A stretch of 64,000 nt of DNA from Amphiscolops sp. MND2022 (lineage: Eukaryota): the NCBI GenBank assembly GCA_964187785.1, contig OZ076413.1, positions 40,858,001 to 40,922,000 of the forward strand, read 5' to 3'. Made by a program: the position numbers and the translations under genes. The stretch's first letter is position 1. Each line of letters starts with the position of its first letter. Below the pieces are notes generated by a model. That model worked only from the letters and a program-made list of their open reading frames with translations. It was not told where the DNA came from and ran no database searches. Shown here piece by piece: positions 1-64,000 of the stretch.

Positions 1-1189
1 GGAACTGCAATCCTTCTTCCAAGTCTGCTCACTGCCACAGTCGGTGGAACAAGTGAACTCGGTGAATGAAATTGACTCATTTGGACCTCGCACAGGACAG
101 ATGAACTTCCCACTGATTTTTCAAGGGAAGCCAAATCTCTGAAACCAGAGAATAACAGCCAAGACAGTCCTCCATTGTGGACTATAGACAAAATAGCACA
201 AAAATGCGCTTGTAGAATTCCAATGCGCTTTTGAGCAAGTTCGCGCCAACCACAATAAAAACCAGAAAAGGCGTAAAGCTCTGAACAATGAAAGAACATG
301 GCCCATTATATCAAAACGGCCAGAAGGTCTTGTCACAAAGCCCTGCTGTGACTTTCGGCCAGACAGCTAAACTGTTCTCGCCATAGCGAGGACCATACGT
401 CGTCGTTCAAGGCATGAACGATATCACATACCAAATTAGCAACTAGCTACCAAGAAAGGACGACTCAAGCAGGACGTATTTCCAAAACAGCTCCAACTGC
501 TATCAAATAAAACGCTTCAACCTGCAATATTGATTCGACACTTAGTACATTCCACTGCGATAACATCAATTTTATGTTCTTCCAACAGGGTCCCGCATTT
601 GTTCCTTCATTAGCTGGTCCCTCCCATACACCAACTACGTTTTTAACGCTATCATTTCCTGCTAACGCTCAACCGAGTACGCCGAATAGACTGAGCCCTA
701 AGCACCGTTCCGCCGGTAACAATCCCAATAACTCCGCCTCTCCCATCTCCCTTTCCACTGTTCCAACAACCCATCCCATCTTCCTGTTGAAGATTCTCCA
801 GACGCACTCACCTCCCGTTAATCTCTCATCGAACTTCCCGCTGACAAGACATGCCGACTGCTGGACATTCATACAACCTACGAAAAGGTACGTGTGATCA
901 ACATCAAGATCCATTTCTTTCCATCGTCTCACTTTTGCATGATCTCAAGTGCCTTTGCTAATAGTGCTTGGTCTTGTTTCAGATGTTCCACGATAATTAT
1001 GTCTGCTTCGATTCTTTGGTTGGTATACTTTGTGCTTTGCTTTTGGGGTTCACTGGAAAAAATGCACGAGATTTGGCTGCCCTCAAACTGGCTACATCCC
1101 AAAACTGTGGTAGAGACTGAGAGTAATGACATGATAACCCCCTCCTGTGTACCCTGACACCGTGGGTGTGGCAGTCGACGCGTCTATGG

Positions 1190-1800
1190 AAGCAGAAGAG
1201 CTTGCATATAGTCACCAAAGGTTTCGACTCGGTCCAAGATTTAAAACATCAACTTGAAGAAGTTACAGTTGGCAAGCAGACTACCTATACCTTCTGCGAG
1301 TGTGGAGATGTGCCGCACCCGTTAAAAGGTGCTTAAGAAACTGGAAGCGCATATGAACGCTGCTGGACCGCGTGCATTCCTTAACTCAAGAAAGGTCGCA
1401 CCTTCAAAGAAACCGACGAAATTCAAAAGCTGCGGGCATAGGCTGCTACTGTGTCGTAAGTTTGTTCTGCGACAATGCTGTTACATCAATTGTCCACATA
1501 CCCAGTGGATTTTGATTATCCAGTCCACAATGTAGTGCAAACCAACAACGGATACTGAACTACTACACCAACATGCCCGTCACTTAATGCGATTAGAACA
1601 TCCGGGTACTATCTTTTCAAAAGCGGCCAAGCTAATTCCCATTATCAAAGAAGCATGGCAGATCTCTACGAAGTTTCCCTGAAAAACGTATAGCGATGTT
1701 GTTGTATGGAGGGCGTGCGTCGTGCCCGGCGCCGTCCAAGAATGTGCAAGGACTGTGATCCATTGATTCATCTCCCCGGTGGATTCATTTCAGAGGGTGC
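1190..1800 (+). pseudogene. Degenerate coiled-coil + DnaJ(J)-domain ORF, diverged relative of the 13.6-20.5 kb tandem-array ORF
   Basis: Fragments across frames read LKHQLEE, LHQLSTYP, PTTDTELLHQHARHLMRLEHP, AAKLIPIIKEAW and CCMEGVRRARRRPRMCKDCDP. They are collinear with array LKSQLEE, LYQMSTYP, PTSTTEELKENARHLLRLMHADKN, VAKVVPKIKEAR and GVRHAQKRLRTCKDCDP. Multiple stops and frameshifts. Confidence 0.6.
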
Positions 1801-1837
1801 AAAGGACTCTGCGCATCCGAACTGAAAATTCAGCTAG

Positions 1838-2256
1838 ATCATATTAAATCAATATAACAACAATAATCCCTTGATAAAGATATATGCTAATGCGACCATA
1901 GACACGATTCAAAACAGCTAACCAGTACTTCCTAGCAAGACCTAACACAGCAACTCTGTTAGCAGTCCTCAGTCAGTCTTCCTTTATGGTCCTTTACATT
2001 CTTAGACCATAACAGCATACCAAGTACTTAGATGTACATACAAGAGCAAAATGCAGACAAAGCAAAACTCTAGTACACTTTTACAAAATGGAGATAAGAC
2101 AGATCTCTAGTACACCTTCATTTATTTTCAATCCTGTTCATTTCCAGTGACCGTTTTCAATCCAGATTCACAATGTTCTAGTGCTGGGTATCTATTCCCG
2201 GAATCATTGACGGATTTGAAAAACATCAACAATCACAGTGGTATCTATTCCAGCAA
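1838..2256. repeat. ~420-bp dispersed repeat, copy 1 (copy 2 at 9875-10295)
   Basis: Visually alignable throughout (gatcatattaaatcaat ... ggtatctattccagcaa), roughly 85% identical. Confidence 0.85.
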
Positions 2257-2347
2257 TTCTCGTCACTTTTTTTAGGACTGCCGCCAAAAATCAGAGATCT
2301 CGTTGTCTTCAGAGGCACAAATTCCACAACAAATCTTATATTCCAGC

Positions 2348-2799
2348 CAGTGAATTGACTCGTGTACTGAAAACCGTGTATCGTTTTTCGTATACTTTCC
2401 CATAAAGCATCGGTATCGTGTACGAAAAAGCATCGTGTACGAAAAAGCATCGTGTACGGTACCGTGTATCGACTGTAAAAAATCAAGTTTTTGAAAATTC
2501 ATTCAGAAAACGCGAAAATTCATTCAGAAAACGCATTTTAACAGTCTTTTCCAAATTCATTGGTAAAAGTCCTTTTCGCCAGAATGTCAGGATCATTTCA
2601 TCCCTTTCCGAGTTATTTTTTGTAGGTCAACGAGCGAAGGCCAAGTAACTTTCATGCTCATTTCGGAAGCCGATAAATTGCTTCATTTTCTCGTGTAAAT
2701 CGTGTATTTTGACTAAATCGTGTAAATCGGTAGTTCATGTAACGGTACCAGGAAATTCGTATATTCCGGTGCGGTACATGTACCGACGTCAATTCACTG
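2348..2799. mobile_element. Non-autonomous hAT-type MITE
   Basis: Perfect 12-bp TIR CAGTGAATTGAC (2348-2359; rc 2788-2799), 8-bp TSD ATTCCAGC (2340-2347, 2800-2807), internal short tandem repeats, no transposase. Confidence 0.85.
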
Positions 2800-3774
2800 A
2801 TTCCAGCAAACCTCACGACTTCGATTATCATCATCAAAAACCAACATCCCCTTAACCCTAATTGACCTGGACGTTTCTGCAAATTTCCAAGTCTGATTCA
2901 AAATTTTATATCTTTGAAGTCTCCACAACTAGACTTACGAGAAATGAAAAAAAAGCGCAATTAAAAGGTCTGGTATTGGGCTTTCATTTAGGTCGGGGGA
3001 GGGGGGAGGGGCTGTCGAAACGCATAATTCAGATGTTTTTTTTCAGGTATCGCCGCTGCGCGGGACTTGTGGTAGCAGGATAAGAATGAGTTTGTTGCAC
3101 AGACTTGTTGTGGAAGGGCATGAAATTGGTTTTTTCTATTGATCAAAGACAGAGAAAACTGGATTCCGCTAATAATTTTGGAATAACTTTTTGTGCAAAA
3201 AACATGTTTCTCAGTTTTGATGTTTCTCCTAAATAAACACACGCTGTTAACGACTGCAACTAATAACAGCGCTGTCAACAGCATAGCTGCTTACATCCCT
3301 GTCCGTTGCACAGAATGCAAGCACAAATCCGATGTTAGAACATTTTAAGTGACCCCGATTTTCTCCAATCTCGAATCATGCCTCAAATTCTCGTTCCTCT
3401 CAAAACACCTTCCCAATACAACAACTTTCACAAAAGAGACCACACCTCAAACAAAAATGAGGAGTTGTTAAGTCCGATGATGAGCCATGGGCGAATATCA
3501 AGAAGATCGAGCTGGAGACGCTCACTGAAGAGCTGCACGCAGAAGCGGGTCAGGGTGCTAGTACCTGCCTTTGTTTGTGGTTACCCTCTTCTTCGGTTGC
3601 AGTAAAGTTGTTAATCGGTAAGTTCAGTGAGTATTGAATTGCATGTTTGAATTAATGTCCCAGCTGCTCGCAGTCTATTACACGTTTTAACAAACGAAAT
3701 TCATGAAGCTGCTGTATATTTCTCAATGTGATTTACATCGCATCCAGCGATACAAAATTCGATCCTAAATACTC

Positions 3775-4090
3775 AGTTTATGTGTGTGAAGGTTGATGGA
3801 CCAGCTAATTTATGAGTAATATAGCTGAACTGCTAATTGAACTTTCTTGAAAAGCTGTCTTTAGAAGAGAATCAACTAGATAACATATGACAATTCTTAC
3901 TAACAACAGAAGGAACGTGATTGAAGCTCACTGAAATCAGTAGAAAGTGTGAATGAATCAAGCATGGCAATTGAACTTTACAATAGAAGTGTGAAATCAT
4001 ACGTGCTACATTCCCATTGGATATTCAAGTTTCATTATTCATATATGATCGAACGAAATTTTAGCTTAAGTATAATGACGAAACTGAACA
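3775..4090 (-). repeat. 3' LTR of BEL/Pao element (316 bp)
   Basis: Near-identical to 9523-9842 (about 5 substitutions, two 2-nt indels); purine-rich PPT AAGGCGCGGAGAA adjacent on the minus strand (4091-4103). Confidence 0.95.
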
Positions 4091-4139
4091 TTCTCCGCGC
4101 CTTGAAAATAATTCAACTATAAATCGCTTCAGATCAATC

Positions 4140-5033
4140 ATGGAGGATCGCTCATACTTCGAAATTGTTGAGTATTGGAACAGGCGAAAGATCCCAGACC
4201 GACTGGCAACGCCCGTGGAAACTTCATCAAACGTTGCAAGTTGTACACGGTGGATGAAGTGGATCGGGCAAAACTTTTGTACCAGAATAAGCCAGTCATT
4301 CGATATTCTGAATTGCGAGGTGAGGTAGAAGCCATGCATGGATCGCTACAGTTGGCACAACATAGGATGGGGGTGAGGACCATTGAAATCCGGCTGCGTG
4401 AGAGATGGTCCTGCATCGGTTTGCGGAACATTTTGTTGAAGATGTGCGAGTCCTCCTGCAGTCGTTGTCTTTTGACAGCCAGTGGGACCCAATGGTTCGC
4501 GAGAACCGTTAAAGGCTTGAATCCAGTAACCGTGACAGTCGCTAAGGCCTTATGCGAGAGACTGGGAGTTGCCTCCAGTTGTCGCTGTCAATAAGCCCTT
4601 CAAGCAGCCGGTCAACCTTGAAGCGGTTACTCCTGATGGAAATTGTGTCTTCCGAGTGCTCGCGAGGGCAATTGGAGCGACAGAAGAAGATCATGAACAG
4701 CTACGAAGGGCAGTGTTGGAACACATGGAGAAGCAGGAAGTCATTGTGGGGTTGCGATGTATTTATGGCCAAGCAGAGCTTGATCGATGCATGGCACATC
4801 GATCATCTGAACGAGAATCCAATGTCCCAGTTTGTGGCCTCGTTATTAGTGCTGCAGCGCATCTCCTGGGCGTTGACATTCTGCAGTACTGGAGATCAGT
4901 AGATGGCGCTCAGGAGTGGTCTCTGATGCTTGCGTCCAAGAAGTCGAAGGTGTGGGCGGAGCATCAAATTGCGATGCGATATCTGGAGGGTGGGAGCGTG
5001 GACCACGTGGACTTGGTGCTGTCATTCGAATAG
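4140..5033 (+). pseudogene. Antisense extra ORF in BEL element: integrase-type H2C2 zinc-binding domain + OTU-like cysteine protease (two compensating frameshifts)
   Basis: ATG 4140. Frame 4175-4594 has MHGSLQLAQHRMGVRTIEIRLRERWSCIGLRNILLKMCESSCSRC (H2C2-like). Frame 4569-5033 has PDGNCVFRVLA ... DHVDLV (OTU Asp/Cys box and His box). AATAAA at 5064-5069. Confidence 0.8.
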
Positions 5034-5159
5034 GTGAGCATACAATTTAGTTCTCGAAAACTGAATAAACTGCTTGTCATAACTTTATACGATAAATAGG
5101 TAACTAGATAGTCCACAATAATAAAATATCCGTCATCGATGATAGGTTAAAGAGTCCTT

Positions 5160-7390
5160 TCAACTGATGGTCGGATGCATGGTAGGATTGGACTGACTGG
5201 TATCCGTATGCATGAGCATGGTAGGATCGGACCGACTGACATCCATGAGCATGGTAGGATTGGACCGACCACCTTGCTCATCACTAGTCAGCGCTGCGTC
5301 AGTTAGCTGCTTGGGGAGTAGGCGAAGCTTGCTGAGGGGCCTGACGAAAGATGATTTGTCATTGAAGACATTCGCTGCTCTGGCTATTTTGTCATTTCCC
5401 AGATATAATTCTTCGATTTTTGCGCGTGGCCAATGAAGTGGTGGAACTTTGTCTTCCATTATGAGGACGACATCTCCTGCCTTTGGTGCATCTGTAGTAT
5501 CTCGCCAATTTGTTAATGGCTGCAGGTTTGAGAGATACTCTCTGGACCATCTATTCCAGAACTGTTCCGTGAGGGTTCTAACTAACTAGAATCTTTTTGG
5601 GAGAGAGATTCCTTTTCGGGAATATGATCTTTCCGGAAGAGCTGTGAATTGACTGCCAATCAGGAAGTGGCCTGGCGATAGAGGAGCATCATCATTCGGA
5701 TCGGAGGACATCGGTGATATGGGTCGTGAATTGAGGATAGCTTCTATCTGCGTCAGGAGCGTGCTGAATTCCTACATTGTCAGAGTTGTATTACCCATCA
5801 CCCTGCGGAGATGATGCTTTGCACTCTTTACACCTGCCTCCCATAATCCACCAAAGTTGGGTGCTCTTGGAGGTATCATTACCCAATTCATGCCGTGCAT
5901 GGTTGCATAATGGGCCAATGACTCATCTTCTCTTCCCGCTAAGATGTCATTGAGCTTCAGCAAGTCATTGCGAGCTCCAAGGAAATTCGTTGCGTTGTCA
6001 CTGAAGATGACTTCGGGGGCTCCGCGCCGTGCGACGAAGCGCTTTAGTGAGGCAATACATGCTTCCTTTATCAAAGATGACACCGCTTCCGGGTAGCCTT
6101 CGTGGTGAAGCAAACGAAGACACATGTATGTCTTGTCGATGATCTTGCTGCTGGGTTTGGCCTTTGTCTTGAAGGGTCCCCCGAAGTCGATACCCGTGTT
6201 CTGGAACGGTCGTCCTGGGGTAATTCTTTCTTCGGGGAGGTCCCATTTTTGGATGGGTCTTGTCCTGAGCAAATCGATGACATGTTGTACAGTGATGCAA
6301 AATCTGTCTGACATATTTTCGCCCATTAATAATCCAGAATCGTTCACGAGTCTGATAGAGCGTTGTTTGAGCTCCAGCATGGAGTGCTCGTTTGTGGTAG
6401 TGTTCAACTATCAGCTTCGTAAGGTGAGTCCTTGGGAGAATGACTTGATGCTTGAAGTTTTCATCTAGATTTGATTGGTAAGTCCTCCCCCCAACTTTGA
6501 TGAGGCGTGATTCCTCATCAAACAAAGGATCTAGGGGGTAGAGGGGCTGTTTTTCAAAATAGGTTTGCCTTGCTGCAACATTGCATACTCCTGTGGGATT
6601 TGCGTCTGTTGTGTCTTGTGAATCAAATATTCTTCCGCATTTGATAAATCATTTGGCTTGAGTGACACATCGGCTTTGGTTTGCAAACATTGAATGAACT
6701 TGAATACCCTTGCTGTAGTTCCCAGAAGTCGCTGAAAGCTTGAGAACCGGTCGATGTCCACTAGTATCGTTGGCGGTTGAGTATTGTTCGCTGCTACTAG
6801 AGACTTGCGTTGCTCTGGTGGATTTTCCAATGAAGATGTAGGTTGAATAGGCCAGTAGTTTTGTCCTGTACCAGAAATTCGGGTCCTTTCCACCAAAGGT
6901 CGTCTGTAAGCAGTTTGTTTGCATGTGTCCCGCAGCTGGCAATATCAGCAGGGTTGAGTTGACTTGGAACATGACGCCAGTTACTCGGTGAGATGAGTTC
7001 TTGGATGTCACTCACACGATTTGCAATGAATGTGGTCCATTTCAAAGGAAGCGCATTAAGCAATGCAAGAGTAATGGTACTATCAGACCAGGCGAAGACT
7101 TCGTGTCATGGGAGAGACAATGATTGAATTGAGAACAATACTTGTTGATAGAGCTTGGCTGCAAGTTGAGCGGCGCAAAATTCGAGTCGAGGCAGTGATA
7201 TAGTCTTCACTGGTGCAACCTTTGATTTGGATGTGACAATTGCTGATTGCCTTGAGCCATCCGCTTGTTCAGTGACTACATAGATGAATGCAGCGTATGC
7301 TTTGATGGAGGCGTCTGCAAAACAGTGAAATTCCATCTTGATGTAATTGTCCGTTGTTACACGATGTGGTATTGAGAGCCTCGTCAATAC
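5160..7390 (-). pseudogene. BEL/Pao pol 3' half: RNase H (Pao peptidase A17-type), integrase (H2C2 + rve core), DUF5641-like tail; frameshifted
   Basis: FHCFADASIKAYAA; WTTFIANRVSDIQ; LWWKGPEFL; HYHKRALHAG...CTTC; GIDFGGPF; IFSDNATNF; PNFGGLWEAGVKSAK; PPLHWPRAKI. Confidence 0.92.
5175..5270. repeat. Short (~33-bp) tandem repeat in the integrase C-terminal tail
   Basis: catgagcatggtaggat(t/c)ggacc repeated about three times. Confidence 0.7.
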
Positions 7391-9482
7391 TGTCTAGTCG
7401 GATTTGTCGGCTTCAAATTCTGGTATCAAGTTTTAAATCTTGTCTTTGCTTGTGAAAGTGATTCACCCAGTGGCATGGTCGAATTGGACCGAGGTAAATC
7501 CACCACGAAGCGACCATCTGGCTTGCGTTTAGTTGTGTCGTCGAAGTGTTGTTCGACCAGTTGTTATCAGGCGAAAGCTTGTGTTTCCTGGGAACTTCTT
7601 CGATCTCCCAGTACCTTTTCAATTCATTGTCATGCGCTCGATTGAAATTCACAGCTACGTGTGAGACTTGATTGTCGGCCACAGTTCCGGAGGCTACATA
7701 CCCGAAGACTGTGTTTGTGAATACTGCCACTCCATTGAGCTCGACTCCAGGGAGGCGAAGCGACTCGTAAAGCTCAGCTCCAAGGATGATGTCGATTTCA
7801 GAGGGTTCATTGAAATTTGGATCCGCCAGTCTTAAACCATTGGTTGGTTCAATCATGGGGAAAGGTGCTGATGGCACTAAACCAGTCAGGTTCCCTTGCA
7901 AAACCAAAGCTGACGTTTTGACTGTCGTCCCAGAGATTGGTAAATGCATGTTGCATCTTCCGGCTGCAGCAGTTTCTGTTTCCTGCTACTGTGAAATTCA
8001 TTGCTGCTTCCTCCAACGGAAGTCGGAGTTTCTTCTTGCATTGATTGGACATTAGATTCAGTTGTGAGCCTGAATCCAGAAGTGCTCGACACTTTACCGG
8101 TTTCCCATTTTTGTGGAGAACGTCGATCAAAGCTGTTTGGAGTAGCACTTGTCGTTTGTGTAGAGTGTGATTGATCAAAGCATGCGCATTGTTGGATTGA
8201 GGCTTCGTATGCTCCTTATCGTTCTTGTCCTTGTGTAAGAGCGTATTGTGTCTGGCTCCACACGTTCGACACGTTGAGGTCGATGGACATTGTTTTGAAA
8301 CATGGCCTTGTTGGAAGTAGTTGAAGGATGCTTTTTTGTGATTGACCAATTCACGTCTGGCATCGACGCCGAGACCTTTGAATGTTGGACAGTGGAATAC
8401 CTTGTGGGCTTCTTCGCAGCTGTAGCAATTGTGTTGGTTGATGCTCAATGAATGAGGCTTACCCTTGTTGAATGACTTGTTGTGACCTTTGCTCGGGCTA
8501 CTCGGTCCATTTCTACCATCGAGGTTGAATGCGTTGTGATCACGCATGACGTCTGCAGCCTCCAGTGCTTGGCATCGCGACTGCAAAAATCTGTATAATT
8601 GATCGTATCTCTGAGGTTCTTTTCCAGGATTAGCCAATTCCCATTGTTTCAGGGATTCTCGGTCAAGCTTTTCTACTATGATGTAAACAATGAAGATATC
8701 GGCCATTTCATTCATGTCGAAACCCATTGCTTGAAAGGCCAATCTTTGTTCATGGGCGTGTTCCATAAGTTTTCGTAGACCGCGACCATCATTTTCTTCC
8801 ACGCAAGGAGCCTTGAAGAGAACACTGAGATGTTCTCGTAAGATCACTCTCTTGTTATCGTATCGATCTGCGAGTAATTTTTGAGCAACATCGTAATTTG
8901 AGTCAGTAACAGTGACTGTGACAAACAACTTTTGAGCCCGCCTTTCAAAGCACTCTTCAGGTAAAATAACTTTTGCGAGTCACTAAGATCGGCGTTGTTA
9001 TGAACGGCACCTTGAAATAAATCAAAGAAGGACACCCATTTTGTGTAAGTGCAATCGAATGTCGGTAAATCAAGTCGGGGTAATTTCAAATGGTCTGTAC
9101 TCTGTTGTCGACTAACATTTGCCGATGGTGGTGCTTGTTGTCGTTGAGAGGCGACTTCGGCTTTAATTGCCCGTTCCAGTGAGTCTTTGGCAACTGCGAT
9201 GGCTTGGAAGATTTTCTCCTGATATTCAAAACATTTTTCGTCATCTGCAGGTATCTCAACAGGTGATAATTGGTCATGAATTTGGCCATCGAGGCTTGTA
9301 AGATCACTCAGCGTTTGATTGAGAACTTGTTCTGAGCTAACCAGATGTTGTCTGACGCCATTGGTAATGTTGCTTGGTTCTGTTGATGCCAGCTGTTCGA
9401 TTTTTGTAATCGTCCTGGTGGCTCGTGCTCTGACGGCACCTCGTTTTGCTTTGATGCGATTCAAGTCTTCTGTGGATTGCAT
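7391..9482 (-). pseudogene. BEL/Pao gag (DUF1759-like, CCHC knuckles) and aspartic protease; frameshifted
   Basis: ATG 9482; LKLPRLDLPTFD...WVSFFDLF...LSDSQKLFYL; CYSCEEAHKVFHC, CRTCGARHNTLLH; CRALLDSGSQ; LADPNFNEPSEIDIILGAE. Confidence 0.92.
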
Positions 9483-9501
9483 TTTGTCGATGGTTATCTA
9501 T

Positions 9502-9519
9502 GCCCCACGTTGGGCGCCA
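9502..9519 (-). promoter_or_regulatory. Primer-binding site complementary to the tRNA-Lys(CUU, Lys1,2-type) 3' end
   Basis: Minus strand TGGCGCCCAACGTGGGGC, 3 nt inside the 5' LTR. Confidence 0.9.
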
Positions 9520-9522
9520 AAA

Positions 9523-9842
9523 TGTTTATGTGTGTGAAGGTTGATGGACCAGCTAATTTATGAGTAATATAGCTAAACTGTGCTAATTGAACTTTCTTGA
9601 AAAGCTGTCTTTAGAAGAGAGAATCAACTAGATAACATATGACAATTCTTACTAACAACAGAAGGAACGGGATTGAAGCTCACTGAAATCAGTAGAAAGT
9701 GTGAATGAATCAAGCATGGCAATTGAACTTTACAATAGAAGTGTGAAATCATACGTGCTACATTCCCATTGGATATTCAAGTTTCATGATTCATATATGA
9801 TCGAACGAAATTTTAGCTTAAGCATAATGACGAAACTGAACA
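9523..9842 (-). repeat. 5' LTR of BEL/Pao element (320 bp)
   Basis: TG...CA termini, matches 3775-4090, flanked by TSD TACTC. Confidence 0.95.
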
Positions 9843-9874
9843 TACTCGACATCTAGTCATTGCATTGCCGGATG

Positions 9875-10295
9875 ATCATATTAAATCAATCTAGCAACAA
9901 TAATCACTTGTTAGAGATATATGTCAATGCGACCCTAGAAACAGTCAAAACGACAAACCAGTACTTCCTAGCAAGACCCACCACAGCAACTCTGTTAGCA
10001 GTCCTCAGACAGTCTTCCTTTATGGTCCTTTAAATTCTTAGACCATAACAGCATACCAAGTACTTGGATGTACATACAAGAGCAAAATGCAGACAAGGCA
10101 AAACTCTGGTAGACCTTTACAAATTGCAGATAAGACAGATCTCTAGTACATATTGATTTATTTTCAAGCATGTTCTTTTTCAGTGATCATTTTCAATCCA
10201 GATTCACAAACTTCGACTGCTGAGTATCTATTCCCGGAACCATTGACGGATTTGAAAAAACATCAACAATCACAGTGGTATCTATTCCAGCAAAC
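9875..10295. repeat. ~420-bp dispersed repeat, copy 2
   Basis: Aligns to 1838-2256; its 3' 40-bp motif recurs at 10408-10450. Confidence 0.85.
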
Positions 10296-12599
10296 CTCAC
10301 CACTTCAATAATTGAAAGAAAGCGTGTTTAAACTTAAAAACGCGCACTTATCACTATTTTCTATCCAACAGCCAGGTAGCTTTTCCCGAAATTGCGGACA
10401 GCTCCTGAAAAACATCAACAATCACAGTGGTATCTATTCCAGCAAACCTCGTCATCACTTTCATGACTGTAATCTACAACCTGAAAGTTTCGCTAATGTC
10501 TTCAAAAGCACGAGTTGAAACAGCAAATATCGTCAAGCAAATCACAGTCAGGAAACAAGTGATTGTTCGCCTGTTTTGTTCTGACATCAATATAGATATA
10601 ACGTTTGGACAATTATTTTCCCACGATTGCCTCATTTTACACCAAAACGTCATTCTCGGCCTAAATGGGATCAACCGCGCTTTATCACTGCCCCAATTCG
10701 TTCGACTCTGGCCCAAAGCACGATCAGGATACGGGCAAGTGTGACTATCCAATCAAAAACATTTGCGCGACATTTAGTGGAAAATAGACCTGTTTGAACC
10801 TAAATTTCCTTTTTCAATCGAGCACACAAAAGACAAATTTTTCAACATCTCAGACTATTACCAAACGATATTTAGAAAGGTTGTTCACTGTTCAGAAACC
10901 TGGCAAAAATTCGGACTTGAGGGCTCTCAGACTTTCACACGGAGTGGCTATTTCTGTCTTCACTACATTTGCTAAAATTAAGAATTGGGCTCTAAGATCG
11001 ATATAAAACTCCCACTTTGGTGTCCCAGAGCAGATTCCTAAGAAAAGAAAATCTTCTAAATTAAACTTTCAAGAAACATCATCTCTCATCCATAACCATT
11101 CAGACCTCATATCGAAACAGACTGGATTACGCATCGGTCTATGTAAATGATTGTTCTCAGATCGTCCAATTTACCAGCGAGTAAAACAGATAGAACAGTG
11201 ATCCCAATGACCGCATAAAAAAGAATATAAATTTTGCGTTGATAGGAGGGATAAAGTTATATTTTCGTCACATTATTACGGCGTTTGTGCGTTGCGTGAG
11301 AAGGGAGTCTATACAGACCACTTTTCGGCGTGAGATTTTGAGTCTCCAGGAACGCACTGGGCCTAGAACGATAAAGTTTTGTCAGTTTCTAATATTTTCG
11401 TCATTTTCAAATGCAGCATCAATTTACTGCGGAACAGTGATCAGATTTATCCATGAAAACTCAATCGCGAAGTCGCAGTAAAGAATTCAATTGTCCTGTC
11501 TATTCGGCATTCGAAATCTTTCACGTGAACTTTTTCTGTGAGCAATAAAGTGGAAAGAGACTATCTTCAAGCTCTCCACTTCATGTGGGACATGCCCTCT
11601 TATAATTGCCATCTCAACTTTACTGACATGAGTATACAAGGTGCATGAGGGAAGATTCCCTCATTGAACTCCAATGTGAAGTCGCCAAGTCTCACTCTTC
11701 CATTACGCTTCGAGACGTCAACAGTAGCCCCCAAACAAGCCGACTTTAGCTTTACAGTCGCCCTTCACTTTTCCTCCATCTTCGACGCAAGGCCGAGCCC
11801 ATGCCCGCCCTTGAGCTACTAAAGCTGTCGTCGCTATCGGACTGTTTGGATCTGGTGTCTCTATGAAACCAGGTAGTTGCAGACTAGCTGGCATCCTCGG
11901 CACATGCCAGAGTGAAAACGCTGTAGATATCAATTAAATGTCAGCAATGACCACTTCTGTCAAAAAATGTCCCATATCTGTCAAAAAATGTTGCCGCACA
12001 ATTACAATGTCGATGGAACTTTCCGGAATGACATACATGTCATGCAGAACAATTTCTCTTCACTCATCAGTGATCAATTTCAATTTTGACAATCGCTTTT
12101 ATCTTTGATTCATTGAATCAACAAGTCTATGGAGCGGTATTATTCGCATATCGTTTTAAATTTTAACAGCAATCCGGCACTCCTAAAAATCATACCGACA
12201 TCATTCCTTGATCGTGCATCATTGGAGAAAGTTATTGATGTTGTCCAGTCCATCCAAAACAAAGCCTTGGACAGGGTAACTTTGGCTATCCCTTCCCATG
12301 AGGCATTGTCCTATTTGGAAGCCAAACTGTTGCAAGAAGTAGTAGCTCTTCCGGGAGGACTTCTGAGGAAGTCCATCACTTCAGCTTCCGGACACACGGT
12401 GATGACTCAATGAAGCACTTCCATTTAAAATGACGATCATCATTAAATTCAGGATCCACAATTTCTTTACAGAAAACAGGACACTCCTCTGACTATGACA
12501 GCTCAAGAAAACATTGATGAAACTAAACTCAAAAATCAGGATGAAAAAGGACATTTGAAGAACCTTCAATGCTGTGATGATCAAATGCGACAATTTGAA

Positions 12600-13070
12600 A
12601 ATCAGTGAGGGGAAAATTCAAGAGAGTAGACGAAACTTTTGCGCAAAGAGACGGTTTCGTCTCTTCCCCCTCTGTTCAAAGACCAGTAATAAAAATTATC
12701 GAAGATGCAGTTTCAACAAGAATTATAAACGAATTTTGAGAAAAACTTAATTTCATTCAATCCCTCAGCTACCTGAATGTAAGTTTGTTTGTAACTTAAA
12801 TTTCTCTTATATTACATTTTCTGAAATAAATGGAAAAGCTTCTTAAAGTTGTTTCAAACTAAACTTAACTTAATATTTTGTTGTCATCAATTGACTTTCT
12901 TATTTTCTTCTCTTAGGAAATTTATAGATAACCCAAGAACAAAAACACCAACAATCGCCCCTGCGCATTCAGTCCCAATAAAAATGATTGAGTAAAAACA
13001 AAAGGCGATTGTCATAATGGGGACAGGAGTGGGATCTCTCTATAAACAATAAATTTTAATGATTTTATAA
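12600..13070. repeat. Diverged partial copy of the hairpin-bearing segment of the tandem-array unit
   Basis: gagtagacgaaacttttgcgcaaagagacggtttcgtctc ... caacaatcgcccc aligns to 14595-14990. Confidence 0.8.
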
Positions 13071-13615
13071 AAGACTGTTGTCAACCCCGTAATGTCCGTC
13101 ACTGGCCAAACCCCCTTAGCCTGCTTAAAGCAGTGTAGCCCAGGACTTTGATCCTTGTAGCTCTTTGAAATTCGCCTCCTCGACCTATCAGAAAAGGGTC
13201 CTTTTTCTTCGCTAGCTTCACATGAAACCTAACGGTTAGTCGGTCGTAAAATAAACGGTCAACTAGTAATTTGTTTGTCCATCAATCTGACTTGAAGACG
13301 CGAGAGAATTGAAGTGAATTTGAACTCGTTGAATGAAACTATTTTTAATGATCACCGGTTCAATTAAACATTCCATTGGACCTAAGCATTGAGAAAGCCA
13401 GTCTCCTGATGGTGTTCCTCAGCTGCAGTTTCTATGACACAGGAAGGTCATAGTGCCCACTATAAGAACCTAAATTAGCCTAAGGGGTGCTGGTGAGGGA
13501 AGGCTGCGCAGTCTCTTATCAGTCTAGCGTTACAAGCTGAAGACTGGTTCCAGGAACTTACAGGAGTCCTTACCAGTTGTGAAAATTAAAATGGAGAAAC
13601 AATGAACTAGTGAAT

Positions 13616-16600
13616 CGTATTTTAAAAATTATATTTAAATCAAAACATTTCTAAATTTCTAGAATATAAATAACTTGTTTCACTTACATTATAAACGCCT
13701 TGCCCACACATTCAAAACACTCAAAGGCCAACTAGAAGAAGCTCCGAAGGCCTCCGAAGTAACGTTCAACCTTATGGAAGCAAGTGTAGAGATTGGTCGC
13801 CAACGTGCTGAGAATATTACAGCTTTGGAACGAAATATAGTGGGTTTGAAAGCTCGGCTGAAAACCCTTACGGAAGAAAACCAGTGACTACTCTGCCACT
13901 CATTAGAGCAGAGTGACGAACTAAGCTCTTTACGACTGGAAACAGTTGCTACGAGAAATCATTAGTTAACTGCCAAAATGCTTTGTTATCAAATATCTAC
14001 CTACCACCCATCACTAGAATACGACAACAACCTCTTGTTCCATCTTCTCTGTAGTCCGCCAACCTCAAACCTCAAGAACTGAAGAATTGAAGGAAAACAC
14101 CCGCCACTTGCTGAGGTTGATCCACGCGGACAAAAATTCTAGAGTCTCCCAGCGGTCGCCAAAGTGGTACCGAAAATCAAGGAAGCTCGTAACATACTGA
14201 CAGACCCGACAATCAACAGGATTTACGAATGTTGTGGATCCAAGGTGTACGACATGCGCAAAAGCGCCTAAGGACTTGCAAGGACTGCGACCCGCATGTC
14301 AGCGAATGGCTGGCCGCTTAGTTCGTGGTCGCAAATTTCAAGAGAGGGGGTGGTGTAGCGAGCCAGTCACGAGTCGAGCACTGATTCTATGAGAGTGAAA
14401 AACAAATCGAAAGCAGATGCTAGGTAAATAATTTACCCAGCAGAACTTCTTCCCAATCTATTATCTCTTATGCTTGAGAGTGCTTAACAATTACAATGCA
14501 TAATTAAGCCCTCTTGTGCTGCTTAACAGGAGCACTTCATTCTCTCGGTGTTTATATTATTGATAGATTCAAGATGCTCATTATTAAATTGAAGAGAAGA
14601 GAGTAGACGAAACTTTTGCGCAAAGAGGCGGTTTCGTCTCTTCCATCTCTGTTCAAACAGCAGTAACATAAATTAATAAAGATGCAGTTTCAACAAGAAT
14701 TATAAACGAATTTTAAAGAAAAGCTCATTTTCATTTCATCGCACGGTTATCGAAATGTGAGTTTGTTTGTAACTCGTAACTTGATATTCCCTTATCTGAC
14801 ATTCCTGAGTTAACTATAAAACCTTCTTAAAGTTGTTTCAAACCAAACTTAACTCAATATTTTGTTGTCATAAATTGACTTTTTTCTTAGGTAATCTATA
14901 GAGATAACCCAAGAACCAAAACACCAACAATCGCCCCCCCCCCCCGCATTCAGAGTCCTCATAAAATTGATGGAATTAAAACAAAAAGAGGAGATTGTCA
15001 TACTACGAAATAGCCACCCTGATTGGATTCAGCAGTTTCATTTTTCCTGTGCTTCTCCACATTCTTTTCGATCAATACAATCGTTTAGATAGACTTGAAC
15101 CATTTAGTCATGTTCTGAAGAAAACGAATCCTCCCAAAAGGACCGTCCTGGTCCGACCTTCCAAGTTGAAAACCATTCAGCCCCAACACTGAAATCAGAC
15201 ACTACTTTTCCTTACCCCTTTTGAGATGAAACTTCGTGTGCCTTTCTTCTTGCTTGTACATTTTATAGTACATATTCCACTTTCCATATTTGGAAACTTG
15301 CGCCACAATTTCTCGAGTAGTTTGACTGAGTCACAGTCATCTGCTGTCATCATTCACATTACAGGTGTAGTCATGCACCAATTTGTTTTTCGTGACTCGC
15401 TGCTGTCGTCCCATACACCCGTATTAAAAAATAATATATAAATCAAAACATTTCTAGATTTCTAGAATATAAATAACTTGTTTCACTTACAATATAAACG
15501 CCTTGCCCACACGTTCAAAACACTCAAAAGCCAACTAGAAGAAGCTCAGAAGGCCTCCGAAGTAACGTTCAACCTTATGAAAGCAAGTGTAGAGATTGGT
15601 CGCCAACGTGCTGAGAAAATTACGGCTTAGGAACGAAAAATAGTGGGTTTGAAAGCTCGGCTGAAAACCCTTACGGAAGAAAACCAGTGACTACTCTGCC
15701 ACTCATTAGAGCAGAGTGACGAACTAAGCTCTTTACGACTGGAAACAGTTGCTACGAGAAATCATCAGTAGTTAACTGCCAAAATGCTTTATCAAATGTC
15801 TACCTACCCCACATCACTAGAATACGACAACCTCTTGTTCCATCTTCTCTGTAGTCCGCCAACCTCAAACCTCAACAACTGAAGAATTGAAGGAAAACGC
15901 CCGCCATTTGCTGAGGTTGATGCACGCGGACAAAAATTCTAGAGTCTCCCCAGCGGTCGCGAAAGTGGTACCGAAAATCAAGGAAGCTCGTAACATACTG
16001 AGAGACCCGACTCTCAACAGGATTTACGAATGTTGTGGATCCAAGGTGTACGACGTGCGCAGAAGCTCCTAAGGACTTGCAATGACTGCGACCCGCATGT
16101 CCGCGAATGGCTGGCCGCTTAGTTGCGTGGTCGCAACCTTCAAGAGAGGGGGTGGTGTAGCGAGCCAGTCACGAGTCGAGCTCAAATCCCATAGGAGTAA
16201 ATAACAAATCGAAAACAGATGCTAGGTAAATAATTTAACCAGCAGAACTTCTTGCCAATCTATTATTTATTATGCTTGAGAGTGCTTAACAATTACAATG
16301 CATATGTAATCCCCCTTGTGCTGCTTAACAGCAGCACTTCATTCTCTCGGTGTTTATACTATTGATAGATTCAAGATGCTCATTATTAATTTGAAGAGAA
16401 GAGTAGACGAAACGTTTGCGCAAAGAGAAGGTTTCGTCTCTTCCCCCTCTGTTCAAACAGCAGTAATATAAATTAATAAAGATGCAGTTTCAACAACAAT
16501 TATAAACGAATTTTAAAAAGCTTATTTTCATTCCATCCCACAGTTATCGAAATGTGAGTTCCTTCGTAACTCGTAACTTGATATTCTCTTATCTTACATT

Positions 16601-19600
16601 CCTGAGTTAACTATAAAACCTTCTCACAGTTGTTTTAAACCAAACTTAACCCAGTATTTTGTTGTCATAAATTGACTTTTTTCTTAGGAAATTTATAGAG
16701 ATAACCAAAGAACCAAAACACCAACAATCGCCCCTCCGCACTCAGAGTCCTCATAAAATTGATGGAGTTAAAACAAAAATAGGAGATTGTCATACTACCA
16801 AATAGCCACACTGATTGGATTCAGCAGTTTTATTATTCCAGTCCTTCTCCACATTCTTTTCCATCAAAACAATCGTTTAGATAAACTTGAACCATTTAGT
16901 CATGTTCTGAAGAAAACGAATCCTCCCAAAAGGACTATCCTGGTCCGTCCTTCCAAGTTGAACACCATTCAACCCCAACACTTAAATCAGACACTACTTT
17001 TCCTTACCCCTTATGAGATGAAACTTCGTGTGCCTTTCTTCTTGCTTGTACATTTTATAGTACATATTCCACTTTCCATATTTGGAAACTTGCGCCACAA
17101 TTTCTCGCGAAGTTGACTGGGTCACAGTCAGCTGCTGTCATCATTCACTCATATTACAGGTGTAGTCATGCACCAACTTGTTTTTCGTGACTCGCTGCTG
17201 TCGTCCCATACACCCGTATTTAAAAAATTATATATAAATCAAAACATTTCTAGATTTCTAGAATATAAATAACTTGTTTCACTTACAATATAAACGCCTT
17301 GCCCACACGTTCAAAACACTCAAAAGCCAACTAGAAGAAGCTCAGAAGGCCTCCGAAGTAACGTTCAACCTTATGAAAGCAAGTGTAGAGATTGGTCGCC
17401 AACGTGCTGAGAAAATTACGGCTTTGGAACGTAAAATAGTGGGTTTGAAAGCTCGGCTGAAAACCCTTACGGAAGAAAACCAGTGACTACTCTGCCACTC
17501 ATTAGAGCAGAGTGACGAACTAAGCTCTTTACGACTGGAAACAGTTGCTACGAGAAATCATCAGTAGTTAACTGCCAAAATGCTTTATCAAATGTCTACC
17601 TACCCCACATCACTAGAATACGACAACCTCTTGTTCCATCTTCTCTGTAGTCCGCCAACCTCAAACCTCAACAACTGAAGAATTGAAGGAAAACGCCCGC
17701 CATTTGCTGAGGTTGATGCACGCGGACAAAAATTCTAGAGTCTCCCCAGCGGTCGCGAAAGTGGTATCGAAAATCAAGGAAGCTCGTAACATACTGAGAC
17801 CCGACTCTTAACAGGATTTACGAATGTTGTGGATTCAAGGTGTACGACGTGCGCAGAAGCTCCTAAGGACTTGCAATGACTGCGACCCGCATGTCCGCGA
17901 ATGGCTGGCCGCTTAGTTGCCTGGTCGCAACCTTCAAGAGAGGGGGTGGTGTAGCGAGCCGGTCACGAGTCGAGCTCAAATCCCATAGGAGGAGTAAATA
18001 ACAAATCGAAAACAGATGCTAGGTAAATAATTTAACAAGCAGAACTTCTTCCCAATCTATTATTTATTATGCTGGAGAGTGCTTAACAATTACAATGCAT
18101 AATTAATCCCGCTTGTGCTGCTTAACAGCAGCACTTCATTCTCTCGGTGTTTATATTATTGATAGATTCAAGATGCTCATTATTAATTTGAAGAGAAGAG
18201 TAGACGAAACGTTTGCGCAAAAAGAAGGTTTCGTCTCTTCCCCCTCTGTTCAAACAGCAGTAATATAAATTAATAAAGATGCAGTTTCAACAACAATTAT
18301 AAACGAATTTTAAAGAAAAGCTTATTTTCGTTCCATCGCTCACTTATCGAAATGTAAGTTTGTTTGTAACTCGTAACTTGATATTTTTTTCTTAATAAAA
18401 TTGATGGAATTAAAACAAAAATAGGAGATTGTCATACTACGAAATAGCCACCCTGATTGGATTCAGCAGTTTCATTTTTCCTGTGCTTCTCCACATTCTT
18501 TTCGATCAATACAATCGTTTAGATAGACTTGAACCATTTAGTCATGTTCTGAAGAAAACGAATCCTCCCAAAAGGACCGTCCTGGTCCGACCTTCCAAGT
18601 TGAAAACCATTCAGCCCCAACACTGAAATCAGACACTACTTTTCCTTACCCCTTTTGAGATGAAACTTCGTGTGCCTTTCTTCTTGCTTGTACATTTTAT
18701 AGTACATATTCCACTTTCCATATTTGGAGACTTGCGCCACAATTTCTCGCGTAGTTGACTGAGTCACAGTCATCTGCTGTCATCATTCACTCATATTACA
18801 GGTGTAGTCATGCACCAACTTGTTTTTCGTGACTCGCTGCTGTCGTCCCATACACCCGTATTAAAAAAATTATATATAAATCAAAACATTTCTAGATTTC
18901 TAGAATATAAATAACTTGTTTCACTTACATTATAAACGCCTTGCCCACACGTTCAAAACACTCAAAAGCCAACTAGAAGAAACTCAAAAGGCCTCCGAAG
19001 TAACGTTCAACCTTATGAAAGCAGGTGTAGAGATTGGTCGCCAACGTGCTGAGAAAATTACGGCTTTGGAACGTAAAATAGTGGGTTTGAAAGCTCGGCT
19101 GAAAACCCTTACGGAAGAAAACCAGTGACTACTCTGCCACGCATTAGAGCAGAGTGACGAACTAAGCTCTTTACGACTGGAAACAGTTGCTACGAGAAAT
19201 CATCAGTAGTTAACTGCCAAAATGCTTTATCAAATGTCTACCTACCCCACATCACTAGAATACGACAACCTCTTGTTCCATCTTCTCTGTAGTCCGCCAA
19301 CCTCAAACCTCAACAACTGAAGAATTGAAGGAAAACGCCCGCCGCTTGCTGAGGTTGATGCACGCGGACAAAAATTCTACAGTCTCCCCAGCGGTCGCCA
19401 AAGTGGTACCGAAAATCAAGCAAGCTCGTAACATACTGACAGACCCCACTCTCAACAGGATTTACGAATGTTGGGGAACCAACGTGTACGACGTGCGCAA
19501 AAGCGCCTAAGGACTTGCAAGGACTGCGACCCGCATGTCCGCGAATGGCTGGCCGCTTAGTTGCGTGGTCGCAACCTTCAAGAGAGGGGGCGATGTAGCG

Positions 19601-20497
19601 AGCCAGTCACGAGTCGAGCTCTAATCCCATAGGAGCAATAAATAACATCGGAAACAGATGCTAGGTAAATAATTTAACCAGCAGAACTTCTTGCCAATCT
19701 ATTATTTATTATGCTTGAGAGTACTTAACAATTACAATGCATAATTAATCCCCCTTGTGCTGCTTAACAGCAGCACTTCATTCTCTCGGTGTTTATATTA
19801 TTGATAGATTCAAGATGCTCATTATTAATTTGAAGAGAAGAGTAGACGAAACGTTTGCGCAAAGAGAAGGTTTCGTCTCTTCCCCCTCTGTTCAAACAGC
19901 AGTAATATAAATTAATAAAGATGCAGTTTCAACAACAATTATAAACGAATTTTAAAGAAAAGCTTATTTTCATTCCATCGCTCACTTATCGAAATGTAAG
20001 TTTGTTTGTAACTCGTAACTTGATATTTTTTTCTTAATAAAATTGATGGAATTAAAACAAAAATAGGAGATTGTCAAACTACCAAATAGCCACCCTGATT
20101 GGATTCAGCAGTTTATTTTTCCTGTGCTTCTCCACATTCTTTTCGATCAATACAATCGTTTAGATAGACTTGAACCATTTAGTCATGTTCTGAAGAAAAC
20201 GAATCCTCCCAAAAGGACCGTCCTGGTCCGACCTTCCAAGTTGAACATCATTCAGCCCCAACACTGAAATCAGACACTACTTTTCCTTACCCCTTTTGAG
20301 ATGAAACTTCGTGTGCCTTTCTTCTTGCTTGTATGTTTTATAGTACATATTCCACTTTCCATATTTGGAAACTTGCGCCACAATTTCTTGTGTAGTTGAC
20401 TGAGTCACAGTCAGCTGCTGTCATCATTCACTCATATTACAGGTGTAGTCATGCACCAACTTGTTTTTCGTGACTCGCTGCTGTCGTCCCATACACC
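13616..20497. repeat. Head-to-tail tandem array of four units (1804, 1795, 1642, 1641 bp)
   Basis: Junction catacacc|cgtatt at 15420, 17215, 18857; units are highly similar; units 3 and 4 share a ~150-bp deletion. Confidence 0.95.
13675..14320 (+). pseudogene. Coiled-coil + J-domain-like ORF, array unit 1 (copies at 15480-16120, 17274-17920, 18916-19560)
   Basis: Heptad-rich LKSQLEE...ITALERKIVGLKARLKTL, then EELKENARHLLRLMHADKN...KIKEARNILRDPTLNRIYECCG (J-domain pattern, HPD replaced by HAD). Stops and frameshifts are shared across units. Confidence 0.7.
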
Positions 20498-22047
20498 CTC
20501 TCTCCCACTCTTCTATATTTTCTCTCCGTTGTCAAAATGTACACCCACGATACTTTTGCTCTACATTCTTCAGCAAAGACACTCTTGATTGTCTTCATAA
20601 TGCTGCTGAAAATAATTGAACTAGACGAAGGTGGACGAGATAGAACACTGATAACTTGTTGGAGAACACTGAACAAGATCACAATGACTATTGTGTTATC
20701 TTTTTAATAAAAAGTTTATCATCAACAAGACGCCCCCTATGCACCGTGATATTTTTCGCCTTCATTTGGCGAACAAAAGACACTTAATCGAAAATTTTCC
20801 TCCTTTTCTTCTTATTTTTTTCCACTATCAACAATGGATCTTCGTCATCATCCGCTCCTTCTTAGTAAAACGCTATATTGCTACATATTGCAATACTAGT
20901 ACCTGAAATAGTCTAGTCACTTAGTTACTTGACTATTTTAGTTAAGTGGATGGAGATCGTGGAGATTTGGCAGAATTTGGAAAAAACGCCACACAGATTA
21001 TGATTTTCCTCTCCCATTATATCTGGGTGGAAAATAACAAATTGTGTTTCTCTATAAAGTTTAAACTGGGCAGAAGGAGAGTAGACCCAGCTGAACATGA
21101 GATTCACAAAGTATCGAACGACTGTTTTACAAAAAGACCACACCTGACAATCATATACGCGAAATACACGAAACTCAACCAATTTTCTCGGCCGACTATC
21201 ATGAAACATTCAGGTGTAATTACTTGATATGTATAAAAATTCAAGTAGGAAATGTTACCTTTAAGGTTTGGTATTTTTGATGGATGTAAAAAGAGTCTAA
21301 GTTTACATATGTACAATTTGTTCGAATAATATAATTTTCCCAACATTAAAAAAAAGTGTATTATAATTATTCACGGCAAGGAACAGAATAAATGCATTCA
21401 TTTTTTTCTCAAAAACAGCATTATAATCATTCGTTGCGGCATATGTATCGTAATGATGTATTTTCCGATTCCGACACGGTTTTGAACCGAGAGACATCAG
21501 GCCGACAAGTTGGATCCTTTCCATGAATTGTTGGCCAGATTCAAAATTGTCAGACTAATACAATCACTTTTTTCTTCAATACAGACACGAATGCAACGAA
21601 ACGGATCGGGCAGCTGAAATAAATTTTTGCCTATTTGTTTGCGCAAACTTTGAGCTGTTCTCGGGTTGTTGCATTTCTATTTCAATCCAGGCGAAGCTTC
21701 AAGCTAATCAATTCGTGAACACTCGTTCGTTAAATTCATTCCCTTTAATTGCAATGTATCAAATTAGGAAATTTTCACAGATTTTCCTTCCTCTGTAGAA
21801 AAAAATTGCATTCTACAGCGAGTAATCAAAAATTAAAGCATCAAATAATGAAATGGGATAGGAAATGAGACTGAAATCGTTATCATAAATTTGGTTATTT
21901 CAAATAGCTAAAAACAACTAAATTGGATTATTCAATTAAAAAATTCACCGAAATTCATTTCAAATTCAATTTCGCAATAACAAGCAACGGAAACGGCAGT
22001 TGTAAACCAGCAATGGGATGTAAAAATGGACCCTTGCAGGGTCAAAT

Positions 22048-22206
22048 TCAGGAGATAAAGGTAGAATTGCGGATAGAACTACGAGACGCTGTATGCAGTG
22101 GCGATGAAGAGTTTTTGCCTTTGGTGTTGTTGAATTCGTCCAGTGGGGGCACCGGTGAATTGACTGGAGTGACGTCACTTGAGTCATCGCGACCCCCCAT
22201 GAGTGA
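22048..22206 (-). CDS. RhoGAP gene probable terminal exon (Ser/Pro-rich tail)
   Basis: tttcag acceptor, phase 0, SLMGGRDDSSDVTPVNSP...FIS*. Confidence 0.6.
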   Translation of the reverse strand, partial: SLMGGRDDSSDVTPVNSPVPPLDEFNNTKGKNSSSPLHTASRSSIRNSTFIS

Positions 22207-25200
22207 CTGAAACAAAGCTATGTCATGCTGACTAGGCAACCTTATTCGACCAGCCATCAGCCGTAATCTAATTCCATTTTGATACCCTCATGACCTAAAT
22301 TTAGTTTAGGAAAAGAGAATTCTCATTATTGAACTATTAATTTAATGAAGAATAAATGGCAATAATCCAGGGGCGAATTTAGGGGCATGTGTCCCCCTTT
22401 TTGAAAAAAATGTAGTGCCATTGCTCAAAGAGGGGACCCTTCTAGGTTTCACTATAATTTAATATGTAAAAAATAGGCGCTATTCTAAGGAAAAGCCGTT
22501 TTCACACAATCAGCATCCCCCTTAAAAAAATTCTAAAACCGCCACTGCAATAATCATGACCGAGAAGTTGGTGTTGTTGATGAAAACGAAGATTTTAAAA
22601 CAATTTCAATATACGGAAATTCCCCTATTAAAGGACGCTAGTTAAAAATCCTTTTAGCAATATTTCTGCAGCTGCAAAAAAACTTCCAAAAAAAGCTGTC
22701 GGAACGATTGCAATTTAATTGGCTAATACTCGCATTCTTTTTGTCAATGAAATTTCTTCGTTTAGATGTTGCATTAAAACAGCCATGCGGTAATTTATTT
22801 CGTTTTGTTTACTTTTGCTAATGAAATGAAACTACTAATAAAATTCATTCTCGTATTAAGGGGAAAACTGCAGGATTGACCTCTTAACCAAATCCCCTTC
22901 GACTGCCTTCGATGAAGGCTCGCTGGAATTTGTTGTCGTTGGTAACAACAGTTTTGAAACATGAAGACTTGGAACGGAAATGATCGCTTTTATGCTTTTA
23001 TCAAAAGGTTTCGTTGATGAGTTAGTTCTTCATTGATGGATGGCTTGTTCAGTATACCATCTTTGAATAGTTAGTTATCAGGCATTGGGTAAGGAGTAAG
23101 CAACCTTATTCAAGAAGCCGTTAGGGGATGGATCCCTGTCTCTACTGTATGTTTCGTGGAATAGGGTGGCGAATGTGAGAGGGGGCTGTGAGGACGCAGA
23201 GGAAGACTCCACAGGGGGGAACAGAGAGTCAAGGTTGGCAAGAGTGAAGTTCATGATTGCGTTGGTTGTGGCCACACTGGCTGCCATCGAGATGTTGTCT
23301 GGCGGAAAAATCAGGTTGGGTCCAAACACAATAGCTATGTTCATGCTATCCATCTTGTTCAACACGTTGTTCTCAACTACCCTGCAAACAAAGAAAAAAC
23401 TGATTCAAATATGAGGTTTTAGAAACTCTCAACTACTCTGACGTCTCTGGAGTCGCGCTAAACTACTGATGTTCAAATTGTCAACCTCCTCCCCCTATTA
23501 ATTGAATCTCAAGTAGTCTGGCAGCGTAACATTTCTGTTATCCCCGTGAAATTTTTACTACCCAGATAGAGATTAAACCATTTCCTTGTATGAAAACTGA
23601 GTGCTGAAGTTGCATCAGTGTTACGTCACAGCAAAGGTTTGACCATTATTCTTGAACCTGGAGTCGATTAGTTCAAGCAAGCTTTTCCGTGCCGTATCCA
23701 ACGGGTAGTCGGGTGTCGCAAAAGGCTGCCTCAGATAACCTACTGCGGTGTGCTACTACTATTGAGTGCTTCATGAAAGAAACGCGGAAAAAATGCACCA
23801 TCGGCAAGGAGCTGAAATAGTTTGCATCAGCAGAGTCACGTGAAGAACGATACCAGGAGGTTTAAGATAAAGGGGGGTCTTAGGAGTTTACATATGAAGT
23901 GTTTTCTGAAGCGAATGTCCTTGCTCCGGCCGAAAATTGCTACCCTCAAAGTTGCTCCAACATGGACCCATTTTTGTAAAGTAACATGAATGCAGCTTGT
24001 TTGCATAAAGTTAGTCTGTATGACCTATTCCACCAAGTTTCGAGACTTTCTGACGCTTTCCCAGCTTTTCCTAGCCTAACCTTAACACCCTTATCCCTAA
24101 GTCTGGAAAACCAACTTTGTGAAGTTAGCAATATTTTCGCCCCTATGATGCCCTGGCGCAAGAGGAAGTTTCGTCACTTTGGCGCGAAGATCCCTCCTTG
24201 ATCAGCACACTCCTCCCCCGCATAGTCAACGCAACTCCCGCGCAAGTTAATCAACGAGAACCCATGCATTCAGAATAACCTTGACAAGGACACCAGATTC
24301 TATATATTTTACATCCTGAAAACTAAGTTTCGATATTGAAAAAAAAATTATTCAAACATTTCAATAAAAAGAGTGTTAATTTCTTCAATCTCATTTCGAA
24401 TCAGTGATCAACATCTCTAACGTGGTCCACTTCTCTTCGTCGAGTGAAGTACATTATTTGTACATATCGTGAACGGACATTTCGTAACTACAGACACATG
24501 AGCTTGATTGACTTACGTGGCTAAGTGGTTAAATAAGTGACGTATGACCGCTTGATGTGAGGATGGATAGCTGTCGATGATGACTTTCATCTTCTCACAG
24601 ACACCGGAAACGTCATTCTTTTGCTGATGGCCCCCACAGCCTGAAACAACGTCAATTTTCAGAAATTGCTCCTCAACCGAGCACAAAATCACTGCATTTT
24701 CGACCATTTTCACAGGCTCTAATTCGATAAGCCAGACTCTATCACAGCCTGACTGGCAGACCATAGATGATTGTACAGTTTTTGAAATCGGCCAGGGGGC
24801 ATATAATTTCTCATCTCTAGGCCACTCAACGTAAACGTGGCTTCAATCAAAAACTAACCAATTAGGGCCAATTTTTCAGTTGAAAAAACTGTCATTGATT
24901 GATGATGCTCGGAGGTTGGAAAAATTACTCACTGGAACTATTTGGAAACATCAGGGGTGTTTTAATAATTCGCAAAAAGAATATCATTTCCAAAGTCGAT
25001 TTCAGACAAACTTATTGCAAAAAATTGTTTTGAAATTTGTTATCATTTTCATTCAACAGAACTAATCTTGAACAATAACTTCTTCGAGCCAGTTAAAATT
25101 GGGAAGTATACAGCGGTAGTATTGAACGTATAAAAATGAATAGCATCCTGGCTACAGTATCTTAAAAAATATATTTCGCTTGATTAATTTTTCAAACACC

Positions 25201-28200
25201 CTGTTACTTTTTTTAAAAAAAAACTAAACCTTTTCACTTCAATGAAAGAATACGATTAGGTAATAATGACCTTTTACTTTCACTTTCTCTCGAAGGTAGT
25301 TGATGGTCTCAGTGAATGATGCATCTTACAATCAGCTGTGAGTGTTAGGTTAGTGATCAACTGAAGCAATATAACACTGCAGTTGAAGCTTGATATCAGC
25401 ACTTCAGAAAAACAAGCCGGGAACGGCCCAAGTCGGCGCCATATCTAAGGCTCAAAAATAGCAAAAGGACTTCAAAGTGTGAAGTATTCTCTTCTGCAGT
25501 ACCCGCTTGAGGAAAAATTGGAAAAAAATTCCGAACTTTTAAAATTTTTTTTCGAATTTTTTTGGTTTCCGGTAAGTCGCATAGTGCCGAAACATGTAAA
25601 AGGGGGCACTCTGGGAGTCTTTGAACATCCATTTTTTGCAAAATAGACAAAAAAAAATGACGGGTGGACTCTTTGGAGATATTTGCGAAAAAAAAGTCTC
25701 ACAAAGCCGAAAAAAAAATTGCACAAAAAAATTTTGGTCAAGGGCGGGACTCGAACCCATGTCCTTCTGCTTGGCAGACCTCAAAAAAGCCGTAACCTCT
25801 ATGCCAAGTGGCAGTGAAGTAGTGTGGCAGTGAAGTAGTGTGGCAGTGAAGTAGTGTGGCAGTAGTGGTAGTTTAGTGTTAGTCGGTCAACTTATAAAAT
25901 TTATAAAATCTGTCAGTTCGTTGGTCTTAAAAAAGTCACTACTATAGTCTGCGTTTTTCTTCGAAAAGCGCCGACTAAAAATAGTAATCATGAGTTTCAA
26001 TAATGAAAAAAGAAAACTCACGCTGAAATATCAGTCATTTTAGTGCTCAAAACTAATTGTCCGCAAAATTATTTGGATATTTCTAGTCTGCGTAACTAAG
26101 AGCACTTATTCTTCTGTCAACTGTGGAAAAGAAGCAAAGAGTTTTAAAAATGCATGTCTCTCAAAACGCTTTTGTTGATAGGCTGGCTGCCTAAATAAAC
26201 AAGACGAGAACGTCTAAAGTCGGCGCTATATCTAAGGCTCAAAAAACGCAAAACATTTTTTTTGGAAAAAAACTTGAAATTTTCGAAAATTTTTCTCTTT
26301 CGGAAAATGTCGCACAGTGCCGAAAAACGTAAAAGGGGGACCCTTTTTGATTTATAAACATGCATTCTGTTGCAAAATAACAAAAAACTCAAAGGGGGAC
26401 CCTTTAGGACATTTTAAAAATTCGAAAAAAAAGCGCACAGTGCCGAAAAAAATCAAAGGGGGGACCCTTTAGTCTCGGCCGGTTTTGTAGGTTACCTTGA
26501 AAAAGTAAAAAACGAAAGGGGGGACCCTTTGCACTAAGTTTGCCTTGGCCGGACTTGGCGCCTTAGGTGGTTTCAGGATTGTTTCTAGAAAGTGGACCGA
26601 TCAGTGTGAGGATTGTAGTCTGAAGAAAAAAAGGTCACTGCTATAGTCCGGCATTTTTCCTTAAAAGGATAAAGCGCCGACTAAAAATGGGCAAATGAGC
26701 TTTTTGATTTTGGTCTCGATATTGCTGAATGTGTTCGTTTTGAACATTATACAGCAGACAGCTTCGAAGTCTACCTACTATTGCATATACATATACACTG
26801 AGGTACTTACTACTGATGAGTTGTGCAAGCTTTTCATACGAAGAGGAGGGGAAGAGAGAATCGGGCAATTCTCTGAAGTACATCTTTAAGGCACCTGTGA
26901 TCACGTGGATGTCGTTCACTTGTTTCAAGTTGTAGTTCGAGTCTGAAACACAAACGAAACTGTCGCAACTCGTTCACGACGAAATCTCAAATCAAATTAG
27001 GACTTTTGGATTGAACAAAAATTTGGAAAATAAATATTCATGTTTCAAGAGATTACGCTCCCTGTCGCAAAAAGTTCATTCCTTTCCGCAGCAGGAAAGT
27101 TTAGAATGGTTACCTTTCAATGCCCGTATGAGTTTTTGAAGTGATGATAAGAAGACTAACAAGACGGGAGCGTCTCAAGTCGGCGCTAACCTAAGGCTCA
27201 AAAAGCGTAAACTATTCAAAATATTCTCAGGACGTTTTATGAAAAACTCACAAAAAAGTTTCGAAACACTTTCGAAAAACCCAACGACCGAAATGGCGCG
27301 CTTAAAGGGGGACCATTTGGGATTTTTCAACATCCTTCCTGTTGCAAAATATCAAAAAAAATTAGGGGGGGATCATTTGATGCAATCCAAAAATTTTCGA
27401 AAAAAAGTCTGTGCCGAAAAGTTAACAAGACGAGAACGCCTCAAGTCGGCGCTATATCTAAGGCTCAAAAAGCGCAAAACATTTTTTTTGGAAAATGTCG
27501 CACAGTGCCGAAAAATGTAAAAGGGGGGACCCTTTTTGATTTATAAACACGCATTCTGTAGCAAAATAACAAAAAACTCAAAGGGGGGACCCTTTGGGGA
27601 CATTAAAAAAAATTCGAAAAAAAATCTCACAGCGCCAAAAAAAATCGAAAGGGGGGGTACGAAACTTCAGTCCCGTCCGGGCTTGTATGTAACGTTGAAA
27701 AAGTAAATGAATGCGCTCCCCGTTTGCCTTTAGCGGTCCAGTAGTTTAGTACTTATTTAGTAGTTGAACGTTAATTTTAACGTTCGTCGCTTCGAGTCTG
27801 TCTTAAATAAAAAAAAAAAAAAGTGACTGTAATAGTCGGGCTCTTTTCTTAAGAAAAGCGCCGACTAAAAACACCTAGATAGCCAAAGGAACATCTTTAG
27901 GATGTTTTCGAGGTTCTGGACGTCGGTTTGTTTTGGACGAGGTTCTGACGTTTCGAGTTATGTCTTGAACATTCGTAGTTCAGGTTGTTATTTTCCGCCC
28001 ATATTTCATATGGGCAAGAGTAGTAATAGCAGGGGGGGTTTAATGATGTTTTGGGCTCCCAACCGAAATTATTCAAAGTCAGAAACCTATCTCACTTTTA
28101 GGGCTCCCAACCGAAATTATTCTAAGACAGAAACCTATCTCACTTTTAGGGCTCCCGACCGAAATTATTCTAAGTCAGAAAGGTTAAAGTTCATTTTAAC

Positions 28201-31200
28201 CATACCGAGCGAAATGTATGCCAATTGTCATGAATGTTTACTAATGCAAACTAATGATATTAAACTATCGAGCAGACCGACTTATATGTATTTGAAACTT
28301 GAATTGAAAGAAATAGCTTCTTATTCATGCATTAATGCAAAGCAAAGAAATTCACTATAAAATTCTAACCTTTCGTCCTCTGACAGCAGCAGCAATGGGA
28401 ATATAAATAAATTTCCGAAAATGAGACATTGATATATTTAGAAGATAATTCTGATTCCCGAAACTGAAAAAAAAACAGGGCCGGCAGTATCTAGATATCA
28501 CAAACCTAGAAACTGTGCTTTCTACATGGAACTTTCCATTGGCATCTTCCAAAGGAATTTTCCATGTTTACCGTTGATGATACGTGTGATAAGAAAAATC
28601 GTCATTATAACTTGAAATCGTCTCCGGAACAGTTAACAAGCCTTACCACTAGGCGCGAAATGACTTCAGTGTTTCGCGAAATACCGAGTAATTATTGGCT
28701 GCTCTTGTTTTCAACGGAAGAATCCCAAATCTACAGTGATGTCTACGAGAAGGACAGCAACTCAAAATCACCAACAAGTCTTTCCAAATTGCTGGAAACA
28801 CTCTCCAATTCTCACAAATGCCAATTCATTGGAAGAGTTCATACTAAAGAGGACTCCACTAATGGATCGCTGGACGAGTTTTGTGAAGCCATGCCTACAA
28901 ATCATTATCATGTTCTCTTGTACCTCCCACAATCAACTAACGCAGAAACAATGTTGAAACAAACCATTTCACAAGTTTTGTCCAATGAACAATGGGCAAA
29001 GGTACGACTTCTCACAGTTTCGTATCCAGAAAACTTTCTGAAAACAGAGACGTCAACTTTTTGTCATAGATCTCTCATTGTAGAAGGGGAGAGAATGAAG
29101 AGTCTAATGACTCGAAAACAACTGAAAGTTTGGGTTGTAGTTTCAACTGCGTTTGGGAACTTAACAGACACAATTCCTTGGGTGACTGTCCCGATAATGA
29201 AAAGGCTTTATACATTTTCCAAAAGCTCGTGGAACTTGAAAAAAGTGATGCGCCTTTCAAGGATACTGTGATATCTTATATTGAACTTTTACAACGAGGT
29301 ATCGGACGACTTTTTCTATCAGAGCACAGTAGAATATTGGATATTGATCTGGGAGTCTCAAATGCTCAATGCATGTGCTTTGAATGTCTGAACCAACCTT
29401 TGCAACTCGACGAAGCTATCGACAACACACCATCAAGCTCTCAACTGTTTTCCCCTTATAATGACACCATAATCGATACTTCATTTCTGTTAAATTTCAA
29501 TTTGGAAACAGTTGGCTTGTTTTATAATTAATTTCAATTTGAAAACAGTTGGCTTGTTTTACAATTCAAACTTTCAGAGAAACTGTAATGTTTTCTGCGA
29601 GACAAATTTGTGAAAATTTTGTGGCAGTTAACTACTGCTTTCCTAAAAACAGCACCACCAAAAACGCTTTCTTAGCAGTATGTCGTTATATAGACGAGAA
29701 TGTTGATTTGAGGGAAGTTAACCTTAAAGCACCATTCGGAGGCAAGATAGGGCCAGGCGATAGTAAGTTGGATAATTATCTAAAGTTTTCAAAAATTTTG
29801 AGGATGCATGCAATTTTCCATGATGCTTATGGGTACATGCGCAGCTTCGAGGAAATTGGCCCAGGTTACGTCTACACTCTCACAAAGGCTCAGTCTTTCC
29901 ACAACAATATGCTACTAGGACATTTCTCAGGAATATCATATTGGTTATTCGTCAAATTGTTCCATCGAGAGCATTTCGATGCTTTTCCATTTTAACAATC
30001 ATTTGTACTTTGAATATTATTCCGTTCAGTTGCATCCTGAAGAGGAGATATATCAATTTGATTCAAAACTACGCTAGGTTATGAGCGGCCCTGATTTGAG
30101 CCATACTAGTGGCTACTACAGTAACTGGTCGTTGAACAACCGAAGCGATCAAGAGGATCAAATCGATCACGGAAATTTATCGGTTCCGAACCTTGAAAGA
30201 ATCATATTCGACCAAACAGACAACGAAAGACCACCCTACACTTTTTGTTGTTGTAATTCCCGAGTCGAAAGGTCGCTGGTGTTGGTCTTTACATTATTTC
30301 ATACTCATTGCAGTTTTTACGTTCTGTATTCTTTTCCTAACTCTTTGTGAAAACGACAACAAAGTTTCCTCCGGGATTCTAGCGATTCTATCAGCTTGCA
30401 TAGGTCATATTTTACCTGGTCCAAAGTCATGAACTAGAGAATCAGTACAAATCCTCATTGTTTCATTTCTGTGGTGGGTCCAGCTGGTTCTGGCAAGACA
30501 CGATTGATTGGAAGGATGATTTGCAACCAGGAAAAAATTTTTCGCCCTGTCTTTGACAAAATACTATACTTTTTTAAACATTACCAGGAACCGTATAGAC
30601 AACTTGAAACAGAATGCCTTGCCAACAAAGTTGATCTGCAACTCATTCAAGGCTTGGAGTGGAATGCGGTCGAGCGAGGAGAAATCTTGAAGCAACATAC
30701 TCTCGTCGTTATAGACGACATGTATGACGAAGCTGCTAACAGCAAGGAGTTTTTGGACCTAGTGATCGCTGGCCGTCATCGCAACGTTCACTTGATGGTG
30801 TTACGGCACAATCTTTTCCAACAGTCCAAATACTCAAAGACGATTGATTTGAATGTGACTCAAATTGTTCTATTCAATAGTCCAAGAGATTCTGAACAAA
30901 TTGGAATTTTGGGACGTCAACTGGGCGAGCGTTCTACTCTACTGAAGGTCTATAAAAGAGCGACTCAAGAAGCATTTGGTCATTTACTGATAGATTTGGA
31001 TGTGAGGAGCAGCAGGAACCTCAGATACTGCTCACATTGCTCTGGCGACGAACCATCCCATTTTTATTGCGCGAGAGACGAACTTTTCATCTCAATCAAT
31101 GATGAATTTACAAAATTACTATACAGTTGATTTATATCTAAAGTTTTCACCTACATTGAAAAAAATTTTCATTTTACATTGTCCAGATAACATATTGAAG

Positions 31201-34200
31201 TTTTTCTGTGACTGTGTTTTCAACGTTGTAAAGGGAAAAGTCAAGCTAGACAAAAAGTTGCAAGAAAAAGCTGTTTTCCTGGCACGTGAGAAAGTGAATC
31301 TAGAGAAAATTTGTTCGAAACGCCGAGTTGCCTTGAAGCGAAAACGCCAAGTATTGGGCTCAGAGAGAGGTTTGCGTCTGTTGAAATTGATTTCGCCCTC
31401 GGTACAAATTCATTTGAAAAGTTGCCATGGAATCGAACAGTAGCCTGCGTGACCTTATCTTAATCACTCACGAAGAGTACATTTCTCTTAAAAGACAAGA
31501 GAAAACACCAGACGCACGTGAGAAGCAAAAACAGCATTTACTTTCAAAGTTTGCCGAAGCTACTCAAACTAATTTTGAACCCATTGAAGAAAACCAGTTC
31601 AAAACTATCAATACAGCCAAAGAATTACCTGAAGACTCATTAGTTGCCCAGTTGAACTTGAATTCACGATACCATTCGGGAGACTCGAGCACTTCGAACA
31701 CCGTAGAGACAAAACAATCGTACAAAAACCCATCTGATCAAGTTTTGTCAAATTTACTACAATCTGGCGTGACCGGTGGAAAAGTTGAAAGGTCGAGACA
31801 AATTTTAAAAAAGATTGAAGATTGCGAACGAACTACGATAGATGAAACAAATCAAACCATCAATTTAGATCAACAAGACACGGGAGTAAGTGTTGTAGAG
31901 TTTCTCTCAGCCAAAGAAAAGAAGTCAATACGAAACAATTGCCAAAGAAATTTCTCACCCTGGTTGAAGTTCTCAGAATTCCACAATTTCTGCTGGCAAA
32001 CACCTACGCGAGACAGACAAGCAATCAAAATCAGCATCAAATTCGCTTAGCGAGCGGAGCGTCTCCCTACAAAAGGCTAAAACTCGACACAGAACAGGGT
32101 AGCAGCAGTCAGTGGTTGACAAATTTTTAGAATGAAACGGTGGTTTTGTGGATCTTGTAAAACGCCTCTGGGTAAAGGATCCAAAACATCTCCCTCACTT
32201 TGGTGTCATGTCTGCGGTTGGGTGCATTTCAAATGCAGCGGTCTCGAGAACAGCAAGGAATACAACGACAACTTTTTGTGCTCTAAGTGTGATCGAAGCA
32301 GAATTCTACTCAGTGACGAAACTGACCGTGATTATGCTACTTCCTTCACGAAAATTCACGAAAGTTATACAAATCCTAGGAGTAAAGCAGCTTTTGGAAG
32401 CAGACGCAACTTGGTAACAACTTCCCAATGCTCTTCCAAAAATGTAGATCGATACCTCAATTCGAGCGAAACGTACACAAAATTCAAACTAACCAGGAAA
32501 CGTTTCTTGAGATTGAAAGTTGTCAGTTATAGGTTGAATGAAATTTGGTCAGTTGATTTGGCCGATATGCAAAAACTCGCAGCTAACAACAGCGGAATTA
32601 GATACCTGTTTGTGGCAGTAGACGCCCTAAGCCGTTATCTCTGGGTGGAACCCCTCAAAGTTAAAACATCACAAGCTTGTAAAGAAGCTCTAATGAGGAT
32701 CATTGTCAAAAACGGAAAGCCTCCAGTGCCAAAAATTTGCAGTGCAACGCTTCAGCCTGAGAAGATTTGGGTAGACAAGGGCCGCGAATTTTCTGGAGAG
32801 TTTGCCAGTTTTTGTCGGTCAAAAGATATTGTAATTTATTCCACCAAAAGCGAAACAAAGTCTGCACTAGCGGAAAGAAATATTCGATCGCTCAAATCAT
32901 TGATCTTCAAGTACATGCACGAGCATGACCGTAACACTTACATTGATGAAATTGATCAGTTTGTTTCCATCATTAACCGTCGCGCGAACCGCATGACAAA
33001 GTTGGCTCCCGCTTCAGTCTCCAAAAAAGACGTGCCCTACTTAGTATCGCTTTGTCACACCAATGTTCTGCGGCAACCAAAATTCAGAATTGGCGATCAA
33101 GTTCGAATTCGACGCAAAATTGATACATTTCATCGAGGCTATAAGATACAATTCACTGAAGAGTTGTTCACTGTAACTTCGATTCCCACTTGCAACCCTC
33201 CCACTTACACTGTCAAGGATAGAAATAACGAAATTATACAGGGCAAGTTTTACGAACCCGAACTCGTGAAGTTTGTAGTACCATCCTAGTCTGAAACCAA
33301 TCGGAGACATGGCCAGAACAAGCAACCGAGGCGGTCAAGATTTTACGATGAACCTAGTATCGAACGCGTCCATGACTACTTTTCCCGGAAACTCTGTCAA
33401 ACTTCACGACGCTGTTACCAACAACAATGTCCTTGCCTGGCGATTGGCAAGTGGCACTGGTTGAAATTGCTTGGCCGGCAATGGTCCAAAACGTTACTGT
33501 TGGAGAGTTTACACTCTCAAAAAAAGTGCCGGCTTTGCCAGTTGAAAAATATCCTAGGCATCACAAACACGGTTTGATCTCGATGACAGTCCCCTCTGCA
33601 TTAACCCAAATACCAAATTACAGTGAACCTGTAACGCTTTGTATAAAGCCCGGTTGTTACCCATCGGTCGACGCAATAATGAAAGCCATCATGAAAGCTG
33701 CTCTGGGCAAGAAAGATGGCCAATTGAACGCAACTCCTCGGACGAATGACTCTTTTATGTCTTGGAAAATTGATAGTGTAACTAGACGATTACATGTCAA
33801 GTCGAGCGCAATTGCTGAAAACGAAGCATTCAAAATTATGGCAGTCTCGGACGATTTAAAAAACATTTTGGGCACCGATGTAATCATCGATTGTCAATCA
33901 CAAATTCGTCACGAAACTGAAGCTTCTGACCAAATTGCTTCAGGAATTGCCAAAGTTGTGAAACAAGTCGGACGGTGGCCCATCGATCTGAATGCCGGTA
34001 GCCACACAATGTTTCTCTATTGTGATCTTGTACAAAACGAGACGCTGGGCGACACGCAGACGGCACTCCTGAGGTCCATTCCCCTCAAGAGTATAACTTT
34101 GGCGCAAACTATGGGTGAAGTGAATCACAAGAGCTTCACAAACTTGCAGTGGAAGCGAATCGTCAAACCTCAATTTCAGTCAATCAGTCTAACCCTCTCC

Positions 34201-37200
34201 AATGAGATGGGTCAAAAAATGCCCTTTTTGAGCTGCGGACGCACCAACATTACTTTAGCATTCCGACCGGTGCCGCAATATTAATCGGCGTCATTTGTTC
34301 TCCAACTTGTGGGAGGTTCAGTTGGCGGTCAATTTCAAAATTGGCTTGCTTTCACAATGGATGCTCACTATGATTCGCAAATTAAATCAGTCGTCGCTCA
34401 CACCAATTACAGTGGACCTGCAAGACAGATGGGATCTGGAGGTGGGCTGGGAGCTTTTGCCGTCCGTATGGGACGTGTGGCCATTCCTCTAGTAAGGAAA
34501 TACGTTTTGCCTGTAGCAAGACAAGTTGGCAAAAACTTGCTTGAGACTGCAATTCCCGAAATTGGAGATGCCCTGACAGGCAAAAAGAAGCCCAATCGGA
34601 AACTTTTGGCCAGTGTCGCGAAAAAGACTGCTGTAAAAACAATGAGTAAAAACTTGCCGGCGGGCGTCGCACTTCGCCCGGGCGGCGGCGGAGGCAGCGA
34701 GCGGAAACCGGGGGCGGCTCGACGGGTGACGAATGGCAGCGTCGGAGGCGGCGAACGGCCAGTGTCAGCATTGGTCAACAGGAAACGAAACAGTTCGACC
34801 AGCATTTCGCGAAAAACAGCCGCCAAAAGAAGTCGGTCCAAAATTTTGTCTGAAATTCAATATTCCAATTGAAAAGTCGTCAAGCTGGCGTCCGTCAACA
34901 ATTTATTTGTCGGCAGTGCAAGCGAGATTGCGAGGCCCGTGACACACAGTGCGTTGGACTTTTTCGAGAAACCAGGAGTTATGATCAACTATGAAGGAGC
35001 CTACGATCAAGAAGTTTTTCCACACGTGGGTTGCCGTGGACCTCAATTGGACTTTTTTGTTGCTGCGGAAGCGAAAAACCTAATCGACTTGAATCGCATC
35101 ATTCTTTGCGTTGAAGTAGCAATTTATCTTGAAGATGGCAAGACAAAAGCCAAACCTGGTGATGTTGACGTTGTTTTCTCCAACAACACTCTTCACACGC
35201 TCTTCTCACATGCGGAACTTTACCTAAATGAAAAATTGATTTCTCACAGCAATAATTGTTACTTGCATTCAGCATTTGTAGAGACTGAACTTTCAACCGA
35301 CACGGAAAGCAAAGACTCATGGGCCGAATGCCAAGGATATCATTATTTGGCCAAGTCGAGTGGAAAAGATCAACAGTTTAACAAGCTCGCTGCCAGCTTT
35401 GCAGAAAAAAAGGAGTGCAAAGTTCAGCTCTGCGGTGCTCTCCACCTTGACTTTTTGGACTGTGAGAAATTTTTGCTTCCAAATGTAACTCTACATGTGC
35501 GTCTATATCGATCTCCGAACAACACTGTTCTCCATCTAAAAGGTACTGACGACGATGCCAAGAACCTTGACGGTAAAATACTTCCAGTTGTTGAAAAAGC
35601 CTCTCTCTTTGTTCGAAAAGTGGTCGTGACTGACAGTGTCAAATTGTCAATCGAGAGGGCATTATTGAAAAGTGAGGCAATATATCCCTATATTGAAAGC
35701 TTGAACAAAAGTTTTATCATTCAAGCTGGACAAAATTGTTTCATAAAGGAGAATATTTTTGGGACAGAGCCCATTCGGCGTCTAACTTTGTGTATGGTGA
35801 AAAATTCTCTTTTCCGGAGTACTCCACTCAATGAAACGCCATTCTCTTATCAAAAGTTCAACTTGCAGCGAGTAGAAATTCAGCGGGGAAATGGGGTTCC
35901 GCTCGCAGGAACTCCACTAGACACCACAAACAATGTGAGGTTATATTACAATACGATAACAGCACTCGGCTTTAAGGAAAAAAGTAACGGAATCAAACTT
36001 GAGGATTACGAGGACAATCATTTTTTCCTTGTCTTTGACCTGACTTCAACAGAGGAGGCTAGCAAAAACTTTACACTCTTTCCCGAACTCACCGGTTCCA
36101 GCCTAACCTTAAAGTTGTACTTTGAAAAAACTCTGGACGATGCAATCGAGTTATTTTTGATTGGGGAACGGTTCAGTCAAGTCACTATAGATTCAGCAAG
36201 AAATATAAAGAAAAACAGACCATATGAAGGATAACGCAACTCTAAAACACATGATCCTTCGCAACTCCACACTGAGCGTAGCCTTTGCGGGAATTTGGTC
36301 AGCAGACAACTTCAACTTGCAACCAGTCACAACTGAAACGACCACAAACTTTCTCGCAAGCGAACGATTGGTTTGGTTTCAAATTGTAAATACTTCCCCG
36401 CGAAACTCACATGGATCGCACTGGTTGCTTCTCGGCGCTACTATTGCGCAGGGACAAAAGAAAATGCAGGTGTTCGTGTGGGACTGTTTGGGTCAACCAG
36501 TGTCTGTCTACACAATGTTTTTCAATCGCCTGAATCAATTGTATGGAAAAACGGGATATCGACAAATTGCACTCAAACTTCAAAATGCTAGTTCCAATAT
36601 GTGTGGTCTCTATTGTCTCTTTTTGATTCACTATATAGCAAAAAAACCCTACGAATTGTCTCAAATCGATGAGAAATTGAAATTATGTAGTGAAATTGAA
36701 ATAATCCGTTTCATAAATGATAAATACAATACATTATTCAGATATACTGTGTTTTGAATACAAATAAACTTTCATAGCAACCGTCTTTTCATTTTCATAA
36801 AACTAGGCTAGGCCATGCGTCGCGTCGTTTTCATCGCTACTGGAAGAATAGTCTACAATTTGTATTTTACGACGACTTTGACTTCAATTTTCTCGAGGGA
36901 AGTTGCTCATTGGTTTGAATACAATCATCACCACTCGACTCTTGGGCCTCGTAGTTGATAAACGGGCAGTTTAACTTGTCTTGGTTTTCATCAGCCTCAA
37001 GGTCTACAGACAAATTGTCCCAGTCAACAATATCCGAAAGCTCATCAACGTCGGGTATTGAAGTTTGTTGATAAAGACCAGGATCGGGGGCAGCTGAAAG
37101 AAAACCAAGATCAGACTGGCATGCTAAAAGTGCAGGCTCTTGAATAAATGTAGCTTTGGAATCGATACTACTACTCACTGAAACTCGCCGATTGCCATGC

Positions 37201-40200
37201 TCTTTTCAGGGGACTGCTGTGACTCGGTAAAGAAGCCGACGATTCATCTGATGAACCACTACTACTACTACTTTCGTGACTGTCACTTGAGGAGGAAAAG
37301 CTAGTGTTGCTACTGCTGCTGCTTGAGCTCCTCAAACTCTCAGTCGGTAGATTCGTCATTTGTGGGTTCAACGGAACCTACAAGAAAGTTTTGAAAGTTT
37401 TGCACTTGGGCAAATCTTTTAATGAAATTGAATAAACTAACCTCGGAGAGATGAAGGTATTTTATAATGACCATAGGCGAGAGAATTGATTCCATCATCC
37501 ATTATGTACCGCTTGTCGTCAAACGAGCTGAGAGCTATTTTGTCGACAGAGTTTACAACAATTTGATGATTGAAGGAACGAAGTTGAGTCATTCTTTTGG
37601 TGAAGTTCTTTTTCGATAGAAGGCATTATTTGAAAAGATCGTGATGTAGAGTCTTTTTAACCGTTTTGGAGACCCCTTTGGCGCTCTGCTTCTTACCTCC
37701 AACAAAATCTATACTATAAAGTTTGGACCTCAGACATACTACCTCGCGAAGGATTTTGCCCTGCAGTTCATCTGTCATTGTCAAGGGGACCTTTTTGTTT
37801 GTAGGATCATACAAAAAATGTTCACGTGGATAATCTGAAAGGTCCAGTAGGTGCTTGAAACATGCCATGTCTTGGTACAAGTCATTTGTCTCGATACAGT
37901 ATAGGAGGGAATCAGTATCTTTGTATGCCAGTTTCAATCGGGCTGCAGTATACCGAGGAATCATCACTTCGTAGTGGAATTTGTAGAGAGAAAGTTTTGA
38001 TAGATCTAGAATAGCAGCACCAACCGGAGTTGGTTTGTCCCACACCACACAAGCCATTTTGAAGGAAACACTCACAAGTTTTTCGTTGATGACCTGAAAA
38101 GACTTGAAAGATGCTTTCTCAACAAAAGATTCCGCCTGCTTTGCACTTGAAACAAACTTTAAGTTGCTGCGCTTCCGTAGATTCTCCATGGTCTTTCCAA
38201 AGCAAGCATTACTCATCAGTTTGAAAAAAGCCTTCTCGAAATCATTGTCTGCTTGTTTCCGCATTACTGTGTTTTTTTTCTATATAGACACCGAGCCACT
38301 TGCTCTGTTTGAATTCGCAAACACGATGCACTCTGTCTACAACGAGACCGTGCTTAACGTAGAATTTCAAATTTTCATAGTGACATACATAGTTTTTCTT
38401 ATCGAAGAGAGTCTCTATCAGTTTGGCTGTTTTGCTCGGCTTAACACCGAAGCTTTCAGCATAGTCAGATAGCCAAGATTGTTGAATTATCTTTTTCTCG
38501 GGTGCCAGCGGGAGGCCATTGTGAGCATCGTGTAAATGCTTGGGATATAGAAAGTCAACTTCAACAAAGTAACCCAGAGGTGAATCAGTTGGAGTATCAA
38601 GCAATTAGTGTAGAGTGATAGACGTGTTCCATTTGTAATCTCCGCTTGGCATCAATTGTTGCATTGTACCCGCGTAAAGGGATGTTACATCGAAAAAGGC
38701 ACCAAAAGTAGTCGTTCCACTGGAAGCAAAACTCGGTAATAGAGGATTGTTAGCCGTAAAGTGACGAATTTCACCAATTCCATTGACTCCCCCACGTATA
38801 CCACGTTCGAAAAACAATAGTTTATCAATATCATCCAGCAAACCCAGCTTGGCTTCAGTTGAAATGAGCATAGCGTCCCAACTGAGGTTAGGGGCTGAAA
38901 AGAAGTGTGCCGGATCGAGTTTGTACACCTTGATGCAAACCCTTCTAAAGTTTTCAAAAATATCAGCAAGAAGCAAAACGTCGGTTTGTAAGTAAACATC
39001 ATGATACTCGCCGAGTGTTTTACAAGAGAATGCATTGTAGATAGAAACAGCTTCATCAAACTCTTCATTAGTGATATCGATTGATCCCGTCAACGAGTTT
39101 TTCCAGTCGTTACCATATGGTGGCAAAGGTGCTTCAAACTTGCTGAAGCTATCCAAAAAACCGTAGGGAAAATAACCCTTTTTAATGAGTTTTTTGAATA
39201 ACCCCTCCGAAATGTTGGAGAAGTAGCCACGAAGGTGAACGAAATCCTTAGACTGCAACGTTTTTGCCAAAGCGTCAAGACTTTGAGGCATAAATTGTAA
39301 GCTGTCGAGAAATCTGAGCGAATGATATAGTGACACTATACGATTACGTTTGTCCTTATAACTCCCAACGGGTACGGCAATACTAACAGAAGTGTAGGTT
39401 TCATCAGTCTTGGATATTGCTGAAAGTTTTTCACCAGGTTTCAGCTGTAGATTTTTTAAAATGTGGTGCGAATCATATCGAGAAATTTAAAAAAAAATGG
39501 GAGGAAGTTTGATGATCTTGCTCTGAGGTTGCATTTTGAATGTGCCACCCCAAAGATTTCACCAGTCAAATGGCAATGATGAATGACCCGAGTTGACTTT
39601 TCAGCATTCTTGCCACAAATACAACAGATTTTTGAATCTCCAGATAAATATTTTTCCCGCTCCGATTTTGAAATTCGGAGCCAGCGGAAAGTTTGCTTCT
39701 CATGATAACACCACAGTGTCCATTCACGCATAACAGAAAGTAATTTGTCGATACAATTCTGGCCGCGATAGAAGGAGCTTTTCATAACACCATCAGCTGA
39801 AAAGAAATATTTGAAGCCCAGAAAAAAATTTTGAAAACGACAAAACTGAACCACTCACCTCTCATGTCAATTAGAACAGCTCCGTAACTGGCAGGGTACT
39901 GTCGCTCAATTTCACGCGTTTTGGATCTTGCGTCGGAGCCCGATTCCGACTGTGGCACATTGATCGCCTCCAAATCAGCGTATACCGTAAAAGGACATCG
40001 TTGTGTTTTTTGCCAATTCACAAATTCAACAACTCGGTCTTGCCCGGGCATCACAATTTCCAGAGGGACATTAGTTTCACAAAACTTCAAGTGCCTTTGC
40101 ATGTTTTGTTTTGCTATCGGCTGGTAACAGTTGCGGCAAAAACGGCTCTTCGGGCCCGCTTCTCGTTTTTTGGGAGATCGTGATAAATGATGAATAATGT

Positions 40201-43200
40201 TTGAGAAATTTTTTATCAGACAATAGTGACTGCGCTTTCCATTGACAAGTCTTAAAAGATCCACTCGGCGTCTTGACTTCTTGTTCTTGCTGCTGTAAAT
40301 GTTGATGAGTTTGTTGTCCTCAAGTTGGTAAACGTTGATCGAGCACTTATTTCTCATTTCAAATGAGCGAATTCCCGAAAGCGGCATTGGCATTTGCTTG
40401 GGGTCGAAATTCAGTTTTTCAATGTTTTTCATGACTCTTCGGTCTGAATGGAGAACCAACAAAAGAAAATAACGCAGCTGCAATGCAATATAAAAAACAG
40501 AAGCTATCTTTTTTATTGACGATGTTCAATAAACTTTTTTTGAGATTTCGAAGGATTGGAGGAGTCTCAATGTATGTGCCAGGAGGTGAGCTGGCAATCT
40601 GAGCTGTTTTAATTTCCAATCGGGAGAGTCTATCGACAACCCAGCCTGAACCGCCAGTGGCAAACATATTCAGCTGAGACATTAGCTGATCGACATGACC
40701 CAAGAATTCATCCATAGTCATTTCAACTGACACCCTTGCCATATTCGAATTGAAGTAAGCTTCAGTTGTTTCATCTAGTAAAGGTTTCATGAGGCGAACG
40801 GCGATTGAGAAGCCAATCCTAACGCTTCTCGCAACTTGCAATTTTGAATTAGTATAGGCCAGTAATTCGTTTTTGAACGACACCAGGCAATTGAACGGGT
40901 CAATGAACCCCAAATCTTCCATTTTCATTCGATGGATTTGAAAGCGAGAATTGAACGCCTGAGTGGTAAACTCTACAGTTGCTGACGCTGAGTGGGTAAT
41001 TGGTAGAGGTTGGTGCAAATGGACTGTTTCCTCATGTTCGTTCAGAGTTGTTAGTGAACCAAAAATAGTTGGACAATCAGGACATCGATGGCTTTCATTC
41101 ATATTATGCTGAGAGCGTAAATGCCTCAGCAAATTTTTAGTTTGAGTGAATGCTACAGAGCAGTGGACACAATGAAAGACTTTGGTTGCGTTATTGGTAT
41201 TGGGGTGTTTCGTTCTGAGATGATTAGTGAGGGCCCGTTGTGATACAAGAATTTTTCCACATTCACGGCATGAATACATTTTAGACGAATGCCCTGTTTA
41301 GAATATTTGTCATCATAGTCTCGTTCCAATCTTTCTATGCTCATGAAATTTCGAAATTTGAATTACACAAAGACGCACATTTGATTTTGAACTAAAGCAA
41401 TAGTTACCAGAGCCGCATATGCGGTAAAGGAGTCGGATTAGGTCTTTTTCCTTCTGACTCGCTCGAATACCAGTCATACGAATTTGATAAAATTGCACAC
41501 AAAGAATCATGATATGGTGTAGAATGACTCTACAAAATTTCGTTCGAATCGTATGGACAGTTTTTGAGAAAATCGAAAAATGGTTGTTTTTGGCTATGTT
41601 TCTCACATTCCAGTCATACAATTTTGACGCCATTGCGCAGACAGGGGCCCCTTTCGGTGTAGAATGATTGTGCAAAATTTCATGAAAATCATATGGACAG
41701 TTTTTGAGAAATTTGAAATTTTCATAAAAGGTCGGGAGAAAAAACGATCCGATTGCATAAGTAGTCGAAAATTTTTCCGACTCCTAAAAATTTTCATCTG
41801 GAATGAGACTATGATCGATGTTTTTTTCAATGGAATTTTACCCTGTGTTTCTAAGTTCCGGAATTCAGGAATAAAAGGGTTTTCGTTGTTCAATCAGAAA
41901 TATCGTGTTTCCTTGAATTCTTAATCAATTCTGTGTTATAATTCTATTCAATTTTGTTCTTTTGGCTACTTTCTATGATAACTTTCGTGAATTGTCAGGA
42001 AATGGCAAAATTAGTTGATAAGATCAATAAAAGTTGAATCTCAGTTACCATTGTTGAAATGTATTGAATTCAGAATGCACCTTCATCATTAGTTTGCATT
42101 AGTAAACATTCATGACAATTGGCATACATTCCGCTCAGTATGGTTATAATGAACTTTAACCTTTCTGACTTAGAATAATTTCGGTCGGGAGCCCTAAAAG
42201 TGAGATAGGTTTCTGTCTTAGAATAATTTCGGTTGGGAGCCCAAAACATCATTAAACCCCCCCCTGCTATTACTACTGGCAAGGAAAATATTTAAATCAA
42301 ACGGTTTTTTTTACAAAATTTGCCAAGAATTAATTTCACCGAAACTAAATTTAACTTTATGGGTGTTACCCATAGAATTCAACTCACATAAATTTAGCTT
42401 GGGGCGATATGTATTTGTGGAGAATTCTGGATTTTTTTAGTTGACCCCAAGGACCCCAGAACGACCCAAAATTAAGAAAATTTGCAAAAAAAATTCCAAA
42501 TTTTCTACCTTTCAATGCAATTTTTTGATAAATATCGTGAATTAGAACTTTGAAAACGTTCAACAAGGCACGAAATCGTTGTCCAGTAGTCTTCTATAGT
42601 GAGATAATTGCTGTTTTCCAAATGTAAAAGATCTCGAATAGACACCAAAAATGACAATCCAAAAATTTTCCGATGTTTAACGTTTTTATGCAATTTTTGT
42701 CAAATTTTCGATTTGGTCAGATTCAAGGCAACATCGCCACGCAAAGAAACTTTCCGCGAACTTAAGTTACATCAAGAAAATTGTTCAAAACTGAAGTTGA
42801 AAACTACTGTTTTGTTCACATTTGTTTATAAATACCCGACCGATAACCGACCGAACTCGAAAAAATGATAATTGCACAGCCCTATCGACCATGCCTCCAA
42901 AAAACTTTAAATTTGTGCGCAAAAATTTCAATTTCAAGCGGATACATGCAACCTTGAATAAGTTGGTTATTTAGCGTCTACAGTAAACCCTCGATTATCC
43001 GCCACCATTGGTCCAGCGCAAATTATGGCGGATAAGTGAGAGTGGCGGTTAATCAAGGGAGCTTAGACGCGGGTGTTATAGCAAAATGTCCCGGTAGATT
43101 TGTGGCGGATGACCAAAGTTGGTGGATAATCGATCGAGTGGCGGATAATCGAGGGTTTACTGTACAGGAAAAAAGTCTGTAAACCTAGAAAAAATTTGTC

Positions 43201-46200
43201 TGCAAAAATTTGGTAATTGAGGGGGGGAATGTGTCGGTCATAGTGAAAGAGATCCTTGCTTTCTAATAATTCCTAAAATTCTTCAATGACTTTTTATACA
43301 ATTTTTAATTTTTTCCACATAGGTTTTCGCGTGTGGGAGGAAGAGGGAAAAGTTCATTCGCAGCTTGTTTTTCACACCCCTTCCTTTTCTGAAAACTAAA
43401 TCAATATATTGAAATGCAAAAGTCAGCATAATAAATAATTTGTAAAACAATTAGATGAATTAATCGTTTTGAAAATGGCCCAACTTTAGCCAATTCATTC
43501 TGTTCCGCTTTGAAGTAATTTTCACAAATTCGCGTAGTGTGGAGAATAAAACGGCAATAAAATTAGAGAAAGCCAAGCATCGGTGGTTCAGTGGTAGAAT
43601 TGTCGCCTGCCACGCGATAGACCCGGGTTCGATTCCCGGCCGATGCATTGTTTTTTAACAAGTGCGTATCAATCAAAATTATTCTACAAGCACTGAAAGA
43701 ACAAAAGTATAAATAGCAATTTTGAATGAAAATGAAACTAATTTACGTGTTGCTCCTTCAATTAGGTTCAATTTATCGTCTTGTTGGCTCCTATTCATTG
43801 CTACGAGAATGAATTTGCAGTTCCATAGCTCCGAAAATTGAAACGGACTCTACAACTACTCGGCATCTCTACATTTTATGTTCGCGCTCGGGGACACTTA
43901 CCTGGTACCGGCACCAGTATTTTTTCGAAATTATTACAATCAGCTATGTACCTAGAGCCATAAACGCAGTAGCGAAGCGAAGCGACGTGCCACTACTAGT
44001 CCAGCGGCTGGTTTTGAGGAAGGAGTGGCGCGAAGCGCCGTGAAAGGAGGAAGGTCAAGTCACAACCAATATTTTCGATATTATGCTACAATGCAGTAAA
44101 CTGAATTCTTCTGTTTGAGACCTACATGCAGAGATGACCCAATAATCAATGATTATAGAATTTACAATAGCTTTTGCTAATAATTAAAAATTAATAGAAT
44201 TCTATTATAGATCCAATTTTTGTCAATAGTATGATTATAGCTTCAATCCTTGCGCCCATCTAGGGTAGTCAGCTAAGGACAAAACAGTTGATTTTTTTGA
44301 AAAAAATAACGAAACATTAAAAACCAACTAATTATTATAACATTCAACGATGAGTCTAGTTTTCAAACTTTGAGGCGAAATTCGCATTCTTCTATTCATC
44401 GAGAGGTAGTTTGGATTACTCGATTATGATTGGTCAATAATAGCGGCAATTAGAGGATTCTATTATAGAAATTCCAAATATGTTCATATTATAGCCGCTC
44501 AGGCATGCTAGGTTTTCACGGCTGAAAAATCAAAGCTATTCAAAAGCGTCGAAAGAATTCCACAAGCAGCGATTATTTTCAGGTTATAATTTGAAGAGGT
44601 TAGCATATTTGTTGTATGGCTCTGTCGCTTCGCTCCCTTCGCCAAGTAGCAACATTGAGGCATGGCCATATGGCACGTCGCTCCGCTTCGCTTCGCTCCT
44701 GCATTTAGGGCACTAGGAGTATGTGGACATAGCTACTTGGCGAAGGGAGCGAAGCGACAGAGCCATACAACAAATATGCTAACCTCTTCAAATTATAACC
44801 TGAAAATAATCGCTGCTGTGGAATTCTTTCGACGCTTTTGAATAGCTTTGATTTTTCAGCCGTGAAAACCTAGCATGCCTGAGCGGCTATAATATGAACA
44901 TATTTGGAATTTCTATAATAGAATTCTCTAATTGCCGCTATTATTGACCAATCATAATCGAGTAATCCAAACTACCTCTCGATGAATAGAAGAATGCGAA
45001 TTTCGCCTCAAAGTTTGAAAACTATACGTTATCGTAATTAGTTCGTCGCTTGTGCTGTATTCATTTACTGAATTTGATTGGTTCATTGAATGAAAGTTTG
45101 GTCGCGTGACTATGACGCGCAGTATTTACTGCGTGTAAACTGCTTTCGACGCTTTGAATATTCTACGATTTGAACCGTCCCCGTTCCGTGTATTTGAACT
45201 TTTATTACAAACCGTGACACGACCGCAAAACTGACCAATCAAATTCACACAATTTAACCAATGCAACCACGTGTAATTCGTGATAATCATCACGTGACGT
45301 ATTAACGCATTCATTTCAGAATACACTTTGAGTGCAGCGGCGTCTGTTCACACTACAGTAGCGTTCTAAAATATCGCAACTCCAATGCTTAAAATTGCAA
45401 ATTTCAAATCCAAATTTCTTGAAAACTGTCACAAATACGAAAAAGTGTCAGCTAGGAAAGTTTCTTAGAATTTTATCTAGTTCACAAAAATGTTTGTTTG
45501 AAATTTCTGCGACAAAAATTACAAAAGTTAGAAATTGGAAATTTTGACAAAATTTAATCAAATTTGTACTTTTTCTGGATTTTCACAAAATTGAAAATAT
45601 ATTTTTGAAAATTTTTCAGTCAATCATTTGCCCCCAAATCTCCTGAGGATGCCGATATAATTTGATCGGAAAACTTTTTCGATTTCAAATAAAAATCATC
45701 AATTTTCTAAATACAGTTATTATAGCCTATCTTAATACATGTACTTCAGTGCTCATAGACACAAAATATAGTGTATTTTTTCTGATTCGAAAAAAATTCT
45801 CGATCAAAACAATTCAGTAGGTTCGGGAGATTATAGGAAGTTTCCCAATTAAAAAAATCCAAAAAAATTATTCTAAGTTACTCAATTTTCGAAAAAACTC
45901 AAATTTCAATTAAAATTTACTAAAATTTGCAATTTTTAACTTTTTCGGTAACGGTCGTAGAAATTTCAAACAAACAATTTTGTAAACTAGATAAAATTCC
46001 AAGAAACTTTCCTAGCTGGCAAAATTTTGTATTCGTGACAGTTTATGAGATATTTGGTTTTGAATTTTGTCATTTTATGCTATGAGGTTGCGATATTTTA
46101 GAACGCTACTGTACATAGCGTGAATCAGGCTATTTGAAAATAGGCATTTGCATTCTCTGAAATAGGCGCAGGCATAGGTAGGAAATATAGCAGGAATAGC

Positions 46201-49200
46201 CTCCCAAAATAGGCACTGAATAGGCATCAAAAACTGACTGACACAAAACACTGTTAATTAGGAACAAAATGATTTGTCAGCGTTAACATAAAAACAATGT
46301 TTTATTGTTTTTGGCAATAAGCGCCTTCTTTCAGGTTCCAAAATTTTTCGATAAGAAAAACTTCTTTCAACTCCCGCTAATGATGAAACCAGAAACGCAT
46401 TCTGAAACGCCAATTTGGCGAGTTCCGGTAACAAGGTTTTCGCTCCTTCCCAAAAGTCGCGAATGGCGCGAAATTTTAGGCTAGCTTCTTCACTGAATGT
46501 TTCTGCTTCTGCAATATCCGGCATTTGAAAAAGACGTGCCATGATTCGATATTGTCTAAGTTCTGCACTACCAACGTTCCCAAAACCGTGAATGTGTAAA
46601 ATTTTAGCAACTTCTGGAAATATTAATGACTTCGATGGGTTGAAAAATTCTAGGTCGCGAATAAAATTCAGAGCCGAATGACAACCAACTTCACTATCAG
46701 TGTATTTCAAAAAATTTTCTTTACGCTGCAATGTTCGCATCTTTAATTTGACGAACATATTGCGATCGTTCAGCATCCGTAATATCCAAGTTTAACAAAC
46801 TTTCGAATTCAGCAAAACTTTTTTTCGACCCATATCTTTTGAGCATCTATCTCCATTTGAATTGTTTGAATATAATCGAAAAGACAGCCTTGGCCCAAAT
46901 CGCCTTCTAAAACCTCTAATATCTTCAGAAATGGCTTTGATCTTGCCGTTACGAAGGCCAGCTCAAACTTCACTTTTCAAACTTTCTCCCGATAACCGTT
47001 GCCCTCAGAGAATACAGGGCATCATGATCGGGGTTGTCGTTAGACTCAAGCTCAAGTAATATAAGGACTTTTCTGAAACAAGATATTCGTTGTGATAATT
47101 GAAGGCCTTGAAAAATGAAGTCCATCTAGTTAGTACCCATCACATTTGAATATTCCACGAAAAAATTTTGCAAAACGTCGATAACAATTTGTCCGTTTCT
47201 ATCATGGTTTGAAGGTACATCTTCGAAAATAGTGTCAGCCAAGCATAACTCGAGCGATTGTTCTTTTGGTGGGAGTGTGGCAAAAATAATATTGCAAACG
47301 AACCGTCCCTCCGTATCGGTTGTTTCGTCAAATAAAATCAGCAACGGCTTCTGTGAAATATTATTTGTCAGTTTTTCCCGGTCCACTTTATAACAGTCTT
47401 CAAGGTAAGGATTAAGGCTGGAACCTTTCGGCAACGATACTCCTGATTTCACGTGGTCCAGGAAAAACTTCCTCAATAATTGGTTATTTAATACATTGAA
47501 CGGAATATTAGTTGCCGGTAAAACTCGGACGAAGTTGTTTATTGATGTAACATTTTCCATTCGGGCTGTTGTCGGTACTATCATTGTTGTTTTCAGTGTT
47601 TTCTGCCGTTTATTCGCCGTTCCTGATTATTGGGAATGTTTTTTCGTTCGCTTATGTGGATCAAGAAATGATTGCTTTAAATGGTTTATGGCGCACACAC
47701 AGGTCTTGCAAAATAACACGTTTCCATCGGCGTAAAAATCTGCTATGTTTTTCGACTGCAGCGCTCTTTGCTTCGCTGATATTTTGGCGACTGAGAATGC
47801 GAAATTCGACCCGAAAAACTAGCTGATGTGAAGGTTTGAAACTATTCGTACGGCGACAACTCATATCAAGCGACAACTCATATCAGGCGACAACTCATAT
47901 CAATTTGAAAAAGCGACAACTCATATCAAGCGACAACTCATATCAAGCGACAACTCATATCAAGCGACAACTCATATCAAGCGACAACTCATATCATATA
48001 TTGAAATCGAAAACTCATATCAGGTGCTAACTGATGTTAATTTGCAATCAATTAACTCATCGCTCCAAGAGCGTCTCAGTCAATTTGATCACACATTAGT
48101 GGCTATTAACACTATTACACCAAATGAACGTTGAATTAACTAACCTGTATCAAAATCCGGAAGTGGTAATTGCGCGAACAGGTAGAAAATTGGTAAGGTG
48201 TATATATATTTCCTGCGCCAATTTTCTGAAGCCATTCCAGTTTTAACTTTCCAAAAAGTAATTTTCCAAATTGAAAATGCCACTGAATTTTGTTTCGTTT
48301 CAACGCGGAGTTAAGAAACTGGAACACGACGGACTTTACTACAACTACTACAGAGTCAACAAAAGTGGAGTGATTTCTTGGCGATGTGATGTGGCAGGAT
48401 GCAAAACTGTTGCATTGACTGACTCAATAAGCGACGACGTCATTGTTAAAACGAGTCACACTCATGTCGTAGTACCAAAAAGAACGAAAGAGATAAAGTA
48501 ATTTTCAACGTGCTATTTTATATTCTCAGAAATACTTTAAAAAGACTGAAAACGGAAAATTACCACGTGGATTTGTCAGTTAGGTTTTTGGGGGGTTTCT
48601 ATCAGAAATTAAAAATTTTCAGGCTCATTAGAATTATCAAACAACACTTCCTGAATGTTTCAGACGGGGGGAATAAAAAACAGTTTGCCGTGCGTTTTTA
48701 GTCTAAGCATGCGTTTTTATCTTTTTTTTTAAATTTTTTTAGAGTCAAACAAGAAATCAAAGAACGTGCACAAGTTAGTTCAGAGCCCCCACGTGCAATT
48801 ATACAAGCAGCGACATCAGCAATTGACACTGAACGCGCAGTAGCTTTGCCTTCCTACAGATCAATGGTGAGAGTTATTGAACGGCAACGCAATGGGGAAA
48901 CCTTAAAAACCTTCTAACATAAAAGAAGTGGCAATTCCGGTAGAACTAAAAGTCACAGAGAAAGGTGACCAATTTCTCGCTTATGACTCTGGTCCTGATG
49001 AAGAAGATCGTGTGTTAATTTTTGCCACAGAGACCAACCTTGACATTCTGGAGACAAGCCAGGAATGGCATGCTGATGGAACATTCAAAGTTTCCCCCCA
49101 ACTTTTCTATCATATATTCCGTGCATGCTGTTTACAATGAACACACAGTGCCCTTAGTTTTCATGTTGCTGACATGTAAGAGCGCAGCTATATATGAAAA

Positions 49201-52200
49201 AGCGTTCACAGCACTCAAAGAACTGAATCCGGATTTATCCCCAAGGAGAGTGATTACAGACTTTGAGCTGGCTGCAATTAATTCCTTCCGAAAAATTTTC
49301 CCCACAACAGAAGTTAAAGGATGTTTCTTCCATTTTGCACAAGCAATTTGGAGGAAGATTCAGGATCTTGGACTTGCCGTCCTTTACAAGGAGAATGACG
49401 AGATCAGAAAAGTAGTGAAATTTTTGGTGGCTCTCGCTTTAATCCCATCCGAGGATGTTCATCTCGCTTTTTGTAAAATTCTGGAAACGTTACACCCTGA
49501 TACCCCGTTGATGCCGTTCCTAGAATATTACGAGAACACCTGGCTGGGAGCATCTGGGAGGTTGGAACGGCGAACCAAGCCTTTGTTTGATTTACAATTA
49601 TGGAACCAGTACGAGAAAGCCTTGACTGGATCTCAGAAGACGAATAACTCTGTGGAAGGTTGGCATAGAGCATTCCAACATGGTATGGGATTCTCCCATC
49701 CTACATTGGGCAAATTTCTGTCGTTCCTAAGGAAGGAACAAACTTGGACAGAAATGAAAATTGCTCGTATACAAGCTGGAGAACAGCCACGCAAAGACTT
49801 AAAAAATGTTAAATCCAACGAACGGCTCAAAACCATCTTGAGCAATTATCAGAACAACCGCATTCTCTCATTGCTAGAAGGCCTAGCGAACAATTTTGAA
49901 TTTTAAACTGCCTTTGTTCTTTTTAATTACTTAATTAGATATTGTTTGTGTTTCAATTCAGTATTGATATGAGTTGTCTGTCGCTTTTTCACAATTGATA
50001 TGAGTTGTCGCTTGATATGAGTTGTCACTATGCCGAAACTATTCATTACCAGGATTTAGCTGTTTCTGAATCGCTGCTTACAGTTTCCATTTCATCCATT
50101 TTTACAACAACGCAAAATGCCATTTCAATACGTTCACTGATGTGATACCATTAGGTACTGCAGTTGCGTGCAATTCTGAGAAAGTGATTTCAGTTTTGAT
50201 TACCAGTGATTTCTCAGAAATAGGCGTAAAAATAGGCATACATGGTCAAAAAAGGAGAAAACTAGCCATGATAGGCATTTTTCGAATTTATGGTAAATAG
50301 GCGAAAATCGGCAAAAATAGGCAATGCCTATTTCCGAAGAGCCTGTGGCGTGAATATTTAACACGTAAAGAGTCAAATAAGGGCTCAGCCTGCCATTGCT
50401 TTATCAGACCAAGAAAATGAGCCACAGTTGCTGAAAACTTCATCAATTGTCCGAAAACGAAAAGAAAGGCTATCAATAAGTCATGTAGCAAGTACATCAG
50501 CTAAAAAGCGGTCGTCTGAGCTCCGGAACAAAGACATTAATGCTGATGGTGAAATTGTATTCTGTCGGCCCTGCAATAAAGCAATTATTCATACGCGAAA
50601 AGGATCCTTAGATAGACATCTGGAAGGACCCACTCACTTGAGAAAATCGGCAGAAAATGCCAGAAAAGAGCGACAAACTAACGTTACAGACAACAAAAAT
50701 TTTTAGAGAATTTTTGGGAGACCACGTTAGAGGCGGAGGAGCTATCACAGGCAGAGATCAACTTACACCTTACCTGGAAAAGAAAAGAAAAGTTTATTCG
50801 ATTGGGATCATTACACAGAAAAACCAAATACATAAATTGAAATGAAAAGAACCAATCTGGACAGGAAAAGAGCCTATTGGCTCGTCAAAGTTCCTGCCCT
50901 GAAGAACCAAATTCAAAACATATTTGAAATGATGTTTTAAGACAATTGCCGCCCTCAAGAACTTTTCCTACGTTGAGCACTACTTCCGAAAAAATGTCAT
51001 TATCAGCATAATTCCTTTTCAAAGTAATATGCAAAGAGATACTTGTTATCGACTACATAGTTCGTTGTTATACTTGTGATGAGCTTTTTAACTTGATAGC
51101 TTGACAGTTTCCTCACATCTTTTGGAATCAATTCTGCTTCCATTAACCAATTATAAGTTAAGCGAAGGAAATTTTCTAAGGATCTTCTCTTTAAAACAGT
51201 CCGATTGTATTGCGCCGGTATCAATTTTTTCATATTCCAACGAGTTGTATATGTTCTCACGTCATTGGCATCTAGCACTATGAAAGATTTAGGTGCTTCT
51301 AACCTCAGCTGCCTGAAAAGCTCTTTGATGTTCTCGAGAATGAAAAGTTCAAAAACTGTCAAAATTTTATTCGTTCTAAAAAGATCACGTAGGGAATCAA
51401 ATTTCTTCTTGAAAAAAATAGCTCGTAAAATTCTTCGTTGCGCTTTTTCAATTTTCAACAAGTTTGTTTTGGCAGCAGAACCGTATATTAGTAATCCATA
51501 ACAAATTTTGGACTTTGCAAAGGAGTTATAAAACATCAGTAGACACTTTTTGTTGAACATATGACGTACGCGATATATCAGACCACAGAACTTATTGAGT
51601 TTTTTTTCGACGTAATCAATATGTTCTCTGAAGCGCAAAGTTTTGTCCACGTAAACACCTAAATACTTGCACGCGTTCGAATAAGGTAGTTTTTTGTCTA
51701 AAATCAAAACTTCATTGGGATGACCGCGTCCGAATGCAACTGCTTCGCATTTATCTCTGTTTATACTAAGTCTATTTTGACAAAACCACTGCGATACATT
51801 GTCTATATCTGATTGAATTGAACAGACACCTTTGCGTTTCGAACTGCAAATTGTTGTATCATCTGCAAACATGGCCATGGTACAATTTCCCATACACAAA
51901 TGAATGTCATTAATATACAAAAGAAACAGAAATGGACCCAAGACGGAGCCCTGGGGAACACCTGACACAATTTTAAGCTTTTTCGTGCAAACACCGTTAT
52001 GACTAATGTACTGACAACGCTCTGAGAGATAATTTTTTAAAATATCGAAAATTTTCCCTCTAAAACCATAATCTACCAACTTCTTCAATAAAATGTCATG
52101 ATCCAACGTATCGAAAGCTTTTTGCAAATCAATAAAGCAAGCTTGGCCTTGTGCTTTCTTATCTATTTCAGTACGAACGAATTCTGTTATTGCAGCGATA

Positions 52201-55200
52201 GCATCAACACAAGACATGCTATTTCTGAATCCATATTGCATGGGACAAATCAAGTTGTTTTTCTCAGTGAATCGTATCATTCGATTATGTAAGATTTTTT
52301 CAAACACTTTACTCAAAGAGCTTAAGAGACTAATTGGACGATAATTTGCGGGATCTTTTTTATCCCCTTTCTTGAACAGGGGTACAACTTTGGCAGTTTT
52401 GAAAATGTTTGGGAATACACCTTCATCTATGCATTTATTGAAAGCAAGTGCGAGATGACGTTCAATAATGGGTGAGCAGCATTACAAAATTTCATTACTG
52501 ATCCCGTCAATACCACAACTTTTCTTGTTTTTCAATGCTTTGATGATACTTGCAACTTCGAACTCACCAGTGGGTTCCATAAACAAAGTTTTGTCACAAT
52601 TAAAGGACCCCGAATTATACGCTGTTTGTGGCAGCCTAGATGACAATATTGACCCGATATTTACAAAAAATTCATTCAATTTTTCTAAATCAGGAAGTTC
52701 ATTAGGTTGCCGATCATTAGTTTTCTGAGTTTTCAAAGTTCTATAAATTGCTCGTGCAGTGGGATTTACGCCAAGTTTTTTGAAGTTATCTTGTTTCTTA
52801 GCTTCACGAATCATTGAACAAACTTTGTTTCTAAATGACTTATAATCATCATGATTACTTTTTGTTGGATTTTCAACCCAAGTCTGAAAAAGTTTATTAC
52901 GTTTAGTGACTGCATTTTTAATTTTATTATTAATCCATTGGTTGGATGGCTCTTTAACAGAACTGACTCGCAACGGTGCAAATTTATCTACACATTCACT
53001 GACTGAGTTAACAATGGATTCCATATGAAATTCAGCCGATGTTTTTTCGTTAATTTGCTTCAATTTTTGATCTAATAAAAAAAGAAAATTCAATGCGTTG
53101 TGTCCTTTCAAACTTTTCGTGTTTCTAGTCATCGTCGGGTTCGAAACTGTTTTTCTATCGGAGGAATGTTCATAGTGAAATGAAGCAAAACCGTAAAATG
53201 ATCACTAATGGTGGTCGGAAGAGTTTCAGTGCAAACTACATTTTGGGTTATCATGTGATCAATGCAACTCTTAGAAGTAGGCGTGACCCTTGTCGGTAAT
53301 TTGTTTTGTATCTCAAAATCATATGCTTCCAAGAGAGCCACATACTTTTTTTTATCCAGATCATCTTTTAATGTGTCGATGTTAAAGTCACCAAAAAGCA
53401 ATGTTTCACCCGGCAAACCCTTCAAAAAATACAATAAAGTCTCTAGATCGACAATGAATTTGTTGATTTTAACAGTCTCTGGTCGATATATTGAACATAT
53501 ATTGTACAATGTTTTGTTTTCTCTAGTTATCTTGATAATTAAACATTCTATATCAGTTTTGAAGGACACAACTTGAAAAGATAATCCATCTTTAACATAA
53601 AAAGCTACACCACCGGATCGTCTTTTAGCATTTTGTCGTGCTTTGAACTCAACTGGTTGGTAACCCACTATGTCCAAGTCAACTAGTGAGTGATCATCCG
53701 TCATCCAGGTTTCAGTAAGTGCCAGTACTTCAGGCTTTTTGTCCAAGATTTCTAGAAGGACACGAAGTTCATTTACATGATAATCGAGAGATCTTATATT
53801 GAGACCTAAAACAGTGAATGTTTTCGCTTTGCAATTCCGTAGTTCTTCAATATTGTCAAAGGATGAATGTTCGGGCGTCTTAGCATTAGTTATTTGTTGT
53901 TCCTTATTTTGGTTCTCCAAATTCAACATAAAACTAAATTACAGAAAGAAAAAAGATCAAGTTGGTTTTCAGTTGTTTTATACCGGATGATTGAGCGTTA
54001 CACTCAATATATATTGGTATTATGAAGTCAAAAAAAACTCAGCCAAAAAAAGCTCCAAGCGCATAACTCAAAAAAATACTGCAAGGCACATATCGACTAA
54101 CAAAATTATAACTTTCACTTTTACCACTACTGATCAGTGTCTTTTTTGAATTATCTTTCAAGCCATTAGAAAATAGAATATCGGGATAAGAAAGAAAGAA
54201 GTGCAACGCTCAATTCATTTCAGATTCCATTGATTTGTCATTCTTTATTGGCGTTGCAGCAATTTCGAAACGTTTATCTTTTGGGTTCTCGGGAGTAGAA
54301 TCGGGTACATTTCGTTTCACTTGTGAGTGTCTTTGCTTTTTCAGGGCTTTGTGTGTTAAATCATCTACCATCTTGGTTGAAGTTACCTTTTGAGAAAAAG
54401 TAGCCCCACTGCTATCTTTCAGAAACAACTTCACGTCACAATTATAGGTGGTTGTGATGAGTCCTTTGTCATTGGCGTACTTTTTAATGAGCAGTTGTTC
54501 CTTGGGCAATCTTTCATTTATGTAGATGTTTTCCGTATTGATAGGGTTTTGCTTACCTCGTTTGCCCAGCATTGATCGTCTAACGTAAACATCATTTTTT
54601 TGATGAAAATAAACAAACTTCACTACTACCGGAGGAGGTTTATTGATGTCTGAGCACTTTCCCAAAAAGTGGCACGCTTTCAGATCTTCCCTCAGTAGCT
54701 GAATATCCAGAAACGTCTTGAAAAAATAAAGGACCGAACTAACCAGATCAGCATCTTGTAATAAAGGTAAGTTGTTAATGATAATAGTGTCTTTGGAAGA
54801 ATATTTTTCTTGCTCCGATATTCGTTCTTTTAAATCAGTAACCTCGTTTCTGAGCTCTCTAATTTGGGCATTTTGTTTTTTAATGGTTTCAGTTTTGTTG
54901 AGTAAATCTTGTGTCAAAAGTAATAGAATTTCCTTCAAAGGCTCACTGTCAATAGCTTGAATTAGCTCAGAATATTTTTCAGATGCCATTTTGAAAGTTT
55001 GCTAATGCGCGTTGAGCTTCAAAAAGTTCAGCTTTGCATGCGACTGTTTACCAACTTGTTTGTCTGGAAGATGTGTTTGCGGTAGACAAACAAACTAAAG
55101 ACAACTGTTACAGACAAGTTTTTGCAGATTGCGCTAGACGAAACTTTTGATCGTGAAGGACGATATGTTGTTTGCATTTTATTCAGTGTGATAGAGGAAA

Positions 55201-58200
55201 GCTCAACCGATCTCTGGCAAGCCGACAGAAGACCATGTTAGCTAAAGTGTATTTTGAAACGCGCGCATTAACACATGGTCGTACTGCCCACCTGAATTAA
55301 ATCTTTTGACATCACCGAGACTTTCAGCAACGAAGAGAACAACACTGTTACAACATGTCGAGGAGTGTACCCTGGACGCGCAACTAAAGTTTGCAAAATA
55401 ATTTGACGCAAACGACGCACAGCATCCGATTCTTGAATTATTCCAAGAAATTATGTTTTTCTATCCAACAAAAAGCCTAATATTTCCTAAAGCGCTGAAG
55501 TTGACAATTTTCAAAGGATTGAATATCCCTAATATGGAGTTTGAAGTTTATCGCGCCCAGGCCCGAAAATTTGTGTCAAAAATGAGCGATGCACCTAATG
55601 TTGGAGAATTTGAAGAAATACAAGCAACAATGGATTGCTGGAAAGCGAACCAAAAGGACCTACCAGCACTCACTAGCCTTGCTTTCAAGTACGCTTTCCT
55701 TACAGGGGTCCTCGGCAGCGGTAGAGAGGTCAGTCTCTTATTTCCATCAAATTTTGAGCGAGGACAGATGTCGAATGGATGAAAATACGCTTGAAACGCT
55801 TTCGTTTTTGTTATTCAATAGTGGGAATTTAAGTTTTTCTGTCCAAAGCATGCTTTTTTCCCTGCAATCTACCGTGAAAAACGCTATTCTCCCAAGGAAT
55901 AGCCCGTGAAATTATTTAAATTCCCGTGACACGGCAACCGTGAAAATCGAAGAAAAAATCCGTGAAAAGGTAGCATGCCTGTAGCCGCTATAATAGTTGC
56001 TGCCGTTTTAATAACATAGCGTTTAATATAGCATTGCTGTAATAGACTATAATAGAATTTCGAGCTATGGTCATCTCTGCCTACACGTATTTCAAAAATC
56101 GGCTGTATGAATAGTAGTAAAGGGAATTGAGTCTTTTTTTTTACTAGTCGCCGTTTTAAAACTAACCTTATTTCGATATCCTTGCATTTTATGCAATCAG
56201 CCACTTTTTTCAGCTAATCTGTTTTACGATCTTTTATTCAAACGTAATTCTTATTTCAATCCAAACTAAAAGATTTTGGCAAAAAAAGATCTCATATGGT
56301 AGATTGTAGATTGAGTGGGAAACGATTCGAGCATGAGAACGGTAAAAAGCCGCTAATTTTCTAATATCACTAAATTTTACGCCAATGCCACCTTTCCAGT
56401 TTTCTTGAAAAACGATGCTCATTGGTTTTTTCGTCCATGCAAATTTTTGTCCAGATCCACAAAACAAAATTCTGTAGCAAGACGCGCAGTATCACTGTGA
56501 CAGTTTTTGTATACGTCTTTAGTAAAAATTAGACACAAACTTCATTGTTTGAAAAAGAAGAGCAACAGAATAATCGCGACTAAAACTGTCTCTTCAGATT
56601 TGAAATCGTTTTTGCATGTATGCAATTAGAATTCCAAATAGAAATATAACAAGCCGGGACCGGCCCAAGTCGGCGCCCAGCTCAAGTTTCTTGACTATGC
56701 AAAGGACACTATTTTCAAACGTTTATCACTTTCTCAGTGCTGAAAAAACCCAAGAGATACGCATAAGACTCTGGAACCACTTTTACCCACCTGGAAACAA
56801 AAACAAAAAATCCATTTTTCGGAAAAATTCAATTTTTCCCGGAAAAGGCTCATAGTGCTGAAAAAGGAACTTTCAGCTCGAAAAACTACCTTTTCTCCAG
56901 CCGAAATCAGCTATACAGCGGGAGGGTACCCTTTGACCAAATGAAAATTTCGGGAAAAAACGCAAAGAGCCGAAAAAGCTTAAAGTATGATAAAGTATTG
57001 AGAATAATAAATCAGCTGTTCGGTTAAGTTGAAAAAGTATAAGGTCTCACAATACCGAAAGAACAATCCAAAGGGATACCCTTTGCCTTCAAATTTTGTA
57101 CCAACTCTAAACAGCTTGAAAATCGCAAGGGCCGACACTTCTGTAACATTGAAAATTCTCCACGAGACGTTACATCCGGTATACGTTATATACGGAATCC
57201 GTTATATCCGGTTTGCATTACATCCGATATGGGTTGTGTTATTGTCGAAGGGGACTCCTTTACAGCTGTAGCATGTGGTTGGCCAAAAGGGAGTTTTCCA
57301 AAATTGAAGAACTTTTGGTAGAACTATTTCGGAAAGTTCAGGTGTATCGAAAAAAACACTGCCTAAAAGCCATGAATGTAGTCGACTCTTTTCTTCAGAA
57401 AAGTGCCGACTAAAAAGGCCCAGCTTTGCACATGTAATTTTGCCTTAGGCTTCATGTTCAACAATGGAAAAATATCTGGAATAACTATACACTCCTCTTT
57501 ACTTATTATAGAGCGCACAATTATTCACTGCACAACTTTGCACCGCCCTTAATTCTCGGTCTAAAGCAAATGAAACAACTAAGCGTAGACGAAGTTTCGC
57601 ATTCGCATTTGAATGCAGGCGAAGCTCTCGGCGAACGAATACTTAACACTCGCTTAATCTCAATAACTCGACGTACGAATGCATAATTACCACTCGCTCG
57701 TTCCATCGCACAAGAATTGAATCGTCGTCGGCAGCTGAGAAATTTAATTCTCACGCTTATAGTCACTGCCGAACAAAATATCTGCATTATTCAGTATCAT
57801 GCGAAGAATTTTACTGAAAAAAGTAGACATCTTGAGGTTTCAATAATATTCCTGTTATCGCAGAAATAATAAACAAAAAAAAACAGATAGACAGATAAAC
57901 AAAACTTATTTCGGAAAGTCACAGAGCGGACGAAAAAGCCCTCAAGGGCGGAACTTTGGCCTCGCCTACCTTAGCAAACATGAAGTCCAGCGCTGGATTC
58001 GCAACCACCTAGCCTTCGCCACTTGGTAGTAGACTGTCAATAGATCTAGCAGTTTCAGGTAGAAATTGTTAGGAAAAAAATGGAAAGAACCGCACTAGAA
58101 CTAAAATTTTTCATTTTCTCAAAATTACTCTCCGGCCGGATACGTTATCCGGCATGTTCACATGAAATATTCCGATGGTTCTATTCCTAAAAAAATACCA

Positions 58201-61200
58201 AATTTGCTGGACAGTAAGTAAACAAGACCTGTGGTTTAAAAACTAAGCCCCTCATCTTAGTTTCCCAATGTGATGAAAAGCTTGAAAAGCTATGATGCAA
58301 TACAACATCTTCAGAATTCACAATAGCAGATGACAAGTGCTTCATTGATTTTTTAAAAACTTTCAATGCGCCTATGATCCAGGGGTAGGGGTGGCAGGGC
58401 TTCGGCAATGATATATAAAATACGTCAAGTGTTGATATAAGGCCAATATATTTCCTTTGTAAAAATCTAAGTTTCTACTGTGATAAACTAACCTTTGTCA
58501 ACTTCGAATCGGAGTTTCTGTATTTCAGCCATATTGCCACACAGTCTGTAGATACCCTCGATATCCAGACCCCTTCTCTCGACCTCAGAGACAGCGTTGA
58601 TGAGGAAATCGGGAATGAGCTTCTTCTCAGTCTGACACCGCAGTTCCAATAAACAGCCGAACACAGGTGCTAAATAACAATATCCCGTGTAAAGTTACTT
58701 GAATGTGATAAACTGTTGATATGTAGTTGACGTGAAGAAAGCCTACGGCGACTTAGCACATTCTGAATTTAACCCTAACGAATTGATCACTACCAGGTGT
58801 TAGATTGATGAACAAAGTAACGAAAAAGTATTCAAGAGCTGAAATGTACATTTTTGACCTAAAAGTTGAAATGAACGTCGTGTCGGAGATTTTGCGAGTG
58901 CGTATCACGGTCGGAAATTTACAGCTACAAGCCTCTGGTTAGAAATTTCCGTGTCACCTTTCGAATCTTGGCTTCAGGTGAATCAATTTTCGATGGGAAA
59001 TTGCCAATTATAGAAAAAATTGCGAAAATACGGCTTGGTGGCAATTTTCCCGGTCGGAAATTTACAGCTACAAGCCTCTGGTTAGAAATTTCCGTGTCAC
59101 CTTTCGAATCTTGGCTTCAGGTGAATCAATTTTCGATGGGAAATTGCCAATTATAGAAAAAATTGCGAAAATACGGCTTGTTGGTAATGAGGTGAAACAT
59201 TTTTTAGTATATTCATCTTTGAAATGCTGACTAAATGTTGAATTTTTCGAAAAACTGAACCATAATAACGATGTGACGGAAAATTGAAAAGTCGACGCTA
59301 AACAGAACGCGAAAAATGAAAAGGACGATCAACTGCTTCAAGGAATAGACTATATACTACATTCCAGTACAAACAAGACGGGAACGTCTAAAGTCGGCGC
59401 TATATCTAAGGCTCAAAAGGCGCAAAGTTTTTAAAATTGTAAAGGGGGGCCTTTCGACTTTTTCAAATCCAGTTTGTTGCAAAATATCGAAAACGTTAAA
59501 GGAGGGACCCTTGGGGGACATAAAAAAAATTTTTAAAAATTTTCGAGAAAATTTTCGAAACAAAAAATGAGAATTTTGAAACAGTCTCATAGTGTCGAAA
59601 AACTAGAAAGCGGAAACCCTTTGGGCTTTTCGAAACTTCAGTTTGCTTCAAAATATCAAAAAACTTGATGGGGGGGCCTTTGGCGATAAAAAAAATTTCG
59701 AAAAAAGTCGCACAGTGCCGAAAAAATTCAAAGTGGGGACCCTGTAGTCCCGTCCGGTTTTGTATCTTACGTTAAAAATTGAGTACACGAAAGGGGGACC
59801 CTTTGCACTAACTTAGATGCGTTTCCGCTTGCCGGTCCAGTAGTTTAGTAGTTCTGTAGAAAAAGTGTCTCCTACGCATACATTCTGTGGTTTGACGAAA
59901 AAAAACTTGCCACTGTAATAGTCGGGCTCATTTTGATAAAATGCACCGACTAAAAATACATTATCATGAGGCATAACTTTTAAAGTGTTGATTACACTAC
60001 CTCCTATTTCTCGAGCATGGCTCAATCTTCATTAGATTAGCCGAAAAGTTTCATTTGAGTTTCATACTGGCCGAGACTAAAATCAGTATTTGAACAACAA
60101 TACAATTTCATAACTAGTTCTGACATTGTATGTAATGAGATGATTTCAACTCATGCTATCATTAGTAAAACTGATTTCACTAATAATTTGAGAACTGGTG
60201 AGAAACTTAGATGTCTTCAGAGAAAAAAATGATTTCAACTTGAATATAGCTGATACTTTACATAATGTTGAGCAGTACCTGACAATCGATAGCTAAAAGC
60301 TAGGAAACATACCATCAAATTTGACAAGGGTACCAAGACACCTGGAAGAACGTTTTCTTAACAAGATTTCTGATCAAGAATTCTCCCAAATTTGCTCTGG
60401 AACAAATTAGTGTGTTGAAGTGATATATTTTAATAATTGTTAAATTTTCATAGTAAAAACAACCGACCGAGCATTATGCTTAAAAAATGCAGTGCTACAA
60501 CACTTATCTTTCTTTGTTTTCCCTTGTTATTTCGGACTGAAAATAGCATTAGTTCTTGGAAAACTACATGATCCAATGATCTCTTTGGTTCAGTTATGAA
60601 TAAGAACACCAATGACCACAGCCAATAGATCCTTCTTTCAGTTGACCCACCTGATTTGAGAATTCCCTTCCTCTTCAGGGCATCTTGAGAAGGTCTGCTT
60701 TTGAGAAGTTGCGCCAGGCAGTTTTTGACCCTGAATGTTTCGCCGCCTCCGTTGGAATTGGAACTAGCTAAACTACTGCTCGAGTCTTGTGTCAAGTACG
60801 ACCTGTTATCAAGGTTGTCATGCTACCGAGAAATCACTTTTACTCGTTTTGATGGCAAGTCGTACCAACGTTAGTTTGAAAAAAGCGGCGTTTTTTCACT
60901 TTTTACAAAACAGAATTAAAAACTTTTTAACTTGCCTAAGCTTCGAGCGTTCAAAAAGTGATTGAAAAAAACATGGCATTTTGTGATCTGGAGAAAAAAC
61001 TTCACAAAAACCTCCTACTAAAAATGTGGAACGGAATTGATATGGTAGAATTGCCCATCAAAACCCCAACGTCACATACACGAAATAATTTCGTTTTTTT
61101 TTCAACGACATTTTTGCGGCAATGCATGACAGCCTTGCCTGTTGTGGCTAGCCGTGTCAGAAATGTGTGCAGTTGTGGTATTGCGTCTGAGAGGAAAATC

Positions 61201-63523
61201 GATGAGCGATTGATCGTCGAAATCGTTTTCCATCTTAGTGATTCCAGTTCGTAGGTTGACGATTGCGTTGTTTATTGAGTCATACCACTGGGCGGCGTCG
61301 TAAGGGTTAGGCGACTTGAGAAGCACCTTTGTACCGGGAAGGAAGTCGCTCCATAGCTGGAACGTGTTCTTCTTGCCTCGCTTCCATTCGATGTTGGCGG
61401 CAAAAAGTTCAAAGCTGTGTTCCGGTTTGCTTTGAGCCACACTCGAATACTGAAAGTCATAGAAATTTAATTTTGAGAGCACACAGGACAATTACTTAAA
61501 AAAAAAACAAAAAAAAGCCAACACAGAAAACAGCACATTTACAGAACACTCGATGAAAAACAGCATAATTTCATCATTCCGCGGGTGAAAAAAAAATTCA
61601 ACACACAATGTAAAACCAATGTAATGTCATTAGCGATTACAGGGGTTTCTGGAGGTCTCATTTCTAAATTTGACAAAAAATCAACAGTAGAGCCAAATTA
61701 TTGAATCAAGGTATCAAAATTAGTTACAGTAGTAGGTTGAATGTGACATGAAACAAACTGAAATGTCTTGCGTTTCAATTTTCTGGATTTAATTGACAAA
61801 TATGAACTTTAATGTGAGTTTTCAGTACCCCTACAGGACTCACAATAACCATTTCAAATAAATTTTAGTTGGAGCTCCTGAAGAGAATGTGAACTAAAGT
61901 ATTGACTTTACGAAGACATTTACGAACTCTGAAGTTATTGAAAAATTTCTGATAAAGTCAATCACTTTGTTAATCGTCGGTAGTGAAAAACACACCCGAA
62001 ACGTCCGTGTGACCGTCATCGTTAATCGTCGGTAGTGAAAAACACGCCCGAAAGGTCCGTGTGACGGTCATGTGACATCTTCATTGTCATGAACTTGAAT
62101 ATAACTGATTGAATTCATCATACGAGATAGGAACGCTCTTTAACTGAGCTTCGACTTCAAATATCTGTTCGGCAAATCTGATCGAAACATCTAACTACAG
62201 TTCGTAGATGAATTACTATGAAATGGACACCCCCAAAAGCAAGTGCCCAATAGGTCGAAAAAAACTTATTCTTACCGAGTCGTTCTTTGGTACCTGGGAT
62301 CCAGTTGGCCCTCAAAATACCTGAGAAACGTATATATTACAGTTCCTCTGGTTTCACAGCTCTGTGCACATATAGTTCTTTTTCACCGAAGGGAAAGGGT
62401 CAGGATTTGAGTGGGAGCAGAATTGAGATGTAAAAACAGCAACTTCGGAATGTACCGCAACCTTCAGGAGGGTAGCACATATTTGAGGACCGAAGCTAGT
62501 GTAATTTGAGGCCCGATCAATTCGGTGACTATTAGCGTCAGATAAAATTATATCAGCCGAGGGTTTTAGGGGGCATGCGGTGGGTGCGGTAGCATCACCC
62601 CTTTTTTGAAAAAAAAATATAGCGCCATTGCTCAAAGAGGGGACCCTTCTAGGTTTAACTATAATTTTTATATGTAAGAAATAGGCGCTATTTTAAGCAA
62701 AAGGCGTTTTCACACAATCAGCATCCCCCTTAAAAATATTCTCAAACCGCCACTGGCCAATATGTATTTAACTTGATTTTTTTGAAGAGGTTAGCATATT
62801 TGTTGTATGGGCTCGGTCGCTTCGCTCCCTTCGCCAAGTAGCAACATTGAGGCATGGCCATATGGCACGTTGTTCCGCTTCGCTTCTCCATTTAGGGCAC
62901 TAGGGTTATGGGAATATAGCAGACTACGTTATAATAATAATTTTGATGAACAAATTTTTGGGCCTCAGATAACATTTCATTATCGGGCCTCAGTTTTTCG
63001 TGCCTAAATAAACGTTTCCCTTCGGGAAGGCATAGAGCAATCGCCTATTTTTGAATGGGTCTCTACTTCAGAAACTTCAAAACGGCAGGTTTGACAAAGG
63101 CCGACCTTGATGGAGAGAGCGAAGCGCACCGGAAGGAGGAAGGCCAAATCTTTAAACTCGATGTCTTCATTTACTTTTATTTAGGGGAGATTTCAACTCA
63201 GGCGTAGAATTCAACTTAGGATACTTTGACACGTAACCAAAATAACGGTAATTTCAGATGAAAACTATTTATTCAACATTGTATCAATTATCCTCTGAAG
63301 TAGCCGATTGTATAAACGAAAACAGCGACTCTGAAAAACGTGAATTGTAGAAGAGTTTCAAACTAACAGCTTGTGAATGTTTCTTGTCTTTGAAGAACAA
63401 GAGTGACCGCTCCGTGAGTTGGACAAAGTACTTGCCCTGCTGTTTGTAAGCAGCCCAGGACAACAGCGAAGACTTGTTCTCAAATTCCATCTTCTTGCAC
63501 AAAATACCTTCCCGCAATATGTC
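22048..63523 (-). CDS. PH-domain + RhoGAP protein, ARHGAP9/12/15/27 family (5'-partial, 8 coding exons)
   Basis: Exons 63523-63368, 61449-61139, 60802-60651, 58669-58493, 26942-26811, 24640-24517, 23381-23105, 22206-22048 join in phase (AG acceptors; GT donors plus one GC). Spliced product has a PH domain, LKSRPSQDALKRKGILK, VFGC.L...IP...VERRGLDIEGIYR (arginine finger), GALKMYFRELP and NKMDSMNIAIVFGPNL. Confidence 0.9.
22368..22547. mobile_element. hAT-type MITE (180 bp)
   Basis: Imperfect TIR CAGGGGCGAATTT / CAGTGGCGGTTTT; 8-bp TSD CAATAATC (22360-22367, 22548-22555). Confidence 0.85.
23105..23381 (-). CDS. RhoGAP gene exon (GAP domain end)
   Basis: VVENNVLNKMDSMNIAIVFGPNLIFP; ttgcag acceptor. 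Confidence 0.88.
24517..24640 (-). CDS. RhoGAP gene exon
   Basis: MKVIIDSYPSSHQAVIRHLFNHLA; tttcag acceptor, gtaagt donor. Confidence 0.85.
25411..25981 (-). mobile_element. Helentron-associated non-autonomous element (HINE/DINE-1-like) with internal tRNA-like segment
   Basis: Sub-terminal inverted repeats AGTCGGCGC / GCGCCGACT, short terminal hairpin, A-rich ends; same architecture as four other copies in the window. Confidence 0.55.
26198..26687 (-). mobile_element. HINE/DINE-1-like element
   Basis: aacaagacgagaacgtct-aaagtcggcgct ... atagtccggc...aaagcgccgactaaaaa. Confidence 0.6.
26811..26942 (-). CDS. RhoGAP gene exon
   Basis: NYNLKQVNDIHVITGALKMYFRELPDSLFP; tttcag acceptor, gtaagt donor. 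Confidence 0.92.
27158..27871 (-). mobile_element. Two adjacent HINE/DINE-1-like copies (partial 27158-27423 + complete 27424-27871)
   Basis: Hairpin/subTIR end motif at 27158 and 27424; single opposite end at 27855-27871. Confidence 0.6.
28019..28258 (+). repeat. Maverick left TIR with three 48-bp-period subrepeats
   Basis: gggctccc(a/g)accgaaattattc motif at 28053, 28101, 28149. Confidence 0.95.
28564..29531 (+). pseudogene. Maverick accessory ORF (frameshift near 29130) with HYHVLL motif; possible HUH/parvovirus-NS1-like nuclease domain
   Basis: ORFs 28564-29271 and 29130-29531 overlap; NHYHVLLYLP; C-terminal CMCFEC. Function is inferred from a short motif only. Confidence 0.45.
29588..29995 (+). 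CDS. Parvovirus-type phospholipase A2-like protein (PLA2X-like)
   Basis: GKIGPGDSKLD ... HAIFHDAYGY matches the GPG Ca-loop plus HDxxY catalytic pattern; ATG at 29588. Confidence 0.7.
   Translation: MFSARQICENFVAVNYCFPKNSTTKNAFLAVCRYIDENVDLREVNLKAPFGGKIGPGDSKLDNYLKFSKILRMHAIFHDAYGYMRSFEEIGPGYVYTLTKAQSFHNNMLLGHFSGISYWLFVKLFHREHFDAFPF
30081..30432 (+). pseudogene. Small two-TM Maverick membrane protein (frameshift near 30290)
   Basis: YTFCCCNSRVERSLVLVF then FILIAVFTFCILFLTL...GILAILSACIGHILPGP. Confidence 0.6.
30429..31130 (+). CDS. A32/FtsK-type packaging ATPase (in-frame TAG at codon 3 after ATG 30429)
   Basis: Walker A VGPAGSGKT, Walker B LVVIDD, GRHRN motif. Confidence 0.93.
31099..31443 (+). 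CDS. Small basic Maverick protein of unknown function
   Basis: 114-aa ORF with FFCDCVFNVVKG and KRKRQVL, lying between ATPase and integrase. Confidence 0.65.
   Translation: MMNLQNYYTVDLYLKFSPTLKKIFILHCPDNILKFFCDCVFNVVKGKVKLDKKLQEKAVFLAREKVNLEKICSKRRVALKRKRQVLGSERGLRLLKLISPSVQIHLKSCHGIEQ
31427..32130 (+). pseudogene. Maverick ORF of unknown function (frameshift near 31940)
   Basis: ORFs 31427-32050 and 31939-32130 overlap; tightly packed between neighbouring genes. Confidence 0.55.
32132..33289 (+). CDS. Retroviral-like (rve) integrase with N-terminal PHD finger
   Basis: C4HC3 CGSC..CHVC..HFKC..CSKC; catalytic SVDLAD, WVDKG, LAERN; C-terminal FRIGDQVRI...GKFYEPEL; ORF intact. Confidence 0.95.
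   Translation: MKRWFCGSCKTPLGKGSKTSPSLWCHVCGWVHFKCSGLENSKEYNDNFLCSKCDRSRILLSDETDRDYATSFTKIHESYTNPRSKAAFGSRRNLVTTSQCSSKNVDRYLNSSETYTKFKLTRKRFLRLKVVSYRLNEIWSVDLADMQKLAANNSGIRYLFVAVDALSRYLWVEPLKVKTSQACKEALMRIIVKNGKPPVPKICSATLQPEKIWVDKGREFSGEFASFCRSKDIVIYSTKSETKSALAERNIRSLKSLIFKYMHEHDRNTYIDEIDQFVSIINRRANRMTKLAPASVSKKDVPYLVSLCHTNVLRQPKFRIGDQVRIRRKIDTFHRGYKIQFTEELFTVTSIPTCNPPTYTVKDRNNEIIQGKFYEPELVKFVVPS
33309..34284 (+). pseudogene. Minor capsid protein (penton-like), one frameshift near 33398
   Basis: FTMNLVSNASMTTFPGN / FTTLLPTTMSLPGDWQVALVEIAWP ... MFLYCDLVQ...LLRSIP...ISLTLSNEMGQKMPF. Confidence 0.85.
34357..34872 (+). CDS. Basic Gly/Lys/Arg-rich Maverick protein (putative core/DNA-condensing)
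   Basis: RQMGSGGGLGAF..RVAIPLVRKYVLP; highly basic; lies between minor and major capsid genes. Confidence 0.7.
   Translation: MDAHYDSQIKSVVAHTNYSGPARQMGSGGGLGAFAVRMGRVAIPLVRKYVLPVARQVGKNLLETAIPEIGDALTGKKKPNRKLLASVAKKTAVKTMSKNLPAGVALRPGGGGGSERKPGAARRVTNGSVGGGERPVSALVNRKRNSSTSISRKTAAKRSRSKILSEIQYSN
34885..36234 (+). CDS. Major capsid protein (double jelly-roll, hexon-like)
   Basis: HSALDFFEKP...IDLNRIIL...FSNNTLHTLFS...LHLDFL...KFLLPNV...FLVFDLT; frame open from 34873; probable start aagCTGg at 34885 (no ATG seen there). Confidence 0.9.
   Translation: MASVNNLFVGSASEIARPVTHSALDFFEKPGVMINYEGAYDQEVFPHVGCRGPQLDFFVAAEAKNLIDLNRIILCVEVAIYLEDGKTKAKPGDVDVVFSNNTLHTLFSHAELYLNEKLISHSNNCYLHSAFVETELSTDTESKDSWAECQGYHYLAKSSGKDQQFNKLAASFAEKKECKVQLCGALHLDFLDCEKFLLPNVTLHVRLYRSPNNTVLHLKGTDDDAKNLDGKILPVVEKASLFVRKVVVTDSVKLSIERALLKSEAIYPYIESLNKSFIIQAGQNCFIKENIFGTEPIRRLTLCMVKNSLFRSTPLNETPFSYQKFNLQRVEIQRGNGVPLAGTPLDTTNNVRLYYNTITALGFKEKSNGIKLEDYEDNHFFLVFDLTSTEEASKNFTLFPELTGSSLTLKLYFEKTLDDAIELFLIGERFSQVTIDSARNIKKNRPYEG
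36224..36757 (+). CDS. Adenain-like (C5) maturation cysteine protease
   Basis: GSHW (His), WDCLG (Asp), LQNASSNMCGLYC (Gln/Cys); ORF intact. Confidence 0.93.
   Translation: MKDNATLKHMILRNSTLSVAFAGIWSADNFNLQPVTTETTTNFLASERLVWFQIVNTSPRNSHGSHWLLLGATIAQGQKKMQVFVWDCLGQPVSVYTMFFNRLNQLYGKTGYRQIALKLQNASSNMCGLYCLFLIHYIAKKPYELSQIDEKLKLCSEIEIIRFINDKYNTLFRYTVF
36867..37371 (-). CDS. Ser-rich/acidic low-complexity ORF downstream of pPolB (two overlapping frames)
   Basis: ORFs 37171-37371 and 36867-37178; no recognisable domain. Confidence 0.4.
37447..41279 (-). pseudogene. Protein-primed family B DNA polymerase with N-terminal C2H2 fingers and endonuclease-VII-like insert; multiple frameshifts and stops
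   Basis: GGSGWVV; YADLEA (ExoI); HHCHLTG...AHSKCNL; YLQTDVLLLADIFE (ExoIII); FFDVTSLYA; KLMSNACFGK; YKDTDSL. Confidence 0.95.
41392..41786 (-). mobile_element. HINE-like element (second subfamily) inserted in the Maverick upstream of pPolB
   Basis: Palindrome CCGCATATGCGG next to AGGAGTCGGA; inverted TCCGACTCCT plus A-run at the other end. Confidence 0.5.
42085..42277 (-). repeat. Maverick right TIR with two 48-bp-period subrepeats
   Basis: Reverse complement of 28019-28258 minus one subrepeat. Confidence 0.95.
42981..43162. mobile_element. Tc1/mariner (pogo/Tigger-like) MITE
   Basis: 25-bp TIR CAGTAAACCCTCGATTATCCGCCAC, TA TSD. Confidence 0.9.
43577..43647 (+). tRNA. tRNA-Gly(GCC)
   Basis: GCATCGGTGGTTCAGTGGTAGAATTGTCGCCTGCCACGCGATAGACCCGGGTTCGATTCCCGGCCGATGCA; stems pair; A/B boxes; T6 Pol III terminator at 43651. 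Confidence 0.97.
44357..45024. repeat. Long inverted repeat: arms 44357-44650 and 44732-45024, 81-bp spacer
   Basis: Arms are reverse complements with one substitution and one 1-nt indel seen. Confidence 0.95.
45356..46111. mobile_element. Tc1/mariner-like MITE with long imperfect TIRs
   Basis: CAGTAGCGTTCTAAAATATCGCAAC termini, ~200-bp inverted arms, TA TSD. Confidence 0.85.
47847..50034 (+). mobile_element. Mutator-like (Phantom-type) element with modular 17-bp-repeat TIRs
   Basis: 9-bp TSD GAAACTATT (47838-47846, 50035-50043); GCGACAACTCATATCAA x8 at left, x3 inverted at right. Confidence 0.92.
48271..49906 (+). pseudogene. FLYWCH-like + MULE DDE transposase, one intron (48498-48742), frameshifts
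   Basis: SWRC...C...H.H; GT-AG intron restores frame (EIK|VKQEIK); WHADGTFK, TDFELA, GCFFHFAQ, TNNSVEGWH. Confidence 0.9.
51003..53929 (-). pseudogene. LINE ORF2: APE endonuclease + reverse transcriptase (one frameshift near 53140, one TAA at 52482)
   Basis: LNIRSL, LTETW, GDFNID, SCIDH, SDH; YRPISLL, FIDLQKAFD, GVPQGSVLGP, FADDT, KYLGV. Confidence 0.95.
54210..54989 (-). CDS. LINE ORF1 (coiled-coil + RRM-like)
   Basis: Intact 259-aa ORF; QIRELRNEVTDLKERISEQE; PPVVVKF; IYINERL. Confidence 0.85.
   Translation of the reverse strand: MASEKYSELIQAIDSEPLKEILLLLTQDLLNKTETIKKQNAQIRELRNEVTDLKERISEQEKYSSKDTIIINNLPLLQDADLVSSVLYFFKTFLDIQLLREDLKACHFLGKCSDINKPPPVVVKFVYFHQKNDVYVRRSMLGKRGKQNPINTENIYINERLPKEQLLIKKYANDKGLITTTYNCDVKLFLKDSSGATFSQKVTSTKMVDDLTHKALKKQRHSQVKRNVPDSTPENPKDKRFEIAATPIKNDKSMESEMN
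56648..57416 (-). mobile_element. HINE/DINE-1-like element
   Basis: aacaagccgggaccggcccaagtcggcgc ... aaagtgccgactaaaaa. Confidence 0.55.
58493..58669 (-). CDS. RhoGAP gene exon (GAP domain start; not in supplied ORF track)
   Basis: PVFGCLLELRCQTEKKLIPDFLINAVSEVERRGLDIEGIYRLCGNMAEIQKLRFEVDK. Confidence 0.92.
58908..59180. repeat. Direct duplication of 130 bp (period 143)
   Basis: 58908-59037 matches 59051-59180. Confidence 0.9.
59372..59956 (-). mobile_element. HINE/DINE-1-like element
   Basis: aacaagacgggaacgtctaaagtcggcgct ... atagtcgggc...gcaccgactaaaaa. Confidence 0.6.
60651..60802 (-). CDS. RhoGAP gene exon (pre-GAP RP..L..KGI motif)
   Basis: VKNCLAQLLKSRPSQDALKRKGILKS; phases match neighbouring exons. 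Confidence 0.85.
61139..61449 (-). CDS. RhoGAP gene exon (PH domain C-terminal half)
   Basis: KPEHSFELFAANIEW...NTFQL...LLKSP...AQWYDSI; tttcag acceptor; CAG|GCAAG GC donor. Confidence 0.82.
61969..62072. repeat. ~52-bp tandem duplication
   Basis: gttaatcgtcggtagtgaaaaacac(a/g)cccgaaa(c/g)gtccgtgtgac x2. Confidence 0.85.
62554..62754. mobile_element. Second copy of the 22368-22547 hAT MITE family
   Basis: Shared core gccattgctcaaagaggggacccttctagg...cacacaatcagcatcccc...ccgccactg; TSD not recognisable. Confidence 0.7.
62781..62910. repeat. Dispersed repeat shared with 44590-44730
   Basis: tttgaagaggttagcatatttgttgtatgg...gccaagtagcaacattgaggcatggccatatggcacg...tttagggcactagg. Confidence 0.8.
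63368..63523 (-). CDS. RhoGAP gene exon (PH domain N-terminal half)
   Basis: DILREGILCKK...FVQLTERSLLFFKDKKHSQA; ttcag acceptor, gttagt donor, phase 0/0. Confidence 0.8.
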
Positions 63524-64000
63524 CTGAAATTGAGTCATGATAGCGAAATTTTCACAAAGGCTGTCATTTGGAAATGGACAACAACTTCATCTGAATGAGA
63601 TAGAGGCAGAAACATAAAAAAAACATGAAAATCATGTTTATTCGAAGAATTGAAATTAGTTACAGCTTAATATTTTGACCGCGTCAAGCTCTCTCTACAT
63701 TAATTGAATTCGTTGCTTTTTATTGACATAAATGCACTGCGCCAAGTTTTTAGATTCTTGAAAATTGGTCAAAAATTATCTCTAACTTTGATCGCATGTA
63801 TAATCGAGTTTTTCTGCCAGAATCAAATTCAACTTAATCATCTGAATTGTGTAAAAGTACTTCCACGAAGCCAATCACATCATCAATTAGGCATGGGACA
63901 TGACAAAAGAGTCAATCTGTTTAATCACTCAAACCTTCAGACGTTGGAGAAGTTGGATAATTCCGGTTGATTCATCTTCAATGATTTTAAAAATAATTTT

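Follow-up and report, generated by a model that had tools for sequence, protein, structure and literature searches.

The presence, inside a retrotransposon, of a gene that runs against pol and appears to encode a protease raises the question of where such a gene comes from, whether it belongs to the element that carries it and on what its product would act. An arrangement of this kind is found in the window considered here, that is, the whole stretch of DNA analysed, 64,000 nucleotides in length. A preliminary description of this DNA, made from the sequence alone, reported a BEL/Pao retrotransposon with an antisense H2C2 zinc-finger and OTU deubiquitinase gene inside its LTRs, and regarded the gene as a captured and possibly Ginger-derived module.

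The minus-strand element at positions 3775-9842 is a BEL/Pao retrotransposon, an assignment that rests on its LTRs and on Pao-type Pfam domains, the reverse transcriptase (RT) region being absent. Two direct LTRs, a target-site duplication (TSD), a primer-binding site and a polypurine tract (PPT) are all present (Table 1). Moreover, 11 pieces of the gag-pol frames were scanned and gave Pfam matches to DUF1759, Asp_protease_2, Peptidase_A17 (limited to model positions 63-147), Integrase_H2C2 and DUF5641, and the domains follow the Pao-type order of gag, protease, RNase H and integrase. No Pfam match to a reverse transcriptase was obtained among these 11 pieces, nor was an RT motif found in the six frames of the window copy; related contigs depart into other sequence at 7434-7436, where they have loose ends. 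Because the RT is missing, a point that the preliminary description does not mention, the window element has to be considered a dead, internally deleted copy.

The metagenomic contigs used for comparison come from the only runs found to contain the stretch, four biofilm metagenomes of two studies (runs X1-X4, with X1-X3 belonging to one study), each with fewer than one tenth of the sampled words. We take the primer-binding site of the window to be of the tRNA-Lys type and that of the X1 and X3 contigs to be of the Arg type, which presumably reflects a switch of primer tRNA between subfamilies. By contrast, the primers of the Belpaoviridae are given as tRNA-Arg or tRNA-Gly (PMC8742986). In other respects the element is similar to the Belpaoviridae as they are presented in PMC8742986 and PMC3118150, namely in LTRs of 0.2-1.2 kb, a genome of 4-10 kb, a PPT adjoining the 3' LTR, a Gypsy-like domain order and Pao-type Pfam domains. 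The last 35 codons of pol (5163-5275) consist of three imperfect repeats of approximately 36-42 nt with a P-T-M-L-M-like reading, and length variants of them occur in related contigs. A 300-nt repeat with 90% identity flanks the BEL element (1909-2208 and 9945-10244).

Table 1. Coordinates of the BEL/Pao element and of its antisense gene in the window.
Feature	Position	Strand	Remarks
TSD TACTC, left copy	3770..3774		Identical 5 bases at 9843-9847
3' LTR	3775..4090	-	97.5% identity over 320 nt with 9523-9842; plus-strand outer end AG, not TG
Polypurine tract (PPT), adjoining the 3' LTR	4091..4106	-	Plus-strand reading H-S-P-R-L-E, 15 codons before the start Met
TATAAA (4118) and TTCAG splice-acceptor-like site (4128-4132)	4118..4132	+	Putative; 7 nt before the ATG
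Gene, N-terminal half	4140..4573	+	Integrase-type N-terminal extension (YPYY-like), HHCC zinc domain, linker; 77-87% to P0001 residues 1-146
Gene, C-terminal half, predicted OTU-fold cysteine protease domain	4566..5033	+	86% to P0001 residues 149-303
Short non-coding block with AATAAA (5064-5069), likely poly(A) signal	5044..5077	+	
Degenerate gag-pol	5160..9479	-	Pfam matches; pol stop at 5160; RT deleted near 7435
Primer-binding site	9502..9519	-	Other sequence here in related X1 and X3 contigs (loose ends at 9499)
5' LTR	9523..9842	-	Paired with 3775-4090
TSD TACTC, right copy	9843..9847		Identical to 3770-3774

Elsewhere in the window, a Maverick/Polinton occupies 28500-41300, with a Pox_A32 packaging ATPase, an rve integrase, an adenain-type protease, capsid-sized frames and a fragmented B-family polymerase, and sits between host-gene exons for RhoGAP (26641-26973) and PH (61102-61491), both of one gene. 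In the region 12600-20500 a unit of 1.6-1.8 kb is repeated four to five times in tandem, and short frames with a DnaJ domain occur there (15821-16072, Pfam E 7.5e-6). In addition, a tRNA-Gly(GCC) gene lies at 43577-43647, a MULE transposase frame at 49019-49906, and a LINE with RT and endonuclease frames at 51003-55001.

The gene under study lies on the plus strand between the pol stop and the PPT, and converges on pol. Its ATG at 4140 is 50 nt from the 3' LTR, its frame ends at 5033, and AATAAA occurs on the plus strand at 5064 and again at 5120. Compared with the intact protein P0001, the window copy falls into three pieces (4140-4205, 4196-4573 and 4566-5030, in frames 3, 2 and 3); in other words, it is broken twice, near 4196-4205 and near 4566-4573, with a net shift of zero. 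A PDGNC box is present, with its Cys codon at 4644-4646, together with an H-V-D box in which His is encoded at 5004-5006 and Asp at 5010-5012. The start 50 nt from the LTR, the poly(A) signal at 5064, the two compensating frameshifts and the PDGNC and H-x-D boxes had been pointed out in the preliminary description and are found as described. The OTU piece of the window, taken alone, scores E 0.0074 with the Pfam OTU model, which is below the Pfam cut-off, and its best phmmer match in the PDB reaches only E 0.24. At the ends of the segment, inverted or direct repeats of more than 7 nt were not found, the longest shared word being 7 nt.

A search with the unbroken OTU piece retrieved two intact natural proteins, P0001 (303 aa, 86% identity) and P0002 (300 aa, 78%). 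A profile search of 1.84 billion representatives yielded 141 matches, and a second search 15. Within this collection, P0001, P0002, P0006, P0150, P0156 and P0009 belong to a clade of stand-alone proteins of 294-307 aa that are 35-74% identical to one another and that form one branch of the OTU tree with a support of 100/99. The intact natural relatives range from 86% to about 38% identity, with P0006, P0150 and P0156 representing the relatives at 38-45%. P0004 and P0005, carried by contigs of 142 and 729 kb and 91-99% identical to the window pieces, are likely to be further genomic copies. The contigs encoding P0002, P0003, P0006 and P0008 measure 6.4-6.8 kb, which is the size expected of such an element, and P0001, P0002, P0006, P0150 and P0156 are known here as protein sequence alone. 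Several clade members were not matched in the Pfam scan; the relatives above the Pfam cut-off include P0006 (OTU, E 3.8e-6) and P0031 (OTU, E 2.2e-7; Integrase_H2C2, E 1.4e-6). No relative was found by the scans of viral contigs or by the first metagenome scan, and the second metagenome scan gave two loci, L001 and L002, from 163 candidates. L002, with 31 residues matched at E 2e-5 in a fungal-type gene region, is a false match and was dropped.

The relatives make it possible to ask whether the gene belongs to the element. Runs X2 and X3 contain contigs of 1157 nt that span 4090-5237 unbroken, with 155-156 other letters, and an X1 contig spans 4213-5237. In the X2 and X3 contigs, consequently, the PPT, the gene and the end of pol are joined in a copy about 13% diverged from the window. 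A far more distant case is P0018, the OTU part of which is 39% identical to P0001 and 61% to P0156. Specifically, this protein continues in the same frame with 180 residues that match the plus strand of the window at 5395-5934 (44%, E 2e-33), which is the antisense of the BEL integrase C-terminus; the best of 100 shuffles reached E 0.02, and 1 of 170 proteins behaves in this way. Such a read-through indicates that a distant, deleted copy likewise converges on BEL pol. Moreover, P0155 and P0159 (37% and 33% identical to P0001), which were called from an upstream Met, read P-R-L-E 16 codons before the true start, against 15 codons in the window, a spacing read from protein only and with a chance of about 5e-5. 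The antisense slot between pol and the 3' LTR is common to the family members, and the position and strand of the gene are shared across lineages about 60% diverged. The possibility that the gene is a one-off nested insertion can therefore be set aside, as the position is family-wide and terminal repeats of its own were not found.

The family includes one variant that seemingly lacks the OTU half. In X1, a variant contig has 555 letters before 5164, as opposed to about 1070 in the window, and skips 4419-5044, at a depth of 9.6 versus 12.8; a similar skip is present in X2 and X3, and there the full form is deeper, the variant having approximately two thirds to four fifths of its depth. Judging from these contigs, most of the OTU half seems to be missing from the X1-X3 variant, which would retain both the HHCC half and the poly(A) block. 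In addition, P0009, which is nested in the clade, is encoded on L001, a contig of 3692 nt, in head-to-head orientation to a SET-domain frame free of introns, and no match to BEL sequence was found in the 1.8 kb upstream or the 0.9 kb downstream of it. The SET-domain frame (L001:1-1354, minus strand) is uninterrupted over at least 451 codons (Pfam E 1e-11). It presumably resembles H4K20 methyltransferases, and it is perhaps cargo of another large mobile element. Together, the variant without the OTU half and the presence of P0009 outside BEL indicate that the gene is accessory, can be lost and occurs beyond BEL elements too.

Some signals around the gene bear on its expression. Besides the putative sites that precede the ATG in the window, in run X4 the end of a contig carries a TTTCAG 6 nt upstream of the ATG, and an acceptor-like site before the ATG is absent in L001. 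On the other side of the gene, the block at 5044-5077 is matched by the X1 variant contig, whose neighbouring parts do not fit, and the matched block of X2 and X3 ends at 5063. The acceptor-like site and the AATAAA block hint that an antisense message might be spliced and have a poly(A) site of its own; the LTR promoter proposed in the preliminary description would be a guess.

As far as selection is concerned, P0001 and P0002 differ by 75 replacements, 36 of which are conservative (BLOSUM62 >0), versus a neutral expectation of about 33% computed from the codons of the window (p 0.005); the test addresses the share of conservative replacements and is distinct from dN/dS. When the window is compared with P0004 and P0005, which are near copies of it, the conservative replacements number 4 of 23. 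The chance that the frame stays open after 78 neutral changes is about 1%. This pattern of replacements suggests an apparent selection on the active lineages and a decay of the inserted copies.

To trace the origin of the gene, both halves of the protein can be considered. Ginger1 transposases, according to Bao, Kapitonov and Jurka (2010, PMC2836005), are characterized by YPYY, H2C2, DDE and GPY/F elements and by a C-terminal OTU or Ulp1 domain. With respect to the same source, the clade proteins are similar in that a YPYY-type N-terminus, an H2C2 zinc finger, a pre-OTU segment and a C-terminal OTU domain are combined in one protein. They differ in their length of about 300 aa, instead of 500-800, in their location antisense inside an LTR element, in the absence of the DDE core and of the GPY/F motif, and in the loss of W-[GA]-T-x-x-E; at the segment, Ginger1-type TIRs (40-270 bp) and a 4-bp duplication of its own were not found either. 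Among the weaker matches of the searches there are Helentron proteins and Ginger1-like transposases, the latter recognised by Pfam (P0085, P0090, P0126, P0144) or by motif (P0054, P0081), and the idea that the distant matches consist of Helentron domains only was dropped on account of these Ginger1-like sequences.

In particular, a profile of the first 115 positions of the clade, searched against a set of about 200 sequences, matches P0085 over positions 1-110 with E 1.5e-9, as compared with E 0.65 for the element's own integrase. These two values led us to discard the possibility that the HHCC module arose by duplication from the resident integrase. Furthermore, the clade and P0085 both start with M-D/E-D-x-x-Y and both end just past the catalytic His; whereas P0085 enters the DDE core after the HHCC module, the clade proteins pass from HHCC straight to the pre-OTU segment, with about 15 residues in between. 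Since the N-terminus matches a Ginger1-like transposase and not the resident integrase, a Ginger1 transposase devoid of its catalytic core is the likely source, and we consider the gene to be, with good probability, an internally deleted Ginger1 transposase.

The OTU half is less explicit on this point. The OTU tree was built from 42 domains with a recognisable Cys box and, with the exception of P0166, a His box, leaving out unlabelled distant matches, P0018 and fragments. In this tree the clade stands on a long stem branch (1.94 changes per column) in an open fork and is not placed with Ginger1 over Helentron; the union of the clade with the Ginger1 OTU domains is not rejected (p-AU 0.32). 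The original suggestion of a Ginger-derived module is strengthened by the N-terminal profile. P0031, P0086 and P0138, stand-alone proteins from outside the clade that combine an OTU domain with a Ginger-type N-terminus, do not group together, indicating that the deletion of the core may have happened more than once.

The domains of the product were also studied at the level of predicted structure. The AlphaFold2 model of P0001 reached a pLDDT of 91.3 with 80 aligned sequences, an alignment that included 49 other OTU-like rows and thereby favoured the OTU fold, and of 42.6 with 5 sequences. Residues ~160-303 of the model align with OTUD3 at Z 13.3 (VIA), with an rmsd of 3.2 over 125 residues and a Foldseek E of 3.8e-6, and the first 25 rows of the structure search are all of the OTU family. 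Z values of 12.8-13.3 were obtained for OTUD3 (4bou), OTUD1 (4bop) and the vOTU of CCHFV (3phu), and the family profile matches OTUD5 with E 2.2e-6. Residues 2-108 match the N-termini of integrases, with Z values in the middling range for the tool (foamy virus 6.9, Ty3 6.5, MLV 5.2), in agreement with the Integrase_H2C2 match of P0031, with an Atlas value of 0.92 at a low shared-feature count and with the kept H, H, C and C. The product is therefore predicted to consist of an integrase-type N-terminal module followed by an OTU-fold cysteine protease domain. Both domains recognised beforehand are in this way sustained, the H2C2 domain as an integrase-type HHCC module and the OTU domain by the predicted fold and by relatives that pass Pfam, though the window piece alone does not.

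Whether the domain is a deubiquitinase is a different matter. Among the clade rows covering each position, the catalytic residues are kept in 26 of 27 (Cys), 17 of 17 (His) and 16 of 17 (Asp). The W-[GA]-T-x-x-E motif, on the other hand, retains its Trp in 45 and its Glu in 46 of the 49 other OTU rows, and in none of 23 clade rows, where [PNT]-V-C-[GA]-[IL]-V is read in its place. In two bacterial OTUs a conserved aromatic holds the Gly-Gly of ubiquitin, and its mutation abolishes activity (PMC7396840); we infer that this aromatic occupies the same column as the Trp lost by the clade. OTUD5 has a His in the Trp column, which means that Trp itself is not obligatory. Other positions are newly conserved in the clade, namely (P0001 numbering) Cys223 (24/25), His226 (23/24) and Cys238 (21/23), and also His191; Cys223, which P0009 does not have, could possibly build a metal site together with His226 and Cys238. 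Around the catalytic Cys, the preceding Asp is replaced by Asn in 12 rows and the following Arg by Leu in 12 rows, about half of the clade, and the third residue after it is Arg in 13 rows (the window, P0001, P0006 and P0009 included) and Leu or Ile in 13.

Because the Trp and the Glu kept by nearly all other OTUs have been lost by the clade, of the original designation the OTU domain stands and the deubiquitinase is no more than a candidate activity. The conserved triad suggests that the antisense product is probably an active cysteine protease. That its substrate would be ubiquitin or a close ubiquitin-like modifier is a possibility that we rate slightly below even, and the domain may cut something other than ubiquitin. 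Along this line, the same gene with the same origin could have had its OTU domain re-tooled towards another substrate than ubiquitin, for example a protein of the host's defence or the polyprotein of the element itself, with the Cys-x2-His...Cys metal site reshaping the groove. The retention of the triad in the face of the loss of Trp and Glu in 23 of 23 rows, the newly conserved Cys and His residues and the long stem branch would all suit such a change. However, OTU domains grip ubiquitin in widely varying ways (PMC7396840), OTUD5 has a His for the Trp and P0009 is without Cys223, and we regard this re-tooling as rather unlikely. Somewhat less probable still is a bolder version, in which a transposase domesticated by BEL/Pao would have had its OTU domain rebuilt with a Cys/His metal site against a non-ubiquitin host restriction factor and would move between elements, as the SET neighbour in L001 might suggest; if true, the retrotransposon would possess a counter-defence enzyme whose specificity defines a new class.

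The reading that we prefer, and to which we give an even chance, is that the window contains a dead copy of a BEL/Pao lineage with an antisense gene of Ginger1 descent, whose protein would reach the integrase or the DNA ends and act as an anti-restriction protease. The history of the gene would have started with the antisense nested insertion of a Ginger1 into a BEL element, followed by the loss of the DDE core and of the terminal repeats. Transcription would proceed from in or next to the 3' LTR, making use of the acceptor-like site before the ATG and of the poly(A) signal at 5064. The N-terminal modules of foamy-virus and Ty3-type integrases touch viral DNA ends and the integrase core, and the integrase-type module of the antisense product would similarly target it to the element's integrase or to the DNA ends. 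There, the cysteine protease would relieve a restriction of the element by acting on ubiquitin-type marks or on a related substrate, and its action would be of benefit to the element.

A different role for the same protein would be that of a self-limiting regulator, in which the truncated integrase-like product, or the antisense transcript, dampens transposition and the protease fold serves as a binding module. An N-terminal module without a catalytic core, a gene convergent on pol and a variant that seemingly keeps the HHCC half and loses the OTU half are what this role would lead one to expect, and in PMC7264820 and PMC11963269 plant antisense ORFs are proposed as regulators and antisense RNA is discussed. 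Such a regulator is nonetheless improbable: Cys, His and Asp invariant over about 60% divergence fit an enzyme, the distance of the HHCC module from the element's own integrase makes cross-binding doubtful, and with an expected end about 90 nt before the pol stop the transcript need not overlap pol. Finally, that the gene is a passenger without benefit to the retrotransposon, either a non-autonomous Ginger-type insertion or a chance host gene, is very unlikely in spite of the clade member outside BEL, of the stand-alone Ginger-like deletion forms known elsewhere (P0031, P0086, P0138) and of the broken window copy, given the lack of repeats above 7 nt at the segment ends, the same strand and PPT distance in lineages about 60% diverged, and the conservative replacements seen between lineages and not among recent copies.

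The preferred reading, an antisense protease gene of Ginger1 descent at work for its BEL/Pao host, can be compared with what is known of other elements. Antisense extra ORFs in the slot between pol and the 3' LTR are described in plant and fungal Gypsy elements, namely Grande, RIRE2, Retand, PvRetro13 and Boty (PMC7264820 and PMC11963269). The slot and strand are shared with the gene presented here, as is the conservation across copies, and a transcript of their own has been proposed for the Gypsy ORFs; their function is unknown and their origin mostly so, whereas here the host is an animal BEL element, the product shows an enzyme fold that can be recognised and the gene can be traced to a transposon. 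The term OTU has 0 occurrences in either article. No Pfam match to the TRP28 domain (Retand/Grande type) was obtained, and the host element is a BEL and not a plant Gypsy. The slot had been taken in the preliminary description for the place where env-like ORFs sit; antisense extra genes were already known there from these Gypsy elements. As regards BEL/Pao itself, the third gene described in PMC8742986 and PMC3118150 is env-like only, with no mention there of an antisense or OTU gene. More generally, we found no account of a BEL element that carries an OTU gene in the literature searched, the scope of which lay outside Repbase, GyDB, supplements (the BEL files of PMC3118150 may hold unannotated cases) and subscription journals; within that literature, the architecture is as unfamiliar as it had first appeared.

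Transposon-encoded ubiquitin-type proteases are nevertheless known, including the Helentron OTU domains and the VTD deubiquitinases covered by PMC9741609 and PMC6431247. Helentron proteins are the most numerous labelled distant matches of the OTU half; following the same sources, their domains are fused into a giant RepHel protein, in contrast to the stand-alone clade protein. The Helitron-borne VTD deubiquitinases have been shown to be active, and PMC9741609 states that transposon OTU domains had not been tested. The capture of non-env enzymes downstream of pol, shared among unrelated elements, has a parallel in ORF3 of bdelloid LTR retrotransposons, although these enzymes are a GDSL esterase and a DEDDy exonuclease, and OTU has 0 occurrences in the article (PMC5408684). 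Cellular and nairoviral OTUs have the same fold and the same Cys-His-acid order as the clade, but are 12-21% identical to it, and the substrate-gripping motif is replaced in the clade.

Plants have provided most of the antisense genes known in LTR retrotransposons (PMC7264820), and the present one adds an origin that can be read, from a DNA transposase cut down in size, and an active site that can be assayed. In addition, the clade offers a small, stand-alone test case for the question, left open in the Ginger and Helitron papers, of why ubiquitin-type proteases are carried by so many unrelated transposons. A natural OTU variant in which the triad persists without the canonical substrate clamp would broaden the range of substrates open to the OTU fold.
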